Program-made: the position numbers and the translations under genes
Assembly (NCBI GenBank): GCA_963597235.1
Contig: CAVBPN010000129.1
Location: 21,534-85,533, forward strand
DNA length: 64,000 nt
Direction of reading: 5' to 3'
DNA from: a bacterium
GTDB taxonomy: Bacteria > Bacillota > Clostridia > Lachnospirales > Lachnospiraceae
The notes under the pieces: generated by a model
Told to the model about the DNA's origin: nothing
Databases searched by the model: none
Seen by the model: the letters and a program-made list of their open reading frames with translations, nothing else
Part shown: positions 1 to 64,000 of the stretch, piece after piece
How positions within the stretch are numbered: the first letter of the stretch is position 1
How the letters are laid out: every line of letters begins with the position of its first letter

Positions 1-1902
1 GCTCTCCATGATCTACCCTGCCGGAAACTTCTGTTTCCACATCTGTAAATTCATCACTGTTTGTAATAACTACAGGTGTTGTTACCTCATATCCTTCTTT
101 TTTGATCGCTTCGATATCAAATTCCAGAAGAAGCTGTCCTTTTTTGACCTGCTGGTCTTCTTCTACATGACAGGTAAAATGTTTTCCGTTAAGTTTTACC
201 GTATCCATACCTACATGGATCAGGATCTCAATTCCGTTTTCACTCTCCAGACCGACTGCGTGATGACTTTCAAGAAGTCCGACAATCGTTCCGTCAAATG
301 GTGCATATACTTTTCCTTCTGTTGGAATCACTGCACAGCCTTTTCCCATCGCTTCACTGGAAAATACTTCGTCTTTCACCTCTGAAAGCGGGATCACTTC
401 ACCTGACAGCGGGCTCATAACTGTTTTTACTGTAGCAGTTGCTGTTTCAGCTACTTCCTCTGTACCGGCTTTTACATCTGCTGTCTTTGTATCTGTTACT
501 TCTGCATCACCTTCAAGCTTAGCCTCTTTTGACACCGGATCATCAAATCCGATCACCTGGATCAGAACGATCGCGATCACTGCTGCGATCGCACATCCAA
601 TGATTTCTCCGATAAAGGACATCGGTGCATTTTTACTGATCGCATTTACAACTGTCAGCGGTCCCGGAAGTCCTGCATATGCATAGTAAGCAGAATGGAA
701 AAAGCTCATGACTACCGCACCGACAGCTCCACCTGCACAGCCGCAGATGAATGGTTTTTTCAGTCGAAGTGTAACACCGTAAATGGTAGGCTCAGTGATT
801 CCAAACAGACCGGTGATACCTGCGGAAAGTGCCACACCTTTGAATTCTTTGTTTCTGGATTTGATAAATACTCCAAATGCTGCTGCAACTTGTGCAACTA
901 CTGCGATCGTCTGGAATGCCTGGAAAGTATCGCATCCGTACATATCAAAGTTTGCAAGGACTACCGGAGTGATTCCCCAGTGAACACCAAAGATAACAAC
1001 TACCTGCCAGAAACCTCCGATGATCGCACCTGCCAGTGCCGGAGCAGTACCAGCGAGGAAATTATAACCTTTTGCAATACCGTTTGCTGTGATCGCAGAT
1101 GCCGGTCCAATGATAAGGATTGTTGCCGGAACCATAATCAGGAAACAGATCAATGGTGTCAGCAGTGGTTTCGCTGTATCCGGAAGTTTTTTCTCAATGA
1201 AACGTTCCAGATAGGAAAGAATCCATACAAGGATCAGTGGTGGAAGTACTGTTGATGTATAAGTGGTCTCAGAAAGTTTCATTCCCAGAAGACGGATTGT
1301 TTCTCCGCCTGCGATTCGGGATGCCATCTCTGCCCATGTTGGATTTACAAGTGCACAGCAGCACAAAATTGCAATGTACGTATTACATTTAAAATGCTTT
1401 GAAGCTGTGATCGCAATGAAGATCGGCAGGAATGTAAACGGTGTCCAAGACATGAAACTCAATACTTCATAAGTTCCTGTGTTTGCAAAACCCGGTGCTG
1501 CCATTGTGATCAGGATCAGTGCACCCTGAAGCAGTCCTGCTGCCGCCAGAATATATACAAATGGGGCAAATACCGCAGACATGGTTGCAATGATACGGTT
1601 TACAACGCTCTGTTTCGGCTGTTCTGCCGCTGCTCCATTTTCATCCAGATGAAGGATCTCTGCTGCAGCTGCGTATACATCTCCTACATGTGTTCCGATG
1701 ACTACCTGGAACTGACCGTTGTTTTCTACTACGGTGATAACACCTGGAAGTTCTGCTATCTTTTCTTTTGCGTGCTCCGGTGTTTTCTTTAATACCAGAC
1801 GGAATCTGGTCGCACATCTTGTTGCATTGACAATGTTTTCTGCACCCCCGACTTCACGGATGATGTCATGGGCAAGTTTGTTATAATCTCTTACCTGTGC
1901 CA
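1..1902 (-). pseudogene. PTS sugar transporter EIIBCA (glucose/beta-glucoside superfamily); 3' end lies beyond the window edge; apparent 1-nt frameshift in the EIIB active-site motif
   Basis: Minus-strand ATG at 1902-1900 follows GGAGAGGG. It reads MAQVRDYNKLAHDIIREVGGAENIVNATRCATRF, then hits TAA at 1791-1789. The adjacent frame continues IRLVLKKTPEHAKEKIAELPGVITVVENNGQFQVVIG..., through the EIIC membrane core (GVHWGITPV) and the EIIA-Glc domain (IEILIHVGMDTVKLNG), and stays open to position 2. It is absent from the ORF track because no stop lies in the window. Confidence 0.6.
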
Positions 1903-2117
1903 TTTTTCCCTCTCCTTTTATTAATACCATCCAGAGTATGTATGCGCGCTTTGTAACTCCTGTTTCATATCTGATGGCTATACTATATAAAAAAGAGATT
2001 TACTTTGCAATCCATTGCAGGACTGATGTTTTTGCGTTTCATATTTTCTGTTCTTTTTCTCAAAAATCCTGCAACAGCGTTTCACGTGTCAAAAATGAGA
2101 TAGTGTTTTTGTGCACT

Positions 2118-2987
2118 TTATACAATCGTATCATCCACCAGTCCCCAGAGACGTTTTGCACCGCTCTGTTCATATTTCAGATTCAACTTGAGGCTTTCTT
2201 CATATTTGCGGCTGAATTCCATTTCATATAATATGTCCAGAATGTATTTTCCTGATGCAAAAAACATCGAATTCCAGAACTCCTCAACTTTTTTCTTACC
2301 CGCTGCATAAATAAATTCATCCGCATAAGGAATGATCGTACTGTTTCGTCTTCCTGCAAGGATGATAACTTTTGTTTTATTCTTTCGGAGCATCTTGGCA
2401 ATCTCGATCAGCCTTTCGTTCTCTCCGGTATGGCTGATGAGGATTGCGATATGTCCATTTGGCGGCATGGAAGCCTGCAGACCCTGGATATTTGTCGCAG
2501 AGAGGACATTTGCCACCTTTCCACTGTGATAAAGCAAAGAGCGGCCATATTCTGCCAGATACACATTCATATCATAAGCATAAAAATCCACACAGGAGGC
2601 TTCTGCGATCAGTTTTCCCACCCGGACAAGCTGGCTGTAGGAAATTTCCTTCTTTGTTTCTTCAATCGCCTGTTGCTGGACATGAGTTGCTTTTCTCACG
2701 ATCGTCACAACATTCTCCCGTTCCGATATCGTAACCTCTTCCTGTGACTCTTCCATTTGCCCGTTCTGCAGTTCCCGAACAAACTGAATCTTGAATTCCG
2801 GAAAACCTTTCATTCCAAGTTTCTGGCACAGACGTGTCACCGATGCCGCACTCGTAAACGTCGCATGTCCAAGTTCCCGCGAAGAAATCGACTCCACTTT
2901 CTCCGGATGTTCCAGTATATAATTGCAGATGTCACGCTCACGCTCTGTCATTGTCTGTTGATTTTTCATCCGCTGTATCAAACCCAT
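2118..2987 (-). CDS. MurR/RpiR family transcriptional regulator (HTH_6 + SIS domain)
   Basis: 289-aa ORF. The N-terminus has ERERDICNYILEHPEKVESISSRELGHATFTSAASVTRLCQKLGMKGFPEFK, typical of an RpiR HTH. The C-terminal half is SIS-like (ILISHTGEN). Confidence 0.85.
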   Translation of the reverse strand: MGLIQRMKNQQTMTERERDICNYILEHPEKVESISSRELGHATFTSAASVTRLCQKLGMKGFPEFKIQFVRELQNGQMEESQEEVTISERENVVTIVRKATHVQQQAIEETKKEISYSQLVRVGKLIAEASCVDFYAYDMNVYLAEYGRSLLYHSGKVANVLSATNIQGLQASMPPNGHIAILISHTGENERLIEIAKMLRKNKTKVIILAGRRNSTIIPYADEFIYAAGKKKVEEFWNSMFFASGKYILDILYEMEFSRKYEESLKLNLKYEQSGAKRLWGLVDDTIV

Positions 2988-3166
2988 GCCTGTATCGTCC
3001 CCCTTCTGTTATTTCTATTTGGAGATTGCTTTATATATAGAATACTGGAATTGACCTGTAAAAATCAACTGATAAAATTTTCTGGATGTTTTCTATAAGC
3101 AACATCCGATGAACTGTGCTATTATTATTCTAAGTGCATATTTTATTTCAAGAGAGGATCTCTATT

Positions 3167-3949
3167 ATGAAGCAATATATCGTAGACGCATTCACAGACA
3201 AGCCATTCGCAGGAAATCCTGCCGCCGTCTGTGTCATGGAGAGCTGGCCATCAGAAGAAGCCATGATGAAACTGGCAATGGAAAATAATCTTTCCGAAAC
3301 TGCCTTTATTGTAAAAGAAGAACAGGGATACCATCTTCGCTGGTTCACGCCGGGTACGGAAGTAGAACTTTGCGGACATGCTACGCTGGCATCTTCTTAC
3401 GTCATACTGAATTATTATGAACCGGGCAGCGATGAAGTAACATTCGATACACTGAGTGGCAAACTGACGATTCACCGAAAAGGGAATCTTTACGAGATGG
3501 ATTTCCCGACTTACGAACTGCAGGAAATTCCTGTTACAGATGCGATGGAAAAAGCGTTCGGTGTTCGTCCGATAAAGGCCGTGCTTGGTCTGGATCTCGT
3601 CTGTGTATTTGAATCCGAAGAGATTGTAAGAAACATGAATCCAGATCAGGAACTTCTGAAAGGAATCGAAGGAAGAATCCAGAATGCCACTGCCAGGGGT
3701 AAGGAAACCGACTGTGTCTCACGCAGTTTCTGTCCGAAACTCAGCATCCCGGAAGATCCGGTATGCGGCTCCGCCCACTGCCAGATCGCAGCATACTGGT
3801 CCGAAGAATTAAACAAAAAAGAAATCTATGCCTATCAGGCATCCCGCCGTGGCGGCTACCTGCACTGCACACTCCAGGAACAGAACAGGATCACGATCAG
3901 CGGCGAAGCCACACTGGTCGCAATATCAGAAATAGTGGCATCGTTATGA
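3167..3949 (+). CDS. PhzF family isomerase-like protein
   Basis: MKQYIVDAFTDKPFAGNPAAVCV...LSETAFI...LRWFTP..EVELCGHATLAS are classic PhzF/YddE signatures. I prefer the ATG at 3167 after AGAGAGGA over the upstream GTG at 3134. Confidence 0.85.
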   Translation: MKQYIVDAFTDKPFAGNPAAVCVMESWPSEEAMMKLAMENNLSETAFIVKEEQGYHLRWFTPGTEVELCGHATLASSYVILNYYEPGSDEVTFDTLSGKLTIHRKGNLYEMDFPTYELQEIPVTDAMEKAFGVRPIKAVLGLDLVCVFESEEIVRNMNPDQELLKGIEGRIQNATARGKETDCVSRSFCPKLSIPEDPVCGSAHCQIAAYWSEELNKKEIYAYQASRRGGYLHCTLQEQNRITISGEATLVAISEIVASL

Positions 3950-3969
3950 TGCCACTACGCCAGCCTCTG

Positions 3970-5316
3970 TCATTTTAGTTTCCGATAATAACAGAAAAAC
4001 ATCGGTGCTGTAGTACATACCGCAATCGAATCCGCAATCGGTTCCGCCAAGTACACTCCCATTACCGAACCGGACAAAATCCGGGGAAGAATAAAGATCA
4101 AAGGTATAAGCAAAATAATTTTACGCCATATGGTAAGAAAAATTGCTTTTTTTGCCTGATCCAGTGCTACAAAGCTATACTGACATGCAACCTGTACGCC
4201 ATATATGAAAAGCATTGCCAGATACACCCGCAGACTCTTTTCCGTATAAGCAATCAAATCCACATCATCTGTAAAAACACCTGCAACAACCGCTGGTGCT
4301 GTCATGCACACAAGCCAGATCAAACACGATCCACCGACACAGCATACAAGTAATAATCGAAATGTTTTCTTTACCCGGTGGATATTTTTTGCACCAAGAT
4401 TGTAACTCAGCAATGGCTGCGCTCCCTGCACCAGTCCCGGCAAAAGCAGCATAACAAACTGCATAATACTGTTCAGAATACTCATGGAAGCTACTGCCAT
4501 ATCACCGCCATATTTCTGCAAAGATGTGTTGAAGCTGATCGCAACCATATTTTCTGTCAGCTGCATCAATGCCGGTGATGTACCAAGCAGAACACAGGGC
4601 AGCAAAAGTTTTTTATCAAAATGGATATTTTTTAAGCGAAGCTTTAGTTTGCTTTCAGGTTTTCTAAGATAATGAAGCACAAAGCATGTTGACACGCCCT
4701 GTGAAATAACGGTTGCCAGTGCTGCCCCTTTTACTCCCATGCCTAATCCGTTAATCAGTATCGCATCCAAAACAATATTCGTCACCGCACCGACAGCAAC
4801 ATTGCACATGCTGACCAGTGTTTTTCCCTGTGCGGTAATAAAAGCATTCAGGCCCAATGTAAGTTGTGTAAACAATGTACCAAGACAGTAAATATTCATA
4901 TAATCTGTTGCATAGGTAATTGTATCATCACTTGCACCAAACAGCTGCAAGATCATTTTTCCAAAAGTCAGCATAATTCCCGTTAATGCCACAGACAATA
5001 TGATCAACATCCATGTACAGCATCCCATGACTTTTTCTGCCTGCTCATTGTCATCTTTTCCCATAAAAATGGATGCTTTCGGTGCACCGCCCATACTTAC
5101 AAGAGCTGCAAAAGCTGAAACAGCCAGAATCACAGGTGCTGTTACTCCAACACCAGCCAGAGCCTGCTTTCCCACTCCCGGAATATGTCCAATAAACATT
5201 TTGTCTACCAGGTTATACAAAATATTAATAAGCTGCGCTGCCACTGCCGGAAGTGCAAGTCTCAGGAAAGCCTTTGGTACAGGCATGACTGCCAGCAGAT
5301 CATTATCATCTTTCAT
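3970..5316 (-). CDS. MATE family efflux transporter
   Basis: 448-aa polytopic ORF. The N-terminal LRLALPAVAAQLINILYNLVDKMFIGH matches the MATE pattern. Confidence 0.85.
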   Translation of the reverse strand: MKDDNDLLAVMPVPKAFLRLALPAVAAQLINILYNLVDKMFIGHIPGVGKQALAGVGVTAPVILAVSAFAALVSMGGAPKASIFMGKDDNEQAEKVMGCCTWMLIILSVALTGIMLTFGKMILQLFGASDDTITYATDYMNIYCLGTLFTQLTLGLNAFITAQGKTLVSMCNVAVGAVTNIVLDAILINGLGMGVKGAALATVISQGVSTCFVLHYLRKPESKLKLRLKNIHFDKKLLLPCVLLGTSPALMQLTENMVAISFNTSLQKYGGDMAVASMSILNSIMQFVMLLLPGLVQGAQPLLSYNLGAKNIHRVKKTFRLLLVCCVGGSCLIWLVCMTAPAVVAGVFTDDVDLIAYTEKSLRVYLAMLFIYGVQVACQYSFVALDQAKKAIFLTIWRKIILLIPLIFILPRILSGSVMGVYLAEPIADSIAVCTTAPMFFCYYRKLK

Positions 5317-5358
5317 TTTCTGCTCCCACTACTGTGTATTTAAACATAACCTCGCTCC

Positions 5359-5742
5359 TTATCTGTGATGATCACATTTCTGACACTGTACCATTTCGTT
5401 TGTGCCATCTTCTTTGTAAAAAACATCTGACCACTGGCATATACTCTGTAAAATAGGGACAACGGAATTTCCCTTCTGTGTCAGTGAATACTCGACACGA
5501 GGTGGAATTTCATCATAAGATTTCCTTTCTATGATTCCATCTTCGATCAGGTCTTTTAACGTTGCTGCCAGTACAGCGTCCGTGATATTGTACATTTCTC
5601 TGCGGAGTTCACTATAACGCAGTCTTTCATTGGCAGCCAGCACACATATAATGCGCGATTTCCATTTACCGCCAAAGATTGCCAGTCCATATTCCAGAGG
5701 ACAGCGTATATCATCCTCTAATTTTTTCTTATATTTCGCCAT
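5359..5742 (-). CDS. HxlR family transcriptional regulator
   Basis: CPLEYGLAIFGGKWKSRIICVL...LRYSELRREM..ITDAVLAATLKDLIEDGIIERKSYDEIPPRVEYSLTQKG is the HxlR winged-helix signature. Confidence 0.9.
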   Translation of the reverse strand: MAKYKKKLEDDIRCPLEYGLAIFGGKWKSRIICVLAANERLRYSELRREMYNITDAVLAATLKDLIEDGIIERKSYDEIPPRVEYSLTQKGNSVVPILQSICQWSDVFYKEDGTNEMVQCQKCDHHR

Positions 5743-5774
5743 AAAAAATCACCTTCAAGCTATTTATTGGTTTT

Positions 5775-5803
5775 ATTATAGCCTGAAGGTGCTCTCTTTT
5801 GAA
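5775..5803 (-). promoter_or_regulatory. Candidate sigma-A promoter for the HxlR gene, embedded in a hairpin
   Basis: On the minus strand: TTCAAA (5803-5798), a 17-nt spacer, then TATAAT (5780-5775). The -10 box sits in the loop of the 5750-5791 hairpin, whose 3' arm carries the GAAGGTGA Shine-Dalgarno of the HxlR gene. Confidence 0.4.
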
Positions 5804-5834
5804 GTTACTATGAAATTTATTAGTGACCCGAATT

Positions 5835-6233
5835 TTAGATTTCTTTCTTATTTTCAGCACCCGGTGTTGTAACAATCACTTTTGCAGGTGTAATAACAAG
5901 TGCTCCCTTTGCGGTTGTCGCTCCATTAAACATCTTCTCTACCATAGCTTTAAAGGTGTCTACAATTGCTCCTTCTGTTACATATTCAGCAGTCCCTTTA
6001 ATCTGATATCCCTCAAGACTCTGTGCATCATATGCAGAAATCGCAATCTTTCCACCGTTTGCTTTGATGTTATTTAAAGTTGTCTCAAGGAAAACATCTC
6101 CTACAACCAGTTTTCCATCGTCAGTGACATCTTTAAAAGCTACCGGCACTACATTTGGTTCCCCATTCGCACATGTGGCAAGATCCCACATACCATTCTT
6201 TAATACTTTAATCACAGATTCATTTAACATCAA
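5835..6233 (-). CDS. Pyridoxamine 5'-phosphate oxidase family (FMN-binding split-barrel) protein
   Basis: 132 aa. WDLATCANGEPNVVPVAFKDV..DGKLVVGDVF resembles small PNPOx-like flavoproteins, and pairing with HxlR is typical. Confidence 0.6.
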   Translation of the reverse strand: MMLNESVIKVLKNGMWDLATCANGEPNVVPVAFKDVTDDGKLVVGDVFLETTLNNIKANGGKIAISAYDAQSLEGYQIKGTAEYVTEGAIVDTFKAMVEKMFNGATTAKGALVITPAKVIVTTPGAENKKEI

Positions 6234-6378
6234 CTATACCTCCAGATTTCTTTCTATAATAATTACCTGATGTATTCATGTTAGCGAATCTGCTTTTGAT
6301 TTGGAAGATATTAGCAAATTTATAAGTTGCTATTAAATTTCATAGTTTTACTTTGTCAGCTGTTACACTCTATCCCTG

Positions 6379-6588
6379 TTAATCCTCCCTCTCTCCCGGT
6401 ACAGCTTCTTTTCCGAACATTGCCAGTGCCTGGTTTACTTTGTCCAGACGCACAGTCTCTTTTCCCTGCTCCAGTTCTCTCACAAATCTGAGTCCCAGAC
6501 CGGAACGCATCGCAAACTCTTCCTGTGTCAGACCTGCCTTTTTTCTTTCTTCTTTTATATACTTTCCAATTCTGTTCATATTAATCAT
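6379..6588 (-). CDS. XRE family helix-turn-helix transcriptional regulator
   Basis: IGKYIKEERKKAGLTQEEFAMRSGLGLRFVRELEQGKETVRLDKVNQALAMFG is a Cro/C1-type HTH. I prefer the ATG at 6588 over the TTG at 6615, which lies inside a repeat. Confidence 0.8.
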   Translation of the reverse strand: MINMNRIGKYIKEERKKAGLTQEEFAMRSGLGLRFVRELEQGKETVRLDKVNQALAMFGKEAVPGERED

Positions 6589-6590
6589 AA

Positions 6591-6689
6591 TAATCCCGAA
6601 CGGGTATAAATTCAAGTCTTAATAGGAAAATAATCCCGAACGGGTATAATTTTATGTATTTCTTATAAACTATCCCCGTTCGGGTATAA
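6591..6689. promoter_or_regulatory. Three phased operator-like repeats (19 bp, 40-bp register)
   Basis: TAATCCCGAACGGGTATAA occurs at 6591-6609 and 6631-6649. TATCCCCGTTCGGGTATAA occurs at 6671-6689, with the core flipped. Copy 1 ends 3 nt from the XRE start codon. Confidence 0.6.
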
Positions 6690-6700
6690 TACAATGTTAT

Positions 6701-7288
6701 TTACTTCACACACTCTATGATTATTTCTTCGCACTTATCATATCCAAGCTGCGAACTGTTCAGGCACAGTGTATAATTACTGGCTTTTCCCCATCTCTGG
6801 TCTGTATAAAAGTTGTAATTTGTCATACGTCTTTTATCTGTGTCTGTCATCATCTTTACAGCATCCTGCTCACTGATATTATACAGCTGGCAGATTCTCT
6901 CTGTTTTTTCCGGCATATTTCCATGTATAAAAACATTCAGCACATCATCCCGGTCTTTCAAAATGAAATCTGCATTTCTTCCAATGACCACACATGGCTC
7001 TTTCTCTGCCAGTTCCAAAATAACTTTTCTCTGCGCCTCATATACCATATCTTCTACAGATTTTCCGGTAATATCACGTCCGGCAAGTGCATATGCCAAA
7101 ATCCCCTTTTTCGGGGACAGCTCTGCACTTTCCTGAATATAATCTGGTGACAGACCGGACTCTTCTGCAATCTGATTGATGATATTTTTATCATAATAGG
7201 CAATCCCTAATTTCTTTGCTACCTCCTCACCAATAAAACGTCCACCGCTCCCGAATTCCCTGCTGATCGTAATGATTCTTTTTGCCAT
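6701..7288 (-). CDS. Cytidylate kinase-like family protein (AAA/Cytidylate_kin2)
   Basis: ITISREFGSGGRFIGEEVAKKLGIAYYDKNII and the overall 195-aa architecture fit this family. Confidence 0.75.
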   Translation of the reverse strand: MAKRIITISREFGSGGRFIGEEVAKKLGIAYYDKNIINQIAEESGLSPDYIQESAELSPKKGILAYALAGRDITGKSVEDMVYEAQRKVILELAEKEPCVVIGRNADFILKDRDDVLNVFIHGNMPEKTERICQLYNISEQDAVKMMTDTDKRRMTNYNFYTDQRWGKASNYTLCLNSSQLGYDKCEEIIIECVK

Positions 7289-7300
7289 CTCTCTTCCTCC

Positions 7301-8668
7301 TTACTTGAGAACGCTCACTTTATTTTTTCTGATTCTCTTTAAGAATACATACCCTGCCAGGCATGAAATCGCCTCTGTGATCGGAAATGCCCACCAGATC
7401 AATACAACGCCCACCTGACCGTTTCTGACAAATATAGAAAAAATTCCTGCCAGCGGTAAGATAATTACAAACTGTCTCAAAAGAGAAATAACCAGGGATT
7501 CTATGCCGCCATCCAGAGCCTGGTAAATTCCCTGATAGGCAATATTGATTCCCGCAAACAAAAAACTTAAAGAAATCACTCTCATTGCACTGATAAAATA
7601 CTCTTTCGACTGTCCTGCGTTAAACAGTGTGGTAAATGAAGCAGGGAAAATCTCTGTGATCGCAATGCCCAGAATCATTAATGCAATCGTATAAATAAGT
7701 CCATATTTGATTCCATCCTGGATTCTTTTTTTGCTTCGCATTCCATAAGCGAACGCAATGATCGGGGTGATCGCATCTCGGAGTCCAAACGCAAGGAACA
7801 GAACAAACTGCTGTACCTTATAAAACAGACCATAGGCTGTCTGTGCTGACGGATTAAATTTCAGGATCAGATTCATCACATATACCATAATAGACATCAG
7901 TGCCTGTGCAATGATCGCCGGAAGTCCGATCGCATAGATTTCTTTTATAATACCCGTATCCGGCTTCATGTATTTCATTCCATGTTCAAATTCCCTGTTC
8001 AGTTTCATATGGAAAATAAACAGTAACCCAGCGGATGCCACCTGACCGATTACGGTTGCATAAGCCGCACCTTTTACACCCATTTCCGGAACCGGTCCAA
8101 TGCCATAGATCATGATTGGATCAAGAATGATATTTACAACAGCTCCGACCACCTGACCGATTGTCGAATAAAGAGAACGTCCTGTTGCCTGAAGTAGTTT
8201 TTCAAATAAAGAAAAGAAGATGATTCCAAAAGAAATCACACAGCATATCCTCAGATAGCTGACTCCCATTTCAAGTACTTCTGCATCTACTGTCTGAGAT
8301 GAAATGTACGCTTTCACTCCAAAGATACCAAACAGTAAACAGACTGCATAAATGATCACTCCCAGAAACAGACTGTTTCCTGCTACCTTTGCTGCTTTCT
8401 TACTGTTTCCCTGTCCCAGTGTCCTTGCAAGAAGCGCATTGGTTCCTACACCAGTTCCGATTCCTACCGCAACCATAAGCATCTGAACCGGAAATACCAG
8501 CGTCAGCGCATTCAATGCCGCTTCACTGCCCACTCTCATATTTCCTACAAATGCACTGTCTACAATGTTATAAACCGCCTGCAATGCCATAGATAAGATC
8601 ATTGGAATCCCCATCTGGATCATCAGCTTATTCACTGGCATATCTTTCATCTTGTTACTCTCTGCCAT
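7301..8668 (-). CDS. MATE family efflux transporter
   Basis: Polytopic ORF. The start is set at the ATG at 8668 after AAGGAGGAG, giving [42 protein letters not shown]. Confidence 0.85.
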
Positions 8669-8771
8669 TTTGCTTTCACTCCTCCTTTTCTGCACAAAAA
8701 AATAGAGCTCTGTCATATAAGCTGGACTTACGCTGGCAGGCTACACACTTTTTCATGGCAAATATTATATT

Positions 8772-8830
8772 TTAACAAAAGAAAAACGAGTAGCAGATAA
8801 ACTGGATTTACGCTTACTTGCTACTCGTTT
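8772..8830 (-). terminator. Intrinsic terminator after the 8889-9158 gene
   Basis: 11-bp stem AACGAGTAGCA (8785-8795) / TGCTACTCGTT (8819-8829), followed on the minus strand by TTTTTCTTTTGTT. Confidence 0.6.
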
Positions 8831-8888
8831 GCAATTATTATATTTCCTGTTTTTCAAAAAGTCAAACAGATTTTTTTCTGAATTTTTC

Positions 8889-9158
8889 TTACGCTTCCTG
8901 CCTGCTTTTGTTGATATAATTAATGATTGTTTCACAAACTTCCTCTTTCGGTTTTCCAAGAGCTGCTCCAAGTTCCATGTATAACAGGTTTTCTGTATCT
9001 TCATCTCCAATATAGTTAGCAATATTCAAAGTACTCTCAATCGTACTCTGATCCGTTTTAGTCTCCTGCGCGGCACTTACATTTCCAGCTCCATAGACTG
9101 TAGTTCCCATGAGCATTGTTACTGCTGATATTACTGCGGTTATCTGTTTTCTTTTCAT
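8889..9158 (-). CDS. Small secreted hypothetical protein (signal peptide)
   Basis: 89 aa. MKRKQITAVISAVTMLMGTTVYGAGNVSAAQE looks like a Sec signal. I recognise no family. Confidence 0.5.
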   Translation of the reverse strand: MKRKQITAVISAVTMLMGTTVYGAGNVSAAQETKTDQSTIESTLNIANYIGDEDTENLLYMELGAALGKPKEEVCETIINYINKSRQEA

Positions 9159-9208
9159 ATATTAATGTCCTTTCTCGAATATTACGATCGTCACTTTTCT
9201 GTTATTAT

Positions 9209-10096
9209 TTATTTCAATTTCTTCTTCAGCTCCTGGATCAGTTCAAAATAATCCCTGTGTTTCATCTCAGGGAAAGCCTTAAGAATTCGTCCCAGACCAA
9301 ATGCTGTATGGCTTGTAATGGAACTCGATATTTCATCAAACTGAGCCTGAAGCTCCGCTTTCTTTATACGGAGCATTTCAATAGATTTTTCTTTCTGAGC
9401 AACTGTTGCATCTCGCAGCTCTGCCGTTGCAAGTGCTGCCTGTACTTTTCCCTCACCGACTTTCTCAGCCGCATCGATTGTGGTCGTTGCCAGAGTACTG
9501 CTGAGTTTGTCGCTTACCATTCTCAGGTTTGAACTGACACTATCAAGTTTGGTAAGCTTTCTGTTCAGTCCGCGGAGCACAGCTACAGTCACAACAAAAT
9601 CCACGAAATATACGACATATAAAACAGCTATCACAATACATTCCCATGTTGCAGGTGCATGTGATGTCTGATTTTCCACATACTTCTGAAAAATATTTAC
9701 AACCAGTACTATTGCAATTCCCCACATTAAAGAAAATTCCAGACAGATATATCCCCGAAAATTAAACGGTTTTTTTGAATAATCCCACCATCTCGCATGA
9801 AAACACACGTCCAGCAGCCATCCTGCGATCAGTTCTACCAACGTAGCCAAAACAAATCCAAAAACAAAGATCATCACTCCGCCAACCTGGTGACCTCCAC
9901 TCTGAATCGTATTAAACAGGGCAAAAACGGACAATACACCAAAACCATATATCGGGCAGACCGGTCCCTGTAAGAATCCTCGGTTTATAACCTTTCCAAG
10001 TGTTACTGCCTGAAAAATAACTTCAACGATCCATCCACCAAAAGAATAGATTAAAAAATACAGGCATATCTGAAAATAAGTCATTCCACAGATCAT
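9209..10096 (-). CDS. Membrane protein, putative ABC-transporter type IV-like (DUF1113-like) with a C-terminal coiled coil
   Basis: YSFGGWIVEVIF...NRGFLQGPVCPIYGFGV matches my recollection of the PF06541 family. The C-terminal ~110 aa are helical and charged. Confidence 0.6.
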   Translation of the reverse strand: MICGMTYFQICLYFLIYSFGGWIVEVIFQAVTLGKVINRGFLQGPVCPIYGFGVLSVFALFNTIQSGGHQVGGVMIFVFGFVLATLVELIAGWLLDVCFHARWWDYSKKPFNFRGYICLEFSLMWGIAIVLVVNIFQKYVENQTSHAPATWECIVIAVLYVVYFVDFVVTVAVLRGLNRKLTKLDSVSSNLRMVSDKLSSTLATTTIDAAEKVGEGKVQAALATAELRDATVAQKEKSIEMLRIKKAELQAQFDEISSSITSHTAFGLGRILKAFPEMKHRDYFELIQELKKKLK

Positions 10097-10165
10097 AAAT
10101 TACTGTCTCCTCTTCTATCTTGATATAAATAAAGTTATTATATCAGATAAACAAAGTGAGGTACA

Positions 10166-11008
10166 TCATCTTTTCACGCCACATTGTATTGCCTGTGTTG
10201 GACAGGCCTTCTTACATCTGCCACATCGTATGCACTCTGCACTGTTCAGGTTTTCCACCGGGTTGACTTCCATCTGACATTCTTTTACACATTTTCCACA
10301 GTGAATGCATTTTTCCTGATCTATACGATAGCGGAAAACAGACACTTTATTGAATACTGAATAAAAAGCTCCCAGCGGACAGATATACCTGCAGAACGGA
10401 CGATATATCATGATGGCAAGAATGACAGTGATTACCAGAATCACATTCTTCCATATGTAAAGCCATCCCACCGCACTTCGCATGGACTTGTTCAGCAGTA
10501 CCAGCGGAAGTCCGCCCTCCAGTGTTCCTGCCGGGCAGATCAGTTTACAGAAATACGGTGCACCCTGTCCCATGATATCTACCACAAACATCGGAAGAAG
10601 AATCACAAACACAAGAAAGATCACGTATTTCAGTCTGCGGAGCAGTTTATCCCCGCGAAATGTCCGAATCTTCTTTGGAAACGGAATCTTATTGAGCAGA
10701 TCCTGAATCAGTCCAAATGGACAGAGAAATCCACAGACCAGTCTGCCAGGCAGTGCTCCGACAAAGATCAGAAAGCCCACCACATAATATGCCATTTTGA
10801 AGTTCCAGCTTCCGATCACAGCCTGAAGAGCTCCTATCGGACAGGCCCCTGTCGCACCAGGGCAGGAATAACAGTTCAGGCCCGGAACACAGACATTTTT
10901 CAGTTTTCCGGTATAAATCTTGCCGGTCATAAATCCAGACAGATGACTATTTGTCAGCAAGGCCCATAATGCCTGGATTCCATGACGCGGCCACTCATTT
11001 ATTTTCAT
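10166..11008 (-). CDS. 4Fe-4S binding membrane protein (NapH/MauN-like)
   Basis: Has transmembrane segments with CPxG motifs (CYSCPGATGACPIGA, LCPFG, CPAG, ICPLG) and a C-terminal 2x[4Fe-4S] region (CIHCGKCVKEC...CIRCGRCKKACP). The start is set at the ATG at 11008 (MKINEW), just after the upstream mini-ORF. Confidence 0.8.
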   Translation of the reverse strand: MKINEWPRHGIQALWALLTNSHLSGFMTGKIYTGKLKNVCVPGLNCYSCPGATGACPIGALQAVIGSWNFKMAYYVVGFLIFVGALPGRLVCGFLCPFGLIQDLLNKIPFPKKIRTFRGDKLLRRLKYVIFLVFVILLPMFVVDIMGQGAPYFCKLICPAGTLEGGLPLVLLNKSMRSAVGWLYIWKNVILVITVILAIMIYRPFCRYICPLGAFYSVFNKVSVFRYRIDQEKCIHCGKCVKECQMEVNPVENLNSAECIRCGRCKKACPTQAIQCGVKR

Positions 11009-11015
11009 TTTCTTA

Positions 11016-11168
11016 TTATCCAATTCCGATACACTCCATGCAGATATTAATTGCTTTTGTAAAAACAACAGACATCTCGCCTCTGTAGATTCCAAAAATC
11101 ATCAGAAGAATCCCAACTACTGCCAAAACAACTCCTGTCCATTTTGTTTCTGTTAATTTTTTTATCAT
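11016..11168 (-). CDS. 50-aa CXXC-motif membrane mini-protein (CD1871A-like)
   Basis: Not in the ORF track because it is under 60 aa. MIKKLTETKWTGVVLAVVGILLMIFGIYRGEMSVVFTKAINICMECIGIG has one transmembrane helix and a C-terminal CMEC. It sits between the TlpA-like and 4Fe-4S genes. Confidence 0.65.
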   Translation of the reverse strand: MIKKLTETKWTGVVLAVVGILLMIFGIYRGEMSVVFTKAINICMECIGIG

Positions 11169-11198
11169 AACTTTCCTTTATCTTTCTGCCCAGATCTA

Positions 11199-12356
11199 CT
11201 ATTTAGAAATATTATCAAATTCTTCTTTTACAATATCTTCCCATTCACTCAGACTGTGACTTCCTGTATAAGTCTCACCCACAATATTTCCATTCTTATC
11301 TACAAAGAAAGTCTCCGGGAATGCAGAAATTCCATTTAAGCGTCCATTCATCATCGTAGAATCCGGAATCAGGAACGGATAGGAAGCTTTTGTTTTTTCT
11401 CTGAGGATTTCTGCTTTTTCTACTGTATCTTCATCCTGATTGCCATCTGCATCTACTGTATCAAGAACTACTCCGACAACTCCAATTCCACTGTCCTTTA
11501 TTTCCTGATAAAGTTTTTCCAGTTCCGGGATTTCATTGACGCACGGAGAACACCAGGTGGTAAAGATATTCACCAGTGTCAGGTCATAGTCGCTGAACAC
11601 TTTTTCTGTATAGGTTTCTCCGCCGATTCCGGTTGTTTCAAAACTTCCTACTGAAGTGGCATCTGCCGAATTGCCGTTTGTGTCCTGTGGTGTTTCAAAT
11701 ACAGAAATCTGCTGGAATGGTGTCATATCTGTGAGCGTTGCATCAATCTCTTCGATTTCATTTCTCAACGCTCCTTCCGCATCTTTGTTGATGCTCAGAT
11801 AATATTTGTATGTTCCGTCACTGCTGTTTCCCAGTTCTTTGTGATCTGTACAGCCTGTGATCTCGTCCAGTTTTTCCTGGGATTCTTCATCATACATACC
11901 GAGCACGCCGACTTTTGCAAGACTGTCTCTCCATTCATCATATCCGGTTCCGATCTTGTCAACTTCTGCTTCTTTCTGTTCCTCTGTCATCTCACACCAG
12001 CTGAAATATGCATATTTTACTGCATCTGCATTGGCTGTCCAGTCTTCATTCGTAATCATCGCAATACTCTGCTCTTCCATCTGTTTCAGCAGATCTTTTG
12101 GAAGTGAAAATTTCAGTCCCATAAAGCCATATTCATAAGAATCCTGCACCGGTACGGTTGTCTCTGATGGTTTAAATGTTCCTGCGATCAGATCTGATGA
12201 GATCGCATCTCCGTCCATTGTAATCACTTCTCCCTCTGTATCTGCGATTTCTGTCTCTGTGCTTTCTGCTGCCATTACCGATACACTGCCAAATGAGGAG
12301 ATACCCAATACTGCTGCCGCCATAAGTGCTGTAATTTTCTGCATTCTGAATTTCAT
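11199..12356 (-). CDS. TlpA/redoxin family thiol-disulfide oxidoreductase, secreted, with a long N-terminal extension
   Basis: Has a signal peptide (MKFRMQKITALMAAAVLGISSFGSVSVMAAE) and a C-terminal thioredoxin fold with WCSPC (LVNIFTTWCSPCVNEIPELEKLY). Confidence 0.8.
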   Translation of the reverse strand: MKFRMQKITALMAAAVLGISSFGSVSVMAAESTETEIADTEGEVITMDGDAISSDLIAGTFKPSETTVPVQDSYEYGFMGLKFSLPKDLLKQMEEQSIAMITNEDWTANADAVKYAYFSWCEMTEEQKEAEVDKIGTGYDEWRDSLAKVGVLGMYDEESQEKLDEITGCTDHKELGNSSDGTYKYYLSINKDAEGALRNEIEEIDATLTDMTPFQQISVFETPQDTNGNSADATSVGSFETTGIGGETYTEKVFSDYDLTLVNIFTTWCSPCVNEIPELEKLYQEIKDSGIGVVGVVLDTVDADGNQDEDTVEKAEILREKTKASYPFLIPDSTMMNGRLNGISAFPETFFVDKNGNIVGETYTGSHSLSEWEDIVKEEFDNISK

Positions 12357-12649
12357 GATTTATATTCTCCCTTCAGTTGATTCCATTCTCTTTTTTTACT
12401 GTATGAGCTGTGCTCACTGCGATTACTACAGACAGAACTATACCATACTGTCTATAAAATTGGTGTTAAGAAAATACGAAAATAAAATTTTTTTAATCCA
12501 AATAATGATTTATCAATTAAATAAGTGATTTTTTTTACAGGAATTTTATATGTGACATGATATGATAATATCAGATAAAATTATAAAAGCATCTGATACA
12601 AAGCAAACAATTCTCAAGTATCACCACACGAAAAGGAGATCGATCTTAC

Positions 12650-13327
12650 ATGCACATATTAATAATAGAAGATGAACAGCAGCTCTGCCTCTCTGTCGCA
12701 GAGGGACTTCGTATGAATGGATATGAAACAGACACCTGTTTTGACGGAAACGAAGGTCTGGAATTATGTATGACAGAAAGCTATGACCTGATCCTTCTGG
12801 ATCTGAATCTTCCGGGAATTGACGGACTGGAAATCCTGCGGCAGTTTCGAATGTCAGACAGTACAACTCCTGTTCTGATTCTTTCTGCCCGCGGACAGAT
12901 TCAGGACAAAGTAGAAGGACTGGATCTCGGTGCCAACGACTACCTCACCAAGCCATTCCACTTCGAAGAACTGGAAGCCAGAATCCGAAGCCTCACCCGG
13001 AGAAAATTTATCCAGGAAGATGTCTGCCTGAAATGCGGACGAATCACCTTCGACACCCGTACCCGAAAAGCCAGTGCAGACGACACCCCACTTTCCCTGA
13101 CACGAAAAGAAAGTGCTCTTCTGGAATACTTTCTGATCCACCAGGGTCGGATCATCAGCCCGGAAGAAATGATCGAACATCTCTGGGACGGAAGTGTCAA
13201 CAGCTTCAGCAATTCCATACGTGTCCATATTTCTTCTCTTCGCAAAAAACTTCGTACTGCCCTTGGCTTCGACCCTATCCAGAACAAAATTGGTCAGGGC
13301 TATATTCTGATGGAGGAGATGCAATGA
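12650..13327 (+). CDS. OmpR family response regulator
   Basis: Receiver domain (ILIIEDE..., LILLDLNLPGIDG) plus a winged-helix C-terminus (LTRKESALLEYF...). RBS AAAGGAG. Confidence 0.9.
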   Translation: MHILIIEDEQQLCLSVAEGLRMNGYETDTCFDGNEGLELCMTESYDLILLDLNLPGIDGLEILRQFRMSDSTTPVLILSARGQIQDKVEGLDLGANDYLTKPFHFEELEARIRSLTRRKFIQEDVCLKCGRITFDTRTRKASADDTPLSLTRKESALLEYFLIHQGRIISPEEMIEHLWDGSVNSFSNSIRVHISSLRKKLRTALGFDPIQNKIGQGYILMEEMQ

Positions 13328-14502
13328 AAAATTTTTCAAAAAAACTTTCCCTACAGTGGCGGCTGACACTGATCATCACCCTGCTTGTGAGCGTCACCTG
13401 CATATTGATGTACTTTTTTATCAGTCGTTCGGCGGTCACTGGAATGGAAAATCTGGAAAATTATATCGTACAGGTCGATGAAACCGGCTCCGAGCCGATT
13501 ACTTTTCATGTAGACCCGACCGTATTATTCCCGGATCTTTCTGAACAGATGCAGTCATCCAAAAACCTGTTCCGCATCAGAAGCATAATTGCTACCGGGA
13601 TCATCATTCTCCTGAGCAGTATCGGAACTTATTTTATCAGCCGCCATGCGCTGTCTCCTTTACATAAGCTCAGTGCGAAAATTGAGAAAATACAGGCACA
13701 GAATCTTTCAGAATCTCTGGAAATCCCTGAGAGCAACGATGAGATTTCTCATCTGACTGTTTCTTTTAATGAAATGCTCTCCCGTCTGGATGATACATTC
13801 ACCGCACAGAAGCAGTTTTCTGCCAGTGCCGCACATGAGCTTCGGACACCTCTTGCTGTCATGCAGACAAATCTGGAGGTTTTTGCCAGAAAAAAAGAAC
13901 CTTCCACAGAAGAATACCGGGAAATTTTTTCCATGATCCAGGAACAGACCGGACGGCTTTCTCATCTGACAGAAGTCCTTCTCGATATGACCGGTATTCA
14001 GACAATTGAACGCTCTGAGACAATTTCTCTGGCAGAACTTACAGAAGAGGTTTTCTGTGATCTGGCTTCAGTGGCTGAGCAGAAACAGATTGAACTGACT
14101 CAGAGAAATGGCGACTGTACTGTTACCGGAAGTTATCTTCTGCTCTACCGTGCTGTGTATAATCTTGTGGAAAATGCGATCAAATATAACCATCCTTCAG
14201 GAAAAGTAACGGTAAATATCCATCCGGGAAAAGCCATTCTGGATACCTCTTCACGGCCTCAGCCGGCAGACTATGCCTTCGTTGAAATCTCTGACACCGG
14301 CATTGGAATTTCTCCTGAATATCAGAAAAAAATCTTCGCCCCGTTTTTCCGCGTAGACAAATCCCGAAGCCGTGCCATGGGCGGTGCCGGCCTTGGACTC
14401 GCCCTCGTAACAGAAATTGCCAGACAGCATGACGGACAGGTAAAAGTGCTCGAAAGCAATGAAAAAGGCAGCACGATCGCACTCATGCTGCCCATAAAAT
14501 AG
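13324..14502 (+). CDS. Sensor histidine kinase (HAMP-HisKA-HATPase)
   Basis: The ATG at 13324 overlaps the response-regulator stop (ATGA). Two transmembrane helices, H-box SAAHELRTPL, N-box NLVENAIKYN, and G-boxes DTGIGI and GGAGLGLAL. Confidence 0.9.
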   Translation: MKNFSKKLSLQWRLTLIITLLVSVTCILMYFFISRSAVTGMENLENYIVQVDETGSEPITFHVDPTVLFPDLSEQMQSSKNLFRIRSIIATGIIILLSSIGTYFISRHALSPLHKLSAKIEKIQAQNLSESLEIPESNDEISHLTVSFNEMLSRLDDTFTAQKQFSASAAHELRTPLAVMQTNLEVFARKKEPSTEEYREIFSMIQEQTGRLSHLTEVLLDMTGIQTIERSETISLAELTEEVFCDLASVAEQKQIELTQRNGDCTVTGSYLLLYRAVYNLVENAIKYNHPSGKVTVNIHPGKAILDTSSRPQPADYAFVEISDTGIGISPEYQKKIFAPFFRVDKSRSRAMGGAGLGLALVTEIARQHDGQVKVLESNEKGSTIALMLPIK

Positions 14503-14505
14503 TCC

Positions 14506-14561
14506 AAAAAGCCACCGGGAGCGGAGTTGAATACCATCAAACTCCGTCCCCGGTGGCTTTT
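14506..14561. terminator. Bidirectional intrinsic terminator (about 20-bp stem)
   Basis: AAAAGCCACCGGGAGCGGAGTT / AACTCCGTCCCCGGTGGCTTTT with two central mismatches, flanked by A and T runs. The right arm lies in the last codons of the DMT gene. Confidence 0.7.
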
Positions 14562-15439
14562 CTTTTCTGCGAGATCACCAGTCCCACAAAGATCAGCGCA
14601 GATCCAATCACAGATACTACGGTCATTTTTTCATGAAGCACCAGCATGGACAGTACTACCGTCACTACCGGTGAAACATAAATATACACGCTTGTCTTCA
14701 CCGCACCGATCCATTTCGTAGAAAGGTTCCAGAGCAGGAACCCTACCGCACTTGCAAAAAGTCCCAGAAACAGGAAATTAGAAAGCACTTCCGGTTTCAT
14801 CATAAGTTCCGGTTTCCAGGAAGCTTTCTGCTGGATCAGCACCGGGATTAAGAAAAGAATCCCATAGAAATAAATTCTCCTGGTAACCGCAACTGTCGGA
14901 TAATCCCATTCTCCAATCTTTTTGATCAACGTAGAATAGCATCCCCATGAGATCATTGCAATAAATGCCAGTCCATCTCCCATTGGATTCAGCTGAAAGT
15001 TTTTCTGTCCATTCAGACTGATCAGAATGACTCCTGCGATTGCAACTACAAATCCTATGTAGAAATAGATTCCTGACTTTTCATTCTTAAAAAAGATTCC
15101 TGCTATTACCGCCACAAAAAACGGTGCACACGCAACAATGATTCCGACATTGGATGCATACGTCATTGTCAGAGCAGTATTCTCCAGCATAAAATACATT
15201 ACAATGCCAAACAGTCCTGCTCCGGCAAAAGCCAGTTCCTGTCTGGAATTTTTCAGTTTCAGATGATGTGGATAAAATATAAGCAATGCCAGAAAGGCCA
15301 GCACTGCACGTGTAAACAATACTTCTACAGGTAAGAAATATTTTAAAAGTACTTTCGTAGATACAAAGGTTGCTCCCCACATGATCTGCGTTCCACATGC
15401 AAGGACATGCCCTAATATCTGTTTTTTGTCGTTTGCCAT
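14537..15439 (-). CDS. DMT (EamA) family transporter
   Basis: 300 aa with a 10-TM-like profile and duplicated EamA-type halves. Confidence 0.8.
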   Translation of the reverse strand: MANDKKQILGHVLACGTQIMWGATFVSTKVLLKYFLPVEVLFTRAVLAFLALLIFYPHHLKLKNSRQELAFAGAGLFGIVMYFMLENTALTMTYASNVGIIVACAPFFVAVIAGIFFKNEKSGIYFYIGFVVAIAGVILISLNGQKNFQLNPMGDGLAFIAMISWGCYSTLIKKIGEWDYPTVAVTRRIYFYGILFLIPVLIQQKASWKPELMMKPEVLSNFLFLGLFASAVGFLLWNLSTKWIGAVKTSVYIYVSPVVTVVLSMLVLHEKMTVVSVIGSALIFVGLVISQKRKATGDGV

Positions 15440-15556
15440 TACAAAACCTCTTCTATTATCATTTGGAGAAATCTGGTAAAACTACCTTTCCCCTCTAACT
15501 TAACTATGTTAGATGATAACAGAAGTTTTTTCAATAGTTTCGATACAGAAATTATG

Positions 15557-15593
15557 TCGAAAAAAGCTCTGCCTTTTTCGACAGAGCTTTTTG
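15557..15593. terminator. Hairpin/terminator with two overlapping alternative stems
   Basis: One stem is AAAAAGCTCTG...CAGAGCTTTTT (11 bp). It overlaps a second stem, GTCGAAAAA...TTTTTCGAC (9 bp). Confidence 0.5.
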
Positions 15594-15692
15594 AAATTGC
15601 TTAGCTGCATTTTCTATGATCGATAATTTTGTCAAAACCATATATTTCAAGTGTTGTTTTTCCAGCTTCGAGTTCTTTGATGATCTCCTTTC

Positions 15693-15863
15693 TCAATCTT
15701 TTGAAACTAAATTATAATCTTTGTCCAGAACGCCATCTTTTTTATCTCTCCATAATCTGTAAGGTACACTTACAATCAGTGGAATAAGCATAACAGGCCC
15801 AACAATCGTTGTGAAAGTTCCGTAACCATATTTGATAATATTGAGGAGTCCGAAACTGGAACC
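15693..15863 (-). pseudogene. C-terminal remnant of a membrane protein gene (no start codon)
   Basis: The frame reads GSSFGLLNIIKYGYGTFTTIVGPVMLIPLIVSVPYRLWRDKKDGVLDKDYNLVSKD-stop. It opens only after an in-frame stop at 15884-15882 and has no ATG or RBS. Confidence 0.35.
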
Positions 15864-15865
15864 AA

Positions 15866-16187
15866 ATGTACAGATCCGGACTCAGACAGGGCCTGACCGT
15901 TATGCTTACTCTGGCAGTAACTTTATCCATTCTGATGATCCTGGTTACCAAACTTCCTTTGCTTCACCGGAAGCTCTTTTGTGGGCTTTTTCCGAGGAAT
16001 CGGAAGAGTAGAAGTTCCAGTGATTGGAACAATCATCCAGATTTCTATTCGTGTTGTGATTTCTTACCTGTTGATTGACAGGCTGGGCCTTAAAGCACAA
16101 TCACTGGCAACCGGAATTGACTGGGCAGTGATTGTGCTTTATCAGATACTCACTTATCAAAAGACCAGGCGTAAAGAGCTTCCTTGA
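15866..16187 (+). pseudogene. Decayed C-terminal fragment of a MATE efflux gene
   Basis: Two frames carry MATE-like C-terminal segments: RSGLRQGLTVMLTLAVTLSILMILV... and GFFRGIGRVEVPVIGTIIQISIRVVISYLLIDRLGLKAQSLATGIDWAVIVLYQILTYQK. Joining them requires a frameshift/deletion. The N-terminal roughly two thirds are missing. Confidence 0.6.
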
Positions 16188-16334
16188 CAATTCTTCTATA
16201 AGAAGTATAATGAATTCACTGTTTACTTCAAATATGAACTATTAAAATCTCTGTTTTTAATAATCGAGGAATTTTTATGGATATAAACATCGAATTCGCG
16301 AGAAAAACTTCTCCTTCGTTATTTATTCATTATT

Positions 16335-17165
16335 TTATTCTTTCTCATAAAGGAATTCTTCCGGCAGTGTTACCTTGAAATCCTTTGCAAGTGCACGGAA
16401 GTTATCCGGCTGGATTGTCTGCAGTTTATGTGGCGTCATGGAAAGGATCTTAACCAGGATCTCTGCGGATTTTTCTACTGTATGGAGCAGACCGAAGGTC
16501 AGGTCAAAGTCTTCTCCGGAGCAGAACATTCCATGATGTGCCCAGATGACTACATCATATTTTTTCATCAGTTCTGCAGTCTTTACTGCGATCTCTCTTC
16601 CACCAGGAACCATCCACGAAACAACTCCTACTCCATCCGGGAATACGACCGGGCACTCTGTTGCGGATTCCCAGAGCTCTCTGGTGAATATCTTATCATC
16701 CAGTGGGAGGACAAAGGTCAGTGCAATCGTATTTGTTGTATGTGCATGATAGATGACACGATGTTTTCCGTTTGTCAGTTTCTTCTTTACTTCATGGTTC
16801 ATCAGATGTGTCGGCAACTCACTGGTCGGTCTTCCACCTTCTACCAGTCCCCAGCGGATACGATAGTTAACGCCTTTATCATCCAGTTCAATGATCGCAA
16901 GACATACTTCCGGGTCTACGATGATGTTACGGAAATATTTGCCGCTTCCTGTTACAAGGAAGAATTCTCCGGCAAGCCCCGGTACCTCTGTTCCGATCGG
17001 TGTCCATTCTCCCAGTGCATTCAGACGTGGACGGATCATCTCAACTTCTTCTGTTTTCAGACGATAGCTTAAGTTTCCACCATTTCTTTCATGCCATCCC
17101 TGCAGGTAACCATCATTTGCCATCTTAATAAATCCCTGTACGAATTTTGTCTCTAAAATTTTCAT
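16335..17165 (-). CDS. rhaD: Rhamnulose-1-phosphate aldolase (class II aldolase)
   Basis: Matches E. coli RhaD along its full length as I recall it: FVQGFIKMANDGYLQGWHERNGGNLSYRL, VTGSGKYFRN, RPTSELPTHL, ECPVVFPDGVGVVSWMVPG, EKSAEILVK. Confidence 0.9.
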   Translation of the reverse strand: MKILETKFVQGFIKMANDGYLQGWHERNGGNLSYRLKTEEVEMIRPRLNALGEWTPIGTEVPGLAGEFFLVTGSGKYFRNIIVDPEVCLAIIELDDKGVNYRIRWGLVEGGRPTSELPTHLMNHEVKKKLTNGKHRVIYHAHTTNTIALTFVLPLDDKIFTRELWESATECPVVFPDGVGVVSWMVPGGREIAVKTAELMKKYDVVIWAHHGMFCSGEDFDLTFGLLHTVEKSAEILVKILSMTPHKLQTIQPDNFRALAKDFKVTLPEEFLYEKE

Positions 17166-17475
17166 GATATTTATTCCTCCTATTTCAATCTGTAAATGTT
17201 GTCCGCAAAATGAGCAGACTTATTGTATTTGTGGTTTTATGTTGTTTGTTTTTATGTTTTCTGTTGTTTTTCTTTGTTTCTATCTGCATTATATATGGTT
17301 TCTTGTCGTTTGTAAAGACCTTTTTTCAAAAAATTTATCACAAAACCACATTTTATTTTTGTCCATATCTGTATTAACTTGCACATTGACAATCAAATAA
17401 AGGGTTTACACTTTCTAAAAATACCGTTACAATGATTACATAAAAAATTCAGTAATCAAAAGGACGGTGAACGAT

Positions 17476-17643
17476 ATGGAGGATATTTATATGCCAACAG
17501 ATATTCAGTTTAAATATGAATTGCGTAAACGTTTAACTGAACTGAACCAAAAACTTGAATTACTCGAAAAGGAAGACTACGATAAATTAAAAGAAATACT
17601 AAAGCAGGAAATTTCCGATATTGAAGCTAGCTTACAAGATTAG
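17476..17643 (+). CDS. 55-aa coiled-coil hypothetical protein (possible leader ORF)
   Basis: Not in the track. AAAAGGACGG lies 8-9 nt before the ATG. Sequence: MEDIYMPTDIQFKYELRKRLTELNQKLELLEKEDYDKLKEILKQEISDIEASLQD. The stop is 15 nt before a strong hairpin. Confidence 0.45.
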   Translation: MEDIYMPTDIQFKYELRKRLTELNQKLELLEKEDYDKLKEILKQEISDIEASLQD

Positions 17644-17657
17644 TCAATAACCAGACC

Positions 17658-17701
17658 AAAAGTGTAAATCCTTTATCTGATTGTTAAAGATTTACACTTT
17701 T
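17658..17701 (+). terminator. Intrinsic terminator between the small ORF and the ProX-like gene
   Basis: AAAAGTGTAAATCCTTT / AAAGATTTACACTTTT forms a stem of about 16 bp with one bulge, followed by TTTTATTATG. Confidence 0.65.
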
Positions 17702-17726
17702 ATTATGAAAAAAAGGAGCCGCAACA

Positions 17727-18329
17727 ATGGAATTACAGAATGGAAGACCTGAAAATACAGAAAACAGACTGGATAAAGAAATTCGCGTCTATGATTTTTT
17801 AGATAAACTTAATGTAGAGTATCAACGAGTAGACCATGAAGCAGCCATGACGATGGAAGCCTGCGAGGAGATTGACCGGACGCTCGGCGATGACACTACG
17901 ATATGCAAGAACCTGTTCCTGTGTAACCGCCAGGAAACAAATTTTTATCTGCTTTTAATGCCGGGAAATAAACCTTTTAAGACAAAAGATCTTTCCGCAC
18001 AGATCAACTCCTCCCGATTATCTTTTGCGAAACCGGAATACATGAAAAAATATCTGGATATCACCCCGGGATCTGTCAGCATCATGGGATTGATGAATGA
18101 CCATGAAAAGAACGTACAGCTTCTGATCGATGAGGATGTCATGAAGGATCCTTATTTTGGCTGCCATCCATGCATCAATACTTCAAGTCTCAAATTTACA
18201 ACAGAAGATCTTAAGAACAAGATCATTCCGGCACTTGGACATGAACCTGTCATAGTAACTCTCCCGGATTATGAAACCAAAAATTCTTATACACATTCTT
18301 TTTTTGTAAGCTTATGTATCCATTTATAG
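17727..18329 (+). CDS. Prolyl-tRNA synthetase-associated (YbaK/ProX-type aminoacyl-tRNA deacylase) domain protein
   Basis: RVDHEAAMTMEACEEI...CKNLFLCNRQETNFYLLLMPGNKPFKTKDL...ITPGSVSIMGL...HPCINTSSL is typical of this family. RBS AAAGGAG. Confidence 0.75.
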   Translation: MELQNGRPENTENRLDKEIRVYDFLDKLNVEYQRVDHEAAMTMEACEEIDRTLGDDTTICKNLFLCNRQETNFYLLLMPGNKPFKTKDLSAQINSSRLSFAKPEYMKKYLDITPGSVSIMGLMNDHEKNVQLLIDEDVMKDPYFGCHPCINTSSLKFTTEDLKNKIIPALGHEPVIVTLPDYETKNSYTHSFFVSLCIHL

Positions 18330-19669
18330 CTTCTGAATCTCATAAAAACCGGAATCCCCTTAAAGAACTGATCTGACTGTATTATAAGAACTACCAGCTC
18401 TACAGGCAGTTTCCATACAAAGGCTGCCATAAACGATAAAGGCATAACAATTCCCCAGGTCGAGATCATATTCATCCACATACAAAATCGGGTGTCCCCG
18501 GCTCCCTGAAGGATTCCTACATGTACCGGCATCTGATAAGACATGCCAATCATGACCAGACTCATGAGCACTATAAGATGATCTGCCAGGACTGCCGCTG
18601 TTTCACTCATCCTGTAAATGGATAAAAGAGGATTTTTTGAAATTATCAGAACAACTGCCAGAAAGACACCTGTTCCTACATCAATAACCGAAAGGGTTCT
18701 TCCAGCCGCTTTTACCCTTTCTGTGTTACCATTCCCGATCTCTTTACCAATCACGACAGATGAGGCCGAAGAAATAGCCACGATAATTACTTTCATATAC
18801 TGAAAAAACGTACTGGAAACAGAATTTGCGGCGATAGCGTCATCAGACAGATGTCCCAGAATGGCAGTCTGCATCGGCACAGATATCGCCCACAAAAGGG
18901 ATGTCGTCAGAATCGGAATAAACACCTTCTGGTAATCCTTCTGAAGAGTCCGCATCCATGTCTTATTTTTGTTCTTATTTATCTCCGAAAACAGCCTGAT
19001 CTTCTTATCTGTCAGAGCCACGTAAAAAATTACAATAAGCATTTCTGCTGTTCTTGCGATCAATGTACCTATTGCAGCTCCACGTATCCCAAGTTCCGTG
19101 AAACCACAATGTCCAAAAATCAGAAGATAATTTATACCACCATTCACAATAAGTGAAACGCAGGATATCATCACGGATATTTTAATAACCTCAATACTTC
19201 TCAGCATAGATATCATAAGATTGCTGAATAGAAATAAAACAAAACTCCATTTTAAGATTTTAAGATATGCTGTTCCTTCTAAAATCAGCTCATCCGAGCC
19301 TGTAAACACTCCGATCAGCTGCTCCGGAATACATGCGCAGATCAAAAATATAATGCAGCCCGCCACAGCTGTAAATCTGCCCGCGATCCATGTAAGTCTG
19401 CGCACCGCTTCTCTATTTTCCTGTCCCCAGTACTGGGAGGCCAGAACTACCAGTGCATTTCCAATTGCCATTCCGATCTGCTGTACAATAAAAAAGAGAT
19501 GATTGACCATAGCCGCTCCTGAAAGTGCCGTCTGGCTGTAACTTCCAAGCATGATATTGTCCAGCATGTTTACGCTGTAAGCAATCAGGTTCTGAAAAGC
19601 AATACCGACGATCATTTTTGACAGAACATGATAGAATTTTTTGTCTCTGATAAAAAAATGGTTTTGCAT
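18287..19669 (-). CDS. MATE family efflux transporter
   Basis: 460-aa polytopic ORF with GIAFQNLIAYSVNMLDNIMLGS at the N-terminus. Its 3' end overlaps the convergent ProX-like ORF by 43 nt. Confidence 0.85.
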   Translation of the reverse strand: MQNHFFIRDKKFYHVLSKMIVGIAFQNLIAYSVNMLDNIMLGSYSQTALSGAAMVNHLFFIVQQIGMAIGNALVVLASQYWGQENREAVRRLTWIAGRFTAVAGCIIFLICACIPEQLIGVFTGSDELILEGTAYLKILKWSFVLFLFSNLMISMLRSIEVIKISVMISCVSLIVNGGINYLLIFGHCGFTELGIRGAAIGTLIARTAEMLIVIFYVALTDKKIRLFSEINKNKNKTWMRTLQKDYQKVFIPILTTSLLWAISVPMQTAILGHLSDDAIAANSVSSTFFQYMKVIIVAISSASSVVIGKEIGNGNTERVKAAGRTLSVIDVGTGVFLAVVLIISKNPLLSIYRMSETAAVLADHLIVLMSLVMIGMSYQMPVHVGILQGAGDTRFCMWMNMISTWGIVMPLSFMAAFVWKLPVELVVLIIQSDQFFKGIPVFMRFRSYKWIHKLTKKECV

Positions 19670-19697
19670 TTCCTTTTACCCCTGTAATCTCCAAGTT

Positions 19698-19739
19698 AGA
19701 ACAAAAGGGCATATCCTGTTACCTGATGATATGCCCTTT
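19698..19739 (-). terminator. Intrinsic terminator closing the TRAP/catabolic operon
   Basis: AAAGGGCATATC (19704-19715) / GATATGCCCTTT (19728-19739) forms a 12-bp stem. The minus strand continues TTTTGTTCT. Confidence 0.7.
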
Positions 19740-19762
19740 AGCTCTTATATAAAAATATGATA

Positions 19763-20794
19763 TTATTTCTGCAGATATTTGTCAACCAGTTCGTCTCCTA
19801 CCTGCTCCCTTACTGCATCGCAGGTTCCCTGTGAAGCTTCACGCATCTCTGCGTACAGTTCTTCAGACGGAGTCACAACTTCTGTACCTGACGCCTCAAT
19901 AATATTAAGTCTGTCTTCAATTCTTTCGTCTGCCTGCTCTCTGGCATACTCTTTGGCAGCATCTGCCGCTTCTGTTATGATCTTCTGTTCTTCTTCATTC
20001 AGATCACCGAACAGTGACTCACTCATAAACAGCGTAATGTAATGTGGAAGATGGTTTGTCTCAATAATGTAGTCCTGCTGCTCATAGAGCTTACCAGACA
20101 CAATAACTTCAATAGGGTTCTCCTGTGCATCAATCGTTTTTTGCTGCAGTCCGATATATACTTCACTGAATGACATAGGTGTCGGGTTTGCCTTCAGTTC
20201 TTTCCAGAAGGACAGCTGGTTTGCATTTTCCATGGTTCGAACCTTCTGACCCTTAAAATCATCAATACTCTCAACCTTTACATTTGATGTCATTACACGA
20301 AATCCCTGGTCTGCTATACTCAGCAGCTGATATCCAGATTTATTATAGGCCTTATCCAGTTCTTCATAAAACTCCTTATCATCTACTGCATTTCGTGCCT
20401 CTTCAATGATTTCAAATGCACATGGGTAGTCAAAAACTGCTGTCTCCGGTATATAACTCACCTGTGGTGCCGGATTCTGTACAACAAACGCAATGTCACC
20501 TTCCTCGCAGCTTTCAAGAAGCTCAGAATCGTTTCCGATCGTTGAGTTCGGATAAATATCAATCGCCATCTCTCCGTTACTGCGGCTTGATACTTCTTCT
20601 GCAAATCTTTCTGCAAAAACCTGCGTTACTGTATCCTCCGGACTGCTTGTTCCCAATGCCCAGGTATGAGTCGCTTTCTCTTCTGTTGTTTCTGTTCCAC
20701 ATCCTGTAAGGCCGGAACAGACTGCAGACATTGCAATTATAACTGCCATAGCCGGTACTATATTTTTTCTGTTTATCTTTTTTTCTCTTATCAT
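19763..20794 (-). CDS. TRAP transporter substrate-binding protein (DctP family), lipoprotein
   Basis: Lipobox LTGCGTE. The 343-aa size and adjacency to DctM/DctQ genes support the call. Confidence 0.8.
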   Translation of the reverse strand: MIREKKINRKNIVPAMAVIIAMSAVCSGLTGCGTETTEEKATHTWALGTSSPEDTVTQVFAERFAEEVSSRSNGEMAIDIYPNSTIGNDSELLESCEEGDIAFVVQNPAPQVSYIPETAVFDYPCAFEIIEEARNAVDDKEFYEELDKAYNKSGYQLLSIADQGFRVMTSNVKVESIDDFKGQKVRTMENANQLSFWKELKANPTPMSFSEVYIGLQQKTIDAQENPIEVIVSGKLYEQQDYIIETNHLPHYITLFMSESLFGDLNEEEQKIITEAADAAKEYAREQADERIEDRLNIIEASGTEVVTPSEELYAEMREASQGTCDAVREQVGDELVDKYLQK

Positions 20795-20806
20795 ATACGA
20801 GCCCTC

Positions 20807-22093
20807 CTATAAAGCAAGGCTGATAGCCGGAATAAATGTGATCATCAACAGTGCAACAAGAAACAGAATGATCATCGGAACTGCTTTTTTTGCAATTTCT
20901 ACAACAGGTACACCTGTCAGAGATCCGGCAACAAACAGATTAACTCCAAGCGGCGGGGTAACAAATCCAATAGCCAGGTTGACTACCATCATGATGCCGA
21001 ACTGTGTCGGGTTCATGCCAATTTCTGTTATGATCGGAAGAAGGATTGGTGTTGTTATCAGAATTGCCGGACTTGTATCCATGACCATACCCACAAATAA
21101 CAGAAACAGATTGATTACCAGAAGAATAATTACCGGATTTGAGAAACTGTTTAAAATCCATCCACTGATTCCCTGCGGCACCTTCAGAAGTGTCAGAACT
21201 CTGGAAAATGCCGTGGATGCGATCAGGATCAGAAGTAATGGTCCGTATGTATGAACCGATTCGGACAAAATTGCCAGAATATCCTTTACTCTGAGGGATT
21301 TATAAATAACAAGACTTACAAAAAGTGCATAAAATACGGAAATTACCGCTGCTTCTGTCGGAGATGCGATTCCTCCATATATGCAGCCAAGAATAATAAC
21401 CGGTGTCAGGATCGCCCAGATTCCATCCTTCATCAGGTTCAGGAAACCTCTTTCTCTGAGTGCACTTACTACCTTATGGATATTTTCTTTATCTTCTCCA
21501 TGTCGCCAGCAATAGAACTTTGCATATCCCATCAGCAATACAGCAATAAGGATTCCCGGAACAATTCCTGCCTTAAACAGATTACCTACGGATTCGCCGG
21601 ATGCCATAGAAAACAGGATAAAAGGAATACTTGGAGGAATAATTACGCCCAGTCCTCCTGCCACGGCTACGATCGCTGTGGAAAATTTCTTGTCATAACC
21701 AAGATTTATAAGAATCGGTATTGTCATGCTTCCTACCGCTGCAACTGTTGCAGGTGCGGAACCTGAAATTGCCCCATAAAACAGGCACGTTATAACTACT
21801 GCGCACGGCATACCGGCTCTGAAATCTCCGATAAAATAGGTAAATACATCGAAAAGTTTTCTCGATACACCTCCGCGTGCCATGATAATTCCCGAAAGGA
21901 CGAACATCGGAATGGCGAGAAGCGGAAAACTGTCAAGACCTGTCAGCATCGAACGCAGTACGTAAGAAACGCTGCCGGTGAATTCGGGATTAATGAGTCC
22001 CGGAAAAACAGACGCAATTCCTACCGCAGTGGCAATCGGAACTGCTACGATCAGCAATACAAAAAATATAACAAAAACAATTATTCCCTGCAT
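20807..22093 (-). CDS. TRAP transporter large permease (DctM family)
   Basis: 428-aa polytopic protein whose start overlaps the DctQ-like stop by 13 nt. Confidence 0.85.
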   Translation of the reverse strand: MQGIIVFVIFFVLLIVAVPIATAVGIASVFPGLINPEFTGSVSYVLRSMLTGLDSFPLLAIPMFVLSGIIMARGGVSRKLFDVFTYFIGDFRAGMPCAVVITCLFYGAISGSAPATVAAVGSMTIPILINLGYDKKFSTAIVAVAGGLGVIIPPSIPFILFSMASGESVGNLFKAGIVPGILIAVLLMGYAKFYCWRHGEDKENIHKVVSALRERGFLNLMKDGIWAILTPVIILGCIYGGIASPTEAAVISVFYALFVSLVIYKSLRVKDILAILSESVHTYGPLLLILIASTAFSRVLTLLKVPQGISGWILNSFSNPVIILLVINLFLLFVGMVMDTSPAILITTPILLPIITEIGMNPTQFGIMMVVNLAIGFVTPPLGVNLFVAGSLTGVPVVEIAKKAVPMIILFLVALLMITFIPAISLAL

Positions 22094-22605
22094 GTTTCAC
22101 CCTCCTTCAGTTCTTTTATTTTTATCCAAATCTGCTGTAGAAGTCTGAACTCTGCCAGTACAAATCCCAGCAACGGTGCAGCCTGAAGAATCCACATCGG
22201 CATTCCCATTGCAGTACTTGTGCGTCCGCTTTCCAACACTTTAAAAAATGATGTGCATGCCTGAGGTATTAAATATCCAAAGAATACAGCCTCAATAATA
22301 TAATCCACACACAATATTAATGTTTTGGTTTTAAATGAAAATCCGGTAATAAACTGATCTATACGGATTGCGATCGTATTGCGTGCTGCGAAAGCAATAC
22401 TCAGAAAGCCACTCCAGACAAACAGATATCTGGTAAGCTCTTCACTCCATGAAATAGAATAATTAAAAAAATATCTTGCGACAACCTGTGCCCCCATTAC
22501 GATTGTCATTATTGAAAGAAGTATGATCATCACAGCTTCTTCAAAATATTCATTCAGCCATTTTATAGTTTTCACAAGGTCCTCCTTTTCTGAAACAGTC
22601 CCCAT
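22081..22605 (-). CDS. TRAP transporter small permease (DctQ family)
   Basis: 174 aa with 4 transmembrane helices, located immediately upstream of the DctM-like gene. Confidence 0.8.
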   Translation of the reverse strand: MGTVSEKEDLVKTIKWLNEYFEEAVMIILLSIMTIVMGAQVVARYFFNYSISWSEELTRYLFVWSGFLSIAFAARNTIAIRIDQFITGFSFKTKTLILCVDYIIEAVFFGYLIPQACTSFFKVLESGRTSTAMGMPMWILQAAPLLGFVLAEFRLLQQIWIKIKELKEGETCRE

Positions 22606-22625
22606 TACTGTTTCTGTACGACGCC

Positions 22626-23396
22626 CTATGCGCTCTCTTCCTCCTCCTTATGCAATGCATCCAGAATGTAATTAACTTCTTTTATTGACAGCTGTCCCGG
22701 TGCGGAACTTCTCAGCGTACTTCCAAATGTCAGAGATGATCCAAAAATCTCTCCACTGATACGACTGACTCCTCCCAGCCATCCCATTGACATAGTAATC
22801 AGCGGTCCATCTGCATGTACATTTGCATACTGATTAGTCGCAGACAGCAATGTCAGTACATCCTCTGCATTATGCGGCATTACGGCAACCTTTGGTACAT
22901 CACCGCCAAGTTCACGCATTTTGCACATTCTTTCAACGATAGTCTGATCATTTGGTGTTCTTTCAAAATCGTGACTTGATATAACAACAACACATCCATT
23001 CTGATGAGCATACTCACAGAACTCCCGGCATAACTCATCTCCCATGAACAACTCAATATCGATCAGATCTGCTGCTTTACCTGCAGCAATACTTTTATTT
23101 AAAGAAATATACTCTTCCAGAGAAATCGGATTTTCACCGCCCTCTGTTCTGTATGTAAACAGTACTGGCATTTCGCCTGCTGTTTCTCTGAGTTTTACTG
23201 CCATTTCAGCAGCTTTTCCACTTTTGTGAACATCTTCATAATAATCTACACGCCATTCGACCAGATCAGCACCTGCATCCTGTGCAAGCTTTGCTTCTTT
23301 CAGAATATCTGCTTCTGATTTTCCTGTGATCGGAACGCATACCTTCGGTCTGCCTTCTCCAAGCTTCATTCCTCTGATATTGATTGATTTTCTCAT
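22626..23396 (-). CDS. aroD: Type I 3-dehydroquinate dehydratase
   Basis: Has LVEWRVDYY, VVISSHDFERTP, VPKVAVMP (catalytic Lys context), PLITMSMG and SAPGQLS. The start is set at the ATG at 23396 after AAGGTGG, just past the upstream stop. Confidence 0.9.
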   Translation of the reverse strand: MRKSINIRGMKLGEGRPKVCVPITGKSEADILKEAKLAQDAGADLVEWRVDYYEDVHKSGKAAEMAVKLRETAGEMPVLFTYRTEGGENPISLEEYISLNKSIAAGKAADLIDIELFMGDELCREFCEYAHQNGCVVVISSHDFERTPNDQTIVERMCKMRELGGDVPKVAVMPHNAEDVLTLLSATNQYANVHADGPLITMSMGWLGGVSRISGEIFGSSLTFGSTLRSSAPGQLSIKEVNYILDALHKEEEESA

Positions 23397-23406
23397 ATTT
23401 TCCACC

Positions 23407-25428
23407 TTACCTGTTACTGAGATATCCATGTTTCCTTAAAGTTTTTAGAATGTTATGGCCTTCAGCGACACCTTCAATAATTCTGCGGGCACGTACACTG
23501 TCACCTACATTCATAATCTCGACTTTTTCTTCTGCTGCAAAAGCTTCTTCAAGCTCCTCAAGAACAGGACTTCTGGACTTCATTCCAAGACAGACGAAAC
23601 CATAGTCAAATGCATACTCTTTCAGTTCTCCATCCGGAGTTTTTACTGTAAAACTGTCTTTTCCTACTTTTGTCAGTGCAGTTTTTGGAAGCTCTGTGAC
23701 GTTATATTTCTCAATAATCTCTTTCATACGCAGTTTACTTACAGGATCAAGGTCTTTTCCAATCTGATCCATCATCTCAATAATCGTCACATCAGCACCA
23801 CGCGGTGCAAAAAATTCTACAACATCGAGTCCAACGGCACCACCGCCAACAACGACAACCTTCTTGCCGTCAAAGCTCTGTGGGAATCGGTCAATATTAT
23901 CAATCATTTTCAAAATAGAGTATACTTTGCTTCCATCCTTGTCGATCCAGTCATGCAGACCTTCGATCGGTGGCAGCAGTGGCAGAGATCCTGTTGCATT
24001 GACAATAATATTCGGCTTAAGGCATTTCACAAACTTTGCAGTAGCTTCTGTCCCTGTAAATGTATACAGGTTCGGAAGATTTTCGGCACGAACTGTCAGA
24101 TAATCAACAAAATCATGGATTCTCTTCTTGTCCGGTATTTTGCTGATCAGAGACGCCAGTCCGCCCAGCTCCTCTTTCTTCTCCAGCAGGAATGTCTGAC
24201 ATCCTGCTTCTGCCGCTGTACATGCAGCCTCCATTCCGGCTGTTCCGCCACCAATAACAACCACATTACATGGTTTTGATACTTTTTCTTCTGTGCACCA
24301 TTCATTTACTGTCGGGTTTACAGTACATCGAATTGGTGTATTCTGTGCCAGACGATGTCCCGCGCATCCAATATTGCAGGAAATACATTTACGAATTGTA
24401 CATTCCTCACCAAACTCTACTTTGTTTACCCAGTTCGGATCTGCGATGAGTCCACGTCCCATTCCGATAAAATCAGCATCTCCATTTTCCAGTATTTCTT
24501 CCGCTCTCTTTGGCGAACGGATATTTCCGGTCGTGATCGTCGGCTTTCCAAATTTCTCTTTCACTGCTCTGGACATATAAGATCTCCAGCCGTCTTCCAG
24601 CTGACAACTGTCGATTTGATACTGAAGGGAACTGTTCAGACCTGCAGAAACATCGATGACATCTGCTTCTTTTTCAAAATATGTCAGAAGTTCCAGTGTG
24701 TCCTCCAGTGTATTTCCGCCTTCAATCAGTTCGTCTGCACTGATTCTGCAGAAAATCGGAAAAAATGATCCAACCTGTTTCCTCACTTCTTCCATTACCA
24801 TTTTTGCAAAACGTGCCCGATTCTCCGGACATCCTCCGAATTCATCTGTACGCTTATTCATACTTGGTGATAAAAACTGACTGATCAGGTACCCATGACC
24901 GGCATGCACCTCAACTGCATCAAATCCAGCTGCCTGTGCACGCTTCGCAGCTTCACCATATTTTTTTACGATTTCCAGAATTTCTTCCTTTGTCAGCGGA
25001 CGTGGAACGGATCCGCCTGGCTTTGATGGAACATCTGATGCAGATACTGTCTGCATTCCGATTCTTTTATCCATTGCTGACGCGCCTGCATGATTCAGCT
25101 GCACCGCAATACATGTTCCATACTGGTGTACTGTTTCACATAATTTATAGAATCTCGGGATGTAATTATCATGATCAATTCGTATTTGCGTAGTTCCATT
25201 GGAACCCAGAGGGAAATCAACACAGGCATTTTCGACAATGATCATTCCAACGCCGCCCTGTGCACGCTGTTCATAATAATCCATATGAAGAAAACTCATT
25301 TCTCCGTTCTGCTCACCATAGTTGGTTCCCATCGGAGCCATAGACACTCGATTCTTCACAGTCATTCTTCGAATTGTAACTGATTCAAACAATTTTGGAT
25401 ATTTTTCACGTTTCTTCATTTTGGCCAT
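23407..25428 (-). CDS. 2-enoate reductase / 2,4-dienoyl-CoA reductase-type flavoenzyme (OYE FMN domain + 4Fe-4S + FAD/NAD(P) domain)
   Basis: 673 aa. OYE-like N-terminus (NRVSMAPMGTNY, QLNHAGA, VEVHAGHGYLISQFLSP). Cys cluster CISCNIGCAGHRLAQNTPIRC. Two Rossmann motifs (VIGGGTAGMEAA and VVGGGAVGLDV). Confidence 0.85.
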   Translation of the reverse strand: MAKMKKREKYPKLFESVTIRRMTVKNRVSMAPMGTNYGEQNGEMSFLHMDYYEQRAQGGVGMIIVENACVDFPLGSNGTTQIRIDHDNYIPRFYKLCETVHQYGTCIAVQLNHAGASAMDKRIGMQTVSASDVPSKPGGSVPRPLTKEEILEIVKKYGEAAKRAQAAGFDAVEVHAGHGYLISQFLSPSMNKRTDEFGGCPENRARFAKMVMEEVRKQVGSFFPIFCRISADELIEGGNTLEDTLELLTYFEKEADVIDVSAGLNSSLQYQIDSCQLEDGWRSYMSRAVKEKFGKPTITTGNIRSPKRAEEILENGDADFIGMGRGLIADPNWVNKVEFGEECTIRKCISCNIGCAGHRLAQNTPIRCTVNPTVNEWCTEEKVSKPCNVVVIGGGTAGMEAACTAAEAGCQTFLLEKKEELGGLASLISKIPDKKRIHDFVDYLTVRAENLPNLYTFTGTEATAKFVKCLKPNIIVNATGSLPLLPPIEGLHDWIDKDGSKVYSILKMIDNIDRFPQSFDGKKVVVVGGGAVGLDVVEFFAPRGADVTIIEMMDQIGKDLDPVSKLRMKEIIEKYNVTELPKTALTKVGKDSFTVKTPDGELKEYAFDYGFVCLGMKSRSPVLEELEEAFAAEEKVEIMNVGDSVRARRIIEGVAEGHNILKTLRKHGYLSNR

Positions 25429-25440
25429 TCCCCTTTCTGA

Positions 25441-26268
25441 TTAAGCGCGGCACTCTCCTAACTCTTCGGCACAATAGGAATAGATATCATAGTGTTTCAG
25501 TAACTCCAGACCTTTTCTTAAATCTGTATCATAATCATCAAAAGTATTTGCCTCATATGAAATATAACCCTTGTAGGAAATATTTTTCAGAGTCTCAAAT
25601 AATTTTCCATAGTTAAAACCATCCCAGAGCATCGGCACACGTCTTTCCGGGAACGCAAATTTCGGATTATCAACATGTACATGTTTGATAAAATCGGCAT
25701 ACTCTTCAATCACTGAATAATCATGACCGCCTTCTACGAACCATCTGAAGTCCAGAAGTGTCTTCAGATTTTTACAGCCCAGTTTTTTCGCATACTGATA
25801 AGCTTCCGGAATACTGAGAACAGAATTACAGATAGCAGAAGCCAGCGGCTCCATCATGATCGTAATATTATACTGCTGAGCAATTTCACATAATTTCACG
25901 ATCAGTTCGTCATTTTTCTTTGCTGCCTCTTCTCTTTCTTCTCCTTCGGGAAGACTTCTCGTCTTCCCGTTTCCATATACGAAATATCTTGCTCCCATGC
26001 GGGCTGTACGGTCTACTGCCTGTTTCAGATATTCTGTATAATATTCCATATCAAATTTCTTATCAGCAATTACTACATCCAGTGGAAGGGGATTATCAAA
26101 AACTTCGCTTGCAAGACCGGAATCTTTTATTTTTTTTCTGGCTTTCTGGAATTCCAGATCATCAAAAGACATGATCTCTTTAATATGAAGTTCGATTCCA
26201 TCATATCCTGCTGCTGCAATCCGGTCTGCCTCATTCACAAATCCAAAATGACTTGTTTTCATCTTCAT
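25441..26268 (-). CDS. Sugar phosphate isomerase/epimerase (xylose-isomerase-like TIM barrel) family protein
   Basis: 275 aa. GYDGIELH...MMEPL...H.H.DN...SYE is a pattern typical of the AP_endonuc_2 family. The substrate cannot be inferred. Confidence 0.65.
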   Translation of the reverse strand: MKMKTSHFGFVNEADRIAAAGYDGIELHIKEIMSFDDLEFQKARKKIKDSGLASEVFDNPLPLDVVIADKKFDMEYYTEYLKQAVDRTARMGARYFVYGNGKTRSLPEGEEREEAAKKNDELIVKLCEIAQQYNITIMMEPLASAICNSVLSIPEAYQYAKKLGCKNLKTLLDFRWFVEGGHDYSVIEEYADFIKHVHVDNPKFAFPERRVPMLWDGFNYGKLFETLKNISYKGYISYEANTFDDYDTDLRKGLELLKHYDIYSYCAEELGECRA

Positions 26269-26289
26269 AGCTCTTACCCCCTGTTCTGA

Positions 26290-27345
26290 TTAATCATTCT
26301 TAAGAATTACTTTTACTTCTTTTGAATGTCCGGATACCAGATCTTCAAATCTTTCCTGTACCTGGCTCATTGGAACTGTAGATGTGATCAGTTTCTTGAG
26401 ATCCAGTTTTCCTTCTTCGATCATTTTCGGAATCTCATAAAGTTCATCTACATAGCAGTAGCTGCCTTTTAATTTCATTTCATGAGCAACTGCATATTTA
26501 TATTCAAATCCATCCATATGCTCTGTTGCCATACCGATCATTGCGATTTCGCCGCCATTCTTAACCATCTTCATGCTTGTATTCAGGCTGACAGCAATTC
26601 CGACACAGTCTGCACCGGCATCAGCACCTTTGCCACCTGTGATTTCCATTACTTTTTCGACCGGATCCACATCCTTTGAATTAATTACATAGGAAGCTCC
26701 GCACTCTAAAGCTTTTTTCAGACGTTCTTCATTCAGGTCGATACTGATGACGTCCTTTGCTCCAAGATATTTCAGACATTCCAGTGCCAGAAGACCGATC
26801 GGACCTGCTCCAAATACTGTAACTGTTTTGTCTTTAACATCACTTAACATCTTAACTCCACGAAGAGCTACAGATGTAGGCTCGAACATAGATCCTTCTT
26901 CAAAGCTGATCTTGTCAGAAATCGGAATCAGCTTATTTGCCGGAACTACAACATAATCTGCCATTGCTCCATCATATCCGCCAGCCGGCATTGTGGTTCC
27001 TGGAATAAAACGCTCTTCGCAGAGGTTTGGAAGTCCTGCCAGACAGTCTGGACATTTTCCACATGGAATGTTTGGATAAACTACAACTCTTCCGCCTACC
27101 GGTACTTCCGGATTCTGCACATCATCACCATATTTGTCTACTATTCCTGAGAACTCATGTCCCATTACCAGAGGAGCAACCCGCATTGCACTTGTTCCTT
27201 TAAATCCGCCTGTATCAGATCCACAGATAGATACTGCTTTTACTTTAATTCTTACCTGTCCTTTTCCCGGTTCCGGTACATCTCTTTCCTGTTCTTCAAT
27301 TTTGAAAGGTGCTACATAACAATATGCTTTCATTTTAACGCTCAT
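26290..27345 (-). CDS. Zn-dependent alcohol/polyol dehydrogenase (MDR family)
   Basis: ICGSD...GHEFSG is a catalytic Zn site, CGKCPDC a structural Zn site, and VFGAGPIGLL a Rossmann motif. RBS AGGAGG. Confidence 0.85.
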   Translation of the reverse strand: MSVKMKAYCYVAPFKIEEQERDVPEPGKGQVRIKVKAVSICGSDTGGFKGTSAMRVAPLVMGHEFSGIVDKYGDDVQNPEVPVGGRVVVYPNIPCGKCPDCLAGLPNLCEERFIPGTTMPAGGYDGAMADYVVVPANKLIPISDKISFEEGSMFEPTSVALRGVKMLSDVKDKTVTVFGAGPIGLLALECLKYLGAKDVISIDLNEERLKKALECGASYVINSKDVDPVEKVMEITGGKGADAGADCVGIAVSLNTSMKMVKNGGEIAMIGMATEHMDGFEYKYAVAHEMKLKGSYCYVDELYEIPKMIEEGKLDLKKLITSTVPMSQVQERFEDLVSGHSKEVKVILKND

Positions 27346-27403
27346 AGTAAAAATCCTCCTGTCTTATAAAATACTAAACCCCATTTGTTATATTTTAAAT
27401 TTT

Positions 27404-28435
27404 TTATTCACATGAAATCTGAACCTTGATCTCGTCATTATCCGGTGTACACAGAATATCGAATGCTTTCTTTCCATCCTCCAGTGGGAATGTAGATGTG
27501 ATCAGATCTTCTACAACCAGTTTTCCATCTGCAAGCATCTGTGCTGCTTCTTTCATTTCTGTTGTAAACATATAACTTCCCATGAATGTAAGTCCACGGC
27601 CTACGATTTCCATAGGATCAATTTCTACTTTTGCATGAGCAAGTGCAACTAATACGCTTGTTCCACCATTTTTAACCATCTCAAAAGACTGGTTGATCAG
27701 AAATTCTCCTGCTGCATTGATTACACGATCTGCACCATATCCGTCTGTCAGCACTTTTACAGCTGCTACTGCGTCTTCTTTCTTTGAGTTGATCACATGA
27801 TCTGCGCCACATTCTTTAGCTTTTTCCAGTCGTTTGTCAATGATATCTGACACAATAACATTTTCAACGCCAAGTGCTTTCAGGAATTTTACGATCAGAA
27901 GTCCGATCGGGCCGGCTCCAAGAACTACTGTGTTTTTTTCTTCTGATGTAAGTCCTTTCTTTGCACATGCAAGAGTTACACCACATGGCTCAAGAAGTGC
28001 CGCTGACTCGTAAGATACATTATCTGCGATCGGAACTACCATCCAGTCCGGAACTGTCACGTACTCTCTCATTGCTCCATCTGTCTGTGTTCCTCCGATT
28101 GCGGTTCCAAGGCTCTTTCTGTTTCCACAGAGGTTTCCTTCTCCTCTTTTACAGAAATAGCAGTCATTGCACAGCACCATCGGATTTACAGTTACTCTCT
28201 GTCCTTTTTTCAGGGATGTAACACCCTCTCCGACTTCTGTGATGTCTCCGGAAAACTCGTGTCCTAATATAAGTGGCGGCATAAATCTGTCAGACGCATG
28301 TCTGTATGCCCCAAGATCTGAACCACAGATAGAAACTTTTTTAATCTTGATCTGTACCTCTCCTTTTTTTGGTGAAGGGATTTCTCTATCCTGGACTTCT
28401 AACGCTCCAGGTCCCTGATATACGAGTGCTTTCAT
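27404..28435 (-). CDS. Zn-dependent alcohol/polyol dehydrogenase (MDR family), second paralog
   Basis: The start is set at the ATG at 28435 (MKALVYQGPG). Has ICGSD, GHEFSG, CNDCYFCKRG and VLGAGPIGLL. Confidence 0.85.
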   Translation of the reverse strand: MKALVYQGPGALEVQDREIPSPKKGEVQIKIKKVSICGSDLGAYRHASDRFMPPLILGHEFSGDITEVGEGVTSLKKGQRVTVNPMVLCNDCYFCKRGEGNLCGNRKSLGTAIGGTQTDGAMREYVTVPDWMVVPIADNVSYESAALLEPCGVTLACAKKGLTSEEKNTVVLGAGPIGLLIVKFLKALGVENVIVSDIIDKRLEKAKECGADHVINSKKEDAVAAVKVLTDGYGADRVINAAGEFLINQSFEMVKNGGTSVLVALAHAKVEIDPMEIVGRGLTFMGSYMFTTEMKEAAQMLADGKLVVEDLITSTFPLEDGKKAFDILCTPDNDEIKVQISCE

Positions 28436-28571
28436 TGTCTCAATCCTTCTTTCTTTTATTTTATCCATACAGCTCTCTTCAGACAGCCGAACTGTGCGGA
28501 GGTCTTGCATATCATGATCGGGTTATTATCACAACAGTAAGCAGTCCGACAGTCTGAAGAATGCTGTATGG

Positions 28572-28609
28572 TTTTTCTGCGGCTTCTCATAAGGGAAGCC
28601 GCAGAAAAA
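28572..28609. repeat. Perfect 15-bp inverted repeat (hairpin) without a 3' U-tract
   Basis: TTTTTCTGCGGCTTC (28572-28586), an 8-nt loop, then GAAGCCGCAGAAAAA (28595-28609). On either strand the T-run precedes the stem and the A-run follows it. Confidence 0.7.
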
Positions 28610-28676
28610 TTAAGTAGAGCAGGTAATTTAATATGGGAATTTATTCAGTTATTGTATTTTTATATTTCTGTTTTAA

Positions 28677-29639
28677 TTAGCATGGCCATGCAATTGTGTA
28701 GATGTGTTTTCCGCCATGTGTAGGTCCTTTAAGAAGCTTTTCGATTTCTTCTGGATCTCTCTGGCTCATATATTTTGCATCCGGAAGTACTCCTGGAGGG
28801 CAAGCTTCAAGGATATCATGATGCAGTTTTACAAGATAATCGCAAACCTTTTCGATGCAGGCTGTTGCTTTCTTCGGATCAGCTTCTGTTGCATGTCCAA
28901 GCACACCCTGTGGTGCTGTTACACATTCGATACCAGCATTACCAACTACGCAGTGTCCTGGGATCGGGTTTCCATAGATATCACCGCCACGGTCAACATG
29001 TCCTGCCGGAAGAATTCCGTGTACATCTGTATCTTCTGCATGTTCCATATCGCAGTATTCCGGGAAGAGTGCAAGAGAAATACTCTGTTCTGCCTCGCAC
29101 GCATGCTGGAATGGTCTGTTGAATGGTCCGCCATGCTCTTTGTCCATCAGAGTCTGCGCCATTACTCGTGGAAGGTCTACGAAATAGATCATTGCCGGAA
29201 CCTGATATTTTTTACCCCATTCCTGAATAGCAACCGGAAGTGAGTATTCCTGTCCATGCATACTGATAAAGATCATTTTACGGAATCCTGTGTTCCAGAA
29301 TCCTGTGATGATAGCTCTGAGGAAAGAGCAGAATACATCGTCCGGAAGCGGGATTGTACAAGGCTGTCCGATATGATGGAATGGATGTGAACCATACCAT
29401 ACTGGTTCAGCTACTGTACAGCCAACCTTCTCTGCTACCATTTCTGCGATACGTGAAACAATAAATGTATCCTCACCGATCGGACCGGAGTTACCATGGT
29501 TTTCTGTTGAACCTACCGGAATAATGATTACATCATCTTTTTCCAGTCTCTGCTCAACATCTCTTTTTGTCATTGTCTGATAATACATTTTGTTTGCGGA
29601 CTCCATCTGTCCTGCGTTTGGGAATTTCCATTCTGCCAT
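28677..29639 (-). CDS. Creatininase (creatinine amidohydrolase) family protein
   Basis: The start is set at the ATG at 29639 after AAGGAGGAAG. IIIPVGSTENHG...GED...HGQ matches my recollection of the family. Confidence 0.75.
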   Translation of the reverse strand: MAEWKFPNAGQMESANKMYYQTMTKRDVEQRLEKDDVIIIPVGSTENHGNSGPIGEDTFIVSRIAEMVAEKVGCTVAEPVWYGSHPFHHIGQPCTIPLPDDVFCSFLRAIITGFWNTGFRKMIFISMHGQEYSLPVAIQEWGKKYQVPAMIYFVDLPRVMAQTLMDKEHGGPFNRPFQHACEAEQSISLALFPEYCDMEHAEDTDVHGILPAGHVDRGGDIYGNPIPGHCVVGNAGIECVTAPQGVLGHATEADPKKATACIEKVCDYLVKLHHDILEACPPGVLPDAKYMSQRDPEEIEKLLKGPTHGGKHIYTIAWPC

Positions 29640-29732
29640 TGTTTCTTCCTCCTTAAAATAATTAATTCTTTTTACTTTCATAGGTTTATATCATGAATGG
29701 ACCAGGCCATTATGAACTTAAGTTAATAATTG

Positions 29733-30650
29733 TCACGCTTTCTGCAGTGCTCTTATTCTCTGCTGGTAGCTGTCTGTTCCAACACCTTTCACCAGCTTTA
29801 TGATTTTTTCTCCGGCTACCATGATCTTTTCAAAATCCATTCCTGTTTCAATTCCCATTGAATCCAGCATGAAAAGAACATCCTCAGTTGAAATATTTCC
29901 TGTTGCCCCTTTGATATAAGGACATCCGCCAAGTCCTGCCAGTGAAGTATCTATTTTATCGATTCCAGCTTCCATTGCTGCAATTACATTTGCAAGTCCC
30001 ATGCCTCTTGTATTATGCATATGAAGCATCCAGTCCATCTCCGGAAAATCTTCCCTCAGCTGCATCGTTCTCTCGTATACCATCTTTGGTGTTCCAAGTC
30101 CTGCCGAATCAGAAAGAGAAACCTGTGTTGCACCTGCATCTGCAAAAGCTTTTACAATATCCTTGATCAGTTCATAAGGAAGCACACCTTCCCACTGAGA
30201 TGCAAATGGTAATGAAATGGAACCAGCAAATCCCATGTTATTATCTCTCGCGATCTGCCCGGATTCTGCAAAAGTCTTCATGGATTCCAGCGGTGATCTT
30301 CCGGCTCCGGCTTTATTGTGTTCCATACTTGCGGATACATTTAATTTTATTTTCTCGCATCCGCACGCTGCTGCCCGTCTTACATCATCCGGAAGATATA
30401 CCAGACCTCTGTATTCAACCTCATCTTTTTTATGAAGCTTCTCAAAGACCTTGTCGGTATCTTTCATCTTGTACATAGTTTCATAGGTGGAAAAAGCCCC
30501 AACCTCAACACATTTACATCCTGCATCAACTACTTCCTCGACGATTCTTACCTTCTCTTCCACCGAATAAATTTCCGGTGCTGTCTGAAATCCATCTCGA
30601 GTAACCACTTCACAGAGTGTTACCTTTTCAGGAAAAATCTTTTTCGTCAC
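29733..30650 (-). CDS. HMGL-like (hydroxymethylglutaryl-CoA lyase family) aldolase/lyase
   Basis: Has EVVTRDGFQ, HMHNTRGMGLAN and LAGLGGCPYIKGATGNISTEDV, which are signatures of HMG-CoA-lyase-type TIM barrels. Confidence 0.8.
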   Translation of the reverse strand: MTKKIFPEKVTLCEVVTRDGFQTAPEIYSVEEKVRIVEEVVDAGCKCVEVGAFSTYETMYKMKDTDKVFEKLHKKDEVEYRGLVYLPDDVRRAAACGCEKIKLNVSASMEHNKAGAGRSPLESMKTFAESGQIARDNNMGFAGSISLPFASQWEGVLPYELIKDIVKAFADAGATQVSLSDSAGLGTPKMVYERTMQLREDFPEMDWMLHMHNTRGMGLANVIAAMEAGIDKIDTSLAGLGGCPYIKGATGNISTEDVLFMLDSMGIETGMDFEKIMVAGEKIIKLVKGVGTDSYQQRIRALQKA

Positions 30651-30730
30651 TTTTTTGCTCCATCCTTTCTTTATTTTCTGTTTATTTGTTATTTTATTAA
30701 CTCTTTTTCTGTTATGTATCGCTTGTATAT

Positions 30731-30746
30731 AACTGATACATCAGTT
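30731..30746. promoter_or_regulatory. Palindromic operator candidate AACTGATACATCAGTT upstream of the HMGL-like gene
   Basis: 7-bp arms around AC, located 85-100 nt upstream of the ATG at 30650. It shares CTGAT(GT/AC)ATCAG with the GntR upstream site. Confidence 0.5.
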
Positions 30747-30839
30747 AGTGTAAAAAAAATCGATTTTAATGTGCAGAGGAGAAAACAATAACTGCTCATA
30801 AAATATTCACAGTAACCTGCTCCTCTCTGCCCCTGTTTC

Positions 30840-31472
30840 TTATACGCCTATGCGTACATACCCTTCTCGCATCCTCTGGATCGCATCCTTTGTATGCCTG
30901 TGTATCACCTGAACAGCCTCATCGTATCTGCCCTCATCTATGAGTCTCATAAACTTTCTGTGTTCCTCGATCGGTACCTTACTGTGTTCTGTAGCTACGC
31001 TGTTAGAAGCAGCACGATACTGACTTCTTATATTCTCATAGAATTCAGATAACTTCTTGTTGTTCATAAGATTGATCATGTAACAGTGAAATTCCGAATC
31101 GACTTCACTGTATTTCGCAAAGTCACCTTTATTCAGAGCTTCTTCCTGCTCATCTATCTTCTTTCTTAATATTGCTTTATCATCGTCCGTAAGGTGAGGG
31201 ATCACGATCGGGAGAACATACTGCTCAACGCATTCCCTGCTCTGATAAATATCAGTGATATCTCTCAGATCCATCCGAACTGTGAAAAAACCAACTTTCG
31301 GAACCAGTCTTAACATTCCTTCAGCATGGAGCTTTAAAAGCGCCTCTCTGGTAGGTGTATAACTGAAGTTTAATTCTTCAGCACACTTTCTCACACTGAA
31401 GAAGGTATCAGGTTCAGCTTCCAATATCAGTTCTTTCAGACGTTCATAAGCCTGTTCACTTCTTGATGCCAT
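30840..31472 (-). CDS. GntR family transcriptional regulator (FadR/FCD subfamily)
   Basis: The N-terminal winged HTH is ERLKELILEAEPDTFFSVRKCAEELNFSYTPTREALLKLHAEGML. The C-terminal domain is all-helical. Confidence 0.85.
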   Translation of the reverse strand: MASRSEQAYERLKELILEAEPDTFFSVRKCAEELNFSYTPTREALLKLHAEGMLRLVPKVGFFTVRMDLRDITDIYQSRECVEQYVLPIVIPHLTDDDKAILRKKIDEQEEALNKGDFAKYSEVDSEFHCYMINLMNNKKLSEFYENIRSQYRAASNSVATEHSKVPIEEHRKFMRLIDEGRYDEAVQVIHRHTKDAIQRMREGYVRIGV

Positions 31473-31507
31473 ATCTGTTAAAACTCCTTTACTTTTGTTT
31501 GCTTCAT

Positions 31508-31530
31508 CTGATGTATCAATAATACATCAG
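31508..31530. promoter_or_regulatory. Inverted repeat CTGATGTA-N7-TACATCAG upstream of the GntR gene
   Basis: 8-bp perfect arms at 31508-31515 and 31523-31530, located 36-58 nt upstream of the GntR ATG. Confidence 0.5.
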
Positions 31531-31597
31531 TTTTGTTATGTTGTAAATTGGCAGAATAGATGATATATTTTATCATTTTTTATGCAATTCTACCAAC

Positions 31598-31633
31598 AAA
31601 AGCTGTGAACATCTTACTGACATTCACAGCTTT
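31598..31633 (-). terminator. Intrinsic terminator after the DUF362 gene
   Basis: AAAGCTGTGAA / TTCACAGCTTT forms an 11-bp stem. The minus strand continues TTTTGTTGG. Confidence 0.65.
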
Positions 31634-31739
31634 CATTCTAACTTATATTTCTTATCTTTGTCAAAAAATATTCAATGATGATGCATCTCATGCATTGTCC
31701 ATATATTCCTGCCGAAAACTCTTATCATCCACACCTGTG

Positions 31740-32864
31740 TCATTTTATTCTCTTCAGCTCATATTCTCTGGTTCCAAGACCAACCTTCTCTGCCTGATCA
31801 AGTGTTGCTTTCCATTCGATATTTGGATTGCAATCTTTAAAATGATCGTGATGACAGTGCCATCCAGGTTCTGCCAGATGTTCTCCAAGCTGGCTGTTCT
31901 CAATCGGTGTAGCCTTCAGACAGGCATCTGCACATGCCTGATCCAGTGCAACCGGATCAAAGCTTGCGAACATTCCGATATCCGGAAGGATCTGTGCATC
32001 GTTCTCTCCATGGCAGTCACAGTTCGGACTGATATCCTGAACCAGTGCAACATGAAAATGTGGGCGGCCATGACAGACTGCCTGTGCATATTCTGCCATT
32101 TTGCGATCGAGAAGTTCATTTGCACTGTCATTTTGATTGTATACAGCATCAAAACTGCAGGCTCCGATGCAGCGTCCACAGCCCTTACACTTATCATAAT
32201 CAATAACTGCTTTTTTATTTACATAAGTAATCGCATCACTTCCACATTCTTTTGCACAACGACGGCAGCCACGACAGACATCTTTATTGATCGCCGGTTT
32301 TCCACTTGCATGCTGCTGCATCTTTCCTGCACGGCTTCCGCATCCCATACCGATATTCTTGAGTGTTCCACCGAATCCGGTCATCTCATGTCCTTTAAAA
32401 TGAGTCAGACTGATAAAAATATCTGCATCCATGATTGCATGTCCAATCAATGCAGTCTTGCAATACTCTCCATTTACAACCGGAACTTCTACTTCATCTG
32501 TTCCACGCAGTCCATCTCCAATAATAATCTGACATCCTGTTGTGATCGTATTAAATCCGTTCAGATTCGCACAATCCAGATGTTCCAGTGCATTCTTCCT
32601 GCTTCCCGGATACAGTGTATTACAGTCTGTCAGAAACGGCTTACCACCCTGCTCTTTACACAGATCAGCAGCTACTTTTGCATAGTTTGGACGAAGAAAA
32701 GCCATATTTCCCAGTTCACCAAAATGCATTTTGATCGCTACAAATTTTCCATCCATATCAATATCTTTGATGCCAGCTGCAATACAGAGTTTTTTCAGCT
32801 TGTCAAGCCGGCTGGTTCCCACAGGACAACGAAAATCTGTAAAATAAACAGTCGATTTTTCCAT
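31740..32864 (-). CDS. DUF362 domain protein with 2x[4Fe-4S] ferredoxin insert
   Basis: MEKSTVYFTDFR...VAIKMHFGE...FLTDCNTLY is DUF362-like, and CRGCRRCAKEC plus CKGCGRCIGAC are ferredoxin motifs. Confidence 0.75.
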   Translation of the reverse strand: MEKSTVYFTDFRCPVGTSRLDKLKKLCIAAGIKDIDMDGKFVAIKMHFGELGNMAFLRPNYAKVAADLCKEQGGKPFLTDCNTLYPGSRKNALEHLDCANLNGFNTITTGCQIIIGDGLRGTDEVEVPVVNGEYCKTALIGHAIMDADIFISLTHFKGHEMTGFGGTLKNIGMGCGSRAGKMQQHASGKPAINKDVCRGCRRCAKECGSDAITYVNKKAVIDYDKCKGCGRCIGACSFDAVYNQNDSANELLDRKMAEYAQAVCHGRPHFHVALVQDISPNCDCHGENDAQILPDIGMFASFDPVALDQACADACLKATPIENSQLGEHLAEPGWHCHHDHFKDCNPNIEWKATLDQAEKVGLGTREYELKRIK

Positions 32865-32890
32865 TTTAATCCCTCCTGAAGATGATTTGT

Positions 32891-32917
32891 GTTACTGTTC
32901 ACTTCGTTCACAGTAAC
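32891..32917. repeat. 27-bp conserved non-coding element, copy 1 (GTTACTGTTCACTTCGTTCACAGTAAC)
   Basis: It recurs at 46418-46444 with 24/27 identity. In both copies it is followed by TTTGTCTTT, directly in copy 2 and after TGA in copy 1. It contains the direct repeat GTTCAC-N3-GTTCAC inside the dyad TTACTGT...ACAGTAA. Confidence 0.6.
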
Positions 32918-32943
32918 TGATTTGTCTTTACAAAAGGATATCA

Positions 32944-32961
32944 CTTAAAGTATACTTGAAG
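32944..32961. promoter_or_regulatory. Near-perfect 18-bp palindrome overlapping a candidate -10 box upstream of the MerR gene
   Basis: CTTAAAGTATACTTGAAG has 8 of 9 arm positions matching. TATACT (32951-32956) lies 18 nt downstream of TTTACA (32927-32932). Confidence 0.5.
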
Positions 32962-32977
32962 TCAAGGAGGAATCTAC

Positions 32978-33382
32978 ATGAAAACTTATACAATTCGTGA
33001 AATATCTGAACTTTTTTCGCTTCCAGCTTCTACACTCCGTTATTACGAAAGTGAGGGATTACTCCCTGATGTCGAAAAAAACGCTTCCGGACAGCGTATC
33101 TATACACAGGAACATATTGAACGCCTAAACTGCATCAACTGTTTTAAACGTACCGGTATGACCATTCCACACCTTCGAAAGTTTTTTGAATATGAGGCAG
33201 ATGAAGCACGGTATATTGATGATATCATCCTCCTTGTGGAAGACCAGGAAAAAATAGTGGATGAAAAACTCAGGCAGCTTCAGAAAGATTCCGCACACGT
33301 TCATCGCAAAGTAGAACACTACAAAGCGATCAAACATGCGCTGGAAAACAATCTGCCGCTGCCTGTGTGGGAAGACGATTAA
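32978..33382 (+). CDS. MerR family transcriptional regulator
   Basis: YTIREISELFSLPASTLRYYESEGLL is the MerR HTH, followed by a coiled-coil dimerisation helix. RBS AGGAGG. Confidence 0.9.
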   Translation: MKTYTIREISELFSLPASTLRYYESEGLLPDVEKNASGQRIYTQEHIERLNCINCFKRTGMTIPHLRKFFEYEADEARYIDDIILLVEDQEKIVDEKLRQLQKDSAHVHRKVEHYKAIKHALENNLPLPVWEDD

Positions 33383-33392
33383 TTTTTGAACT

Positions 33393-33779
33393 TTATACTG
33401 GCTTACAGGTGCATCCGATTCCAAGACCATCCGGGCCGATATGACAGGACAGACCGAAAGAAAGCTTATCACACATGACTTCCATTCCCGGGAAGTTTTC
33501 TTTAATCTGATTGACCCACTCTTCCGTCGCTTTGTCAGTGCTGCTGGAAGCCGCCATCAGGTATACTTTTCCGGCAGCGTATTCTTCACGGAAATTGGTT
33601 TCCAGTTCGTGTTTCATTGCATCGATCATGACCTTGCGAGACTTTTTCATACCACGGCATTTCTGATAAGTATCAAGCTTTCCTGTGCTGAAATGCATGA
33701 CCGGTTTGATGTTCAGGACATCTGCTGCCTTTTCTCCTGCGGTAGAAATCATTTTCGCAAATGTACTTTCTGTTTTCAT
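33393..33779 (-). pseudogene. 5'-truncated DegV family gene (only the C-terminal ~125 aa) fused to a repeat-encoded MKTE start
   Basis: ...KVYLMAASSSTDKATEEWVNQIKENFPGMEVMCDKLSFGLSCHIGPDGLGIGC is a DegV C-terminus. A normal DegV is about 280 aa. The upstream sequence is repeat copy A. Confidence 0.6.
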
Positions 33780-33869
33780 CCACCACAAGCCTCTCTTATG
33801 AACTTTTCGTTCTAAATGCATGATAACACATAATTTCATACCTGTGTATAAACTTTTTATAAATCTTTT
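33766..33869. repeat. 104-bp direct repeat, copy A
   Basis: 95 of 104 nt are identical to 35040-35143, with no indels. Confidence 0.85.
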
Positions 33870-33936
33870 TTCAATGGACAGTTTTTCAGCTTTCTGTTAT
33901 TATAAAAAGCAAAACGACTTCTGGAGGTGATGACTA

Positions 33937-34773
33937 TTGAATAAAAAATTCAAAGAATTATTTTCGTATCTTGCAATCATAGTCGGAGCACTTATCGCCA
34001 GTTTCTCGGTCGCCTGTATCCTGCTCCCCAATGACGCGATTGATTATGGCACTGCCGGAATCGCGATCATCATAAGTAAACTTACCGGTTATAATCTGTC
34101 GCTCTGTGTTCTGCTCGTTTTTCTTCCTTTTCTCGTTGCCGGCATTTTTCTGCTCGGCAAATATTTCTTCGCAAAAACATTTGTCGGTTTCGTCGTATAT
34201 ACCATTGGTCTTGCTTATTTCGAAAAAATCCCGTTCGAACTTAATACTGAGCATTTCCTGGCCGTCGTATTCGGTGGGATGATACTCGGAGTCGGACTTG
34301 CACTGATTCTTCGAAACGGCGGCTGTATCGATGGTTCGGAGATTTTTGCCAATATTGTTGTAAAATATGTCTACAATCATACCGGGAAAGATTACAGTAT
34401 TTCCTATTTACTGATTGGATTCAACATCTGCGTATATATTGCTGTATTTGCTCTGCTCAACCAGGATGCGGCAATGCTGAGTCTGCTCGTATATATCATT
34501 GCCACAGCTATTATTGATCACTTTACTGATCACTACGAATCAATCAAACAGGTAACGATCATCACCAAGGATCCTGACGAAATTATCCGGGAAATAAAAG
34601 AAGATCTGAACAAGACATGTACCATCATCAACTCCTCCGGTGTCATTGCCGGAGATAATAAAACACTGATTTGTTATGTAAACTACTTTGAACTCCAGCA
34701 AGTCAAAAAGATCATCTCAAAAAACAAAGGAACTTTCAGTACTGTTTCTACTATTGAAGAGATTTTACGATAA
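33937..34773 (+). CDS. YitT family membrane protein (DUF2179 C-terminal domain)
   Basis: The TTG start follows GGAGGTG. DYGTAGIAIIISKLTG..., ILRNGGCIDGSEI and the C-terminal TIITKDPDEI...TIINSSGV fit the YitT family. Confidence 0.8.
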   Translation: MNKKFKELFSYLAIIVGALIASFSVACILLPNDAIDYGTAGIAIIISKLTGYNLSLCVLLVFLPFLVAGIFLLGKYFFAKTFVGFVVYTIGLAYFEKIPFELNTEHFLAVVFGGMILGVGLALILRNGGCIDGSEIFANIVVKYVYNHTGKDYSISYLLIGFNICVYIAVFALLNQDAAMLSLLVYIIATAIIDHFTDHYESIKQVTIITKDPDEIIREIKEDLNKTCTIINSSGVIAGDNKTLICYVNYFELQQVKKIISKNKGTFSTVSTIEEILR

Positions 34774-34846
34774 CCGAAAAGAATCAGGGAATTCTGTCTG
34801 GATTTTCTCTGATTCTTTTCATCATACTGTTTATATTCTTACTCTT

Positions 34847-35053
34847 TTACTTCTTCAGCATATTCAGATAACCATTTCTCTCTTCTGTCTGTATCTGAAG
34901 TGCATCCATCGCCTGTTCAATTGTCCATCCCATACTCTCCATAAGACTCTGAATTGAAAACATAATACCTTTTGTAATACCTTTAGCAATACCTTTCTGT
35001 TCTATACCATCGCTCAGATTACACATCTCTGCTACCTCTCTTTCTGTTTTCAT
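34847..35053 (-). pseudogene. Small ORF resembling the C-terminal tail of Rpn/PD-(D/E)XK putative transposases, fused to a repeat-encoded MKTE start
   Basis: MKTEREVAEMCNLSDGIEQKGIAKGITKGIMFSIQSLMESMGWTIEQAMDALQI... The MC..-GIE.GI..GI pattern matches my recollection of Rpn-family C-termini. No nuclease domain is present. Confidence 0.4.
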
Positions 35054-35143
35054 CCACCACAAGCCTTTCTTACGAACTTTTCGTTCTAAGAATATGATCA
35101 CACATAATTTCATACCTGTGCATAAACTTTTTATAAATATTTT
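35040..35143. repeat. 104-bp direct repeat, copy B
   Basis: Same orientation as copy A, 1274 bp away. Confidence 0.85.
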
Positions 35144-35291
35144 CCTATAATCGTCATAAGTTTATTGCATCCTCATTGAAATTTCATGTCCGGCAGGATA
35201 TAATAACTCTATCGTAACTGTTCAGTATACCTTGAGGGATACTGCCTGCTGAATGGTTACAATCAATCTGTACATTACAGGAGTTGAGTAT

Positions 35292-35906
35292 ATGGGAGAT
35301 AATATTTCGATGGGATACAGAAAAAACAGGGGCTTTACCCTTGTTGAACTGGTTATCATTATAGCCGTTCTCGCAATACTGACAGGACTTCTGACTCCTG
35401 CTTATACGAAATACGTAGAGAAAAGCCGCAGAGCTGCGGATATGTCAAATGCAAAAAACATCTCCAGGATCATTACGATGGGTATTGTGGATGGAAGCAT
35501 AGAATTCAAAAATGAGCTTCACTCCTCTGGATATAGAAATGTCATCTGTGTTACTGTGGATTCTTCCGGAACTCATTGTTCAGCAAGTGGTACGGTATCT
35601 TTTAACGGAAAAACCTGGTCTGATGATCAAAGTTCCGATTATCGTCGTGTGACAGAATATATGCAGGATAATGGCATCGGGAATGAGAAGCTGAAGTGTA
35701 AATATCCTCAAAATGACGGATGGTTGTTTTATACGGTTCTTGTTTACAGTGATGGCAAAGTTCGGTATGCGTCAGGAAATAAAACGAATGATTCCAATGC
35801 ATACTACAATGGAGAGGACGGTTACATGGAAAAAACTGCTGGTTACTGGTATAATGCAGAACCTTCAAACATAGAAAAAGCAATGCAGGGGACTGTCGGG
35901 AAATAG
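35292..35906 (+). CDS. Prepilin-type N-terminal cleavage/methylation domain protein (orphan type IV pilin/pseudopilin-like)
   Basis: ...YRKNRG/FTLVELVIIIAVLAILTGLLTPAY is the class III signal peptide plus hydrophobic helix. The ATG at 35292 follows AGGAG. Confidence 0.8.
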   Translation: MGDNISMGYRKNRGFTLVELVIIIAVLAILTGLLTPAYTKYVEKSRRAADMSNAKNISRIITMGIVDGSIEFKNELHSSGYRNVICVTVDSSGTHCSASGTVSFNGKTWSDDQSSDYRRVTEYMQDNGIGNEKLKCKYPQNDGWLFYTVLVYSDGKVRYASGNKTNDSNAYYNGEDGYMEKTAGYWYNAEPSNIEKAMQGTVGK

Positions 35907-35946
35907 ACAGCCCTTGTATTATTTCTAAGAAACTTCCTCTATATAG

Positions 35947-36780
35947 TTATTTGCAAAGCTTTTCTAACTGATACATATCCTTACGTCTGCTCTTCAATAA
36001 TGGAAGCTCTTCCCGCACCTGTTCTTCATAATCCATATCCAGTTCTGCCAGTAGTACGCCTTCTTTTTCATCCAACATATTTATAACAGCGCCCCATGGA
36101 TCCGTAACAATGGAATGTCCCCACGAGATATAACCTGCCGCCACATCACGTGCCGGAGCACAGCCAACCATATAAATCTGATTATCCAGTGCTCTGGTCC
36201 TGAATGATAATTCCCAGTGTGCCGGACCTGTCGTCATATTGAATGCCGCCGGGACAAAAATCACCTTTGCACCATCATTTACCATTATTCTGGATAATTC
36301 CGGAAAGCGAATATCAAAACAGAGCATAACACCCATTTTGCCAAATTCTGTATCCAAAACAGTATCGCTGTCACCCGCAGTTAAAGTATCTGATTCTTTG
36401 AATGTCTGTCCGCCCCTGATATCAATGTCAAACAAATGCACCTTTCTGTGTTTTCCGATCTGTTTTCCTACACGGTCAAAAATGTAAGATGTATTATATA
36501 CCTTTCCTTCTGCGTCCTTCTCCGGCATGGATCCTCCAATCAGATAAATTCCATATTGTTTCGCATACGCAGACAACTGCTGCCATACTGTGCCACCTTC
36601 TTCTTCCGCATAGATTGGAAAGTTCTCTGTCTGATACGGACAGCAGAACATTTCTGGAAGAATTACAAAATCTGGTTTTTCATCCTTTATTTTTTCGAGA
36701 TAAGTTTTGACAGCTTTAACATTTTCCATTTTATCAGTCACTGTAGGCATCTGTATTGCTGCAATCTTTATTTTAGACAT
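35947..36780 (-). CDS. Carbon-nitrogen hydrolase (nitrilase superfamily, omega-amidase-like)
   Basis: IKIAAIQM...PDFVILPEMF...KVHLFD...GVMLCFDIRFPEL carries the Glu-Lys-Cys triad contexts. Confidence 0.85.
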   Translation of the reverse strand: MSKIKIAAIQMPTVTDKMENVKAVKTYLEKIKDEKPDFVILPEMFCCPYQTENFPIYAEEEGGTVWQQLSAYAKQYGIYLIGGSMPEKDAEGKVYNTSYIFDRVGKQIGKHRKVHLFDIDIRGGQTFKESDTLTAGDSDTVLDTEFGKMGVMLCFDIRFPELSRIMVNDGAKVIFVPAAFNMTTGPAHWELSFRTRALDNQIYMVGCAPARDVAAGYISWGHSIVTDPWGAVINMLDEKEGVLLAELDMDYEEQVREELPLLKSRRKDMYQLEKLCK

Positions 36781-36868
36781 TTATTTTTTCTCCTTCTAAA
36801 TCTTTTCCCTCTGGAACGATATTTTCTTCCATGTTATGATAACTTTATTCTACCAGAGGAGAATGCTT

Positions 36869-37801
36869 ATGACCAGAATAAAAGCCTGTCAGATTCTTGG
36901 CATCGCCATCGACGCGGATATGACAGAAATCAAGAAAGTCTACCGGCAGCTGATGCATCAGGTACATCCAGATACAGATGCCTTTCACACAATAAAATAC
37001 GCGTACACTGCGCAGGAAATTAACGAGGCCTATGCATTTCTGTGCAAAACAGATAATGCGCAGTCAAAATCTGCCTCATCCACCTCGTCAAAGCGAAAAC
37101 GCTGGAATGCGCCCATTAACCCTACCGCCTACACCGAGCGTAACATCTATCACTACGTGGAAGATTACGATTGTACCATCATAGGAAGTATCGTACTCGA
37201 CACCGGTAAATTTCTCTGGCAGCCGGAAGAAGACTTTCCGCTCTTCCTGAAAAGTATCATGGAATGCAGCAAAAAGCTCCTCGATCAAACTGAGCAGGAA
37301 TCCGGATACGCTCCAAATTCCTCCCGCCGTGCAGAAACTCAGGCAAAACTGATCTATCTCCTTGCCCAGCAGTTTATTGATGCCTCTGGGACTCTGAAAC
37401 TTCTGGTAAAGCCATCTGTCAAAGAAACCTGCAATATTTATCATATTCCTGCAATGCTTGAGTTATCTTTACAGGCACCTGCCCTGCCTGCCGGCGCTAT
37501 ACTTTATCCTGCTGCCATCACCAGACATCGACTGTATCTGAAATCATCCGACGGACAAAATGCCGGTTATCTTTCCTTTCATGACGACCGCCTGTACTAC
37601 ATTGTCATCCCGCTTTTTGAACAACACCGGGCACAGGTAAAAATTCGCATTGCAAAAGAGCATCAACAGAAAAAATCACGCAGTTCCAGCCGATACAAAA
37701 ATCTCGATTTCTGGCTCAAAGTTCCACACACCACTGCCAGTACCTTCCCGGAAAATATATCTTTACAGATCAAAAGCCTGCTGCATGATTATGTCAATTA
37801 A
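36869..37801 (+). CDS. J-domain protein with an uncharacterised ~230-aa C-terminal region
   Basis: ACQILGIAIDADMTEIKKVYRQLMHQVHPDT is a J-domain with the HPD motif. I recognise nothing in the rest. The start is set at the ATG at 36869 after AGAGGAG. Confidence 0.7.
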   Translation: MTRIKACQILGIAIDADMTEIKKVYRQLMHQVHPDTDAFHTIKYAYTAQEINEAYAFLCKTDNAQSKSASSTSSKRKRWNAPINPTAYTERNIYHYVEDYDCTIIGSIVLDTGKFLWQPEEDFPLFLKSIMECSKKLLDQTEQESGYAPNSSRRAETQAKLIYLLAQQFIDASGTLKLLVKPSVKETCNIYHIPAMLELSLQAPALPAGAILYPAAITRHRLYLKSSDGQNAGYLSFHDDRLYYIVIPLFEQHRAQVKIRIAKEHQQKKSRSSSRYKNLDFWLKVPHTTASTFPENISLQIKSLLHDYVN

Positions 37802-37818
37802 TCATACAGCAGGCTTTT
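37772..37818. terminator. Bidirectional terminator (about 20-bp stem) between convergent genes
   Basis: AAAAGCCTGCTGCATGATTA / TAATCATACAGCAGGCTTTT with a 7-nt loop. The left arm lies in the last codons of the J-protein gene. Confidence 0.7.
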
Positions 37819-37833
37819 ATTCAACCATTTATT

Positions 37834-38655
37834 TCATTCTTTTACCGCACCGGAAGTCATTCCGCCAACGATATACTTCTGTCCGATCATATATACAATA
37901 ATAACCGGGATACAGGTAAGCACAATATCCGCAAAAATGTAATAGTTCCAGTAACTCTTGTTCTTTCCGAAGAACTGATATACTGCCATTGTCATCGGGA
38001 AGAGTTTACCCTTGCTGGACAGATACAGAGGTGTAAGGAAATCACTCCATACTGTCATAAACTGCAGGATAAAGCAGGTTACCATAGTAGGTTTCAGAAG
38101 CGGCATGATGATCTTAAAGAAAAGACTTATCGGGCCGGCTCCGTCAATGACCGCTGCCTCATCCAACTCTACCGGAATCGAAACGACAAAGTTTCGAATC
38201 GTAAATACACAGAACGGTATCATCGCACTCGTAAACACCAGTACAATACCAACGCGGGTATCATTCAGATGAAGTGCTGTCAGCACACGTACAAGTGTTA
38301 CATAGTTGACCGGGAAAAACAGTCCGCAAAGAACAAAGTAATACAGGAATGTATTTAATTTTGTTCTGTTACGACACATAACAAATGCTGCCATTGCACA
38401 GAGAGTAACACCAAGAGTAGTTGCTACCAGTGCGTAGATCAAACTGTTTGCAAATCCCTGAATCAAGTTACCTTTTTTGATAACTTCCGCATAGTTTGAG
38501 AATACCCACTCTGTCGGAAGAGCAAGACTCATTCGTGCTGCTTCTCCTTTATTTTTAAAGGAGTTGATCAGTACCATATAAAACGGAAGGACAACTGTCA
38601 GGCACAGAAGAATACATACTACATGTTTCAGTATTGTCTGAACATTCTTTTTCAT
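37834..38655 (-). CDS. Carbohydrate ABC transporter permease (MalG-like)
   Basis: 273 aa with 6 transmembrane helices and an EAA-type loop (ELDEAAVIDGAGP). Confidence 0.85.
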   Translation of the reverse strand: MKKNVQTILKHVVCILLCLTVVLPFYMVLINSFKNKGEAARMSLALPTEWVFSNYAEVIKKGNLIQGFANSLIYALVATTLGVTLCAMAAFVMCRNRTKLNTFLYYFVLCGLFFPVNYVTLVRVLTALHLNDTRVGIVLVFTSAMIPFCVFTIRNFVVSIPVELDEAAVIDGAGPISLFFKIIMPLLKPTMVTCFILQFMTVWSDFLTPLYLSSKGKLFPMTMAVYQFFGKNKSYWNYYIFADIVLTCIPVIIVYMIGQKYIVGGMTSGAVKE

Positions 38656-39536
38656 TACTGCTGCACCTCCTGTTTACTCATTGTCTTAACAATAAATACG
38701 CCGATAATCGCAGTGATGATCAGAAGGATCGTATTTAATGCAGAAGACATTCCATACTGTCCTCTGGAGTAGAGCTGGAATGCATAAGTTGTAAGAACTT
38801 CTGTTGCATGTCCAGGACCACCGTTTGTAAGAACATAAACAATATCAAATACTTTCAGACCATATGTAATACCAAATACCAGGTTGATCATGATAGAACC
38901 TGTCAGCATCGGAAGTGTTACATAGCGAAGTCTCTGCCAGAAGTTTGCACCATCAATCTGTGCTGCTTCATAATAAGATTTCGGGATGGTATTCAGACCT
39001 GCCAGGAAAATCGTCATGACATAACCAATACCTCTCCAGGCATCCACACCATAAATCGATTTCCATACAACTCCCAGATCAGAAAGCCATTTCTGTTTCA
39101 GGATTCCAAGATGCAGTGCATCCAGAATAGTATTCAGAAGACCTGTGTTGTAATTCAGGATAGATTTAAAGATCAGACCGATGATTACAAATGGAAGGAT
39201 AGATGGCAGATACAGTAAAGTTCTGTAAAGTCCTTTTCCACGTAAACCTTCCTGAAGCATGATCGCGATCATAAGTGCCGGGATCAGTTTGACAATATTA
39301 GAAATAATCGTAAATTTTAACGTATTTTCAATTCCACTTAAATAGCCTTTATTTGATGTAAAAATCTCTTTGAAGTTCTGCAGTCCTATAAAATGTGTAC
39401 CATTCAGAACGCTTCTGGAATTCCAGTCAGTAAAGGAATATCCAACGCCCATTGCACTCGGCAGAAGGAAAAAGATTACATACAGTGCCAGTGGTATAAT
39501 TACAAACCACCAGGGATATATTTTTTTCTTATTCAC
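38655..39536 (-). CDS. Sugar ABC transporter permease (MalF-like)
   Basis: 293 aa with YYEAAQIDGANFWQRLRYVTLP as the EAA loop. Confidence 0.85.
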   Translation of the reverse strand: MNKKKIYPWWFVIIPLALYVIFFLLPSAMGVGYSFTDWNSRSVLNGTHFIGLQNFKEIFTSNKGYLSGIENTLKFTIISNIVKLIPALMIAIMLQEGLRGKGLYRTLLYLPSILPFVIIGLIFKSILNYNTGLLNTILDALHLGILKQKWLSDLGVVWKSIYGVDAWRGIGYVMTIFLAGLNTIPKSYYEAAQIDGANFWQRLRYVTLPMLTGSIMINLVFGITYGLKVFDIVYVLTNGGPGHATEVLTTYAFQLYSRGQYGMSSALNTILLIITAIIGVFIVKTMSKQEVQQ

Positions 39537-39612
39537 TGAAGTTACCTCCTGTTACAAAACAGTGCGAAGGAAAATTTCCCTCGCACTGAAGATTTACCCT
39601 TATTTCAAAATC

Positions 39613-40938
39613 TTATTTCCAGTTTTCGTCTGCAACAGTTTTTGCTGCTTCTGCACGGTTGGTATCCATGTTTGCAAGAACATCGTTTGCTTCCATTTCA
39701 CCCTGGCAGAATGCAATCATATCCTGTCCGAACTGCATCCAGTAGTCGTTTGTATATTTTGTACCATTCTGAAGTACAGATACATTCATTTTATCTTTGT
39801 CTACAGTCTCAAGGAATTCTTCCTCTTCCGGCAGCCAGTGCTGTTCAAGGTTTTCGTCGTTTACATCAAGGTTTGTGTAAGCCGGTGAGTTGTCAAGGAT
39901 TTCCTGAAGGCTTTCTGTTGTTGTTACAAAGTTGAAGAATTCTCTTACAAGGTCTTCATGTTCTGTTCCTTTGTATCCGAACATTGTCGGGCCAGCCGGG
40001 CTTGTCGGATACCATGTATTGTCACCAAGTGGAATCAGGAACATTCCGAATTCATCTTCTGTACCAGTATCTTCTTTGATCTGTTTAATGAAACTGGAGT
40101 TTGCCATTGCCATTGCACATGTTCTGTCACCATATTCGTTTGACATGTTTGTGCTGTCTGTTCCGATCCAGTCTTCTCCGAAGTATCCTGCATCAGAAAG
40201 TTCTTTGAACTCATTCAGTACTTCAAGCATTTTTTCGTTATCAGCAAATGTAGCCTGATTTGTATTCAGTGCATCATACAGTCCTGGTGTTGCTTCTTCG
40301 TAAACGCCACCGATCTGGAAGAATGCAAGCTGATGCTGCCATCCGTCTGCTCCTGGCATGAACCATGGTGTGATTCCTGTATCTGCAATCTTAGCGCAGA
40401 GATCTTTCAGTTCTGCATATGTAGTAGGAACTTCCCATCCGTTTTCTTCAAACAGAGTTTTGTTATAAACCATTACATACTCAGGGGAATTGTTCCATAC
40501 CTGAAGACCATATAATTTGTCATTGTATGTACAGGATGCTTTTCTTGTTTCCGGCATCAGATTTTCCCATTCAGCTCCTGTAAAGTCGATGCAATATTTT
40601 TCCGGATCAACGATGGTAGATTCGATTGCAAATGGATTGGACTGAATCCAGAAAACATCTGCACAGGAATCGGTTGCCAGTTTAGACTGAAGAAGATCAG
40701 AATACTGATCTGCCGGAATCGTCTGAAGATCAACAGTTACATCGTAAGTATCCTCGAAACGCTCCAGTGTTTCGTCATAACGGTTATCCATCCAGCCTGT
40801 GGAAACCAGAATACTTAATTCCTCTCCTGCAAAGTCTTTTGTGTTGTCATCCGCATAGACATTCACACTCATACCTGCTGTCATAGATGCAAGCATAGCT
40901 GCTGCACAAGTTACTGCCCATAATTTCTTTCTTTTCAT
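39613..40938 (-). CDS. Sugar ABC transporter substrate-binding protein (family 1), secreted
   Basis: 441 aa with a signal peptide, adjacent to two permease genes. Confidence 0.8.
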   Translation of the reverse strand: MKRKKLWAVTCAAAMLASMTAGMSVNVYADDNTKDFAGEELSILVSTGWMDNRYDETLERFEDTYDVTVDLQTIPADQYSDLLQSKLATDSCADVFWIQSNPFAIESTIVDPEKYCIDFTGAEWENLMPETRKASCTYNDKLYGLQVWNNSPEYVMVYNKTLFEENGWEVPTTYAELKDLCAKIADTGITPWFMPGADGWQHQLAFFQIGGVYEEATPGLYDALNTNQATFADNEKMLEVLNEFKELSDAGYFGEDWIGTDSTNMSNEYGDRTCAMAMANSSFIKQIKEDTGTEDEFGMFLIPLGDNTWYPTSPAGPTMFGYKGTEHEDLVREFFNFVTTTESLQEILDNSPAYTNLDVNDENLEQHWLPEEEEFLETVDKDKMNVSVLQNGTKYTNDYWMQFGQDMIAFCQGEMEANDVLANMDTNRAEAAKTVADENWK

Positions 40939-41031
40939 GAAAAAACCCTCCTTATAATTTCATGTGTTCCGCATTTGTTAAACATAGTTTATCAGTAAGG
41001 AGCATTTTTATCCATGGATATTTTTACCTTG

Positions 41032-41156
41032 TATTTGTACTTTTTTCACTGTTTTATATACTATTTTCACATATTTTATACATTTTGCACATTTTCAATA
41101 GTTCTTTTTTGTCAACATCTCACTATATGGTCTTTTTATATTTGTACTTTTTTCAC
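41032..41156. promoter_or_regulatory. Perfect 18-bp direct repeat TATTTGTACTTTTTTCAC (x2) in the divergent promoter region
   Basis: Copies at 41032-41049 and 41139-41156, 107 bp apart, between the SBP gene (minus) and the histidine-kinase gene (plus). Confidence 0.55.
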
Positions 41157-41170
41157 AAACATGATATACT

Positions 41171-43021
41171 TTGATATGTTATTTACATATTAAAAATATG
41201 CAGGAGGTAGCAGATACGAAAACCCGAAGCCTTCAGTCAAAACTATTTATAGCTTACCTCGGTATGGCAAGCCTTATTCTTTTTGCCTTTGCAAGCTTTT
41301 TCTATCTTTTTGTATCGAGTCGTCTGAAAGAAAGCCAGATCAGTGCCATGAGTACACTGAACTCCAGCTTTAAATCACAGGTAGATTCCTCCATCGTGGA
41401 TCTGGATACCGTATCCGTAAACATCAACTACAGTAATATATCCAAAAGTATTCTCGACCAGAAATTTGAACTTAACATTTCTGATGATATGCTTTCTGAC
41501 ATGTCTGATCTTTTTATTTCTCTCAGTGGAACAGAATTAAAAGCAGATCAGGTAAATCTGTATGACTTTTCCGGGTATGTGCTCCAGGCAGGACTTTCCA
41601 CCATGGTCAAAAAGGCCGATGAATCCCGTTCAGACTGGCTGCAAAAGGCACTTGATGCCGATGGCAGAAAAGTACTTACACATCCTTATCTTACATATGA
41701 ATACTCCAAATCAGCAAAATATGCACAATGGATGATTTCCGACTATCGTTCCTTTACCAATCAGTATCGTCGAAAAGTTGGAGTCGTTGAAACTGTCAAG
41801 CAGTGCAAATCTGTTTTCAAAAGTATTATTTCTTATCGAAAACAGAATCATGATACTGCTGCCAGTGTCTATGTATTCAACCAGGATGGTGAACTGATCT
41901 ATCCATATGATATTTCAGAAGATGATGCTGTCGCGGTCAAACCATATTTTGATCTTACAGATGCCTCTCAGACTTCTGTAACCCTTACCAGTCCGTTAAA
42001 TGGACAAACAGAGTACGCCACACGAACAGATTCCAGTTATACCGGATATACTTATCTGACGATCCAGCCAGAATCCTTTATTCTCGAACCTGTTTACAAA
42101 ATGCTCCAGATTCTTCTGGCAGTGGTTGCAGCATTTCTTCTGGCTTCCATTCTTGTTTCTTACCGACTTTCCCGTTCTGTCGTAAAGCCGGTCAAACATC
42201 TGAAACACATCATCCAGAGAATGGAACTGGATACTCTCGGACAGGAAAAGGTCACTTCCTATCCTGTCTCTGTCAATGAACTTGAAGAACTTTACCAGGC
42301 TTTTCAGCTTATGAGTGAAAATCTCAAAAGTTCAATGCAGGAAGTCACAGAAGCAAAAGAGCAGGAAATACGAGCACGAAATATGGCCCTTCAGACACAG
42401 ATCAACCCACATTTTTATTACAACTCTCTGTCCAGTATCATGGTTCTTGCGGAAAACGATGATAATGATACAGTTGCAAAAATGTGCCGGAATCTCTCTC
42501 TGATCATGCGCTACATCACAGATACAAGCAGTACAACAGTCACTCTCGCGGATGAGCTGGATTACGTAAAAAAATATTTGTACTGCATGAAGGTACGTTA
42601 TCAGTCAAGTCTGAATTACAGCATAGATGTAGACGAAACACTTCTCACAGAGGAAGTCCCCAAGCTGCTGATCCAGCCGCTTGTCGAAAATGCAATCAAA
42701 TATGGCTTCGACTGTGCACCGCCATGGACGATCACTATACGCAGTGTCATTGCAGATAACTGCTGGAAAATCTCTGTCAGCGATACCGGTCCGGGATTTT
42801 CAGAAGAAGCCTGTGAGAAAATTGCGCAGAATCTCGCTAAAGCAGATCAGAATCCAGGACTTCCGGAGCTCCGGATCAATGGACTTGGAACCATAAATGT
42901 TTACTTAAGATGGAAAATCTTCTGTAAAGGAAATATTATTTTCGAATATGGAAATACCGAAGATGGACACGGAATCGTTTCCATAGGACGATACACATCA
43001 GCAGAAAAGAAATCAATTTAG
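41171..43021 (+). CDS. Sensor histidine kinase, YesM/LytS-type (2 TM, HAMP, His_kinase, HATPase)
   Basis: QINPHFYYNSLSSI is the His_kinase box and LIQPLVENAIKYG the N-box. The start is uncertain between 41171 and 41198. Confidence 0.85.
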   Translation: MICYLHIKNMQEVADTKTRSLQSKLFIAYLGMASLILFAFASFFYLFVSSRLKESQISAMSTLNSSFKSQVDSSIVDLDTVSVNINYSNISKSILDQKFELNISDDMLSDMSDLFISLSGTELKADQVNLYDFSGYVLQAGLSTMVKKADESRSDWLQKALDADGRKVLTHPYLTYEYSKSAKYAQWMISDYRSFTNQYRRKVGVVETVKQCKSVFKSIISYRKQNHDTAASVYVFNQDGELIYPYDISEDDAVAVKPYFDLTDASQTSVTLTSPLNGQTEYATRTDSSYTGYTYLTIQPESFILEPVYKMLQILLAVVAAFLLASILVSYRLSRSVVKPVKHLKHIIQRMELDTLGQEKVTSYPVSVNELEELYQAFQLMSENLKSSMQEVTEAKEQEIRARNMALQTQINPHFYYNSLSSIMVLAENDDNDTVAKMCRNLSLIMRYITDTSSTTVTLADELDYVKKYLYCMKVRYQSSLNYSIDVDETLLTEEVPKLLIQPLVENAIKYGFDCAPPWTITIRSVIADNCWKISVSDTGPGFSEEACEKIAQNLAKADQNPGLPELRINGLGTINVYLRWKIFCKGNIIFEYGNTEDGHGIVSIGRYTSAEKKSI

Positions 43022-43051
43022 CAATACGCCATTTAAGAAAGAGGAAGAATC

Positions 43052-43828
43052 ATGAATTATACAGTAATCGTTGCGGAGGACGAGGAACTGCTGTTAAACA
43101 ATCTGGTTCAAAAAGTCGGGAAAGCGGATCCGGACTTCCAGGTTGTAGGAACTGCCCAGACAGGTGACCAGGCACTTGCACTGGTAGAAAAACTGCATCC
43201 GGATCTGATCATCACAGATATCCGAATGCCGGTCATGGATGGAATTGCCCTGCTCACCAGAGTCAGAAGTCAGTTTCCTTTTATAAAATTTATCATCACC
43301 AGTGGATTTTCAGACTTTGAATATGCTAAAAAAGCAATCTCTCTGAAAGTATCTGATTATCTTCTGAAGCCAGTTGACCCGGATGAACTCCGGGAATCTC
43401 TTCAGAAAATCAAACGTGACTTTCAGATTTCTCAAAAAGACTATGAATCTGTATTCAATGCAGGCACTGCTTCAAAGACACCGTCTCAGATTGCTTCGAT
43501 CCTGAAGGATTTTATCGTAAAAAATTACAGCGATGATATCAATCTGAATCTGATTGCAGACAACATGAACTACAGTCCAAGCTACCTGACTAAGATCTTC
43601 TGTCAGGCCTATGACTGTACCCCTACGAAATATCTTCTGAATCTGAGAATGGACCAGGCGCAGAAACTGTTAATCCATGAACCATCACTTTCCATACGAC
43701 AGATTGGCGAAATGTGCGGCTATCATGATCAGGGGTATTTCAGCCGTATCTTTAAGAAGCAGACGGGGCGAAGTCCCCTTGAATTTCGTGGTGAAAATGA
43801 TGACCTTCTAACTGATATCGAAAACTGA
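43052..43828 (+). CDS. Response regulator with AraC-type HTH output (YesN-like)
   Basis: Receiver domain (VIVAEDEELL..., LIITDIRMPVMDG) plus an AraC C-terminus (GYHDQGYFSRIFKKQTGRSPLEFR). Confidence 0.9.
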   Translation: MNYTVIVAEDEELLLNNLVQKVGKADPDFQVVGTAQTGDQALALVEKLHPDLIITDIRMPVMDGIALLTRVRSQFPFIKFIITSGFSDFEYAKKAISLKVSDYLLKPVDPDELRESLQKIKRDFQISQKDYESVFNAGTASKTPSQIASILKDFIVKNYSDDINLNLIADNMNYSPSYLTKIFCQAYDCTPTKYLLNLRMDQAQKLLIHEPSLSIRQIGEMCGYHDQGYFSRIFKKQTGRSPLEFRGENDDLLTDIEN

Positions 43829-43945
43829 ATATCCTGACTTCTGTTATCAGAAAAAAAGCGCCTAAACCTACAGGAAATATTCTTGTAAGCTCAGGCGTTA
43901 TATTTTCATTTCAATTCTCAAATACAGTTATCCGACTACTGTCTT

Positions 43946-46318
43946 TTATTTTTCAATAACCACTGTTTCATAAGAAATATCTTCCATGCCTTCAAAGCTT
44001 CCCTGTCTTTCTTCTACAGTCAGTTCACCTTTCTGGTCATTCCAGATCAGTTTCGTGGTTGCGTATGCACCCTTCTCAAAGTTATAGTTATTTCCCTCAT
44101 CTTCATAAAGAGTAAACTCTGCATCTGCTCCCGGGTAAACCATCAGTTTCACTGGTCCTTCCGGTTTCTGAGATGCATAAGTAAGTCCGTCTGCAACCGG
44201 AAGAATGCTTCCTGCTTTTACAAAGATCGGCATCTGGTCGATCGGAGCATCTACCGTTACATACTGACCGCCTTCATATTTCTTGCCGGTCCAGTAATCA
44301 TACCAGTCAGCTCCCTGCGGGAGATAGCATTCCCATGTTTTTTCACGGTCAAGTTCTGTGCTTTCCGGACCATAGTACATTGGCTCTGTAACTGCACAGA
44401 TCAGAAGTGACGGTCCGAACATAAACTCATTTTCAATCTTTCTTGCAATCTTATCCTGCGGGAAATCAAACAGAAGACTTCTCATGATCGTATAATCATT
44501 AAAGTGAACAGCTCCTGCAAGAGAATAGATATACGGCATCAGATGGTATCTCAGCTTAATAGATTTCTCAATTGCATCATAGAACATCGTTCCTTTATCA
44601 CCGAAATTCCAGATCTCTCTCGGAGTATCTGTTCCGTGAGAACGGAACATCGGAAGGAAAGTTCCCATCTCAAGCCATCTGGTATAAAGTTCGCAGTAGC
44701 CTTTGTCCTTCACACCTTCATTGTACTTACCCTGCCAGAACCACTTCGGTTCCGGATCTGTATTGCAGCCACAGCCACGATTCTGCCATTTATCAGCTAC
44801 TGTAAAGAATGCACCAATATCCAGTGTCCAGTATGGATAACCACTCAGTCCCATATTCAGACCTTCTACGATCTGAATCTTGAAGTTGTCCCAGGAAGCG
44901 CAGGTATCACCGGACCACAGCATTGCTGCATATTTCTGTCCGGATGCATAACCGGAACGGGTCAGGTTGAGAACACGTTTGTCTTCAGTATCTTTTCTCT
45001 GGTTTTCATAAATGCCCTTTGCATGCATCAGCGCAAACGCATTGGCAACAGCCGGATCCAGGTATTTCTTGTGCTCGCCGCCGACAAGTTCATATCTCTC
45101 CCATGGCTCTCTCTTCACGCCGCCATTCCAGTCTGGACCAGAGAAAGGCTCTGTGGAATCACACCACCAGGATTCGAATCCTTCATCAAAAAGTCCCTCT
45201 TTTGCCTGTTTCCAGTACATTTCGCGGGCTTTTTCATCAAAAGCATTATAGGTTGCATAATCATAAAGAAGATAACCTGCGTCAAAAAATTCCTGATGGT
45301 TTTTACCGCCTGCATTCATGTTCGGCCATACAGAAACCATGCTGTGTGCATGCATTTTGTTGATTTCTTCCATGCATTCTTTGTTGTCACCGTAGCGTTC
45401 TTTATCGAGGATCTTTTCTCCCCAGTTGCCTGGTTCCCAGGTATTCCAGTCCTGAACGACACAATCGATTGGAACACCGATCTCTCTGTAATGACGCACG
45501 ATCTCTGCCAGTTCTTTTGCTGTATAATACTGCTCTTTGGACTGGATGTAGCCATACGCCCACTTCGGTAGCATCTGCGCTTTACCTGTCAGATAACGGT
45601 AGTCATGAATGATTCCATCCATTGTATTTCCACCGAGGAAATAATAATCAATCTGGTCTACCGTATCCAGGAACAGATAGGATTCTCTGCCCTCATCATT
45701 GAACGTCATCAGTGAACAGCAGTCAAACAGAACTCCATAACCTTCAGTAGATACGAACATCGGCATCGGGATACGCATATTATGCTGATACAGATACTGT
45801 GTATGTTTACGATAATCATAAATACCTTCTTCTGCCTGTCCCAGTCCGTGAATTTCTTCATCTTCTTTCCAGTCAAAGAAAACTCTTGCACGGTATCCGT
45901 CTCTGACTTTTTCTGCTTTGAGGTTCTGGATAAAGTTTCTCTCACCATCTACTGTCTTTACACGATTGATGATCGGTTTTTCGCCGCCTGTATTATAGTG
46001 TACGACATCAATCCTGGTGAGATTCGCTTTGTTCTGTTCCATCCACACGCTTCCGTCTGCATGTTTCCAGGTAATACCACCTGTTTTGAGATTTAATTCA
46101 GCCTGCACTGCAGATGTTTTTACTGTGACTGCTCCGTCTGCTTCTGCAGCTTCAAATGGAACCTGCGGATATTCTTTTTTCTCAATGATCAGAGATTCCT
46201 GCTCTGTCTTTACTTCATCTTTTGCGATCACGCAACGGATGATCTCTTCTGTTATCGGTATCAGGCGGTACTTCATACCTGCTGCAGAAGTTTCTACATA
46301 TCTTTCCGTTCTTTTCAT
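43946..46318 (-). CDS. Glycoside hydrolase family 31 (alpha-xylosidase/alpha-glucosidase-like)
   Basis: 790 aa. KWAYGYIQSKEQY, PIDCVVQDWNTW, SWWCDSTEP (nucleophile region) and MFRSHG fit GH31. Confidence 0.85.
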   Translation of the reverse strand: MKRTERYVETSAAGMKYRLIPITEEIIRCVIAKDEVKTEQESLIIEKKEYPQVPFEAAEADGAVTVKTSAVQAELNLKTGGITWKHADGSVWMEQNKANLTRIDVVHYNTGGEKPIINRVKTVDGERNFIQNLKAEKVRDGYRARVFFDWKEDEEIHGLGQAEEGIYDYRKHTQYLYQHNMRIPMPMFVSTEGYGVLFDCCSLMTFNDEGRESYLFLDTVDQIDYYFLGGNTMDGIIHDYRYLTGKAQMLPKWAYGYIQSKEQYYTAKELAEIVRHYREIGVPIDCVVQDWNTWEPGNWGEKILDKERYGDNKECMEEINKMHAHSMVSVWPNMNAGGKNHQEFFDAGYLLYDYATYNAFDEKAREMYWKQAKEGLFDEGFESWWCDSTEPFSGPDWNGGVKREPWERYELVGGEHKKYLDPAVANAFALMHAKGIYENQRKDTEDKRVLNLTRSGYASGQKYAAMLWSGDTCASWDNFKIQIVEGLNMGLSGYPYWTLDIGAFFTVADKWQNRGCGCNTDPEPKWFWQGKYNEGVKDKGYCELYTRWLEMGTFLPMFRSHGTDTPREIWNFGDKGTMFYDAIEKSIKLRYHLMPYIYSLAGAVHFNDYTIMRSLLFDFPQDKIARKIENEFMFGPSLLICAVTEPMYYGPESTELDREKTWECYLPQGADWYDYWTGKKYEGGQYVTVDAPIDQMPIFVKAGSILPVADGLTYASQKPEGPVKLMVYPGADAEFTLYEDEGNNYNFEKGAYATTKLIWNDQKGELTVEERQGSFEGMEDISYETVVIEK

Positions 46319-46355
46319 TTCCCCAATCTCCTTTATATAAGCTCTCCTGCTGTTG

Positions 46356-46393
46356 TTTGTGCAACATTTTCACCCCTGATAATGTTGCACAAA
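46356..46393. promoter_or_regulatory. Perfect 13-bp inverted repeat in the GH31 leader
   Basis: TTTGTGCAACATT (46356-46368), 12 nt, then AATGTTGCACAAA (46381-46393). It lies 38-75 nt upstream of the GH31 ATG. Confidence 0.5.
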
Positions 46394-46417
46394 AAAATAT
46401 CATGCCAGAATAACATT

Positions 46418-46444
46418 GTTACTGTTCACCCCGTTCACAGCAAC
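46418..46444. repeat. 27-bp conserved non-coding element, copy 2 (GTTACTGTTCACCCCGTTCACAGCAAC)
   Basis: See copy 1 at 32891-32917. The mismatches fall in the spacer and in one dyad position. Confidence 0.6.
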
Positions 46445-46506
46445 TTTGTCTTTTTATCCTAACATGACATTCCTTCTATGGTCTATGACATATCTGATTC
46501 TGAATT

Positions 46507-47376
46507 TTAACTATTTTTACTTTTCTCGTCTTTTGGTGTTTTTCCGACATGTTTTTTATATAACCGGTAAAAATTAGAGATATTATTAAATCCACATTCC
46601 ATCGCAATATCGGTCACATTCAGTTTACCTTCTCTCAGCAGTTCCCTTGCATGATTAATACGCATTCTGGTCACATAATCGCTGAAACTGATATTCGTGA
46701 CCTTTCGAAAATAGGAAGAAAAATAATTCGAACTCATATATACCGATGCAGCCACATCTTCCAGTGTAATTTTCTCGCAATAATGTGTATCAATGTAAGC
46801 AAACGCCTGCTCCAGGCGCTTCATGGCCGTCTTCTTTTCTTTCAGCATTTCATCCGATTTTGATTCATCCTGATAAGTCCGGATCAGCATAGTCAGAATG
46901 CGGAGAACATTAGCCTTGATCATCAGCTGATAGCCCTCTTTACGTCCCTGCCATTCTTTATAAATTTCCTGAATACCGGAACGGATTTCCGGATTAATCT
47001 CATCTTCTCTTCCAATACGGTTCTTGAAATTACTTCCACGCTCTACAAAAGGCTTCAGATATCTGGTATCAAAAACACTGATCTTCTCTGCCACAAATTC
47101 CGGAGAGAAAATCATTACGAGTAGTTTCATGTCATCCCCGATCAGATTCCATCCATGAGGCTCTACATTATTAAAGATGATCACATCATCCTTTTCCATC
47201 GTATATTCCTGTCCATTAACGAAGTAACTCCCCTTACCTTCCAGTACACATGTAATTTCAAAATAACTGTGCCAGTGCCAGGTTCCCGGCTTACTGTTCT
47301 CCGGTGTCAGTCGCACCTCTGCAATCTGAAAAGGGAACTCTTTATCAAGTGGAATATTGTCTCGTTCAAGTCTCAT
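46507..47376 (-). CDS. AraC family transcriptional regulator (cupin sensor + HTH)
   Basis: The start is set at the ATG at 47376 after AGGAGG. Cupin-like N-terminus (WHWHSYFEI) and AraC C-terminus (ECGFNNISNFYRLYKKHVGKTP). Confidence 0.9.
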   Translation of the reverse strand: MRLERDNIPLDKEFPFQIAEVRLTPENSKPGTWHWHSYFEITCVLEGKGSYFVNGQEYTMEKDDVIIFNNVEPHGWNLIGDDMKLLVMIFSPEFVAEKISVFDTRYLKPFVERGSNFKNRIGREDEINPEIRSGIQEIYKEWQGRKEGYQLMIKANVLRILTMLIRTYQDESKSDEMLKEKKTAMKRLEQAFAYIDTHYCEKITLEDVAASVYMSSNYFSSYFRKVTNISFSDYVTRMRINHARELLREGKLNVTDIAMECGFNNISNFYRLYKKHVGKTPKDEKSKNS

Positions 47377-47507
47377 GCTCTGCCTCCTGTCTCCGCATAC
47401 AGATGACATATCTTTTTATCTGCCCTGCAATACAGACAGTATAGCAGATTTCATTTTGGTTCGCAAACCAGCTTCGACGCTCTAGAAAAAGCTCTGTCTG
47501 TTTACCG

Positions 47508-47547
47508 GCAAAAAGAAGCCGCCAGGTCGTGACATTACCTGACGGCT
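47508..47547 (-). terminator. Intrinsic terminator after the 942-aa methyltransferase gene
   Basis: On the minus strand GCCGTCAGGT...ACCTGGCGGC forms a 10-bp stem with one G-U pair, followed by TTCTTTTTGCC. Confidence 0.65.
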
Positions 47548-47591
47548 CCCGTTTATTTGAATTTGGGATTCAACGTATTAATATAAGATTT

Positions 47592-50420
47592 TTATCTGCC
47601 AAGAGATTCTACATAAGTTCCTTTTACATCGCTCCAGTTCTTATCTGCATAATCAAGAAGATATGCAGCCTGCTCCAGAGACATTTCCGGGAACAGAAGG
47701 AATAAGCTGTGAGAACCATATTTCTTAACAATACGGTCTACATTCTTGATCCAGTCTTCGAACTCTCCTGAGTAAACTTTTACCCAGATGGATTTTCCTG
47801 CTGCAATTGCTTTGTCGTAGATCACATCCCAGTCCGGAAGTGTTCCGTCCGGGCCTGCATCTCCACTTGTCCACTGCAGAGCGTCAATTCCATCAATTTC
47901 CATCAGTGCATCCATGTGTTTGATCGCAGCCGGTCCATCAAGATGATACAGGACATGGTCTACTTTTTCACTCTGTTCACGTAAGGATGGCTGAATGTAT
48001 TTTCTGAAGTCTTCCGGTGACATCATTGCAGAGAAGTCGCACTGTAATTTTACAGTTCTTCCAGGTCCCCAGATCTGGAATACAGTGTAAGCATTTCCAC
48101 CTTCTTCGTCTTTGATGATATCATAGAAGCGGTCATAGTATTCATAGTAAACATCCGTTACTTCCTGGATTCTCTCACCAATCATATCCGGCTCATCCAG
48201 CAGGTCAAACAGGATATCCTGTGCACCGCGGAGGGAAGCAAGTACGTCGATGTTTTCCATAAGGTCAGGCATATCTACAACAAAATCGTCTCCTGCCAGT
48301 TCCTTACAGTCTTTTGCAAGCTGAATGTGTTTTTTGAACCATTTGTTTTCCGAGTCAAAAGTAAGTTTCGGTACACCTTCCCAGCTGTCCAGGCATTTGT
48401 TGAACCATACAGTATCTTCTTTAAATCCGATCTCAGATCCGAGGTAAGATGCTACAGATCCAGGACCAAAGTCGATGTTCAGGTTCGGGAAACTCTCTCC
48501 AAGGAATGCATGTGTATCACAGAAGTAACGATAACGATCTACGATTCTCTGTGCATTCTGGTATTTGTCTTCCATGTCTTTCCATTTCAGTTCTTCCGGC
48601 ATGTTGTAATATTTACCCTGGCAGATCTGATCCAGATAGCCACCCTCAACAGGTGTTCCATCTGAGTACTGCTCTACTTCCGGTCTTCTGGCGATAACAC
48701 ACATCAGCGGTCTTCCGGTGTTTTTGTGCTGCCAGTAATTAGTAAATTTTTCTTTGGTTGTTTCCCAGTTAAGCTTGTAGCCTTCTCCCGGTTTCGGAAG
48801 CTGAATCTTGCTTAAATCTACGGAACCTTTTTCAAATTTAGGTGTTTCAGAAACTTTTTCTTCTGCCTTTGGAGCTTCTTCTTTAATTTCTTCCTGTACC
48901 GGTTCTGCACCTTCTACCGGAAGATCATCAAATTCACCGGCGGCTGCTTTTGCACAGAATCCAGATTCAGCATATTTTTTAGCCTGCTCTGCTGCGGAAG
49001 CTGCATCTTCTGTATAAGCATCTGCACCGATTTCATCAGCAAATTCCTGGCTGATCGGAGCACCACCAACCATGATCTTAATACGATTACGGAATGGCTG
49101 TTTCAGAAGTGCTGCAACTGTATCTCTCAGAGACGGCATTGTTGTTGTAAGAAGTGCTGAAAGAGCTACAATACTTGCTTCTTTATGTGCATTTACTTCA
49201 TCAATGAATGTCTGAATCGGTACATCAACACCAAGGTCGATAACTTCGAATCCGGCACTCTCAAACATCATACCGACAAGGTTTTTACCGATATCGTGAA
49301 GGTCACCTGCTACAGTACCAAGGATAATGGTTCCTGCGCTTCCTGCTTCACCTGTTGCAAGATATGGTTTCAGGACATCCACGCCGACTTTCATAGCACG
49401 TGCTGCTGCAAGCATCTGTGGAACGAAGATGATCTCTTTCTTGAAGTTATCACCTACGACAGCCATAGCTCCGATCATTGCGTCATTTAAGATAGCAGTC
49501 GGGTCACAGCCTGCATCAAGTGCTTCCTGAACAGCCTGTCCGATTTCTTTATTCTTTCCATCCTGAGTTAATTTAAATACTTTCTGCATCTTCTCATCGA
49601 GTGGAGAAGCCGGTGCAGGCTGTACTTCTTCAGCGGCTTTATTTCCAAATTTATCAATATACTGCAGGCAGTATTCATCACGCTCTAACAGTGCATTTGT
49701 TGCATAGATCATACCGATCATGTTCTTATTGGTCGGGTCAACGATTGCACTGTCCATACCAGCATTCATAGCCAGTACCATAAATGCCTGGTTGATATTT
49801 TTTCTGGCAGGCAGACCGAAAGAAATATTAGAAAGTCCACTTGTGATGTGGATTTCCGGATATTCGGATTTGATTCTTCTACAGCAGTCTGCAAATACAG
49901 TCAATGCAGTCTGATCTGTTCCCAAAGTTACAACCAGTGGGTCAATGTGTAAACGGCTTGGTGCAATGCCGTACTGTTTTGCTTTTTCCATAATTCCGAA
50001 GAAAATCTTCATACGGCGTTCTACGGAATCCGGGATACCATCGTTATCGCACAGAAGTGCTACGCATTCCCAGTCTGTGTCCGCAATTACCGGGAAAATG
50101 GTATCAATTTTATCACCTTCAAGAGATACAGAGTTGATAAGACCTGGTCTCTTGCAGAATGGGATTGCTGCTACACAGGATTTCGCACTCGGGCTGTCTA
50201 CACAGATCGGTGTATCAGTCACTTCCTGTACAAGATCAATCATCCATTTCAGTGTTTCTACTTCTACGTCCTCTTCTACAGACGCACATACATCCAGAAA
50301 TGTGGCACCCGCTTCTGCCTGCATTCTGGCTCTTTCTCTGATCAGGTCCGCGTCCCTCTCAGCGATTGCCTTGGCAACTGACGGAATGGATCCGTTCAGT
50401 TTTTCTCCTATTATAATCAT
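47592..50420 (-). CDS. Tri-domain corrinoid-dependent methyltransferase: pterin-binding (methyl-THF) domain + B12-binding domain + ~395-aa C-terminal domain (URO-D-like?)
   Basis: Uninterrupted 942-aa ORF. aa 1-265 carry IIGEKLNG, FLDVCAS, LINSVSLEG, HIDPLV and GLSNISFGLP. aa 275-495 carry GDLHDIGKN (nt 49284-49307), SALLTTT and MVGGAP. An acidic linker follows, then the C-terminal domain (nt 47595-48776). Confidence 0.8.
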   Translation of the reverse strand: MIIIGEKLNGSIPSVAKAIAERDADLIRERARMQAEAGATFLDVCASVEEDVEVETLKWMIDLVQEVTDTPICVDSPSAKSCVAAIPFCKRPGLINSVSLEGDKIDTIFPVIADTDWECVALLCDNDGIPDSVERRMKIFFGIMEKAKQYGIAPSRLHIDPLVVTLGTDQTALTVFADCCRRIKSEYPEIHITSGLSNISFGLPARKNINQAFMVLAMNAGMDSAIVDPTNKNMIGMIYATNALLERDEYCLQYIDKFGNKAAEEVQPAPASPLDEKMQKVFKLTQDGKNKEIGQAVQEALDAGCDPTAILNDAMIGAMAVVGDNFKKEIIFVPQMLAAARAMKVGVDVLKPYLATGEAGSAGTIILGTVAGDLHDIGKNLVGMMFESAGFEVIDLGVDVPIQTFIDEVNAHKEASIVALSALLTTTMPSLRDTVAALLKQPFRNRIKIMVGGAPISQEFADEIGADAYTEDAASAAEQAKKYAESGFCAKAAAGEFDDLPVEGAEPVQEEIKEEAPKAEEKVSETPKFEKGSVDLSKIQLPKPGEGYKLNWETTKEKFTNYWQHKNTGRPLMCVIARRPEVEQYSDGTPVEGGYLDQICQGKYYNMPEELKWKDMEDKYQNAQRIVDRYRYFCDTHAFLGESFPNLNIDFGPGSVASYLGSEIGFKEDTVWFNKCLDSWEGVPKLTFDSENKWFKKHIQLAKDCKELAGDDFVVDMPDLMENIDVLASLRGAQDILFDLLDEPDMIGERIQEVTDVYYEYYDRFYDIIKDEEGGNAYTVFQIWGPGRTVKLQCDFSAMMSPEDFRKYIQPSLREQSEKVDHVLYHLDGPAAIKHMDALMEIDGIDALQWTSGDAGPDGTLPDWDVIYDKAIAAGKSIWVKVYSGEFEDWIKNVDRIVKKYGSHSLFLLFPEMSLEQAAYLLDYADKNWSDVKGTYVESLGR

Positions 50421-50657
50421 TTCGTTCCCTCCTGCTTATAGCAACAACTATAATTTTTGCTTTTCCTCCGATAAGTTTTTTCCGCAAAATCCTTATCTGT
50501 TAATGCTATTCTATATCAAAGAAGAGTAGATCTGCGTCTGTTATTTTCCGATTCGTATATACTATCTTACTGTGATTTTATATTTTGTTACATCCATTCT
50601 CTCTATATATTGTATTTCATTCTTTGCAATGCTATATTGACTGTAAGAAAAAATCAT

Positions 50658-50678
50658 CCGGAATTTCAAAAATTCCGG
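50658..50678. promoter_or_regulatory. 21-bp palindrome CCGGAATTT-CAA-AAATTCCGG just upstream of the RACo-like gene
   Basis: 9-bp perfect arms ending 18 nt before the ATG at 50696. Confidence 0.5.
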
Positions 50679-50695
50679 CAGAAGGGATTCTTCAA

Positions 50696-52156
50696 ATGAA
50701 CACATATCGCATCACAATTTTGCCAGATCAGCAGGTCATCCAGGCCAATGAAGGCGAAAATCTGCTTCAGGTCCTGCAGAAAAACAAGCTGGCTCCGGAT
50801 GCCCCCTGCGGCGGTAATGGAACCTGCGGCAAATGTACAGTTTATATCGATGAAAAAAAGGCGCTTGCTTGTCAGACAGTAATTCACCGTAACATGTCTG
50901 TACGTATCCCTGAAAAAAATAAGCTCCAGATACTGACTCATGGAATTACTGAAAAAATTCAGCCTGATGGCCGCGACCATTATGTACTGGCATATGATAT
51001 CGGAACCACAACGGTTGTCTGTTATCTCCTGGATGGTACCTCCGGCAGGGAACTTGCTGAAGAAAGTATACTAAATCCTCAAACTTCATACGGTGCTGAT
51101 GTGATTTCCAGAATCAAATATGTTCTGCGTAACAAAACTTCTGAACTTCAGGACTGTATCCGTCATACACTTTCAGAACTTGCTGATATTGTATCCGCCA
51201 GAGCAGGGATTTCTCCGACTGAGATCACACTTGCCTGTATCGTAGGCAACACCGCCATGCATCATCTTTTTCTCGGGATCGATCCTGCACCGCTGACCGT
51301 ACCGCCTTATATGCCAAAGGTATCCAATGCACTGGAGATTCCTGCCGCCCCGCTGCTTTCTATTCATCCTGAAGGAAAACTACGGATTCTTCCAAATATT
51401 GCAGGCTTTGTCGGTGCAGATACAGTAGCATGTATGATTTCTACTCATTTCGACCAGCTCAATGAACTGACACTTATGATCGATATTGGAACAAATGGAG
51501 AAATGGTTCTTGGCTATCAACATCGCAGAATTGCCTGTTCCACTGCTGCCGGTCCGGCTTTTGAAGGTGCAAAGATTTCCTGTGGTATGCGCGGAGTCAC
51601 AGGTGCTGTCGATCACGTTTCCGTAAAAAATGGAAACATCTGCTTTCACACCATCGGCGATACAGAACCTGAAGGACTTTGTGGATCCGGACTATTAGAC
51701 CTGACTGCAGCTCTTCTGGATACCGGATTTCTAAGCGAAGCCGGACTGATGCAAAAACACGAATATCAGCTTGGTACTTCTTCTGTCTCCTTGACACAAA
51801 AAGATATTTCTGAGATTCAGTTTGCCAAATCTGCAATCCGCTCCGGCATTGAACTTCTCGTCAGACAAATGCAGGTATCTGTCAGTGACATCCGTAAAGT
51901 TTATCTTGCCGGAGCTTTTGGAAACTATCTGACTCCAGCTTCTGCCTGTCGGATTGGTATGATTCCGCCTGTACTGCTCGACCGCATAGAAGCTGTCGGA
52001 AACGCCGCCGGAGAAGGTGCAAAGCTTTGTGCCCTGAACCGACGAGAATTTGCTTACAGCCAAATGCTTGCTGCAAAAACAGAATTTCTGGAACTAGCAT
52101 CCTGTCCGGAATTTCAGGACTGCTATATTGATCATTTAATGTTTGAGGGAGAATAG
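50696..52156 (+). CDS. Corrinoid reductive activator (RACo/AcsV-like: 2Fe-2S ferredoxin + ASKHA ATPase, DUF4445)
   Basis: The start is set at the ATG at 50696 after GAAGGGA. PCGGNGTCGKCTV...ACQT is a plant-type 2Fe-2S motif. DIGTTTVV and DIGTNGE are ASKHA phosphate motifs. Confidence 0.8.
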   Translation: MNTYRITILPDQQVIQANEGENLLQVLQKNKLAPDAPCGGNGTCGKCTVYIDEKKALACQTVIHRNMSVRIPEKNKLQILTHGITEKIQPDGRDHYVLAYDIGTTTVVCYLLDGTSGRELAEESILNPQTSYGADVISRIKYVLRNKTSELQDCIRHTLSELADIVSARAGISPTEITLACIVGNTAMHHLFLGIDPAPLTVPPYMPKVSNALEIPAAPLLSIHPEGKLRILPNIAGFVGADTVACMISTHFDQLNELTLMIDIGTNGEMVLGYQHRRIACSTAAGPAFEGAKISCGMRGVTGAVDHVSVKNGNICFHTIGDTEPEGLCGSGLLDLTAALLDTGFLSEAGLMQKHEYQLGTSSVSLTQKDISEIQFAKSAIRSGIELLVRQMQVSVSDIRKVYLAGAFGNYLTPASACRIGMIPPVLLDRIEAVGNAAGEGAKLCALNRREFAYSQMLAAKTEFLELASCPEFQDCYIDHLMFEGE

Positions 52157-52161
52157 CCGAT

Positions 52162-52707
52162 ATGAATTACAAAGAACTGAGAGAACTTGCGCTGAATACA
52201 GGCTTTACCCATACAGTGCCACTGGATATCTCGACGATTGAACTGAAACAGGAAGTCCGCGATATGTGTAAGCAGGGATGTCAGCAATACGCAAAACGCT
52301 GGAGCTGCCCTCCCGGATGTGGCTCCCTGGAACAGCTCCGTTCAGACATTTTGCAGTACCAAGGGGGAATTCTCGTCCAGACGACAGCAAAACTGGAAGA
52401 TTCCTTTGACTGGGATGGCATGATGAAAACACAGTCACAGCATCAGGAGAACTTTGTCCGATTTGTCGAGAAACTTCACAGCTCTGATGCCCATTTTCTG
52501 CCTCTCGGTACCGGTTGCTGCATAATCTGTGAAAGCTGTTCCTACCCGGACTCCCCCTGCCGCTTTCCTCAGAAAAAAATCTCCTCTATGGAAGCCTGCG
52601 GCATGCTTGTTTCAGAAGTCTGTCAGAAAAATGATCTGAAATATTATTATGGTCCAAACACGATATCCTATGTAGCAGGCGTACTTTTTACGGATTTTTC
52701 ATTATAA
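52162..52707 (+). CDS. DUF2284 family Cys-rich metal-binding protein
   Basis: 181 aa. CKQGCQQYAKRWSCPPGC and CCIICESCSYPDSPC match my recollection of DUF2284 proteins, which accompany corrinoid methyltransferase loci. Confidence 0.65.
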   Translation: MNYKELRELALNTGFTHTVPLDISTIELKQEVRDMCKQGCQQYAKRWSCPPGCGSLEQLRSDILQYQGGILVQTTAKLEDSFDWDGMMKTQSQHQENFVRFVEKLHSSDAHFLPLGTGCCIICESCSYPDSPCRFPQKKISSMEACGMLVSEVCQKNDLKYYYGPNTISYVAGVLFTDFSL

Positions 52708-52778
52708 AGTCCAGGCAGTATCCTGTGTTTTTTCTATAGGACAAATCCTTTAATATGGTAAAATATTAAATTTTTTCA

Positions 52779-52807
52779 TTGACAGTGCATTTTCCCGATG
52801 ATAGAAT
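52779..52807 (+). promoter_or_regulatory. Near-consensus sigma-A promoter for the amino-acid ABC operon
   Basis: TTGACA (52779-52784), a 17-nt spacer, then TAGAAT (52802-52807). Confidence 0.6.
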
Positions 52808-52888
52808 TGAAAAAAGTGACGAAGGCGTCAGTTTTTTTGTAAACTGCGCCTTTTTTCATTATTAAATCGAAAAAGGAGAGCTTCTATC

Positions 52889-53737
52889 ATGAAAAAGATG
52901 TGTTATTTATTAACTATGGGATTACTCGCAGGAAGCCTTACCGTTCCTGTATTTGCTGCTTCTGATGCTGATTCTGCAACTGATAAGAAATGGGTTATCG
53001 CTACCGATACTGTATTTAAGCCGTTCGAATACACAGACGACGACGGAAACTTCGTAGGAATTGACGTAGATGTTCTTGATGCTATCGCAAAAGACCAGGG
53101 ATTCGAATACGAACTGAAGAGCCTTGGATGGGACGCTTCTATCGCTGCATGCCAGGCCGGACAGGCTGATGGTATGATCGCCGGTGCATCTATCACAGAT
53201 GAAAGAAAAGACAGCGGCTGGCTGTTCTCTGACGGATATTACACCGCTACACAGTCCATGACTGTACAGAAAGATTCCGATATCAAGGGATTTGACGATC
53301 TGAAAGGTAAGACTGTAGGTGTTAAGACCGGTACTCAGGGTGCTACCTATGCAGAGAGCCTGAAAGACGAATATGGATTCAACATCACCTATTATGAAGA
53401 TTCACCGACAATGTATCAGGCAGTTCTTGGCGGACAGGTCGTGTCCTGCTTCGAAGATACACCGATCATGGCATCCTCTATCAAAGACGGAGATCTTGCA
53501 CTCCAGATTCTGGAAGACACTGCAAACGAAGGATCTCCTTACGGATTTGCAGTTTTTGATGCTGACAATCAGGAACTTCTTGATCTGTTCAACACCGGTC
53601 TGAAAGATATCAAAGAAAGCGGCGAATACAACGAGATCATCGCTAAATACCTTGGCGAAGATGCTGTTCCGACCGAAGAAGCTGAGGCTGACGCTGATGC
53701 AACAGAAACACCTGCCGCTGAAGAAGCTGCTGAATAA
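52889..53737 (+). CDS. Amino acid ABC transporter substrate-binding protein (family 3)
   Basis: Has a signal peptide. KWVIATDTVFKPFEY...GIDVDVLDAIAK...W...AGQADGMIAGASIT fits this family. Confidence 0.85.
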   Translation: MKKMCYLLTMGLLAGSLTVPVFAASDADSATDKKWVIATDTVFKPFEYTDDDGNFVGIDVDVLDAIAKDQGFEYELKSLGWDASIAACQAGQADGMIAGASITDERKDSGWLFSDGYYTATQSMTVQKDSDIKGFDDLKGKTVGVKTGTQGATYAESLKDEYGFNITYYEDSPTMYQAVLGGQVVSCFEDTPIMASSIKDGDLALQILEDTANEGSPYGFAVFDADNQELLDLFNTGLKDIKESGEYNEIIAKYLGEDAVPTEEAEADADATETPAAEEAAE

Positions 53738-53837
53738 TTTTAAAGCTCAGTTCTTATCAGACATACCACTTAAAACACTACACGAATCTCAGAGCTGCTG
53801 CATTTTGTGGCAGCTTTGCTTTTGAAAGGAGTTTTCC

Positions 53838-54509
53838 ATGATCCAGATTATAACCAGATATGGAAATCTGCTGCTTCTTGCTATGGGGCAGACCCTGCTG
53901 CTTGCATTGTGCGGTCTGTTTTTTGCCTGTATTCTGGGTATGTTTTTTGGTCTCTTAAGTGTACTGAAAAACAAAGCATGCAGAATCATATCTTCTATTT
54001 TTGTTGACGTGATCCGTGGTGTCCCGATGATCGTTCTCGCATATTTTATCTATTTTGGTGTTCCGTATTGCCTGAACAACATGATGGGATTCAGCTTCAC
54101 ACTTACTGCACTCCAGGCCGGTACTGTCTGCCTTGCCCTTAACTGTGGTGCTTATATGGCAGAGATCATCCGCGCAGGTATCCTGTCCGTAGATCCTGGC
54201 CAGATGGAAGCCGCAAGAAGCCTTGGCCTTCCATATTCCCGTGCCATGATCCGTGTTGTCCTTCCACAGGCAATCCGAACTATGATCCCGAGTATCATCA
54301 ACCAGTTCATCATTACCCTGAAAGATACCTCTATTCTTTCTGTTATCGGTTTCCCGGAACTGGTGAATACCGCAAAGAACGTTGTTGCAAACTCCTTCAT
54401 GTCCTTCCAGACATGGGGTATTGTTGCAATTATGTATCTGATCGTAATCACGATCTTATCCAAAGTAGCCAAAATCGTAGAAAGGAGACTGAACCGTGGC
54501 CGTAAATAA
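53838..54509 (+). CDS. Amino acid ABC transporter permease (His/Glu/Gln/Arg/opine family)
   Basis: 223 aa with [28 protein letters not shown] as the EAA loop. Confidence 0.9.
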
Positions 54510-55242
54510 AGAGAATGTCAAAATTCATGTATCACATCTGAAAAAGAGCTTCGGTACGCTGGAAGTATTAAAAGATATCTCCACCGACATTCACGAAGGC
54601 GAAGTAGTCGTTATCATCGGACCTTCCGGAAGCGGTAAATCTACTTTCCTGCGCTGCATGAACAAACTTGAGGAAATTACCGCTGGTGAAGTGATCGTAG
54701 ATGGACACAATCTTACAGACAAACATATTGATATCAATAAAGTCCGTGAAAATGTAGGAATGGTATTCCAGCATTTCAATCTTTTCCCGCATATGAATGT
54801 CACACAGAACCTTATGCTTGCACCTGTGGAACTGAAAAAAGCTACCAAGGATGAAGCCAGACAGCGCGCCATCCACATGCTGGAAAAAGTCGGCATGGCC
54901 GACAAAGCTGACACATATCCAGAGCAGCTTTCCGGTGGGCAGAAGCAGCGTGTAGCGATCGCACGTGCCCTCTGCATGACTCCTGATATCATGCTTTTTG
55001 ATGAGCCAACCAGTGCTCTTGACCCGGAAATGGTCGGTGAAGTCCTGCAGGTTATGAAACAGCTTGCTGCCGATGGTATGACAATGGTTATTGTTACTCA
55101 TGAAATGGGCTTCGCCCGTGAGGTTGCCGATCGTGTGATCTTTATGGACGGAGGATACATCGTAGAAGAAGGAACCCCACAGGAGGTACTCCTGAACCCA
55201 AAAGAACCACGAACCATTGATTTCCTGAATAAAGTACTGTAA
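54496..55242 (+). CDS. Amino acid ABC transporter ATP-binding protein
   Basis: The GTG start follows AAAGGAG. Walker [10 protein letters not shown], signature LSGGQKQR and Walker [13 protein letters not shown]. Confidence 0.9.
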
Positions 55243-55254
55243 ATAAAGATAAGT

Positions 55255-55290
55255 TCAGCCGCTGCATTCGCAGCGGCTGATTTTTATTTT
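55255..55290. terminator. Bidirectional intrinsic terminator
   Basis: TCAGCCGCTGC-ATTC-GCAGCGGCTGA followed by TTTTTATTTT, between convergent genes. Confidence 0.8.
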
Positions 55291-55300
55291 GTTCAGTTAA

Positions 55301-55675
55301 TTACATTTTCTCCGGTACGATCTCCAGCCAGTATCCATCTGGATCATTGATAAAATAAATACCCATTGCAGGATTCTCGAAGCAGATGCAGCCCATTTCT
55401 TTGTGTTTCTTATGGGATGCTTCCATATCATCTGTCGTAAATGCAAGGTGAATCTCGTTGTCTCCAAGATCGTAGTGATCTTTTTCCCAGTCTCTCAGCC
55501 AGGTAAGCTCCAGCTCAAATCCGGTCTTGCCATCTCCAAGATATGCAAGGATAAAACTTCCATCCTCGGCTTCTTTACGTCTTACTTCTTTGAGACCAAG
55601 AGCCTCTTCATAAAATTTGATGGACTTATTCAGGTCCATAACATTGTAGTTGTAATGTGCAAACTGAAAATTCAT
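55301..55675 (-). CDS. VOC family protein, glyoxalase I-like (lactoylglutathione lyase type)
   Basis: 124 aa. HYNYNVMDLNKSIKFYEEALGL...ELELTW...HLAF...DPDGYWLEIV fits the family. Confidence 0.8.
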   Translation of the reverse strand: MNFQFAHYNYNVMDLNKSIKFYEEALGLKEVRRKEAEDGSFILAYLGDGKTGFELELTWLRDWEKDHYDLGDNEIHLAFTTDDMEASHKKHKEMGCICFENPAMGIYFINDPDGYWLEIVPEKM

Positions 55676-55793
55676 GTCGGTATTCTCCTTTTCTTTCTAT
55701 AAGAAATAGCCGCCCTGCTCTCTGGTAAAGTTTAGGAACGGCTATCTCATTAAGCACATTATATTCTATTGTTTTCTTTTTTGCAAGAATACT

Positions 55794-56780
55794 CTATAAT
55801 ATGGCTAACTTCTGTAACAAGCATTCTTTTATCTCTTCAGTTGCAAAACTACAGGAAATCGCATTTTTGGTAACTACATACCATTCATCCCTGGTAAATT
55901 TTCCTTTTTCATTCAGAAACAGGTATTCCTTTTCCAACGTAGTATAACTTACTGTACGATTATCAGTATTGACTGTCACGCACAAACCATTCTGCATAAA
56001 TTCCCAAAATGGATATACTTCATTCTGTTCTAATGCTCCTGTCTGATAATTGCTGATCGGACACAATTCAATTCCAACATTCCTGTCCTTGCAGTACTTC
56101 TGTAACTCCAAATCTCCTCTCATTGCAATTCCATGTCCAATTCTTCTAGCTCCCATATCAATAACTTCTCTGATATTTTCTCTACTCTGACATTCTCCTG
56201 CATGAATTGTGAATGGAAGCTCCAGCTGATTAGCAACTTTAAATAATTCTCTGTACAGATATGCTGGATAATGCGATTCATCTCCTGCCAAATCTACACC
56301 GCATACGCCTTGTCCTAAATATTCTCTTGCCAATCGAATCTCTTCTTCATTTATCGTTTCATCCTGACCTCTCATGGCACAAATCAAAACATTGGTAAAA
56401 ACCCCTGTTTCTTTACTGCCCTGATTTAATCCTTCAAGAACTGCTTCCAGCACTTTTTTTGAAGACATCGTTTCATTTGTAAGCAATGCCGGTGAAAAAC
56501 GAACTTCTGAATAAATTACATGATCTGCCTCTAACAGATGTACAAAAGCATTTGCTCCTTTCTTAATCTGTTCTTCCGTCTGAAGACATTTTATCGGAAC
56601 ATCAAAATGTCTCAGATACTCCGTAAGGTTATTCTTCTGTGTTCCAGAAACCATCGTTTGCTTTATCAGTTCATTTCTATCTTCAATTTTGCTTTCTTCT
56701 TCCAAAAAAGACAGCGGCAACGATCCATCCAGATGACAATGCAATTCTACCTTTGGCAATTTCAAGAAATCTTTTCCCAT
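55794..56780 (-). CDS. add: Adenosine deaminase
   Basis: LPKVELHCHLDGSL, TIHAGE and TVNTDN are signatures of the adenosine deaminase family. Confidence 0.85.
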   Translation of the reverse strand: MGKDFLKLPKVELHCHLDGSLPLSFLEEESKIEDRNELIKQTMVSGTQKNNLTEYLRHFDVPIKCLQTEEQIKKGANAFVHLLEADHVIYSEVRFSPALLTNETMSSKKVLEAVLEGLNQGSKETGVFTNVLICAMRGQDETINEEEIRLAREYLGQGVCGVDLAGDESHYPAYLYRELFKVANQLELPFTIHAGECQSRENIREVIDMGARRIGHGIAMRGDLELQKYCKDRNVGIELCPISNYQTGALEQNEVYPFWEFMQNGLCVTVNTDNRTVSYTTLEKEYLFLNEKGKFTRDEWYVVTKNAISCSFATEEIKECLLQKLAIL

Positions 56781-57482
56781 CTAAAATTCCTCCACATAAC
56801 AAATATAGTCCATATTTTCAACTTTTTCAATAAAGTCTCTTTTGGTATTCTTAGCTGAAATTTCAACATAAAATGTTACCGCACCTACATCAAACGGTGC
56901 TGCTTTTTGTTCAAGTTTAAAATGAGAAAAGCGTATATTATTTTCCCGCATATAACCAGCCAGTTTTTTCGGCCCTTGAGAATCTTTGAATTCTACATAT
57001 AAATTAAAGTTTCTTGAATGACGATGTACATATAAATCCAAACTCTCCAAAATTTTGTATGTAAAAAGGAAAATAACAAATGTAATCAATGTACCCTCTA
57101 CATATCCAATGCCAATCGCCAAGCCTATACAAGCAGTTGCCCACAGTCCCGCTGCAGTTGTTAACCCCCGGATCTGATTTTTCCCGGTCACAATAATCGT
57201 CCCCACTCCCAGAAAGCCAACGCCACTTACTACCTGGGCCGGCATTCTGGCAATATCAGCTTTTATATCCGGAAGATGAATGCTGATATACTCACTCGTC
57301 ATCATCACCAATGCAGATCCCACACACACAAATACATGTGTTTTTATTCCGGCACCACGATTTTTCAATTCTCTGTCAATTCCTATTATGATTCCTATCG
57401 TCATTGCAATGACAAGTCTCAAAATCATTGCAGTTATTGTCCAGTCCTCCACGCATTCAACAAAACGGCCGTAAATATTCAT
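56781..57482 (-). CDS. MgtC/SapB family membrane protein
   Basis: The start is set at the ATG at 57482 after AGGAGTGG. RLVIAMTIGIIIGIDRELKNRGAGIKTH is the MgtC signature, followed by a C-terminal ACT-like domain. Confidence 0.85.
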   Translation of the reverse strand: MNIYGRFVECVEDWTITAMILRLVIAMTIGIIIGIDRELKNRGAGIKTHVFVCVGSALVMMTSEYISIHLPDIKADIARMPAQVVSGVGFLGVGTIIVTGKNQIRGLTTAAGLWATACIGLAIGIGYVEGTLITFVIFLFTYKILESLDLYVHRHSRNFNLYVEFKDSQGPKKLAGYMRENNIRFSHFKLEQKAAPFDVGAVTFYVEISAKNTKRDFIEKVENMDYICYVEEF

Positions 57483-57484
57483 TT

Positions 57485-58816
57485 TTACACCACTCCTAAA
57501 GTTCTCACCTGAGTATCCCAGCATTTCCCATAACAATCTATTGCCTGCAAAGTTATTTTCACATTCTTATTCCACCAGTTTTTTTTCAGTAGAACTTTAT
57601 GACTCGACTCCAGAATCAATCGTTCCTCATTTTTCTCATCAATTATTCGATCTATTCCTGTTGGCAACTTCTCTGTTATTTCTTCCTCATTAGATTCTTC
57701 CGACACACAGGTTATAACCAGATATGCTATCCTGTTTTTTATTTTATAGTGACAACCGGAAATTCGTTCCACCTCAGAAGGAATTACTTTGCATGTAGTA
57801 TTTATCTCAAGAACCGGTATTCCTTCTGCAACATTTACATGAATTCCTGTAACAGCCAGATAATGTCCTGATTTGAACTCCTCAAATCTGTTATCCTCCT
57901 CCGGATTCCCATGTTCATAATAATATGTATGACACTCCATCTCCTGATCCATTCTTTTAGCATTACAGTTCAACATACTCCCCACTTCTACCTCATAACT
58001 GATGCACTTCTCTGAAATCATATAGTCAAAGCAATGTACAACATCTGTAAGATATTCCTGGGAGTCTGCCCAATACCATCGAGAGGGAATTTCTATCGTA
58101 ACACGCGATGGCCATTGGAAAGAAAAGTATTGTGTATCCCAAATACCGGCATAAGGATCTGTGTAGGCCTCAAATCCATTTTTTTCAGCAAAATATTCTA
58201 TATTTTTCATATGTTCAGGGGATGTATATCTTGACATGATAATTTCTTTTGTATGATTTGCGATTCGAATAGTCATTTCGGTTATCCAGGTTTCGTTTTT
58301 TTGAATCACTTCTACCTGTATTTTATAAATCCCCTCCAAGAGTGGTTGGAGTTTTTTTCCCTTCTGATCATATTGAAAGATTTCATCAACTCCATAACTC
58401 CCTCCGTATATCAGGGCAGAAAACACATCTTCTGTAAAAAAAGCTTTGTTCCACGTATAGTAATACGATTCTGGATTATCTGGATCATAAACCAGGTCCG
58501 GCATTCCGCTATATTTTATTTCTTCTCTTGTATTCTCTGATATTATTTCAGGAGCATCTACAAAAATTCCCTGATAATTATCACGCTTATCCGTTTCTAC
58601 ATACCTGATGCAATTTCCTTCTTCATCTTTAAGTCTGATTCGGAGCTTTGCATTTTTATCGTGAACTTTACTGGAAAAATATCCTATCACATAAAAGTCC
58701 TGTCCTGCCACATACGTACTATGTTTGCTGGCAGGATATGCAATTTTTATACATCCCTCCTGCCGGATCATTTCCGATTCAAAAGGAATATTTTCTTTTC
58801 TGTATTGATTAAACAT
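57485..58816 (-). CDS. Hypothetical cytoplasmic protein, 443 aa, no family recognised
   Basis: Long ORF translationally coupled on both sides: an 8-nt overlap upstream and a 2-nt gap downstream. It has no signal peptide, no transmembrane helices and no motif I can name. Confidence 0.6.
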   Translation of the reverse strand: MFNQYRKENIPFESEMIRQEGCIKIAYPASKHSTYVAGQDFYVIGYFSSKVHDKNAKLRIRLKDEEGNCIRYVETDKRDNYQGIFVDAPEIISENTREEIKYSGMPDLVYDPDNPESYYYTWNKAFFTEDVFSALIYGGSYGVDEIFQYDQKGKKLQPLLEGIYKIQVEVIQKNETWITEMTIRIANHTKEIIMSRYTSPEHMKNIEYFAEKNGFEAYTDPYAGIWDTQYFSFQWPSRVTIEIPSRWYWADSQEYLTDVVHCFDYMISEKCISYEVEVGSMLNCNAKRMDQEMECHTYYYEHGNPEEDNRFEEFKSGHYLAVTGIHVNVAEGIPVLEINTTCKVIPSEVERISGCHYKIKNRIAYLVITCVSEESNEEEITEKLPTGIDRIIDEKNEERLILESSHKVLLKKNWWNKNVKITLQAIDCYGKCWDTQVRTLGVV

Positions 58817-59711
58817 TTTTTTCTCCTGATTCTACAAGATATTTTCCTACTTTGTAAGCATATCTCAGTGCTTCATCAATCAATCCATCTGGCAATTTTT
58901 TAGCAAAATTATGTGCTTCAAAAGAAAAGCATCCTGTATAATCTATGTGCTTTAATTGCATTATAATTTCTTTCCAAGGTGTTTCTCCGGAAAATGGAAG
59001 AATATGCATAAAAGGCTCATAATTGTCACTGGCGGTATCTGACACATGAGTGGCATACAGTCTTTTACCAATTGCTGTCAGTTCCTCTATTTGATTTTGT
59101 TTTCTTATTTCCCCATGTTCAAAATCCCAGCATACACCAATTCTGTCATCGTGAAAAGAATCTATAAATTCTGCAATTTCATCTCCATTTGAAAAAAAGA
59201 TATCTTCTGTTTTCCCAGAATACTGGGTCATATTTTCTATTGCAAGCCTCATCCCTAATTTATCTGCATATTCCAGATACTCCTGAAAATAAGTTTTATT
59301 CATTTCCCACGCATTTTCTAATGGTTTTTCTGCCGTAATATCCATATCTGGGTGTAGTACAACTGTTTTTGCACCAAGAATGTGGCAGCACTGGAGAGAT
59401 CTTTTTACCAAAAGCTCTTCATATTCTTTCTTCTCCTGATTCTTTTCATAGACAGGATTCAAAAAACGATAAGTATAACCATGGCTTTGTATAAACTGTA
59501 CGTTATTCTTCGTTGCAGCCTCAGCTGCACTGTGAATCCACGCTTCCCAGTCATTCTGTAGAAAAGTCCCTCCTTCATAGGAATATTCATAGAAGCTCAT
59601 ATCAAGGACATTAAATCCAGCTCGGTGAATCGTCTCTATTGTTTCTTCAAGACTACAAATTCTGCCATCAGGGCGTTCACAGTATAAATTAGTTGACGTG
59701 GAAAGAATCAT
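58809..59711 (-). CDS. Sugar phosphate isomerase/epimerase (xylose-isomerase-like TIM barrel) family protein
   Basis: 300 aa. GFNVLDM..., VVLHP, LAIENM, CWDFEHG and SFEAH fit the AP_endonuc_2 family pattern. Confidence 0.7.
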   Translation of the reverse strand: MILSTSTNLYCERPDGRICSLEETIETIHRAGFNVLDMSFYEYSYEGGTFLQNDWEAWIHSAAEAATKNNVQFIQSHGYTYRFLNPVYEKNQEKKEYEELLVKRSLQCCHILGAKTVVLHPDMDITAEKPLENAWEMNKTYFQEYLEYADKLGMRLAIENMTQYSGKTEDIFFSNGDEIAEFIDSFHDDRIGVCWDFEHGEIRKQNQIEELTAIGKRLYATHVSDTASDNYEPFMHILPFSGETPWKEIIMQLKHIDYTGCFSFEAHNFAKKLPDGLIDEALRYAYKVGKYLVESGEKNV

Positions 59712-60666
59712 ATTTCTTCAGTCCCCTTTCCATAATTTCCAGATATCTGTCAAAATTATATTTACATGCAGCTGTTACATGCCCCTTTTCATCAGGTTCA
59801 AACTCCATTAAAGCAGCATCACTTCGTTTCGGATTAATCGTTACTTTTCCCCTCATATAATCAGTCACTGAACTGTCTATTGCACTTGCCGCTGCCATTC
59901 CATCCACCAGAATACTTCTCACATATAATTGGTTTGCATCATCATAGGATATTACTTTTTTTATAAATGAAGCTACATCCATTCCAATGTTCATATTCAG
60001 CAATTGTTCTACATAGCTATCCTTCAGCATAGAAGTTACATCAAGCCCGATTGCCTGGATTTCTATTCCGGAATCATACACAATCTCTGCTGCTTCCGGA
60101 TCTACAAGAATATTCCATTCTGCACGTTTTTCTTTTGGATTGAATCCAAAATATCCGGAGGATGTAATTATTTTTTCTATATTTCTTCCCAATTCAGGTA
60201 CCTGCTGCAATACTGCTGCAATATTTGTGAGACCAGCTAGACATACAATTGTTATCTTTTCATCTGTATTTTTTAACTGTTTAATGAGGAAGTCGTCTGC
60301 AAACTCCTCTGAAATCAGTCCTGTATGTGCTATAAGCCCTGTTTCACATAAACCATCTTTTCCGCAATAAAGACTTTGGAATTCAAGGCTGCGCACCAGA
60401 GGCTGCTCTGCTCCTTTATAAACTTTTATATCATTTCTGTCAGCTAATGCCAGAATCTTGGTTGCATTTTCTGCCATAAGATTTACCGGTCCATTTCCAC
60501 ATACCGTGGTAATTCCAAGAATCTCTAACTCTGGTGCAGCCAACAGTAGAAGCAATCCCAGTGCATCATCTGCACCAGGATCACAGTCTATTATAATTTT
60601 TCGTTTTTCTTTATCATTCAACTGGATTTGCACGGAAATACTCCTCAAACGCATCTGTAATGCCAT
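59689..60666 (-). CDS. Nucleoside hydrolase (IUNH family)
   Basis: KIIIDCDPGADDALGLLLLL is the DXDXXXDD motif. The true start may be the GTG at 60633 (after GAGGAG) rather than the ATG at 60666, which overlaps the upstream gene by 53 nt. Confidence 0.85.
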   Translation of the reverse strand: MALQMRLRSISVQIQLNDKEKRKIIIDCDPGADDALGLLLLLAAPELEILGITTVCGNGPVNLMAENATKILALADRNDIKVYKGAEQPLVRSLEFQSLYCGKDGLCETGLIAHTGLISEEFADDFLIKQLKNTDEKITIVCLAGLTNIAAVLQQVPELGRNIEKIITSSGYFGFNPKEKRAEWNILVDPEAAEIVYDSGIEIQAIGLDVTSMLKDSYVEQLLNMNIGMDVASFIKKVISYDDANQLYVRSILVDGMAAASAIDSSVTDYMRGKVTINPKRSDAALMEFEPDEKGHVTAACKYNFDRYLEIMERGLKKYDSFHVN

Positions 60667-61942
60667 CTGTTATCGCTGTATAAGTTTCCTCTTCTGTTGC
60701 ATCACCCTGTGCAAAGCTCAACATGGAGTCTGTGATCACATTAGAAATCGCATCTGAAGCAGGGCAAAACGGTGCAACCATTGTAGCTGGCATACTCATG
60801 AGAATATCATATGCAGCAGACTGCTGTGGAATCTCCTCAACGGCCGTTTTATATGTATCAGAATCGATAGATGCTTTATTTACAGGTGTGTAGCTATATC
60901 CATCAAGCCACATAGCCTGTGTATCAGCTGAAAGCATGAATTTTTCAAATTCCCATGATGCCTTAATTTTTTCATCGTCATCACGATTGATCATAAATAA
61001 ACCTGAACCAGACGGATAACCTCCGCCAAGATCATCTGCATTTACTTTTGGTACTTCTGCAACACCCCAGTCAAAGGAATCTCCTACTAAATCAGAAACT
61101 TCTGCAACTCGTGAGCTGCTCAGAAACATCATTGCATTTAATCCCTGTGCAAATTCTTCTGTCATACTGTCTTTGGTAGGCTTTAATGCCCCTGTATCAA
61201 TTACTTTCTGCCATTCTTTTAAAAATGTTTCAATCTGCTCCTGTGAAGTAAGCTCTGTCATATAGCCTTCATGTCCGCTCAAATTACTTCCCAGACTACT
61301 TCCGTCTTTTCCCTGATTCAGTATATAAGTCACAAATTCAAAGTAGCTCATACGGATATTAAGACCATAATCTGCGGAAGTTTTTTCCTTAATGTCGGTC
61401 ATCTGCTGTGCCAGTTCTTCTAAGGTTTCTGCCGGTTTATCATATCCGGCATCTTTTAAAAGATCTTTGTTATAATACATAAGAAGTGTAGATACTGCAT
61501 ATGGAACGCCAATCATCTTATCATTAATTGAAAACGAGGATACTGCATTTTCCATAAGGTCATCTTTACTGATACCTGAATCATCTGCAATATAATCTTC
61601 CGCCCATACAGTTCTGTCCCAGTCTCTGACAAGATCCACATTTTCTCCATATAGCTGAATAACATCCGGCATATTTTCAGTATCATCTGTTCCCATTGCT
61701 GCTGTCAGTGTTTCCGTTCCCGGCCAGTCCTGGAAAGTTGCTGTTACATGAATATTTTTTTCTGCACCTACTGTTGAGTTAAACTCTTCAATCTGTTTAT
61801 TTAAAATGTCTCCTGCATTTCCATCCATGCTGTGCCAGAAATTAATTTCTATCGGCTCACTGTCAGACTTTTTAGCCCATACCGGCACAGAAAATGCCAT
61901 ACTTGCTGCAATACTCACTGCTAATACTTTTTTCACTCTCAT
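60614..61942 (-). CDS. ABC transporter substrate-binding protein (family 1, sugar-type), secreted
   Basis: 442 aa with a signal peptide (MRVKKVLAVSIAASMAFSVPVWA), adjacent to permease genes. Confidence 0.8.
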   Translation of the reverse strand: MRVKKVLAVSIAASMAFSVPVWAKKSDSEPIEINFWHSMDGNAGDILNKQIEEFNSTVGAEKNIHVTATFQDWPGTETLTAAMGTDDTENMPDVIQLYGENVDLVRDWDRTVWAEDYIADDSGISKDDLMENAVSSFSINDKMIGVPYAVSTLLMYYNKDLLKDAGYDKPAETLEELAQQMTDIKEKTSADYGLNIRMSYFEFVTYILNQGKDGSSLGSNLSGHEGYMTELTSQEQIETFLKEWQKVIDTGALKPTKDSMTEEFAQGLNAMMFLSSSRVAEVSDLVGDSFDWGVAEVPKVNADDLGGGYPSGSGLFMINRDDDEKIKASWEFEKFMLSADTQAMWLDGYSYTPVNKASIDSDTYKTAVEEIPQQSAAYDILMSMPATMVAPFCPASDAISNVITDSMLSFAQGDATEEETYTAITDGITDAFEEYFRANPVE

Positions 61943-61973
61943 ATTTTTTTCCTCCTGCTTGTCTTAAAAAGAA

Positions 61974-62798
61974 TTATTCTTTTACTGCTCCCGTCATCAT
62001 ACCGGAAACAATTTTTTTCAAAAATAGCACAAAAACAATTACCGTTGGAATTAATGCAATTACAGTACCAGCCATTACCGGTCCAAACGCACTGGATTCT
62101 CTGTCTTTAAGCATAGTAATCCCTACCTGAATAGTACGCATTTCTGTTTTATTGGAAGCAATTAACGGCCATACATACTGATTCCATACATTTACAAAGG
62201 ATGATATAAATACTGTAAACATGATTGGTTTACTGGTAGGAAGTAAAATCGAACAGAAAAATCTCACATCTCCTGCCCCATCCAGTCTGGCTGCTTCCAT
62301 GATTGATTTTGAATATCCCAGAAATTGCTGTCTGATAATGAAGATATTCGAAGCAGATACTAGGAATATCGAGCACATACCCATGTACGTATTCACAAGA
62401 TGTAATTTTGAAATTACAACAAAATTCTGTACAATCAATACATCTGGTGGTATCATCATCGTCGACAACGTTAAAATAAACAGTAATTTTTTTCCTTTAA
62501 ATTCATAAAAAGAAAATGCAAATCCTGAACATACTCCAATGATCACACGGCTGATACTACTTATCATTGCCACGATAAATGAATTTAACATATATCGGAG
62601 CAATGGCGTTGTACTGATCGCTGTAATATAATTTTCCAGTGAAAGATGCTTTGGCAAAATATGATATTCTTTTGTAAGGATTTCTTTTGCCGGCATAAAT
62701 GAAACTGATATCGCATACAAAATAGGAAACAGTAATACCAGTGCAAGTACCATGCAGATAATCTGAACCATAATGTCGGCTCGTTTTCTTTTACTCAT
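61974..62798 (-). CDS. Carbohydrate ABC transporter permease
   Basis: The start is set at the ATG at 62798, which overlaps the upstream stop (ATGA). EAA loop IMEAARLDGAGDVRFF. Confidence 0.85.
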   Translation of the reverse strand: MSKRKRADIMVQIICMVLALVLLFPILYAISVSFMPAKEILTKEYHILPKHLSLENYITAISTTPLLRYMLNSFIVAMISSISRVIIGVCSGFAFSFYEFKGKKLLFILTLSTMMIPPDVLIVQNFVVISKLHLVNTYMGMCSIFLVSASNIFIIRQQFLGYSKSIMEAARLDGAGDVRFFCSILLPTSKPIMFTVFISSFVNVWNQYVWPLIASNKTEMRTIQVGITMLKDRESSAFGPVMAGTVIALIPTVIVFVLFLKKIVSGMMTGAVKE

Positions 62799-63664
62799 TG
62801 ATAATGCACCCCTTTCTTTTCCCAAATGAAGGTCAGCAACGTACAGAATAATGTAATCAAAAATGCAATAAATGCAGCCGGGTTTGCTGTAGTATAGTTG
62901 CCACTCTTTGCAAACTGCTGATAAATATACAACATAATCGTCATTGTTGAACCATTTGGACCTCCTCCGGTCAGAACATTCATCAGTCCCATGGACATCA
63001 TTACATAAGCTAAATCGGTTACCATCAGATAAAACAGCGTTGGTGTTGTTAGTGGTAAATAAATAGAAACCATCTGTCTGAATTTTGATGCTCCGTCAAT
63101 GCTGGAACTTTCAATCATGTCTGTTGATACCCCGCGTACAGCAGAAAGCATAAATACGAATGCGTGTCCTGTTGAAAGCCATATCTGTACAATCGCAACA
63201 GCAATCAAAGCATATTTGGGGTCTGTCAACCATCGAATATTAATATGAAATTTTCCATAAAGAATACCCAATGGCACTACATAAAGAAGTTGAAAAATCA
63301 TAGCAACTACAGAGGATGCCATCGCCATCGGCATTGCAAATGCTGTTTCATAGATTGCTGAGAATTTTCTTCTCTTATTTGCCAGAAGAGCAAGCAAAAA
63401 TCCAAAAACTTTAGAAATCGGTACTGTCAGCAAAGTGAAAAGAACCGTATTTTTTATTGCAAGAAGAAAATCTGGATCTGTCAGTACTCTTATATAATTT
63501 TCCAGACCTACAAAACTCTGTATCTTTCCTAAGCGATTGATAATAAAAAAGCTTTTATAAACAGTCTGAATAAACGGATAAAATGTAAAAATAGAAAATA
63601 TAATAAAGCTTGGTAAAAGCCACAAATACGGCTTTGCCTTTTTTAATATCTTTTTCTGCCCCAT
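62795..63664 (-). CDS. Sugar ABC transporter permease
   Basis: 289 aa with 6 transmembrane helices and MIESSSIDGASKFRQMVSIYLP as the EAA loop. Confidence 0.85.
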   Translation of the reverse strand: MGQKKILKKAKPYLWLLPSFIIFSIFTFYPFIQTVYKSFFIINRLGKIQSFVGLENYIRVLTDPDFLLAIKNTVLFTLLTVPISKVFGFLLALLANKRRKFSAIYETAFAMPMAMASSVVAMIFQLLYVVPLGILYGKFHINIRWLTDPKYALIAVAIVQIWLSTGHAFVFMLSAVRGVSTDMIESSSIDGASKFRQMVSIYLPLTTPTLFYLMVTDLAYVMMSMGLMNVLTGGGPNGSTMTIMLYIYQQFAKSGNYTTANPAAFIAFLITLFCTLLTFIWEKKGVHYQ

Positions 63665-63667
63665 TTG

Positions 63668-64000
63668 TTATACCTCTTCGTCTTCTTGATAATAATGTGT
63701 CAAGGCCTCTATTACTCCTAAGGTATTGTTCTGCTGGCAGACATAATCCGCAATCTCTTTCAGTTCCGGCTTTGCATTACCTACAGCAACTCCTGTTCCT
63801 GCTGCTTCCACCATTTCTATATCATTCACCGAATCTCCAATTACCATAATATCTTTTGCATCAATCCCCATAAGACGTGACACTCTTTCAATTCCCAAAG
63901 CCTTGGATACACCTTTTTTCATGACATCTATATGGCGACTGTCATATTGAATGATTTCCAATTGATCCCTGTATTTTTCTAAATATGGAATAAGTTCTTC
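63668..64000 (-). CDS. Cof-type HAD-IIB family hydrolase (partial; N-terminus beyond the window edge)
   Basis: The frame stays open to position 64000 (EELIPYLEKYRDQLEIIQYDSRHIDVMKKGVSKALGI...VIGDSVNDIEMVEAAGTGVAVGNA). GDSxND is HAD motif IV. Confidence 0.8.
   Translation of the reverse strand, partial: EELIPYLEKYRDQLEIIQYDSRHIDVMKKGVSKALGIERVSRLMGIDAKDIMVIGDSVNDIEMVEAAGTGVAVGNAKPELKEIADYVCQQNNTLGVIEALTHYYQEDEEV

Follow-up and report, generated by a model that had tools for sequence, protein, structure and literature searches.

What does an operon do that sets a type I dehydroquinase and an ene-reductase beside creatininase-like and HMG-CoA-lyase-like (HMGL-like) proteins and a TRAP transporter? 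We addressed this question for eleven genes within a 64,000-nt stretch of DNA (the window), whose host is a gut Blautia-type bacterium. On balance, we lean toward a GntR-controlled operon for the oxygen-independent catabolism of quinate/shikimate in which the ring is cut by hydrolysis, with every chemical step inferred from gene content; no description of this route was found in the literature.

As the preliminary description had stated, exactly 11 ORFs, all on the minus strand and co-directional, span positions 19763–31472 of the ORF list (Table 1). The family assignments of all of them are backed by Pfam and NCBIfam profile searches. The terminator placed earlier at 19704–19739 corresponds to a real hairpin, which was overlooked by a consensus terminator scan because of its 12-nt loop. 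The genes form two blocks separated by a 167-bp spacer, and the strong hairpin held by this spacer is possibly an attenuator or an mRNA stabiliser. For IolN, AroD and ADH1 (the last at ~28435–28468), translation probably begins downstream of the start of the longest ORF. The conservation of the gene neighborhood, suggested earlier as a check, was borne out: the 11-gene block is conserved in at least 11 Lachnospiraceae loci, and loci of Blautia, Faecalicatena, Hespellia, and Robinsoniella carry the same genes in a largely unchanged order. The arrangement is therefore not due to chance. Across genera, identity amounts to 93–100% for IolN, 85–95% for the HMGL-like protein and 51–66% for AroD.

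Table 1. Genes and signals of the operon (positions in the window).
Feature	Position	Strand	Evidence
Operator-like palindrome CTGATGTAT-n5-ATACATCAG	31508..31530	.	Upstream of GntR gene
GntR/FCD-family transcriptional regulator, 210 aa	30840..31472	-	Pfam FCD 69 bits, GntR 36 bits
Operator-like perfect palindrome CTGATGTATCAG	30733..30744	.	GntR-HMGL intergenic region
HMG-CoA-lyase-like DRE-TIM metallolyase, 305 aa	29733..30650	-	Pfam HMGL-like 156 bits
IolN-family (creatininase-fold) metallohydrolase	28677..29681	-	Likely start ~29639 = 320 aa; NF041098 531 bits (cut-off 245)
Hairpin between IolN and ADH1	28572..28609	-	dG -24.4 kcal/mol, z -8.95; sense strand without U-tract
Zn-dependent alcohol dehydrogenase ADH1	27404..28510	-	ADH_N + ADH_zinc_N domains
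Zn-dependent alcohol dehydrogenase ADH2	26290..27345	-	Pfam/NCBIfam
Xylose-isomerase-like TIM barrel	25441..26268	-	Pfam AP_endonuc_2 98 bits
Ene-reductase, 673 aa: OYE-type FMN domain + 4Fe-4S + FAD/NAD(P)H domain	23407..25428	-	Oxidored_FMN 272 bits, Pyr_redox_2 94 bits
Type I 3-dehydroquinate dehydratase AroD	22626..23429	-	Likely start ~23396; TIGR01093 232 bits (cut-off 139)
TRAP small membrane subunit DctQ	22081..22605	-	Pfam DctQ 93.5 bits
TRAP large membrane subunit DctM	20807..22093	-	Pfam DctM 363 bits
TRAP solute-binding lipoprotein DctP	19763..20794	-	Pfam DctP 244 bits; lipobox LTGC
Intrinsic-terminator-like hairpin closing operon	19699..19745	-	dG -23.2 kcal/mol, z -6.4, then UUUUGUUCU

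The GntR/FCD protein is the probable repressor of the cluster, and its gene stands first in the Lachnospiraceae clusters as well as in the distant clusters with an RraA-like gene described below. A half-site of the palindrome upstream of this gene also precedes GntR in L084, L089, and L001. The second palindrome, CTGATGTATCAG, is present with no mismatches on the minus strand; with up to two mismatches, 13 matches occur in the window versus 6.3 expected. Related motifs are located just upstream of the HMGL-like gene in L001, L003, L084, L085, and L089 and just after GntR in the Thermovenabulum locus L081, such that the window cluster and Thermovenabulum have an operator-like motif of GntR in common.

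Residues R166 and R186 of DctP are the counterparts of SiaP R127 and R147, the carboxylate-binding arginines. Both also occur in all 50 DctPs that accompany related clusters, which identifies the substrate as an acid. We propose DctP as a candidate receptor of quinate/shikimate. AroD matched the C. difficile enzyme (3js3) at 284 bits with the catalytic His (sHDF) and the Schiff-base Lys (pKvavmP) present, and these sequence features mark it as a genuine type I dehydroquinase, which would interconvert 3-dehydroquinate and 3-dehydroshikimate. In the sister Lachnospiraceae clusters L003, L085, L087, L089, and L091, AroE/YdiB-family shikimate/quinate dehydrogenases and MFS carriers are added. The best substrate candidate, and a well-supported one, is thus a quinate/shikimate-type cyclitol carboxylate, as had been suggested earlier from the gene content. 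The gene content of one related locus, L094, where an ABC transporter and GFO/IolG-like dehydrogenases replace the TRAP system, hints at other cyclitols and counts against this assignment. The earlier view that AroD is catabolic also holds: a genuine dehydroquinase is encoded within a catabolic operon. The accompanying claim that no other aro biosynthesis gene occurs in the window agrees with our searches: tblastn revealed no homologues of AroE, AroK or chorismate mutase in the 64,000 nt, and Pfam and, in part, NCBIfam scans found no aro genes among ~30 other ORFs of the window.

The creatininase-like and HMGL-like enzymes had been thought to fit no known pathway, whereas comparative genomics places them at the center of the cluster. 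The former is an IolN-family hydrolase, of a type that opens cyclic 1,3-diketones, and its creatininase-type metal ligands are invariant. We propose that it opens the ring of 3,5-didehydroquinate, which is such a diketone; the name of the NCBI curated model that it passes, 3-dehydro-scyllo-inosose hydrolase (NF041098), counts against the quinate reading. In ~60 of 80 genome loci, distributed among six or more anaerobic phyla that include Bacillota, Chloroflexota, Planctomycetota, Spirochaetota, Desulfobacterota, and NC10, IolN orthologues (64–83% identity) are part of an RraA-like/Ldh_2/AFOR/cupin/IolN block with a TRAP system and two dehydrogenases. The RraA-like protein scores above the cut-off of NF006731, the equivalog model of 4-carboxy-4-hydroxy-2-oxoadipate (CHA) aldolase (219 bits; cut-off 179), Ldh_2 is a 2-hydroxyacid dehydrogenase, and AFOR is an aldehyde oxidoreductase for which an NAD-type aldehyde dehydrogenase stands in at five loci. 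Ring-opened 3,5-didehydroquinate would differ from CHA solely in having CH2OH for COOH, and a single isomerase step plus the oxidation of one aldehyde and one 2-hydroxyacid would yield CHA. The distant clusters encode exactly the enzymes for these steps. In Oscillibacter, IolN adjoins a citrate-lyase-like CitD/E/F set. One highly conserved hydrolase is thus accompanied by tertiary-carbinol lyases from three unrelated systems (CHA aldolase, HMGL-like and citrate-lyase-like), which suggests a citrate/HMG/CHA-like product and hence retention of C1(OH)(COOH) of quinate.

The HMGL-like protein scored 225 bits with NF004283, under the cut-off of 246, and 154 bits with human HMGCL (2cw6), of which the RDG, Glu, HxH, GGCPY, and Asn elements are kept. 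It differs from the human enzyme in a Pro in place of K48 and in a C-terminal segment that does not align, where HMGCL has its CoA contacts. We propose that it cleaves the ring-opened product at its tertiary carbinol, yielding oxaloacetate and hydroxyacetone. In L082, L087, L089, and L090, its orthologues adjoin GldA and a glycyl-radical (GRE) propanediol-type microcompartment; the GldA directly after them reaches 505 bits with the glycerol/1,2-propanediol dehydrogenase model, and in L089 this HMGL-GldA-glycyl-radical dehydratase-family arrangement includes IolN and TRAP. Hydroxyacetone is the classical substrate of GldA as well as the predicted HMGL product.

The two ADHs (40% identical) score 194 (ADH1) and 182 bits with the IolM model, failing its cut-off of 450, and ADH1 reaches 215 bits with a Tdh-like model. 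We propose that ADH1 carries out the first oxidation, from quinate/shikimate to the 3-dehydro compound, and ADH2 the second, from 3-dehydroquinate to the 3,5-diketone, in keeping with the oxidative role assigned to them earlier. In L089, ADH1 is absent and an SDH-family gene, of the AroE/YdiB type, takes its place. ADH2 orthologues (45–64% identity) adjoin the TIM-barrel gene in Thermovenabulum, Anaerolineae, Planctomycetes, and Spirochaetes, and the pairing is found in all TIM-carrying Lachnospiraceae variants except L091. The top NCBIfam matches of the TIM barrel are IolO (52 bits; cut-off 300), psicose epimerase (40) and hydroxypyruvate isomerase (35), none of them close to the respective cut-off, and its best PDB match is D-tagatose 3-epimerase (E = 1e-7). 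Its sequence therefore appears epimerase/isomerase-like, akin to ketose 3-epimerases and ketol isomerases rather than dehydratases. The ene-reductase carries a CxxCxxxCx12C 4Fe-4S motif, scores 466 bits with the BaiCD model (under the cut-off of 825) and is closest in the PDB to NCR (6qkg) and FadH (1ps9); as proposed earlier, it is a plausible reductase of the 3-dehydroshikimate C=C bond, in an accessory or reductive branch. It adjoins AroD in most Lachnospiraceae variants with both genes (not in L087), and L089 has the ene-reductase with no AroD in view. Neither occurs in ~60 related clusters, and some Lachnospiraceae variants lack them as well; the two look like a dispensable accessory module that serves either the entry of shikimate or a reductive branch.

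In the proposed pathway, the TRAP system would import the acid, ADH1 (the AroE/YdiB-type enzyme in the sister clusters) would oxidize the C3 hydroxyl to give 3-dehydroquinate, and ADH2 would oxidize the C5 hydroxyl. In the resulting 3,5-didehydroquinate, a cyclohexane-1,3-dione, the two ketones flank a hydroxyl, a motif that also occurs in 3-dehydro-scyllo-inosose. The IolN-type hydrolase may then add water across a C–C bond to yield the open-chain, citrate-like 3-carboxy-3,6-dihydroxy-5-oxohexanoate, whose skeleton is that of HMG-CoA with COOH for CH3 and CH2OH for SCoA, and which the HMGL-like enzyme of Lachnospiraceae would cleave. AroD would link shikimate-derived 3-dehydroshikimate to 3-dehydroquinate, the ene-reductase could serve as an electron sink or a side branch by reducing the enone of 3-dehydroshikimate, and the TIM barrel may act together with ADH2. 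Two further points count against this scheme: the TIM barrel is given no necessary role despite its pairing with ADH2, and the ene-reductase has only a side role, yet it lies with AroD in mid-operon.

This central position, with the adjacency of the two genes, speaks for a main flux through them: quinate/shikimate converted to 3-dehydroshikimate, reduced by the ene-reductase to 3-oxo-4,5-dihydroxycyclohexane-1-carboxylate, oxidized by ADH2 to 3,5-dioxo-4-hydroxycyclohexane-1-carboxylate ("dihydrogallate"), and opened by IolN to 3-carboxy-6-hydroxy-5-oxohexanoate. 3-Dehydroshikimate, a 2-cyclohexenone, is of the classical OYE substrate type, and the route is nearer redox-neutral, which suits a fermenter. 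However, its product would lack the tertiary hydroxyl on which an HMG-CoA-lyase-type enzyme depends, leaving the HMGL-like, CHA-aldolase and citrate-lyase types without a substrate; IolN orthologues of 81–83% identity occur in clusters without AroD and ene-reductase, and L082 and L090 lack both genes, yet keep ADH2-TIM-HMGL. We regard this flux as unlikely. Slightly less likely still, in our estimate, is that the HMGL-like enzyme itself opens the ring of 3-dehydroquinate or 3,5-didehydroquinate by C1–C2 retro-aldol cleavage, thereby running the final reaction of dehydroquinate synthase backwards; hydroxyacetone would then be released through the TIM epimerase and another aldol cleavage, and IolN would serve a parallel route. 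DRE-TIM lyases combine a 2-oxoacid electrophile with an enolate, and the open-chain 1-deoxy-ketose would be a natural substrate for a ketose-3-epimerase-like TIM barrel. L082, L087, and L090 keep ADH2-TIM-HMGL-GldA-GRE with no IolN within 10 kb; L090 holds only ADH2-TIM-HMGL upstream of GldA and the microcompartment, and L082 and L087 add an SDH-family gene. In these loci, either IolN is encoded elsewhere in the genome, the views spanning ±10 kb of contig, or the HMGL-like enzyme opens the ring alone, which counts against IolN-first opening. Against the retro-aldolase stand the immediate proximity of HMGL and IolN in the window and at least 13 other loci, and the fact that no hydrolase is encoded for the resulting formylpyruvate or acylpyruvate.

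The original model, in which uptake, ADH oxidation and AroD dehydration lead to aromatization or to saturated cyclohexane carboxylates with the ring uncleaved, is improbable. AroD and the ene-reductase are present, and lactobacilli reportedly (Whiting and Coggins) reduce quinate/shikimate to dihydroshikimate and dihydroxycyclohexane carboxylate. However, comparison of the TIM barrel with AsbF/QuiC-type dehydroshikimate dehydratases revealed no detectable similarity in NCBIfam profiles or the PDB search, so aromatization has no genetic basis in the cluster; the proposed end products leave the best-conserved genes, IolN and HMGL, unexplained, and the genomic association with CHA aldolase, citrate lyase and GldA/GRE argues for C–C cleavage. 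Of that model, the substrate class, the parts played by the ADHs and AroD and, as a plausible one, that of the reductase stand, whereas aromatization, the end products and the core position of AroD and the ene-reductase do not. Least probable is a Thermotoga-type myo-/scyllo-inositol pathway of IolM, IolN, and IolO analogues with AroD, ene-reductase and TRAP merely adjacent. It is the pathway implied by the automatic annotation names. The strong NF041098 score, the appearance of IolM and IolO among the top NCBIfam matches of the ADHs and the TIM barrel, and the content of L094 speak for it. The failed IolM and IolO cut-offs speak against it, as do the carboxylate-binding arginines of all linked TRAP receptors, the integral position of AroD and SDH-family genes, and the lack of IolG or uronate-pathway genes at the window locus. 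Moreover, the IolN of Thermococcus barophilus, which lies in an inositol/uronate context next to IolM (561 bits) and to genes of UxaA-like, KdgK-like, and aldolase type, shares only 40% identity with that of the window and scores 348 bits.

Overall, hydrolytic ring opening by the IolN-type enzyme remains our preferred reading, and the core of the route seems to be common to many anaerobic phyla. If this route is true, the products of ring opening and cleavage would be central metabolites.

The eleven minus-strand genes that the preliminary description had placed at 19763-31472 were recovered by our ORF list, and their family assignments are collected in the table. The two Zn-ADHs share 40% identity. 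Judged by the lengths of homologues and by alignments, three of the proteins probably start downstream of the longest ORF, by 14 codons in the creatininase-fold protein, about 14-25 codons in ADH1 and 11 codons in AroD. Over the cluster region, two uncultured Blautia genomes (relative loci L001 and L010) match the window at 99-100%.

Genes of the eleven-gene cluster and their assignment
Product	Positions	Strand	Assigned by
GntR/FCD regulator	30840-31472	-	Pfam/NCBIfam
HMGL-like enzyme (HMGL)	29733-30650	-	Pfam/NCBIfam
Creatininase-fold protein (IolN)	28677-29681	-	Pfam/NCBIfam
Zn-ADH1 (ADH1)	27404-28510	-	Pfam/NCBIfam
Zn-ADH2 (ADH2)	26290-27345	-	Pfam/NCBIfam
AP_endonuc_2 TIM barrel (TIM)	25441-26268	-	Pfam/NCBIfam
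OYE + Pyr_redox_2 protein with CxxCxxxCx12C motif (ER)	23407-25428	-	Pfam/NCBIfam
Type I dehydroquinase (AroD)	22626-23429	-	Pfam/NCBIfam
DctQ	22081-22605	-	Pfam/NCBIfam
DctM	20807-22093	-	Pfam/NCBIfam
DctP	19763-20794	-	Pfam/NCBIfam

The protein previously called creatininase-like passed the full model of IolN, the 3-dehydro-scyllo-inosose hydrolase (NF041098; 531.5 bits against a cut-off of 245), one of the three models available for the Thermotoga inositol pathway (NF041097, NF041098, NF041099). The reaction of IolN in that pathway is the C-C hydrolysis of a cyclic 2-hydroxy-1,3-diketone, which opens the ring, and for this reason we now read the cluster as holding a ring-opening enzyme. Residues E60, H62, D71, H142 and E196/E198 were invariant in 12 diverse orthologues (PF02633, creatininase/amidohydrolase fold), and by analogy to creatininase we take them to be the binuclear metal ligands.

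In a search of 1.84 billion representatives, the clade of the window hydrolase fell into a single cluster at 50% identity. The full-length clusters next to it were 36-40% identical, and one of these was a Thermococcus “3-dehydro-scyllo-inosose hydrolase.” The T. barophilus homologue (P0406, locus L092) is flanked by a true IolM (561 bits against 450) and another Zn-ADH, with UxaA-like, PfkB and DHDPS-family genes downstream, which is an inositol-to-uronate context. It is ~40% identical to the window protein and scores 348 bits with NF041098, compared with about 530 for the TRAP-linked clade, so the two IolN clades are homologous yet distinct. Around the window hydrolase no inositol-pathway context was found: there is no GFO/IolG gene, the transporter is a TRAP system for acids, both ADHs fall below the IolM cut-off of 450 (194 and 182 bits) and TIM scores 52 bits with the IolO model (cut-off 300). 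These comparisons indicate that the curated IolN name has probably been extended onto a clade with a different substrate, which we predict to be 3,5-didehydroquinate instead of 3-dehydro-scyllo-inosose.

The import of carboxylates that had been expected of the TRAP genes agrees with our results, since the DctQ, DctM and DctP models are passed and DctP keeps the carboxylate-binding arginine. Its R166 and R186 correspond in alignment to R127 and R147 of SiaP, which bind the carboxylate, and both arginines are kept in 50 of 50 DctPs from related loci. The protein carries an LTGC lipobox, as expected in a Gram-positive receptor; its nearest solved relatives are sialic-acid binders (~158 bits), and none of these has a hydroaromatic ligand. 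Taken on the predicted proteins, quinate/shikimate is the likely substrate of the cluster.

A scan of the genome collection yielded 440 relatives of the hydrolase, and the best 80 loci were analysed by tblastn and ORF clustering. Within these 80, the gene set of the window was restricted to Lachnospiraceae, namely Blautia, Faecalicatena faecalis, F. orotica, Hespellia and Robinsoniella (L001-L010, L046). About 60 others of the 80 carried a hydrolase 64-83% identical to that of the window, inside a fixed block of GntR, an RraA-like protein, Ldh_2, an aldehyde:ferredoxin oxidoreductase (AFOR), a small cupin and IolN. This block is accompanied by a TRAP system and two dehydrogenases (a Zn-ADH pair, or an SDR and one ADH), and often by the ADH2-TIM pair too. 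Its hosts are Thermovenabulum, Fervidicola, Thermovorax, Desulfosporosinus, Anaerolineae, Planctomycetes, Spirochaetes/Treponema, Desulfobacterota/Syntrophia and NC10. With 219 bits against 179, the RraA-like protein exceeds the cut-off of the equivalog model for the 4-carboxy-4-hydroxy-2-oxoadipate (CHA) aldolase/oxaloacetate decarboxylase. Five loci lack AFOR and have an NAD-type aldehyde dehydrogenase instead, a replacement which argues that aldehyde oxidation is a real part of the pathway.

Two Oscillibacter MAGs (L015, L016) place a hydrolase of 79-80% identity beside a CitMHS carrier, CitD-like, CitE and CitF proteins and the same SDR, and their CitD-like protein is without the prosthetic-group serine. 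Judged from their gene content, these MAGs follow the hydrolase with a third type of lyase system, which resembles citrate lyase. In a further locus (L094), an RraA-Ldh_2-cupin-IolN cluster has no TRAP; in its place are an ABC transporter of the Opp type, a pair of GFO/IDH/MocA dehydrogenases and one more TIM barrel. A different cyclitol may enter the common lower pathway through this variant. Within Lachnospiraceae, conservation is mosaic: in L003 and L085, IolN is 98-99% identical to that of the window, and its neighbours range from 51% (AroD) to 91% (ADH2), which suggests recombination or module exchange.

In quinate, C3, C4 and C5 are hydroxylated and C1 is tertiary, C1(OH)(COOH). Dehydrogenation at C3 and C5 would give 3,5-didehydroquinate, which has the 2-hydroxy-1,3-dione motif hydrolysed by IolN in the inositol pathway. 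Its hydrolysis would yield HOOC-CH2-C(OH)(COOH)-CH2-CO-CH2OH, which differs from CHA in that CH2OH replaces the terminal COOH. In the distant clusters, a ketol isomerase (cupin or TIM), AFOR or an aldehyde dehydrogenase, and Ldh_2 would convert this acid into CHA, from which the CHA aldolase would then yield pyruvate and oxaloacetate. In its redox balance this scheme is consistent, as quinate + 2 H2O -> pyruvate + oxaloacetate + 8[H] agrees with the four oxidoreductases present. The ring-opened acid is at once an analogue of citrate and of HMG, which would explain why three unrelated lyase systems for tertiary carbinols are found beside one conserved hydrolase. In the window, HMGL is predicted to cleave the ring-opened acid in the way that HMG-CoA lyase acts on HMG-CoA, giving oxaloacetate and hydroxyacetone.

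HMGL falls below the HMG-CoA lyase model NF004283 (224.6 bits against 246) and passes only the broad Pfam HMGL-like family (PF00682). In the alignment to human HMGCL (2cw6), the catalytic and metal residues (RDG, E, HmH, GGCPY, gN) are all kept; Pro stands at the position of K48, and the C-terminal segment is left unaligned. We take K48 and the C-terminus to be the CoA contacts of HMG-CoA lyase, and Pfam and NCBIfam searches found no CoA ligase or transferase in the cluster. Orthologues of HMGL (at least 74% identity) are abundant in gut metagenomes. The one in locus L084 (P0143, in 519 collection blocks) comes from a very abundant gut species whose locus has only GntR-HMGL-ER-AroD. We considered this locus as a self-sufficient four-gene module and rejected it, as its ER is frameshifted and lacks residues 149-185; the locus is probably what is left of a decaying cluster.

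In one Lachnospiraceae lineage (L082, L087, L089, L090), the quinate-type genes are joined to a microcompartment locus. HMGL is there directly followed by GldA (505 bits with the glycerol/1,2-propanediol dehydrogenase model) and then by a dehydratase-family glycyl-radical enzyme (GRE; 809 bits), its activase and microcompartment (BMC) shell proteins, together with PduS-like and PduL-like proteins, SAM synthetase and an aldehyde dehydrogenase. The gene order in L089 is HMGL, IolN, ADH2, TIM, DctQMP, GntR, GldA and BMC/GRE; in three GRE-linked loci IolN was absent from the visible 10 kb. The classical substrate of GldA is hydroxyacetone, and its adjacency matches the expectation, as hydroxyacetone would be the enolate fragment of an HMG-CoA-lyase-like cleavage of the ring-opened acid, with oxaloacetate as the other fragment. 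We found no published microcompartment locus with a feeder module of this kind. By tblastn, GRE, GldA, RraA, Ldh_2, AFOR, cupin, CitF and further aro genes are all missing from the window, and with no GldA or GRE there hydroxyacetone would be handled elsewhere or excreted.

AroD passes TIGR01093 (232.5 bits against 139.3) with its catalytic His and Schiff-base Lys present, and its HDF and PKvavMP motifs align to 3js3 and 3l2i. Our tblastn search and Pfam/NCBIfam scans of about 30 other window ORFs bore out the earlier statement that no other aro gene lies in the window. In the related locus L085, a chorismate mutase/shikimate kinase fusion gene stands directly upstream of the cluster. In its simplest role, AroD would join shikimate to the quinate route, by way of 3-dehydroshikimate and its hydration to 3-dehydroquinate. 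Genes for a shikimate/quinate dehydrogenase of the AroE/YdiB family (SDH) and an MFS carrier are added in L003, L085/L086, L087, L089 and L091; in L089, the presence of SDH and the absence of ADH1 keep the count of two dehydrogenases per hydrolase.

The preliminary description had named ER a 2-enoate reductase. The architecture stands (Oxidored_FMN 12-340, CxxCxxxCx12C, Pyr_redox_2 388-626); the protein does not belong to a characterised orthologue group. It fell outside the BaiCD, BilR, FadH and NCR groups (BaiCD 466 against 825, BilR 364 against 750), and its best PDB matches reached only 232 and 227 bits. Most plausibly, ER would reduce the 2-cyclohexenone of 3-dehydroshikimate and thus serve as an electron sink. 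TIM had been considered in connection with dehydroshikimate dehydratases; in a PDB-wide phmmer search no AsbF/QuiC-type match appeared, and its matches were confined to ketose 3-epimerases and sugar isomerases, the best of them at E = 1e-7. Its NCBIfam matches are IolO, psicose epimerase and Hyi (hydroxypyruvate isomerase). Both a dehydroshikimate dehydratase and an IolE-type dehydratase were rejected for TIM, for lack of matches in NCBIfam and PDB. TIM is paired with ADH2 in every variant except L091.

Three points speak against the hydrolytic scheme: it gives TIM and ER no necessary role, the three GRE-linked loci show no IolN, and L094 has an ABC transporter with GFO-type dehydrogenases. 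The genes of AroD and ER are neighbours in most of the Lachnospiraceae variants with both. They are missing from the ~60 distant clusters and from L082 and L090, which marks them as accessory to ring cleavage. IolN could also open the compound formed by ER and then ADH2; this compound, however, would lack the tertiary hydroxyl required by the lyases, and for this reason we rank it as a rival route only. On balance, the gene content inclines us slightly in favor of the full hydrolytic scheme, with ring opening of 3,5-didehydroquinate and subsequent cleavage of the tertiary carbinol.

The terminator claimed 3' of dctP was established by folding (hairpin of -23.2 kcal/mol, z -6.4, followed by a U-rich tract); it lay outside the consensus scan owing to its loop length. 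The spacer between the two gene blocks is 167 bp long and has a second strong hairpin at 28572-28609, between IolN and ADH1 (-24.4 kcal/mol, z -8.9). On the sense strand, this hairpin has a U-run before it and an A-run after it, so it would terminate antisense transcription only. Its role may be to split the operon mRNA, as an element of processing or stability. The palindrome CTGATGTATCAG (CTGAT-n2-ATCAG) lies at 30733-30744 upstream of HMGL, and a spaced inverted-repeat version at 31508-31530 upstream of GntR. Together they form a candidate GntR/FCD operator. Related motifs occupy the same positions in the sister loci L001, L003, L084, L085 and L089, and one directly follows the GntR gene in Thermovenabulum (L081); this recurrence suggests a common regulator-effector logic.

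Two other ORFs of the window were considered and rejected: the 790-aa ORF at 43946-46318 is a GH31 glucosidase, and the 439-aa plus-strand ORF at 31560-32879, taken as a possible divergent cluster gene, has no Pfam match and is rich in Cys in a way typical of antisense translation. The gene actually present there is probably the minus-strand ORF at 31740-32864, with DUF362 and a 4Fe-4S ferredoxin domain, whose adjacency to the cluster is not conserved in other loci. On the minus strand at 16335-17165, 2.6 kb past the operon terminator, a 276-aa class II aldolase/adducin-family protein is encoded, separated from the operon by a MatE exporter and a tRNA-editing-domain gene; we found no evidence for its membership in the cluster. 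The region 47592-52156 holds a 942-aa fusion of a methyltetrahydrofolate:corrinoid methyltransferase domain and a corrinoid-binding domain, adjoining a divergent RACo-type reductive activator, a methyl-transfer system typical of acetogenic Blautia.

The proposed route combines elements of several known systems. The inositol pathway of Thermotoga maritima was reportedly described by Rodionova et al. in 2013, with IolG, IolM, IolN and IolO. In its proposed logic, the cluster shares with it two cyclitol dehydrogenations leading to a 2-hydroxy-1,3-diketone, ring opening by a creatininase-fold enzyme and an epimerase-like TIM neighbour; it differs in its predicted carboxylate substrate (TRAP arginines; AroD and SDH genes), in the absence of IolG and in having C-C lyases for a tertiary carbinol rather than a uronate pathway. 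With the aerobic qui/qsu/qa systems it would share the entry, by oxidation to 3-dehydroquinate/3-dehydroshikimate and with a probably catabolic dehydroquinase, with an AroE/YdiB-type dehydrogenase in some sister clusters. These aerobic systems proceed through protocatechuate and a dioxygenase, whereas the cluster has no dehydroshikimate dehydratase, aromatic intermediate or oxygenase, and its ring would be opened hydrolytically at the alicyclic stage. The RraA-like protein of the distant clusters and the predicted ends, pyruvate and oxaloacetate, resemble protocatechuate 4,5-cleavage with its LigK/GalC CHA aldolase. Here, however, strict anaerobes would form CHA from an alicyclic acid, through hydrolysis and three steps of oxidation or isomerisation, and the window has an HMGL-like lyase instead of a CHA aldolase.

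The fold and the catalytic and metal residues of HMGL are those of HMG-CoA lyase (2cw6; B. subtilis YngG 1ydo), and the proposed substrate would share the HMG skeleton, in which a tertiary carbinol with a carboxymethyl group stands beta to a carbonyl; unlike in HMG-CoA lyase, it is predicted to be a free keto-acid, with hydroxyacetone as the leaving enolate. The O2-free retro-Claisen hydrolysis of a 1,3-diketone is also the strategy of dihydrophloroglucinol cyclohydrolase and of cyclohexane-1,3-dione hydrolase in resorcinol fermentation. Those enzymes belong to another family with other substrates, and the diketone of the cluster would be formed by polyol oxidation, not by phenol reduction. 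In lactobacilli, according to work ascribed to Whiting and Coggins in the 1970s, quinate is said to pass through dehydroquinate to dehydroshikimate, with reduction of the C=C bond thereafter; to our knowledge, no genes of this reductive pathway have been assigned. The AroD-ER pair matches it. The lactobacilli end at saturated cyclohexane carboxylates, whereas in the cluster AroD-ER would form no more than a side branch beside ring cleavage.

Few alicyclic acids of plants are as abundant as quinate and shikimate. Gram amounts reach the colon as chlorogenic acids, and dietary quinic acid comes from coffee and fruit chlorogenates. We know of no genes or enzymology for the anaerobic fermentation of these acids. 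Strict anaerobes living solely on quinate or shikimate have been on record since 1992 (Brune and Schink, 1992, cited in PMC9041414), and Ilyobacter insuetus was reported in 2002 as a strictly anaerobic quinate/shikimate fermenter (cited in PMC10512730). Full-text literature searches found neither the genes and enzymology of such fermentation nor a description of the cluster, of 3,5-didehydroquinate or of a creatininase/RraA/AFOR association. All the enzyme families and the strategy of diketone hydrolysis were known already; novelty seems to lie in the substrate class, the lyase step and the modular variants.

In conclusion, we tentatively propose that the operon makes genetically accessible, for the first time, an undescribed but widespread O2-independent route that cleaves the quinate/shikimate ring hydrolytically. 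Its core would be an IolN-type hydrolase, two dehydrogenases and an acid transporter, joined according to lineage to a CHA aldolase, an HMGL-like lyase or a citrate-lyase-like lyase; gut Lachnospiraceae would thereby convert dietary quinic acid into oxaloacetate and hydroxyacetone, and in some strains the hydroxyacetone would go on via a GRE microcompartment to propionate or propanol. If this is true, a pathway and marker genes for anaerobic quinate/shikimate use would become available in at least six phyla, and creatininase-fold C-C hydrolases would gain a new substrate class. Hundreds of “3-dehydro-scyllo-inosose hydrolases” would be systematically mis-annotated and due for renaming, as would the “HMG-CoA lyases” of anaerobes that do not degrade leucine and the “CHA aldolases” of organisms without aromatic ring-cleavage pathways. 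Dietary quinic acid would then be tied to short-chain fatty acids (propionate via propanediol), beyond its part as a hippurate precursor.

Follow-up and report, generated by a model that had tools for sequence, protein, structure and literature searches.

The gene at the centre of this analysis lies on the minus strand (47592..50420) of the window, a 64,000-nt stretch of a Lachnospiraceae contig, and encodes in one uninterrupted ORF a protein of 942 aa with the order MeTr, B12 cap, B12 Rossmann domain, linker and a C-terminal domain, here called X. Read directly from the window, the ORF starts with ATG and has no internal stops, and a strong ribosome-binding site, AGGAGGG (50427..50433, minus strand), precedes the ATG by 6 nt. 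Some NCBI annotations start at the internal Met278, upstream of which there is only a weak GAGAAG.

The N-terminal domain (aa 1-265; 49626..50420, minus strand) is a methyl-THF:corrinoid methyltransferase (MT-II) with a pterin-binding barrel. In profile searches it matched NF005719, the model for this activity, with 348.8 bits (cutoff 259) and PF00809 with 74 bits. Among solved structures it is closest to the Desulfitobacterium hafniense O-demethylase MT-II (4O0Q/4O1E, E 4e-95), with MetH (E 3e-46) and AcsE (E 5e-40) well behind, and it has the GLSNISFG motif including its Asn. The corrinoid-binding module (aa 284-482; 48975..49571, minus strand) consists of a four-helix cap (PF02607, aa 284-351, 60 bits) and a Rossmann domain (PF02310, aa 364-476, 87 bits), matches TIGR02370 with 199.6 bits and carries the motifs DLHDIG (DxHxxG), SALL (SxL) and VGG (GG). 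Its PDB relatives are 1Y80, MttC (7xcn), MtmC (3ezx) and the O-demethylase corrinoid protein 4JGI. An acidic, flexible linker rich in Pro, Lys and Glu follows (aa 496-548; 48777..48935, minus strand). Its length varies between species, with a spacer of ~50-106 aa between the B12 and X matches across loci, and it is hypervariable compared to the domains, which are 93-95% identical; its dN/dS is 0.24-0.59. Domain X occupies the remaining 394 aa (aa 549-942; 47595..48776, minus strand).

Divergent from the fusion gene is a RACo-type reductive activator (50696..52156, plus strand) with 2Fe-2S, middle and ASKHA ATPase parts, which matched Fer2, PF14574 (RACo_C_ter, 232 bits), PF17651 (Raco_middle, 171 bits) and PF00111 (31 bits). 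Related contigs call a RACo gene of 486 aa; a TTG at 50585, offered by a mechanical ORF listing, is not a likely start. Five nucleotides after RACo lies a gene for a Cys-rich DUF2284 protein of unknown function (52162..52707, plus strand; PF10050, 167 bits), for which we found no solved homologue and, in the open-access literature searched, no functional study. Of the 12 loci with a RACo homologue, 10 have a DUF2284 homologue next to it.

On the other side, directly downstream of the fusion gene, an AraC-family regulator with a cupin sugar-sensor-type domain (46507..47409, minus strand; PF12833, PF00165, PF02311, PF07883) is followed by a GH31 glycoside hydrolase (43946..46318, minus strand; PF01055, 269 bits), whose best solved relatives are all α-xylosidases (BoGH31A, E 1e-137; CjXyl31A, E 2e-129; 7kmp, E 5e-127). 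Pfam searches further identified an AraC-type response regulator (43052..43828, plus strand) and a histidine kinase (41171..43021, plus strand), both of sugar-locus type, and a CUT1-type sugar ABC importer with an SBP_bac_1 protein (39613..40938, minus strand) and two permeases (38655..39536 and 37834..38655, minus strand). The binding protein is only distantly related to solved oligosaccharide binders, and there are no fucose- or xylose-catabolic genes beside the fusion locus in the window.

A first-pass annotation, made from sequence alone, had described an uninterrupted, modular 942-aa ORF with pterin-binding signatures (FLDVCAS, LINSVSLEG, HIDPLV, GLSNISFGLP), a B12 cap and Rossmann domain (GDLHDIGKN, SALLTTT, MVGGAP) and an acidic linker, its activation apparently being outsourced to the divergent RACo gene, which is followed by DUF2284. 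All of this held: the motifs and linker are in the translation, and profile matches support both modules and the activator. The C-terminal patterns it had listed, GAQDILFDLLDEPDMIGERIQEVTD, LYHLDGP and GIDALQW, are present as well, and its uncertain assignment of this domain as a URO-D-fold methyltransferase is supported as far as the barrel is concerned (see below).

Continuity of the fusion gene

The exact 942-aa protein was recovered on a second, independent assembly (a Logan contig), and a 98%-identical cluster of 942 aa has 1498 members. More than 100 further variants of 943-994 aa, mostly 975 or 988 aa, are listed, and a few of these have names at NCBI (Blautia faecis, Blautia sp. Sow4_E7). 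Direct reading of species-representative genomes showed three-domain ORFs without stops, among others in the isolates Blautia faecis DFI.3.66, Blautia sp. MSJ-19, B. intestinihominis, B. schinkii DSM 10518, B. glucerasea and B. caecimuris. The ORF is continuous in hundreds of assemblies, in isolates from six or more Blautia species as well as in Robinsoniella, and a survey found the same domain order in many Blautia, in Robinsoniella and in uncultured Clostridia. The fusion is not described in the open-access literature we searched.

The exceptions are few. In one MAG (L001) a single inserted nucleotide where the linker ends splits the gene into parts of 550 and 370 aa, and two scaffolds have 100-N gaps within the gene, in or beside the linker-coding part; both are minority or assembly states. 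On one contig, X is joined to unrelated DNA. In NCBI annotations, some orthologues appear as proteins of 660-671 or 407 aa, and these short calls fall inside continuous ORFs (L034, L019). With a dN/dS of 0.02-0.05 in each, all three domains are under strong purifying selection, and the continuity of the fusion is not an accident of assembly.

Domain X: family, fold and fusions

Profile searches assigned domain X to no Pfam or NCBIfam family, and it matched no family of non-methyltransferases. Against the Pfam URO-D family (PF01208) it scored 11.4 bits, below the gathering score of 23.9, but weak PF01208 matches occur in 14 of 45 members of its own family, and hhalign comparisons with PF01208-positive neighbours gave probabilities of 64-93%. 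Its similarity to CdmB, the one solved MT-I of the O-demethylase clade, is marginal (E=2), and MtaB, the methanol MT-I of a different family, gave no match. An AlphaFold2 model of X (pLDDT 91.2, pTM 0.90) had MtaA as top match in Foldseek (4ay7, E 4e-8, TM 0.69 normalised to the target), followed by UroD decarboxylases and then by MetE. At the level of this predicted model, X has a URO-D-type barrel closest to MtaA.

The unnamed X family comprises 2072 clusters at 50% identity. Invariant within it are W563, W672, D795, H826, D828 and G829, and Q793 and W850 are nearly so. It has neither an invariant Cys nor the H-x-C...C zinc motif, with H-x-D in place of the latter. We infer that the invariant His-x-Asp, Asp and Trp residues may form an ether-activating and sugar-binding site.

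Distant relatives, ~37% identical in X, carry this domain at the N-terminus and are independently fused to B12 domains, in orders unlike that of our fusion: one (P0309) consists of X, cap and B12 domain, another (P0302) of X, a homocysteine S-methyltransferase, cap and B12 domain. Since the homocysteine domain of P0302 is an acceptor module, X would be the donor-side module. The repeated fusions thus mark X as a putative corrinoid-dependent module on the methyl-donor side, and we propose that it is a substrate:corrinoid methyltransferase (MT-I); biochemical data are lacking for every member of the family.

The genomic neighbourhood of X

We counted neighbours in 80 species loci with X, fused or free. 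AraC orthologues lie next to X in 48 of these, and homologues of the binding protein, the permeases, the histidine kinase and the response regulator were found in 37, 31, 35 and 38, respectively, those of the importer mostly on the same strand. GH31 is near X in 37 loci, on the same strand in 33 of the 37 and with a median gap of 52 bp; of the 45 loci with full flanks, 28 have it. X relatives of 46-60% identity have full-length GH31 orthologues of 44-54% identity next to them, and the divergence of GH31 follows that of X over the range of 46-99% identity. In Bilifractor, the GH31-X pair stands alone amid housekeeping genes. One Blautia MAG (L084) has an unfused operon with the order permeases-GH31-X-DUF2284-RACo-UROD-MeTr-CP (corrinoid protein), where DUF2284 again adjoins RACo and both two-component genes are present; beside X, this locus and L092 also have PF01208 genes of the classical kind as separate genes. 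In addition, GH29 fucosidases, a fucose-isomerase-like gene and an apiosidase of GH140 type occur at distant X loci, the apiosidase being a marker of rhamnogalacturonan-II (RG-II).

The new finding is the company that X genes keep, whether they are fused or free: an orthologous α-xylosidase-like GH31, a regulator of the AraC family and an ABC transporter for sugars. The first-pass annotation had treated the AraC and GH31 genes as only a weak hint, which did not hold: across the X family, nothing is more conserved than this neighbourhood. Of the methylated plant glycosides or phenolics it had suggested, methylated sugars are favoured over methoxylated phenolics because the neighbourhood is a carbohydrate-uptake locus; the substrate has not been demonstrated.

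Proposed function and alternatives

On balance, and with moderate confidence, we favour the view that the 942-aa protein is a self-contained corrinoid-dependent demethylase that transfers the methyl group of a carbohydrate methyl ether to THF. The analysis shows what the domains are, which fold X has, that X has repeatedly been fused to corrinoid domains, that the synteny is conserved and that selection is purifying; which way the methyl group flows, that the substrate is a sugar and which sugar it is are all inferred. In the proposed mechanism, X would bind the methylated substrate and offer its methyl group to the Co(I) corrinoid of the central B12 module, which the long linker would allow to swing; the methyl-Co(III) form would then dock onto the N-terminal barrel and methylate tetrahydrofolate, and the methyl-THF may feed the C1/acetogenic metabolism of Blautia. 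Accidental oxidation of the cofactor to Co(II) would be repaired by the separately encoded RACo in an ATP-dependent manner, with DUF2284 as a putative RACo accessory of unknown role.

The presence of X in a sugar-uptake locus and its pairing with an α-xylosidase-like GH31 across distant genomes point to a methyl-etherified sugar as the most likely substrate, which would be taken up in oligosaccharide form. Foremost among the candidates is 2-O-methyl-D-xylose from the RG-II disaccharide 2-O-Me-Xyl-α1,3-Fuc, whose α-xyloside GH31 would cleave before or after demethylation. Pointers to RG-II are the α-xylosidase-like GH31 and the GH29, fucose-isomerase-like and GH140-type genes of distant loci. 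According to the literature, the 2-O-methyl-xylose of RG-II is left unused by Bacteroides and secreted, B. thetaiotaomicron releasing 2-O-Me-Xyl-α1,3-Fuc and 2-O-Me-Fuc.

Several observations speak against this reading. We found no precedent for the proposed chemistry, since known MT-I enzymes act on phenolates, halides or amines, all of them far better leaving groups than the alkoxide of an aliphatic sugar. RACo lies within 8 kb in only 11 of 44 fused loci, about a quarter, for most free-standing X genes no corrinoid protein is encoded within this distance, and one X relative of 41% identity sits in an operon that resembles the sulfoquinovose transketolase pathway and has no corrinoid genes. 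The sub-threshold URO-D score, the E-value to CdmB and the absence of fucose- and xylose-catabolic genes next to the window locus also count against it. As for RG-II, GH31 α-xylosidases classically act on xyloglucan, which has no methyl groups, and the mix of GH29, GH42 and GH31 in one locus (L095) would fit xyloglucan side chains as well.

All three parts of a B12 methyl-transfer system are united in one uncharacterised protein of gut Blautia. If the demethylase reading is correct, this would be an anaerobic, methyl-conserving counterpart of oxidative sugar demethylation; we found no known anaerobic enzyme for demethylating such sugars. In marine porphyran degraders, 6-O-methyl-D-galactose is demethylated by an aerobic cytochrome P450. 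This enzyme likewise enables glycan catabolism by removing a sugar methyl ether and is encoded in a polysaccharide-utilisation locus, yet it belongs to an unrelated protein family, depends on O2 and releases formaldehyde.

Among well-known natural enzymes, MetH alone combines the modules for both half-reactions with the B12 module in a single chain. The first-pass annotation had noted its different domain order, which understated the relationship: aa 2-522 of the fusion are colinear with Fol-Cap-Cob of MetH (TIGR02082 positions 344-891), and both proteins have a swinging B12 domain serving two barrels. In contrast to MetH, the fusion has neither a homocysteine domain (PF02574) nor an AdoMet reactivation domain, reaches 239 bits against the MetH profile (cutoff 1011), carries its second barrel, of URO-D type, at the C-terminus in the place of the MetH activation domain, leaves reactivation to a separate RACo and would probably run towards methyl-THF.

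Among the alternatives, an aryl methyl-ether O-demethylase like Odm, Vdm, Mtv and Mto survives best, though we consider it unlikely. GH31 would here deglycosylate a methoxylated plant phenolic glycoside and X demethylate the aromatic aglycone. In its favour, the closest relative of the MT-II domain is from an O-demethylase, corrinoid-dependent O-demethylation of methoxylated aromatics is known from Blautia strains (PMC9602652), O-demethylase MT-I enzymes share the URO-D fold (PMC13222342) and aryl ethers are chemically easy substrates. The systems of Acetobacterium dehalogenans (Odm/Vdm), D. hafniense (4JGI, 4O1E) and archaea (Mto) also comprise the same four functions, a URO-D-fold MT-I, a cap and Rossmann corrinoid protein, a pterin-binding MT-II and an ATP-dependent, RACo-type activator. 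However, their three catalytic parts are separate, whereas here they form one chain (MT-II - CP - MT-I); X is no member of PF01208 and shows hardly any similarity to CdmB; and aromatic-compound loci are replaced by one whose conserved partners are an oligosaccharide importer and GH31, with fucosidase, apiosidase and fucose-isomerase-like genes at distant loci. Plant phenolic glycosides are rarely α-D-xylosides or α-D-glucosides, and the classical PF01208 genes beside X in L084 and L092 suggest a different role for X.

Very unlikely is an acceptor-side role of X like that of MtaA or MetE, by which a MetH-like synthase would pass the methyl group of methyl-THF to a thiol or some other nucleophile. 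MtaA, structurally the best match of X, is indeed a methyl-cobalamin:CoM methyltransferase, MetE is also among the matches, Fol-Cap-Cob is colinear with MetH, and the MeTr reaction is reversible. Like the MtaA group of methanogens (MtaA/MtbA/MtsA and the Mts-type CP-MT2 fusions, URO-D family), X uses the C-terminal strand ends of its barrel, and its YHLDG is the equivalent of their H-x-C-G at a β-strand end. Yet identity is ~13%, the zinc-thiolate ligands are missing, P0302 would senselessly hold two acceptor modules and no donor, and a catabolic sugar locus with an AraC regulator suits breakdown rather than biosynthesis.

We give equally little credence to a small C1 donor, for example a halomethane or the methanol set free from pectin methyl esters, that merely accompanies plant glycan breakdown, with the GH31 neighbourhood reflecting co-regulation and no shared substrate. 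Pectin degradation does yield methanol, and the chloromethane enzyme CdmB (PDB 9rui; Nat Commun 2026, PMC13222342), a metal-free URO-D-fold MT-I with a separate corrinoid protein and a pterin-binding MT-II, has reported homologues in Blautia and Robinsoniella. Against this, the two-gene GH31-X unit persists and co-diverges, X sits between GH31 and sugar permeases in one operon, it conserves Asp, His and Trp where CdmB has hydrophobic channels for haloalkanes, and it does not match MtaB.

The weakest alternative, that the ORF is an artefact of misassembly or frameshift-corrected read-through and the true genes are separate, can cite the split MAG gene, the N-gaps, the chimeric contig and the short NCBI annotations, but is practically ruled out by the independent assembly, the 1498 cluster members, the isolate genomes, the strong ribosome-binding site at the true start, the purifying selection on all domains and the position of the short calls within continuous ORFs.

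A single reading frame for three domains

The fusion gene (47592-50420, minus strand) is one open reading frame of 942 codons without any internal stop; a canonical ribosome-binding site, AGGAGGG, precedes its ATG (50420) by 6 nt. The identical 942-residue sequence is present in a second, independent public assembly, and at 98% identity its cluster comprises 1498 member sequences. Over 100 orthologue variants of 943-994 residues, mostly 975 or 988, are listed, a few of them NCBI-named (e.g. Blautia faecis, Blautia sp. Sow4_E7). A survey of species-representative genomes for the same three-domain order found it as a stop-free reading frame in 44 of 80 loci; isolates that carry it include B. faecis, B. 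intestinihominis, Blautia sp. MSJ-19, B. schinkii, B. glucerasea, B. caecimuris and Robinsoniella peoriensis. The first-pass annotation, made from the sequence alone, had described the gene as uninterrupted and modular and had quoted a set of peptide motifs. The absence of stops, the independent assembly and the 44 loci bear out the former, and every quoted motif was found in the translation.

In comparisons with three Blautia species, all three domains gave a dN/dS of 0.02-0.05; the linker, which is hypervariable in sequence and differs in length between loci, gave 0.24-0.59. In a neighbor-joining tree of the C-terminal domain X (residues 549-942), the fused forms essentially group into a single clade, indicating one main fusion event. 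Where the reading frame is broken, the cause appears to be an error or a minority state, as seems likely for a metagenome-assembled genome (locus L001) in which one inserted nucleotide at the linker's end (~5880) splits the gene into parts of 550 and 370 residues, and for the scaffolds of loci L002 and L004, which have 100-N gaps within the fusion gene, in or beside its linker-coding part. A free-standing X at 97% identity in locus L003 was rejected as a real variant; it ends in an abrupt junction at 5245 with an unrelated Bmp gene and is probably chimeric. With its 1-nt indel, N gaps and Bmp junction, the linker-coding stretch and its surroundings form a hotspot of assembly trouble and variation.

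Database naming of X and of the fusion orthologues amounts to systematic mis-annotation, as seen when we compared the public annotations of orthologues (representatives P0005, P0007, P0009-P0011, P0013, P0023 and P0028). Several three-domain reading frames are annotated by NCBI from an internal methionine, as “corrinoid protein” or “cobalamin-dependent protein”, and JGI names some “methionine synthase”. Free X proteins are called “trimethylamine corrinoid protein 2” by NCBI, yet have no B12-binding domain. We considered NCBI “proteins” of 660-671 residues (“corrinoid protein”) and 407 residues (“trimethylamine corrinoid protein 2”) as a separate architecture and rejected it, because they start at internal methionines inside continuous three-domain reading frames.

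Residues 1-265 match the methyl-THF:corrinoid methyltransferase (MT-II) model NF005719 with 348.8 bits against a cutoff of 259, and PF00809 with 74.4 bits against a threshold of 25.5. Their closest solved relative is the O-demethylase MT-II of Desulfitobacterium hafniense (4O0Q/4O1E, E 4e-95), with MetH (E 3e-46) and AcsE (E 5e-40) farther away, which fits a methyl flow from substrate to THF. A B12 cap (residues 284-351, PF02607, 60.1 bits) and a B12 Rossmann domain (residues 364-476, PF02310, 87.3 bits) follow, and the corrinoid motifs DxHxxG...SxL...GG are present as GDLHDIG, SALL and VGG. These profile searches uphold the pterin-binding module and the B12 cap and Rossmann domain proposed at first pass.

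The window protein shares the order Fol-Cap-Cob with MetH: TIGR02082 aligns residues 2-522 to model positions 344-891, and MetH structures align over residues 2-467. However, its score of 239.3 bits does not meet the MetH family cutoff of 1010.85, the N-terminal homocysteine domain of MetH, PF02574, was not found in it (E ≤ 0.01), the pterin-binding barrel comes first, and X occupies the C-terminus, where MetH has its AdoMet-binding reactivation domain. It is built like MetH minus the homocysteine and reactivation domains, with a putative substrate barrel at the C-terminal end.

Domain X and its association with corrinoid modules

Searches with residues 532-942 gave a sole Pfam match, the URO-D family PF01208, below threshold (11.4 bits against a gathering threshold of 23.9, E 0.16); no Pfam family of the MttB superfamily or the methanol methyltransferase MtaB was matched at E ≤ 10. 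NCBIfam had no match beyond residue 522, and a sequence-only comparison of residues 532-942 with the PDB yielded chance matches only, mostly antibody chains. An exhaustive HMMER search (E ≤ 1e-3) defines a family of 2072 clusters at 50% identity, most of them free-standing proteins of ~360 residues. Its profile has only marginal matches in the PDB, namely MetE (E 0.34) and the chloromethane methyltransferase CdmB of the clade that includes aryl O-demethylase substrate:corrinoid methyltransferases (MT-I) (9rui, E=2, 10.7 bits).

The AlphaFold2 model of X, built with 47 relatives, has a pLDDT of 91.2 and a pTM of 0.90. Its best Foldseek match in the PDB is MtaA, a methylcobamide:CoM methyltransferase (4ay7, E 4e-8, TM 0.60 query-normalised, 0.69 target-normalised), followed by uroporphyrinogen decarboxylases and, more weakly, MetE; twelve URO-D-family chains match at E<1e-3. 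In an alignment of 45 diverse members, PF01208 gives weak, sub-threshold matches in 14 (best E 3e-4), and hhalign comparisons of X with PF01208-positive neighbours reach probabilities of 64-93%, with YHTDG of one neighbour aligned with YHLDG of X. We therefore have little doubt that X is a divergent URO-D-fold barrel, as predicted by the model and the profile comparisons, which shares the (β/α)8 fold with PF01208 and by score, failing the gathering threshold, lies outside it. The earlier suggestion that the last ~395 residues resemble URO-D-fold methyltransferases thus held for the fold upon profile searches and structure prediction, without any Pfam family above threshold; catalysis is inferred only.

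Among the same 45 members, W563, W672, D795, H826, D828 and G829 are invariant and Q793 and W850 nearly so, and the family motifs are QCDFS, YHLDGP and QW. The invariant residues lie at or just past the C-terminal ends of successive β-strands in the model. The zinc ligands H-x-C...C of the zinc-dependent methylcobamide:thiol methyltransferases MtaA and MtbA were not found in these members, which have H-x-D instead, within YHLDG; the cysteine of QCDFS is replaced in some.

At least three architectures join X to a B12 module. Besides the window protein, these are the representatives P0309 (615 residues), with an N-terminal X followed by cap and B12 domain, and P0302 (995 residues), in which X is followed by a homocysteine S-methyltransferase domain (PF02574) and then by cap and B12 domain; in both, X is ~37% identical to the window X. 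That X has been fused independently and in different orders is strong Rosetta-stone evidence for its working on the corrinoid domain, and since the other barrel in P0302 can only accept methyl groups, X must be the module that supplies them. X is therefore likely an MT-I barrel acting with a corrinoid module, although the fusions show association and catalysis is inferred. For most X genes that stand free, no corrinoid protein is encoded within 8 kb, which fits this role poorly. P0302 would be a methionine synthase supplied by the substrate of X rather than by methyl-THF. In another representative, P0298, a DUF362 domain follows X.

The window protein itself is very probably a single-chain corrinoid methyltransferase, with the methyl transfer from substrate via Co(I) to THF being inferred. 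It would be a naturally occurring MT-II - corrinoid - MT-I enzyme in one chain, abundant in human-gut Blautia, and a compact model for one B12 domain moving between two barrels; for biocatalysis, fusions of this type have been engineered so as to improve cobalamin-dependent demethylation (PMC9930637). Because the ~2000 clusters of X have no Pfam model and carry misleading names, a large set of corrinoid-dependent enzymes would be invisible to annotation.

The conserved GH31 and sugar neighbourhood of X

Our main new finding is that X resides in a conserved GH31/sugar neighbourhood, a pairing that extends far beyond Blautia. In the window, the fusion gene is followed on its own strand by an AraC regulator (46507-47409, minus strand) and a GH31 hydrolase (43946-46318, minus strand). 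The first-pass annotation had pointed to them and to the sugar ABC genes as neighbours; this held, and the genes proved to be conserved with X. We mapped the window proteins onto 80 species loci, clustering all open reading frames, and found near X orthologues of AraC in 48 loci and of GH31 in 37, and homologues of the response regulator in 38, of the sugar-binding protein (SBP_bac_1) in 37, of the histidine kinase in 35 and of an ABC permease in 31. GH31 and X are co-stranded in 33 of the 37 GH31-bearing loci, the median gap being 52 bp, and where flanks are complete, GH31 accompanies 18 of 28 fused and 10 of 17 free-standing forms.

The GH31s are orthologous from end to end, and their divergence parallels that of X (identities to the window GH31 are 54%, 46% and 45%). 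In Bilifractor, where X is 60% identical, a two-gene unit of GH31 and X stands alone between housekeeping genes. An X relative at 59% has GH31, a GH140-type apiosidase, a GH29 fucosidase and GH42 as neighbours, and around one at 46% the order is LacI, fucose-isomerase-like, GH31, URO-D, GH29 fucosidase, GH4, URO-D, X, AraC. The unfused counterpart of the window locus is a co-directional operon in a Blautia metagenome-assembled genome (L084, X 67%), consisting, in this order, of two permeases, GH31, X, DUF2284, a reductive activator (RACo), a classical PF01208 protein, MT-II and a corrinoid protein, which links GH31 with the methyl-transfer system, RACo and DUF2284.

Classical PF01208 genes recur with X in sugar loci (L084 11813-12859; L092 2790-3878 and 6795-7943; L087 3612-4622), and at least one of the proteins has a YHTDG motif resembling YHLDG of X. 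They may be sister methyltransferases for a second methylated sugar, e.g. 2-O-methyl-fucose.

The best solved relatives of the window GH31 are all α-xylosidases (BoGH31A, E 1e-137; CjXyl31A, E 2e-129; 7kmp, E 5e-127); MeXyl31 matches with E 5e-70 and glucosidases with E 1e-42 or weaker. It is thus probably α-xylosidase-like, its specificity being inferred from these relatives. The importer of the locus is of the CUT1 oligosaccharide type; for its binding protein, no informative solved relative was found. One methyl-bearing α-xyloside known from dietary plant cell walls is 2-O-methyl-D-xylose, α-1,3-linked to fucose in chain A of rhamnogalacturonan-II (RG-II). GH141 of B. thetaiotaomicron releases the disaccharide 2-O-Me-Xyl-α1,3-Fuc (PMC10154630); according to the RG-II literature, this bacterium secretes it along with 2-O-Me-Fuc and has no known pathway for either, and what becomes of the methylated remnants that Bacteroides leaves behind is open. 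The fucosidase, fucose-isomerase-like and apiosidase genes of distant X loci fit RG-II fragments, a hypothesis that rests on context.

Two alternatives concern the substrate of the glycosidases. Xyloglucan side chains would account for GH31, GH29 and GH42 as well, but they are unmethylated and so offer a methyltransferase nothing to work on. GH31 as a sulfoquinovosidase was considered on account of a distant X homologue in a sulfo-transketolase-like operon and rejected, as α-xylosidases are the best relatives. That operon (L090/L091, 1-10228; X 41% identical) comprises GH31, DUF4867, TauE, a binding protein, two permeases, a split transketolase, RpiB, X and Fe-ADH, resembling the sulfoquinovose sulfo-transketolase pathway; it has no corrinoid gene nearby, a poor fit with the corrinoid reading of X.

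We lean, by a narrow margin, towards a fusion enzyme that acts on a carbohydrate-derived methyl ether, the substrate being inferred; that the sugar is 2-O-methyl-xylose is inferred from context and falls well short of an even bet. No more secure is a bolder reading, in which X would found a family of anaerobic corrinoid-dependent demethylases of aliphatic sugar methyl ethers, the Blautia locus with its GH31 would be the missing gut pathway for the RG-II remnant 2-O-methyl-xylose-α1,3-fucose, feeding the plant methyl group via methyl-THF into acetogenesis, and related URO-D-like genes might take 2-O-methyl-fucose. Should the substrate be a methylated sugar, the chemistry of corrinoid methyltransferases, which covers aryl ethers, amines, thiols, methanol and halomethanes, would come to include carbohydrate methyl ethers. 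If the RG-II reading is true, the locus would tie dietary pectin to acetogen C1 metabolism and gut B12 demand; it makes the fate of the RG-II remnants testable. In the literature searched, no paper tied GH31, methyl sugars and corrinoid enzymes together, and none described the fusion.

The system would work like the O-demethylases of anaerobes (MT-I, corrinoid protein, MT-II and activator), with an MT-II, a corrinoid module, an MT-I-like barrel and RACo all present. The analysis shows the identities of the domains, the fold, the fusions, the synteny and the selection; all else in the following mechanism is inferred. After import, the α-xyloside of the oligosaccharide would be cut by GH31, ahead of or after demethylation. 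X would bind the methyl sugar, its conserved tryptophans stacking on the sugar and its invariant His-x-Asp/Asp set activating the ether oxygen through an acid or metal site; since sugar alkoxides leave poorly, the reaction requires some such activation. The methyl group would be attacked by Co(I) of the B12 module, and the flexible linker of 50-100 residues would let the methyl-Co(III) module reach the N-terminal barrel, where THF would be methylated. Stray Co(II) would be re-reduced by RACo with ATP; DUF2284 is given no role. A full-length AlphaFold2 model (15 sequences, ≥93% identical) was uninformative on domain docking (pLDDT 40, pTM 0.30). Taken together, the system unites a naturally occurring fusion of three modules with a new MT-I family and, probably, a new class of substrate.

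The RACo and DUF2284 genes and the edges of the locus

Divergent from the fusion gene lies the RACo-type activator (50696-52156, plus strand), with the domains Fer2, Raco_middle and RACo_C_ter (PF14574 232 bits, PF17651 171 bits, Fer2 31 bits); the DUF2284 gene (52162-52707, plus strand) starts 5 nt after it. Activation had been assigned at first pass to a separate RACo-type gene followed by DUF2284; Pfam upholds the gene identities, and the activating role is inferred. Of the 12 loci with a RACo homologue, 10 have a DUF2284 homologue next to it; for DUF2284 we found neither a solved relative nor functional literature. RACo is close to only about a quarter of the fused genes, a poor fit with its proposed part in the system, and among close relatives (L011-L014) RACo and DUF2284 are swapped while the fusion protein stays ~94% identical. 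The divergently oriented RACo of the window has 486 residues; those of the B. faecis group have 640-670, lie upstream on the same strand and are 42-50% identical to it, the DUF2284 proteins of that group being ~50% identical to that of the window.

The divergent intergenic region contains a hairpin with a 9-bp stem, CCGGAATTT...AAATTCCGG, followed by a T-run (50658-50678, minus strand), ~240 nt upstream of the fusion gene start. It matches no Rfam family and might serve as an operator or an attenuator. In window positions 37000-56000, no Rfam family rose above threshold; the lack of a cobalamin riboswitch among them fits a corrinoid system poorly. A promoter scan stayed at chance level. A sub-threshold match to Rfam sau-19 (37758-37823; 36 bits against a gathering threshold of 80), between a DnaJ-domain gene and the last permease, is most likely a mere terminator hairpin.

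Sister strains (L001, 7398-10247; L002, L003, L005, L007, L008, L014, L016) have a three-gene insert between the fusion gene and AraC that is absent in the window, encoding a 455-residue protein without a Pfam family, a class-V aminotransferase/cysteine-desulfurase-like protein and a 97-residue open reading frame; L004 has an IS605 OrfB/TnpB-type gene at the same spot. On the other side, the window continues after DUF2284 with a polar amino-acid ABC transporter (52889-55242, plus strand; SBP_bac_3, permease, ATPase), which is replaced by a BPD_transp_2-type ABC system in the sister contigs L001 and L002, indicating that the conserved locus ends right after DUF2284.
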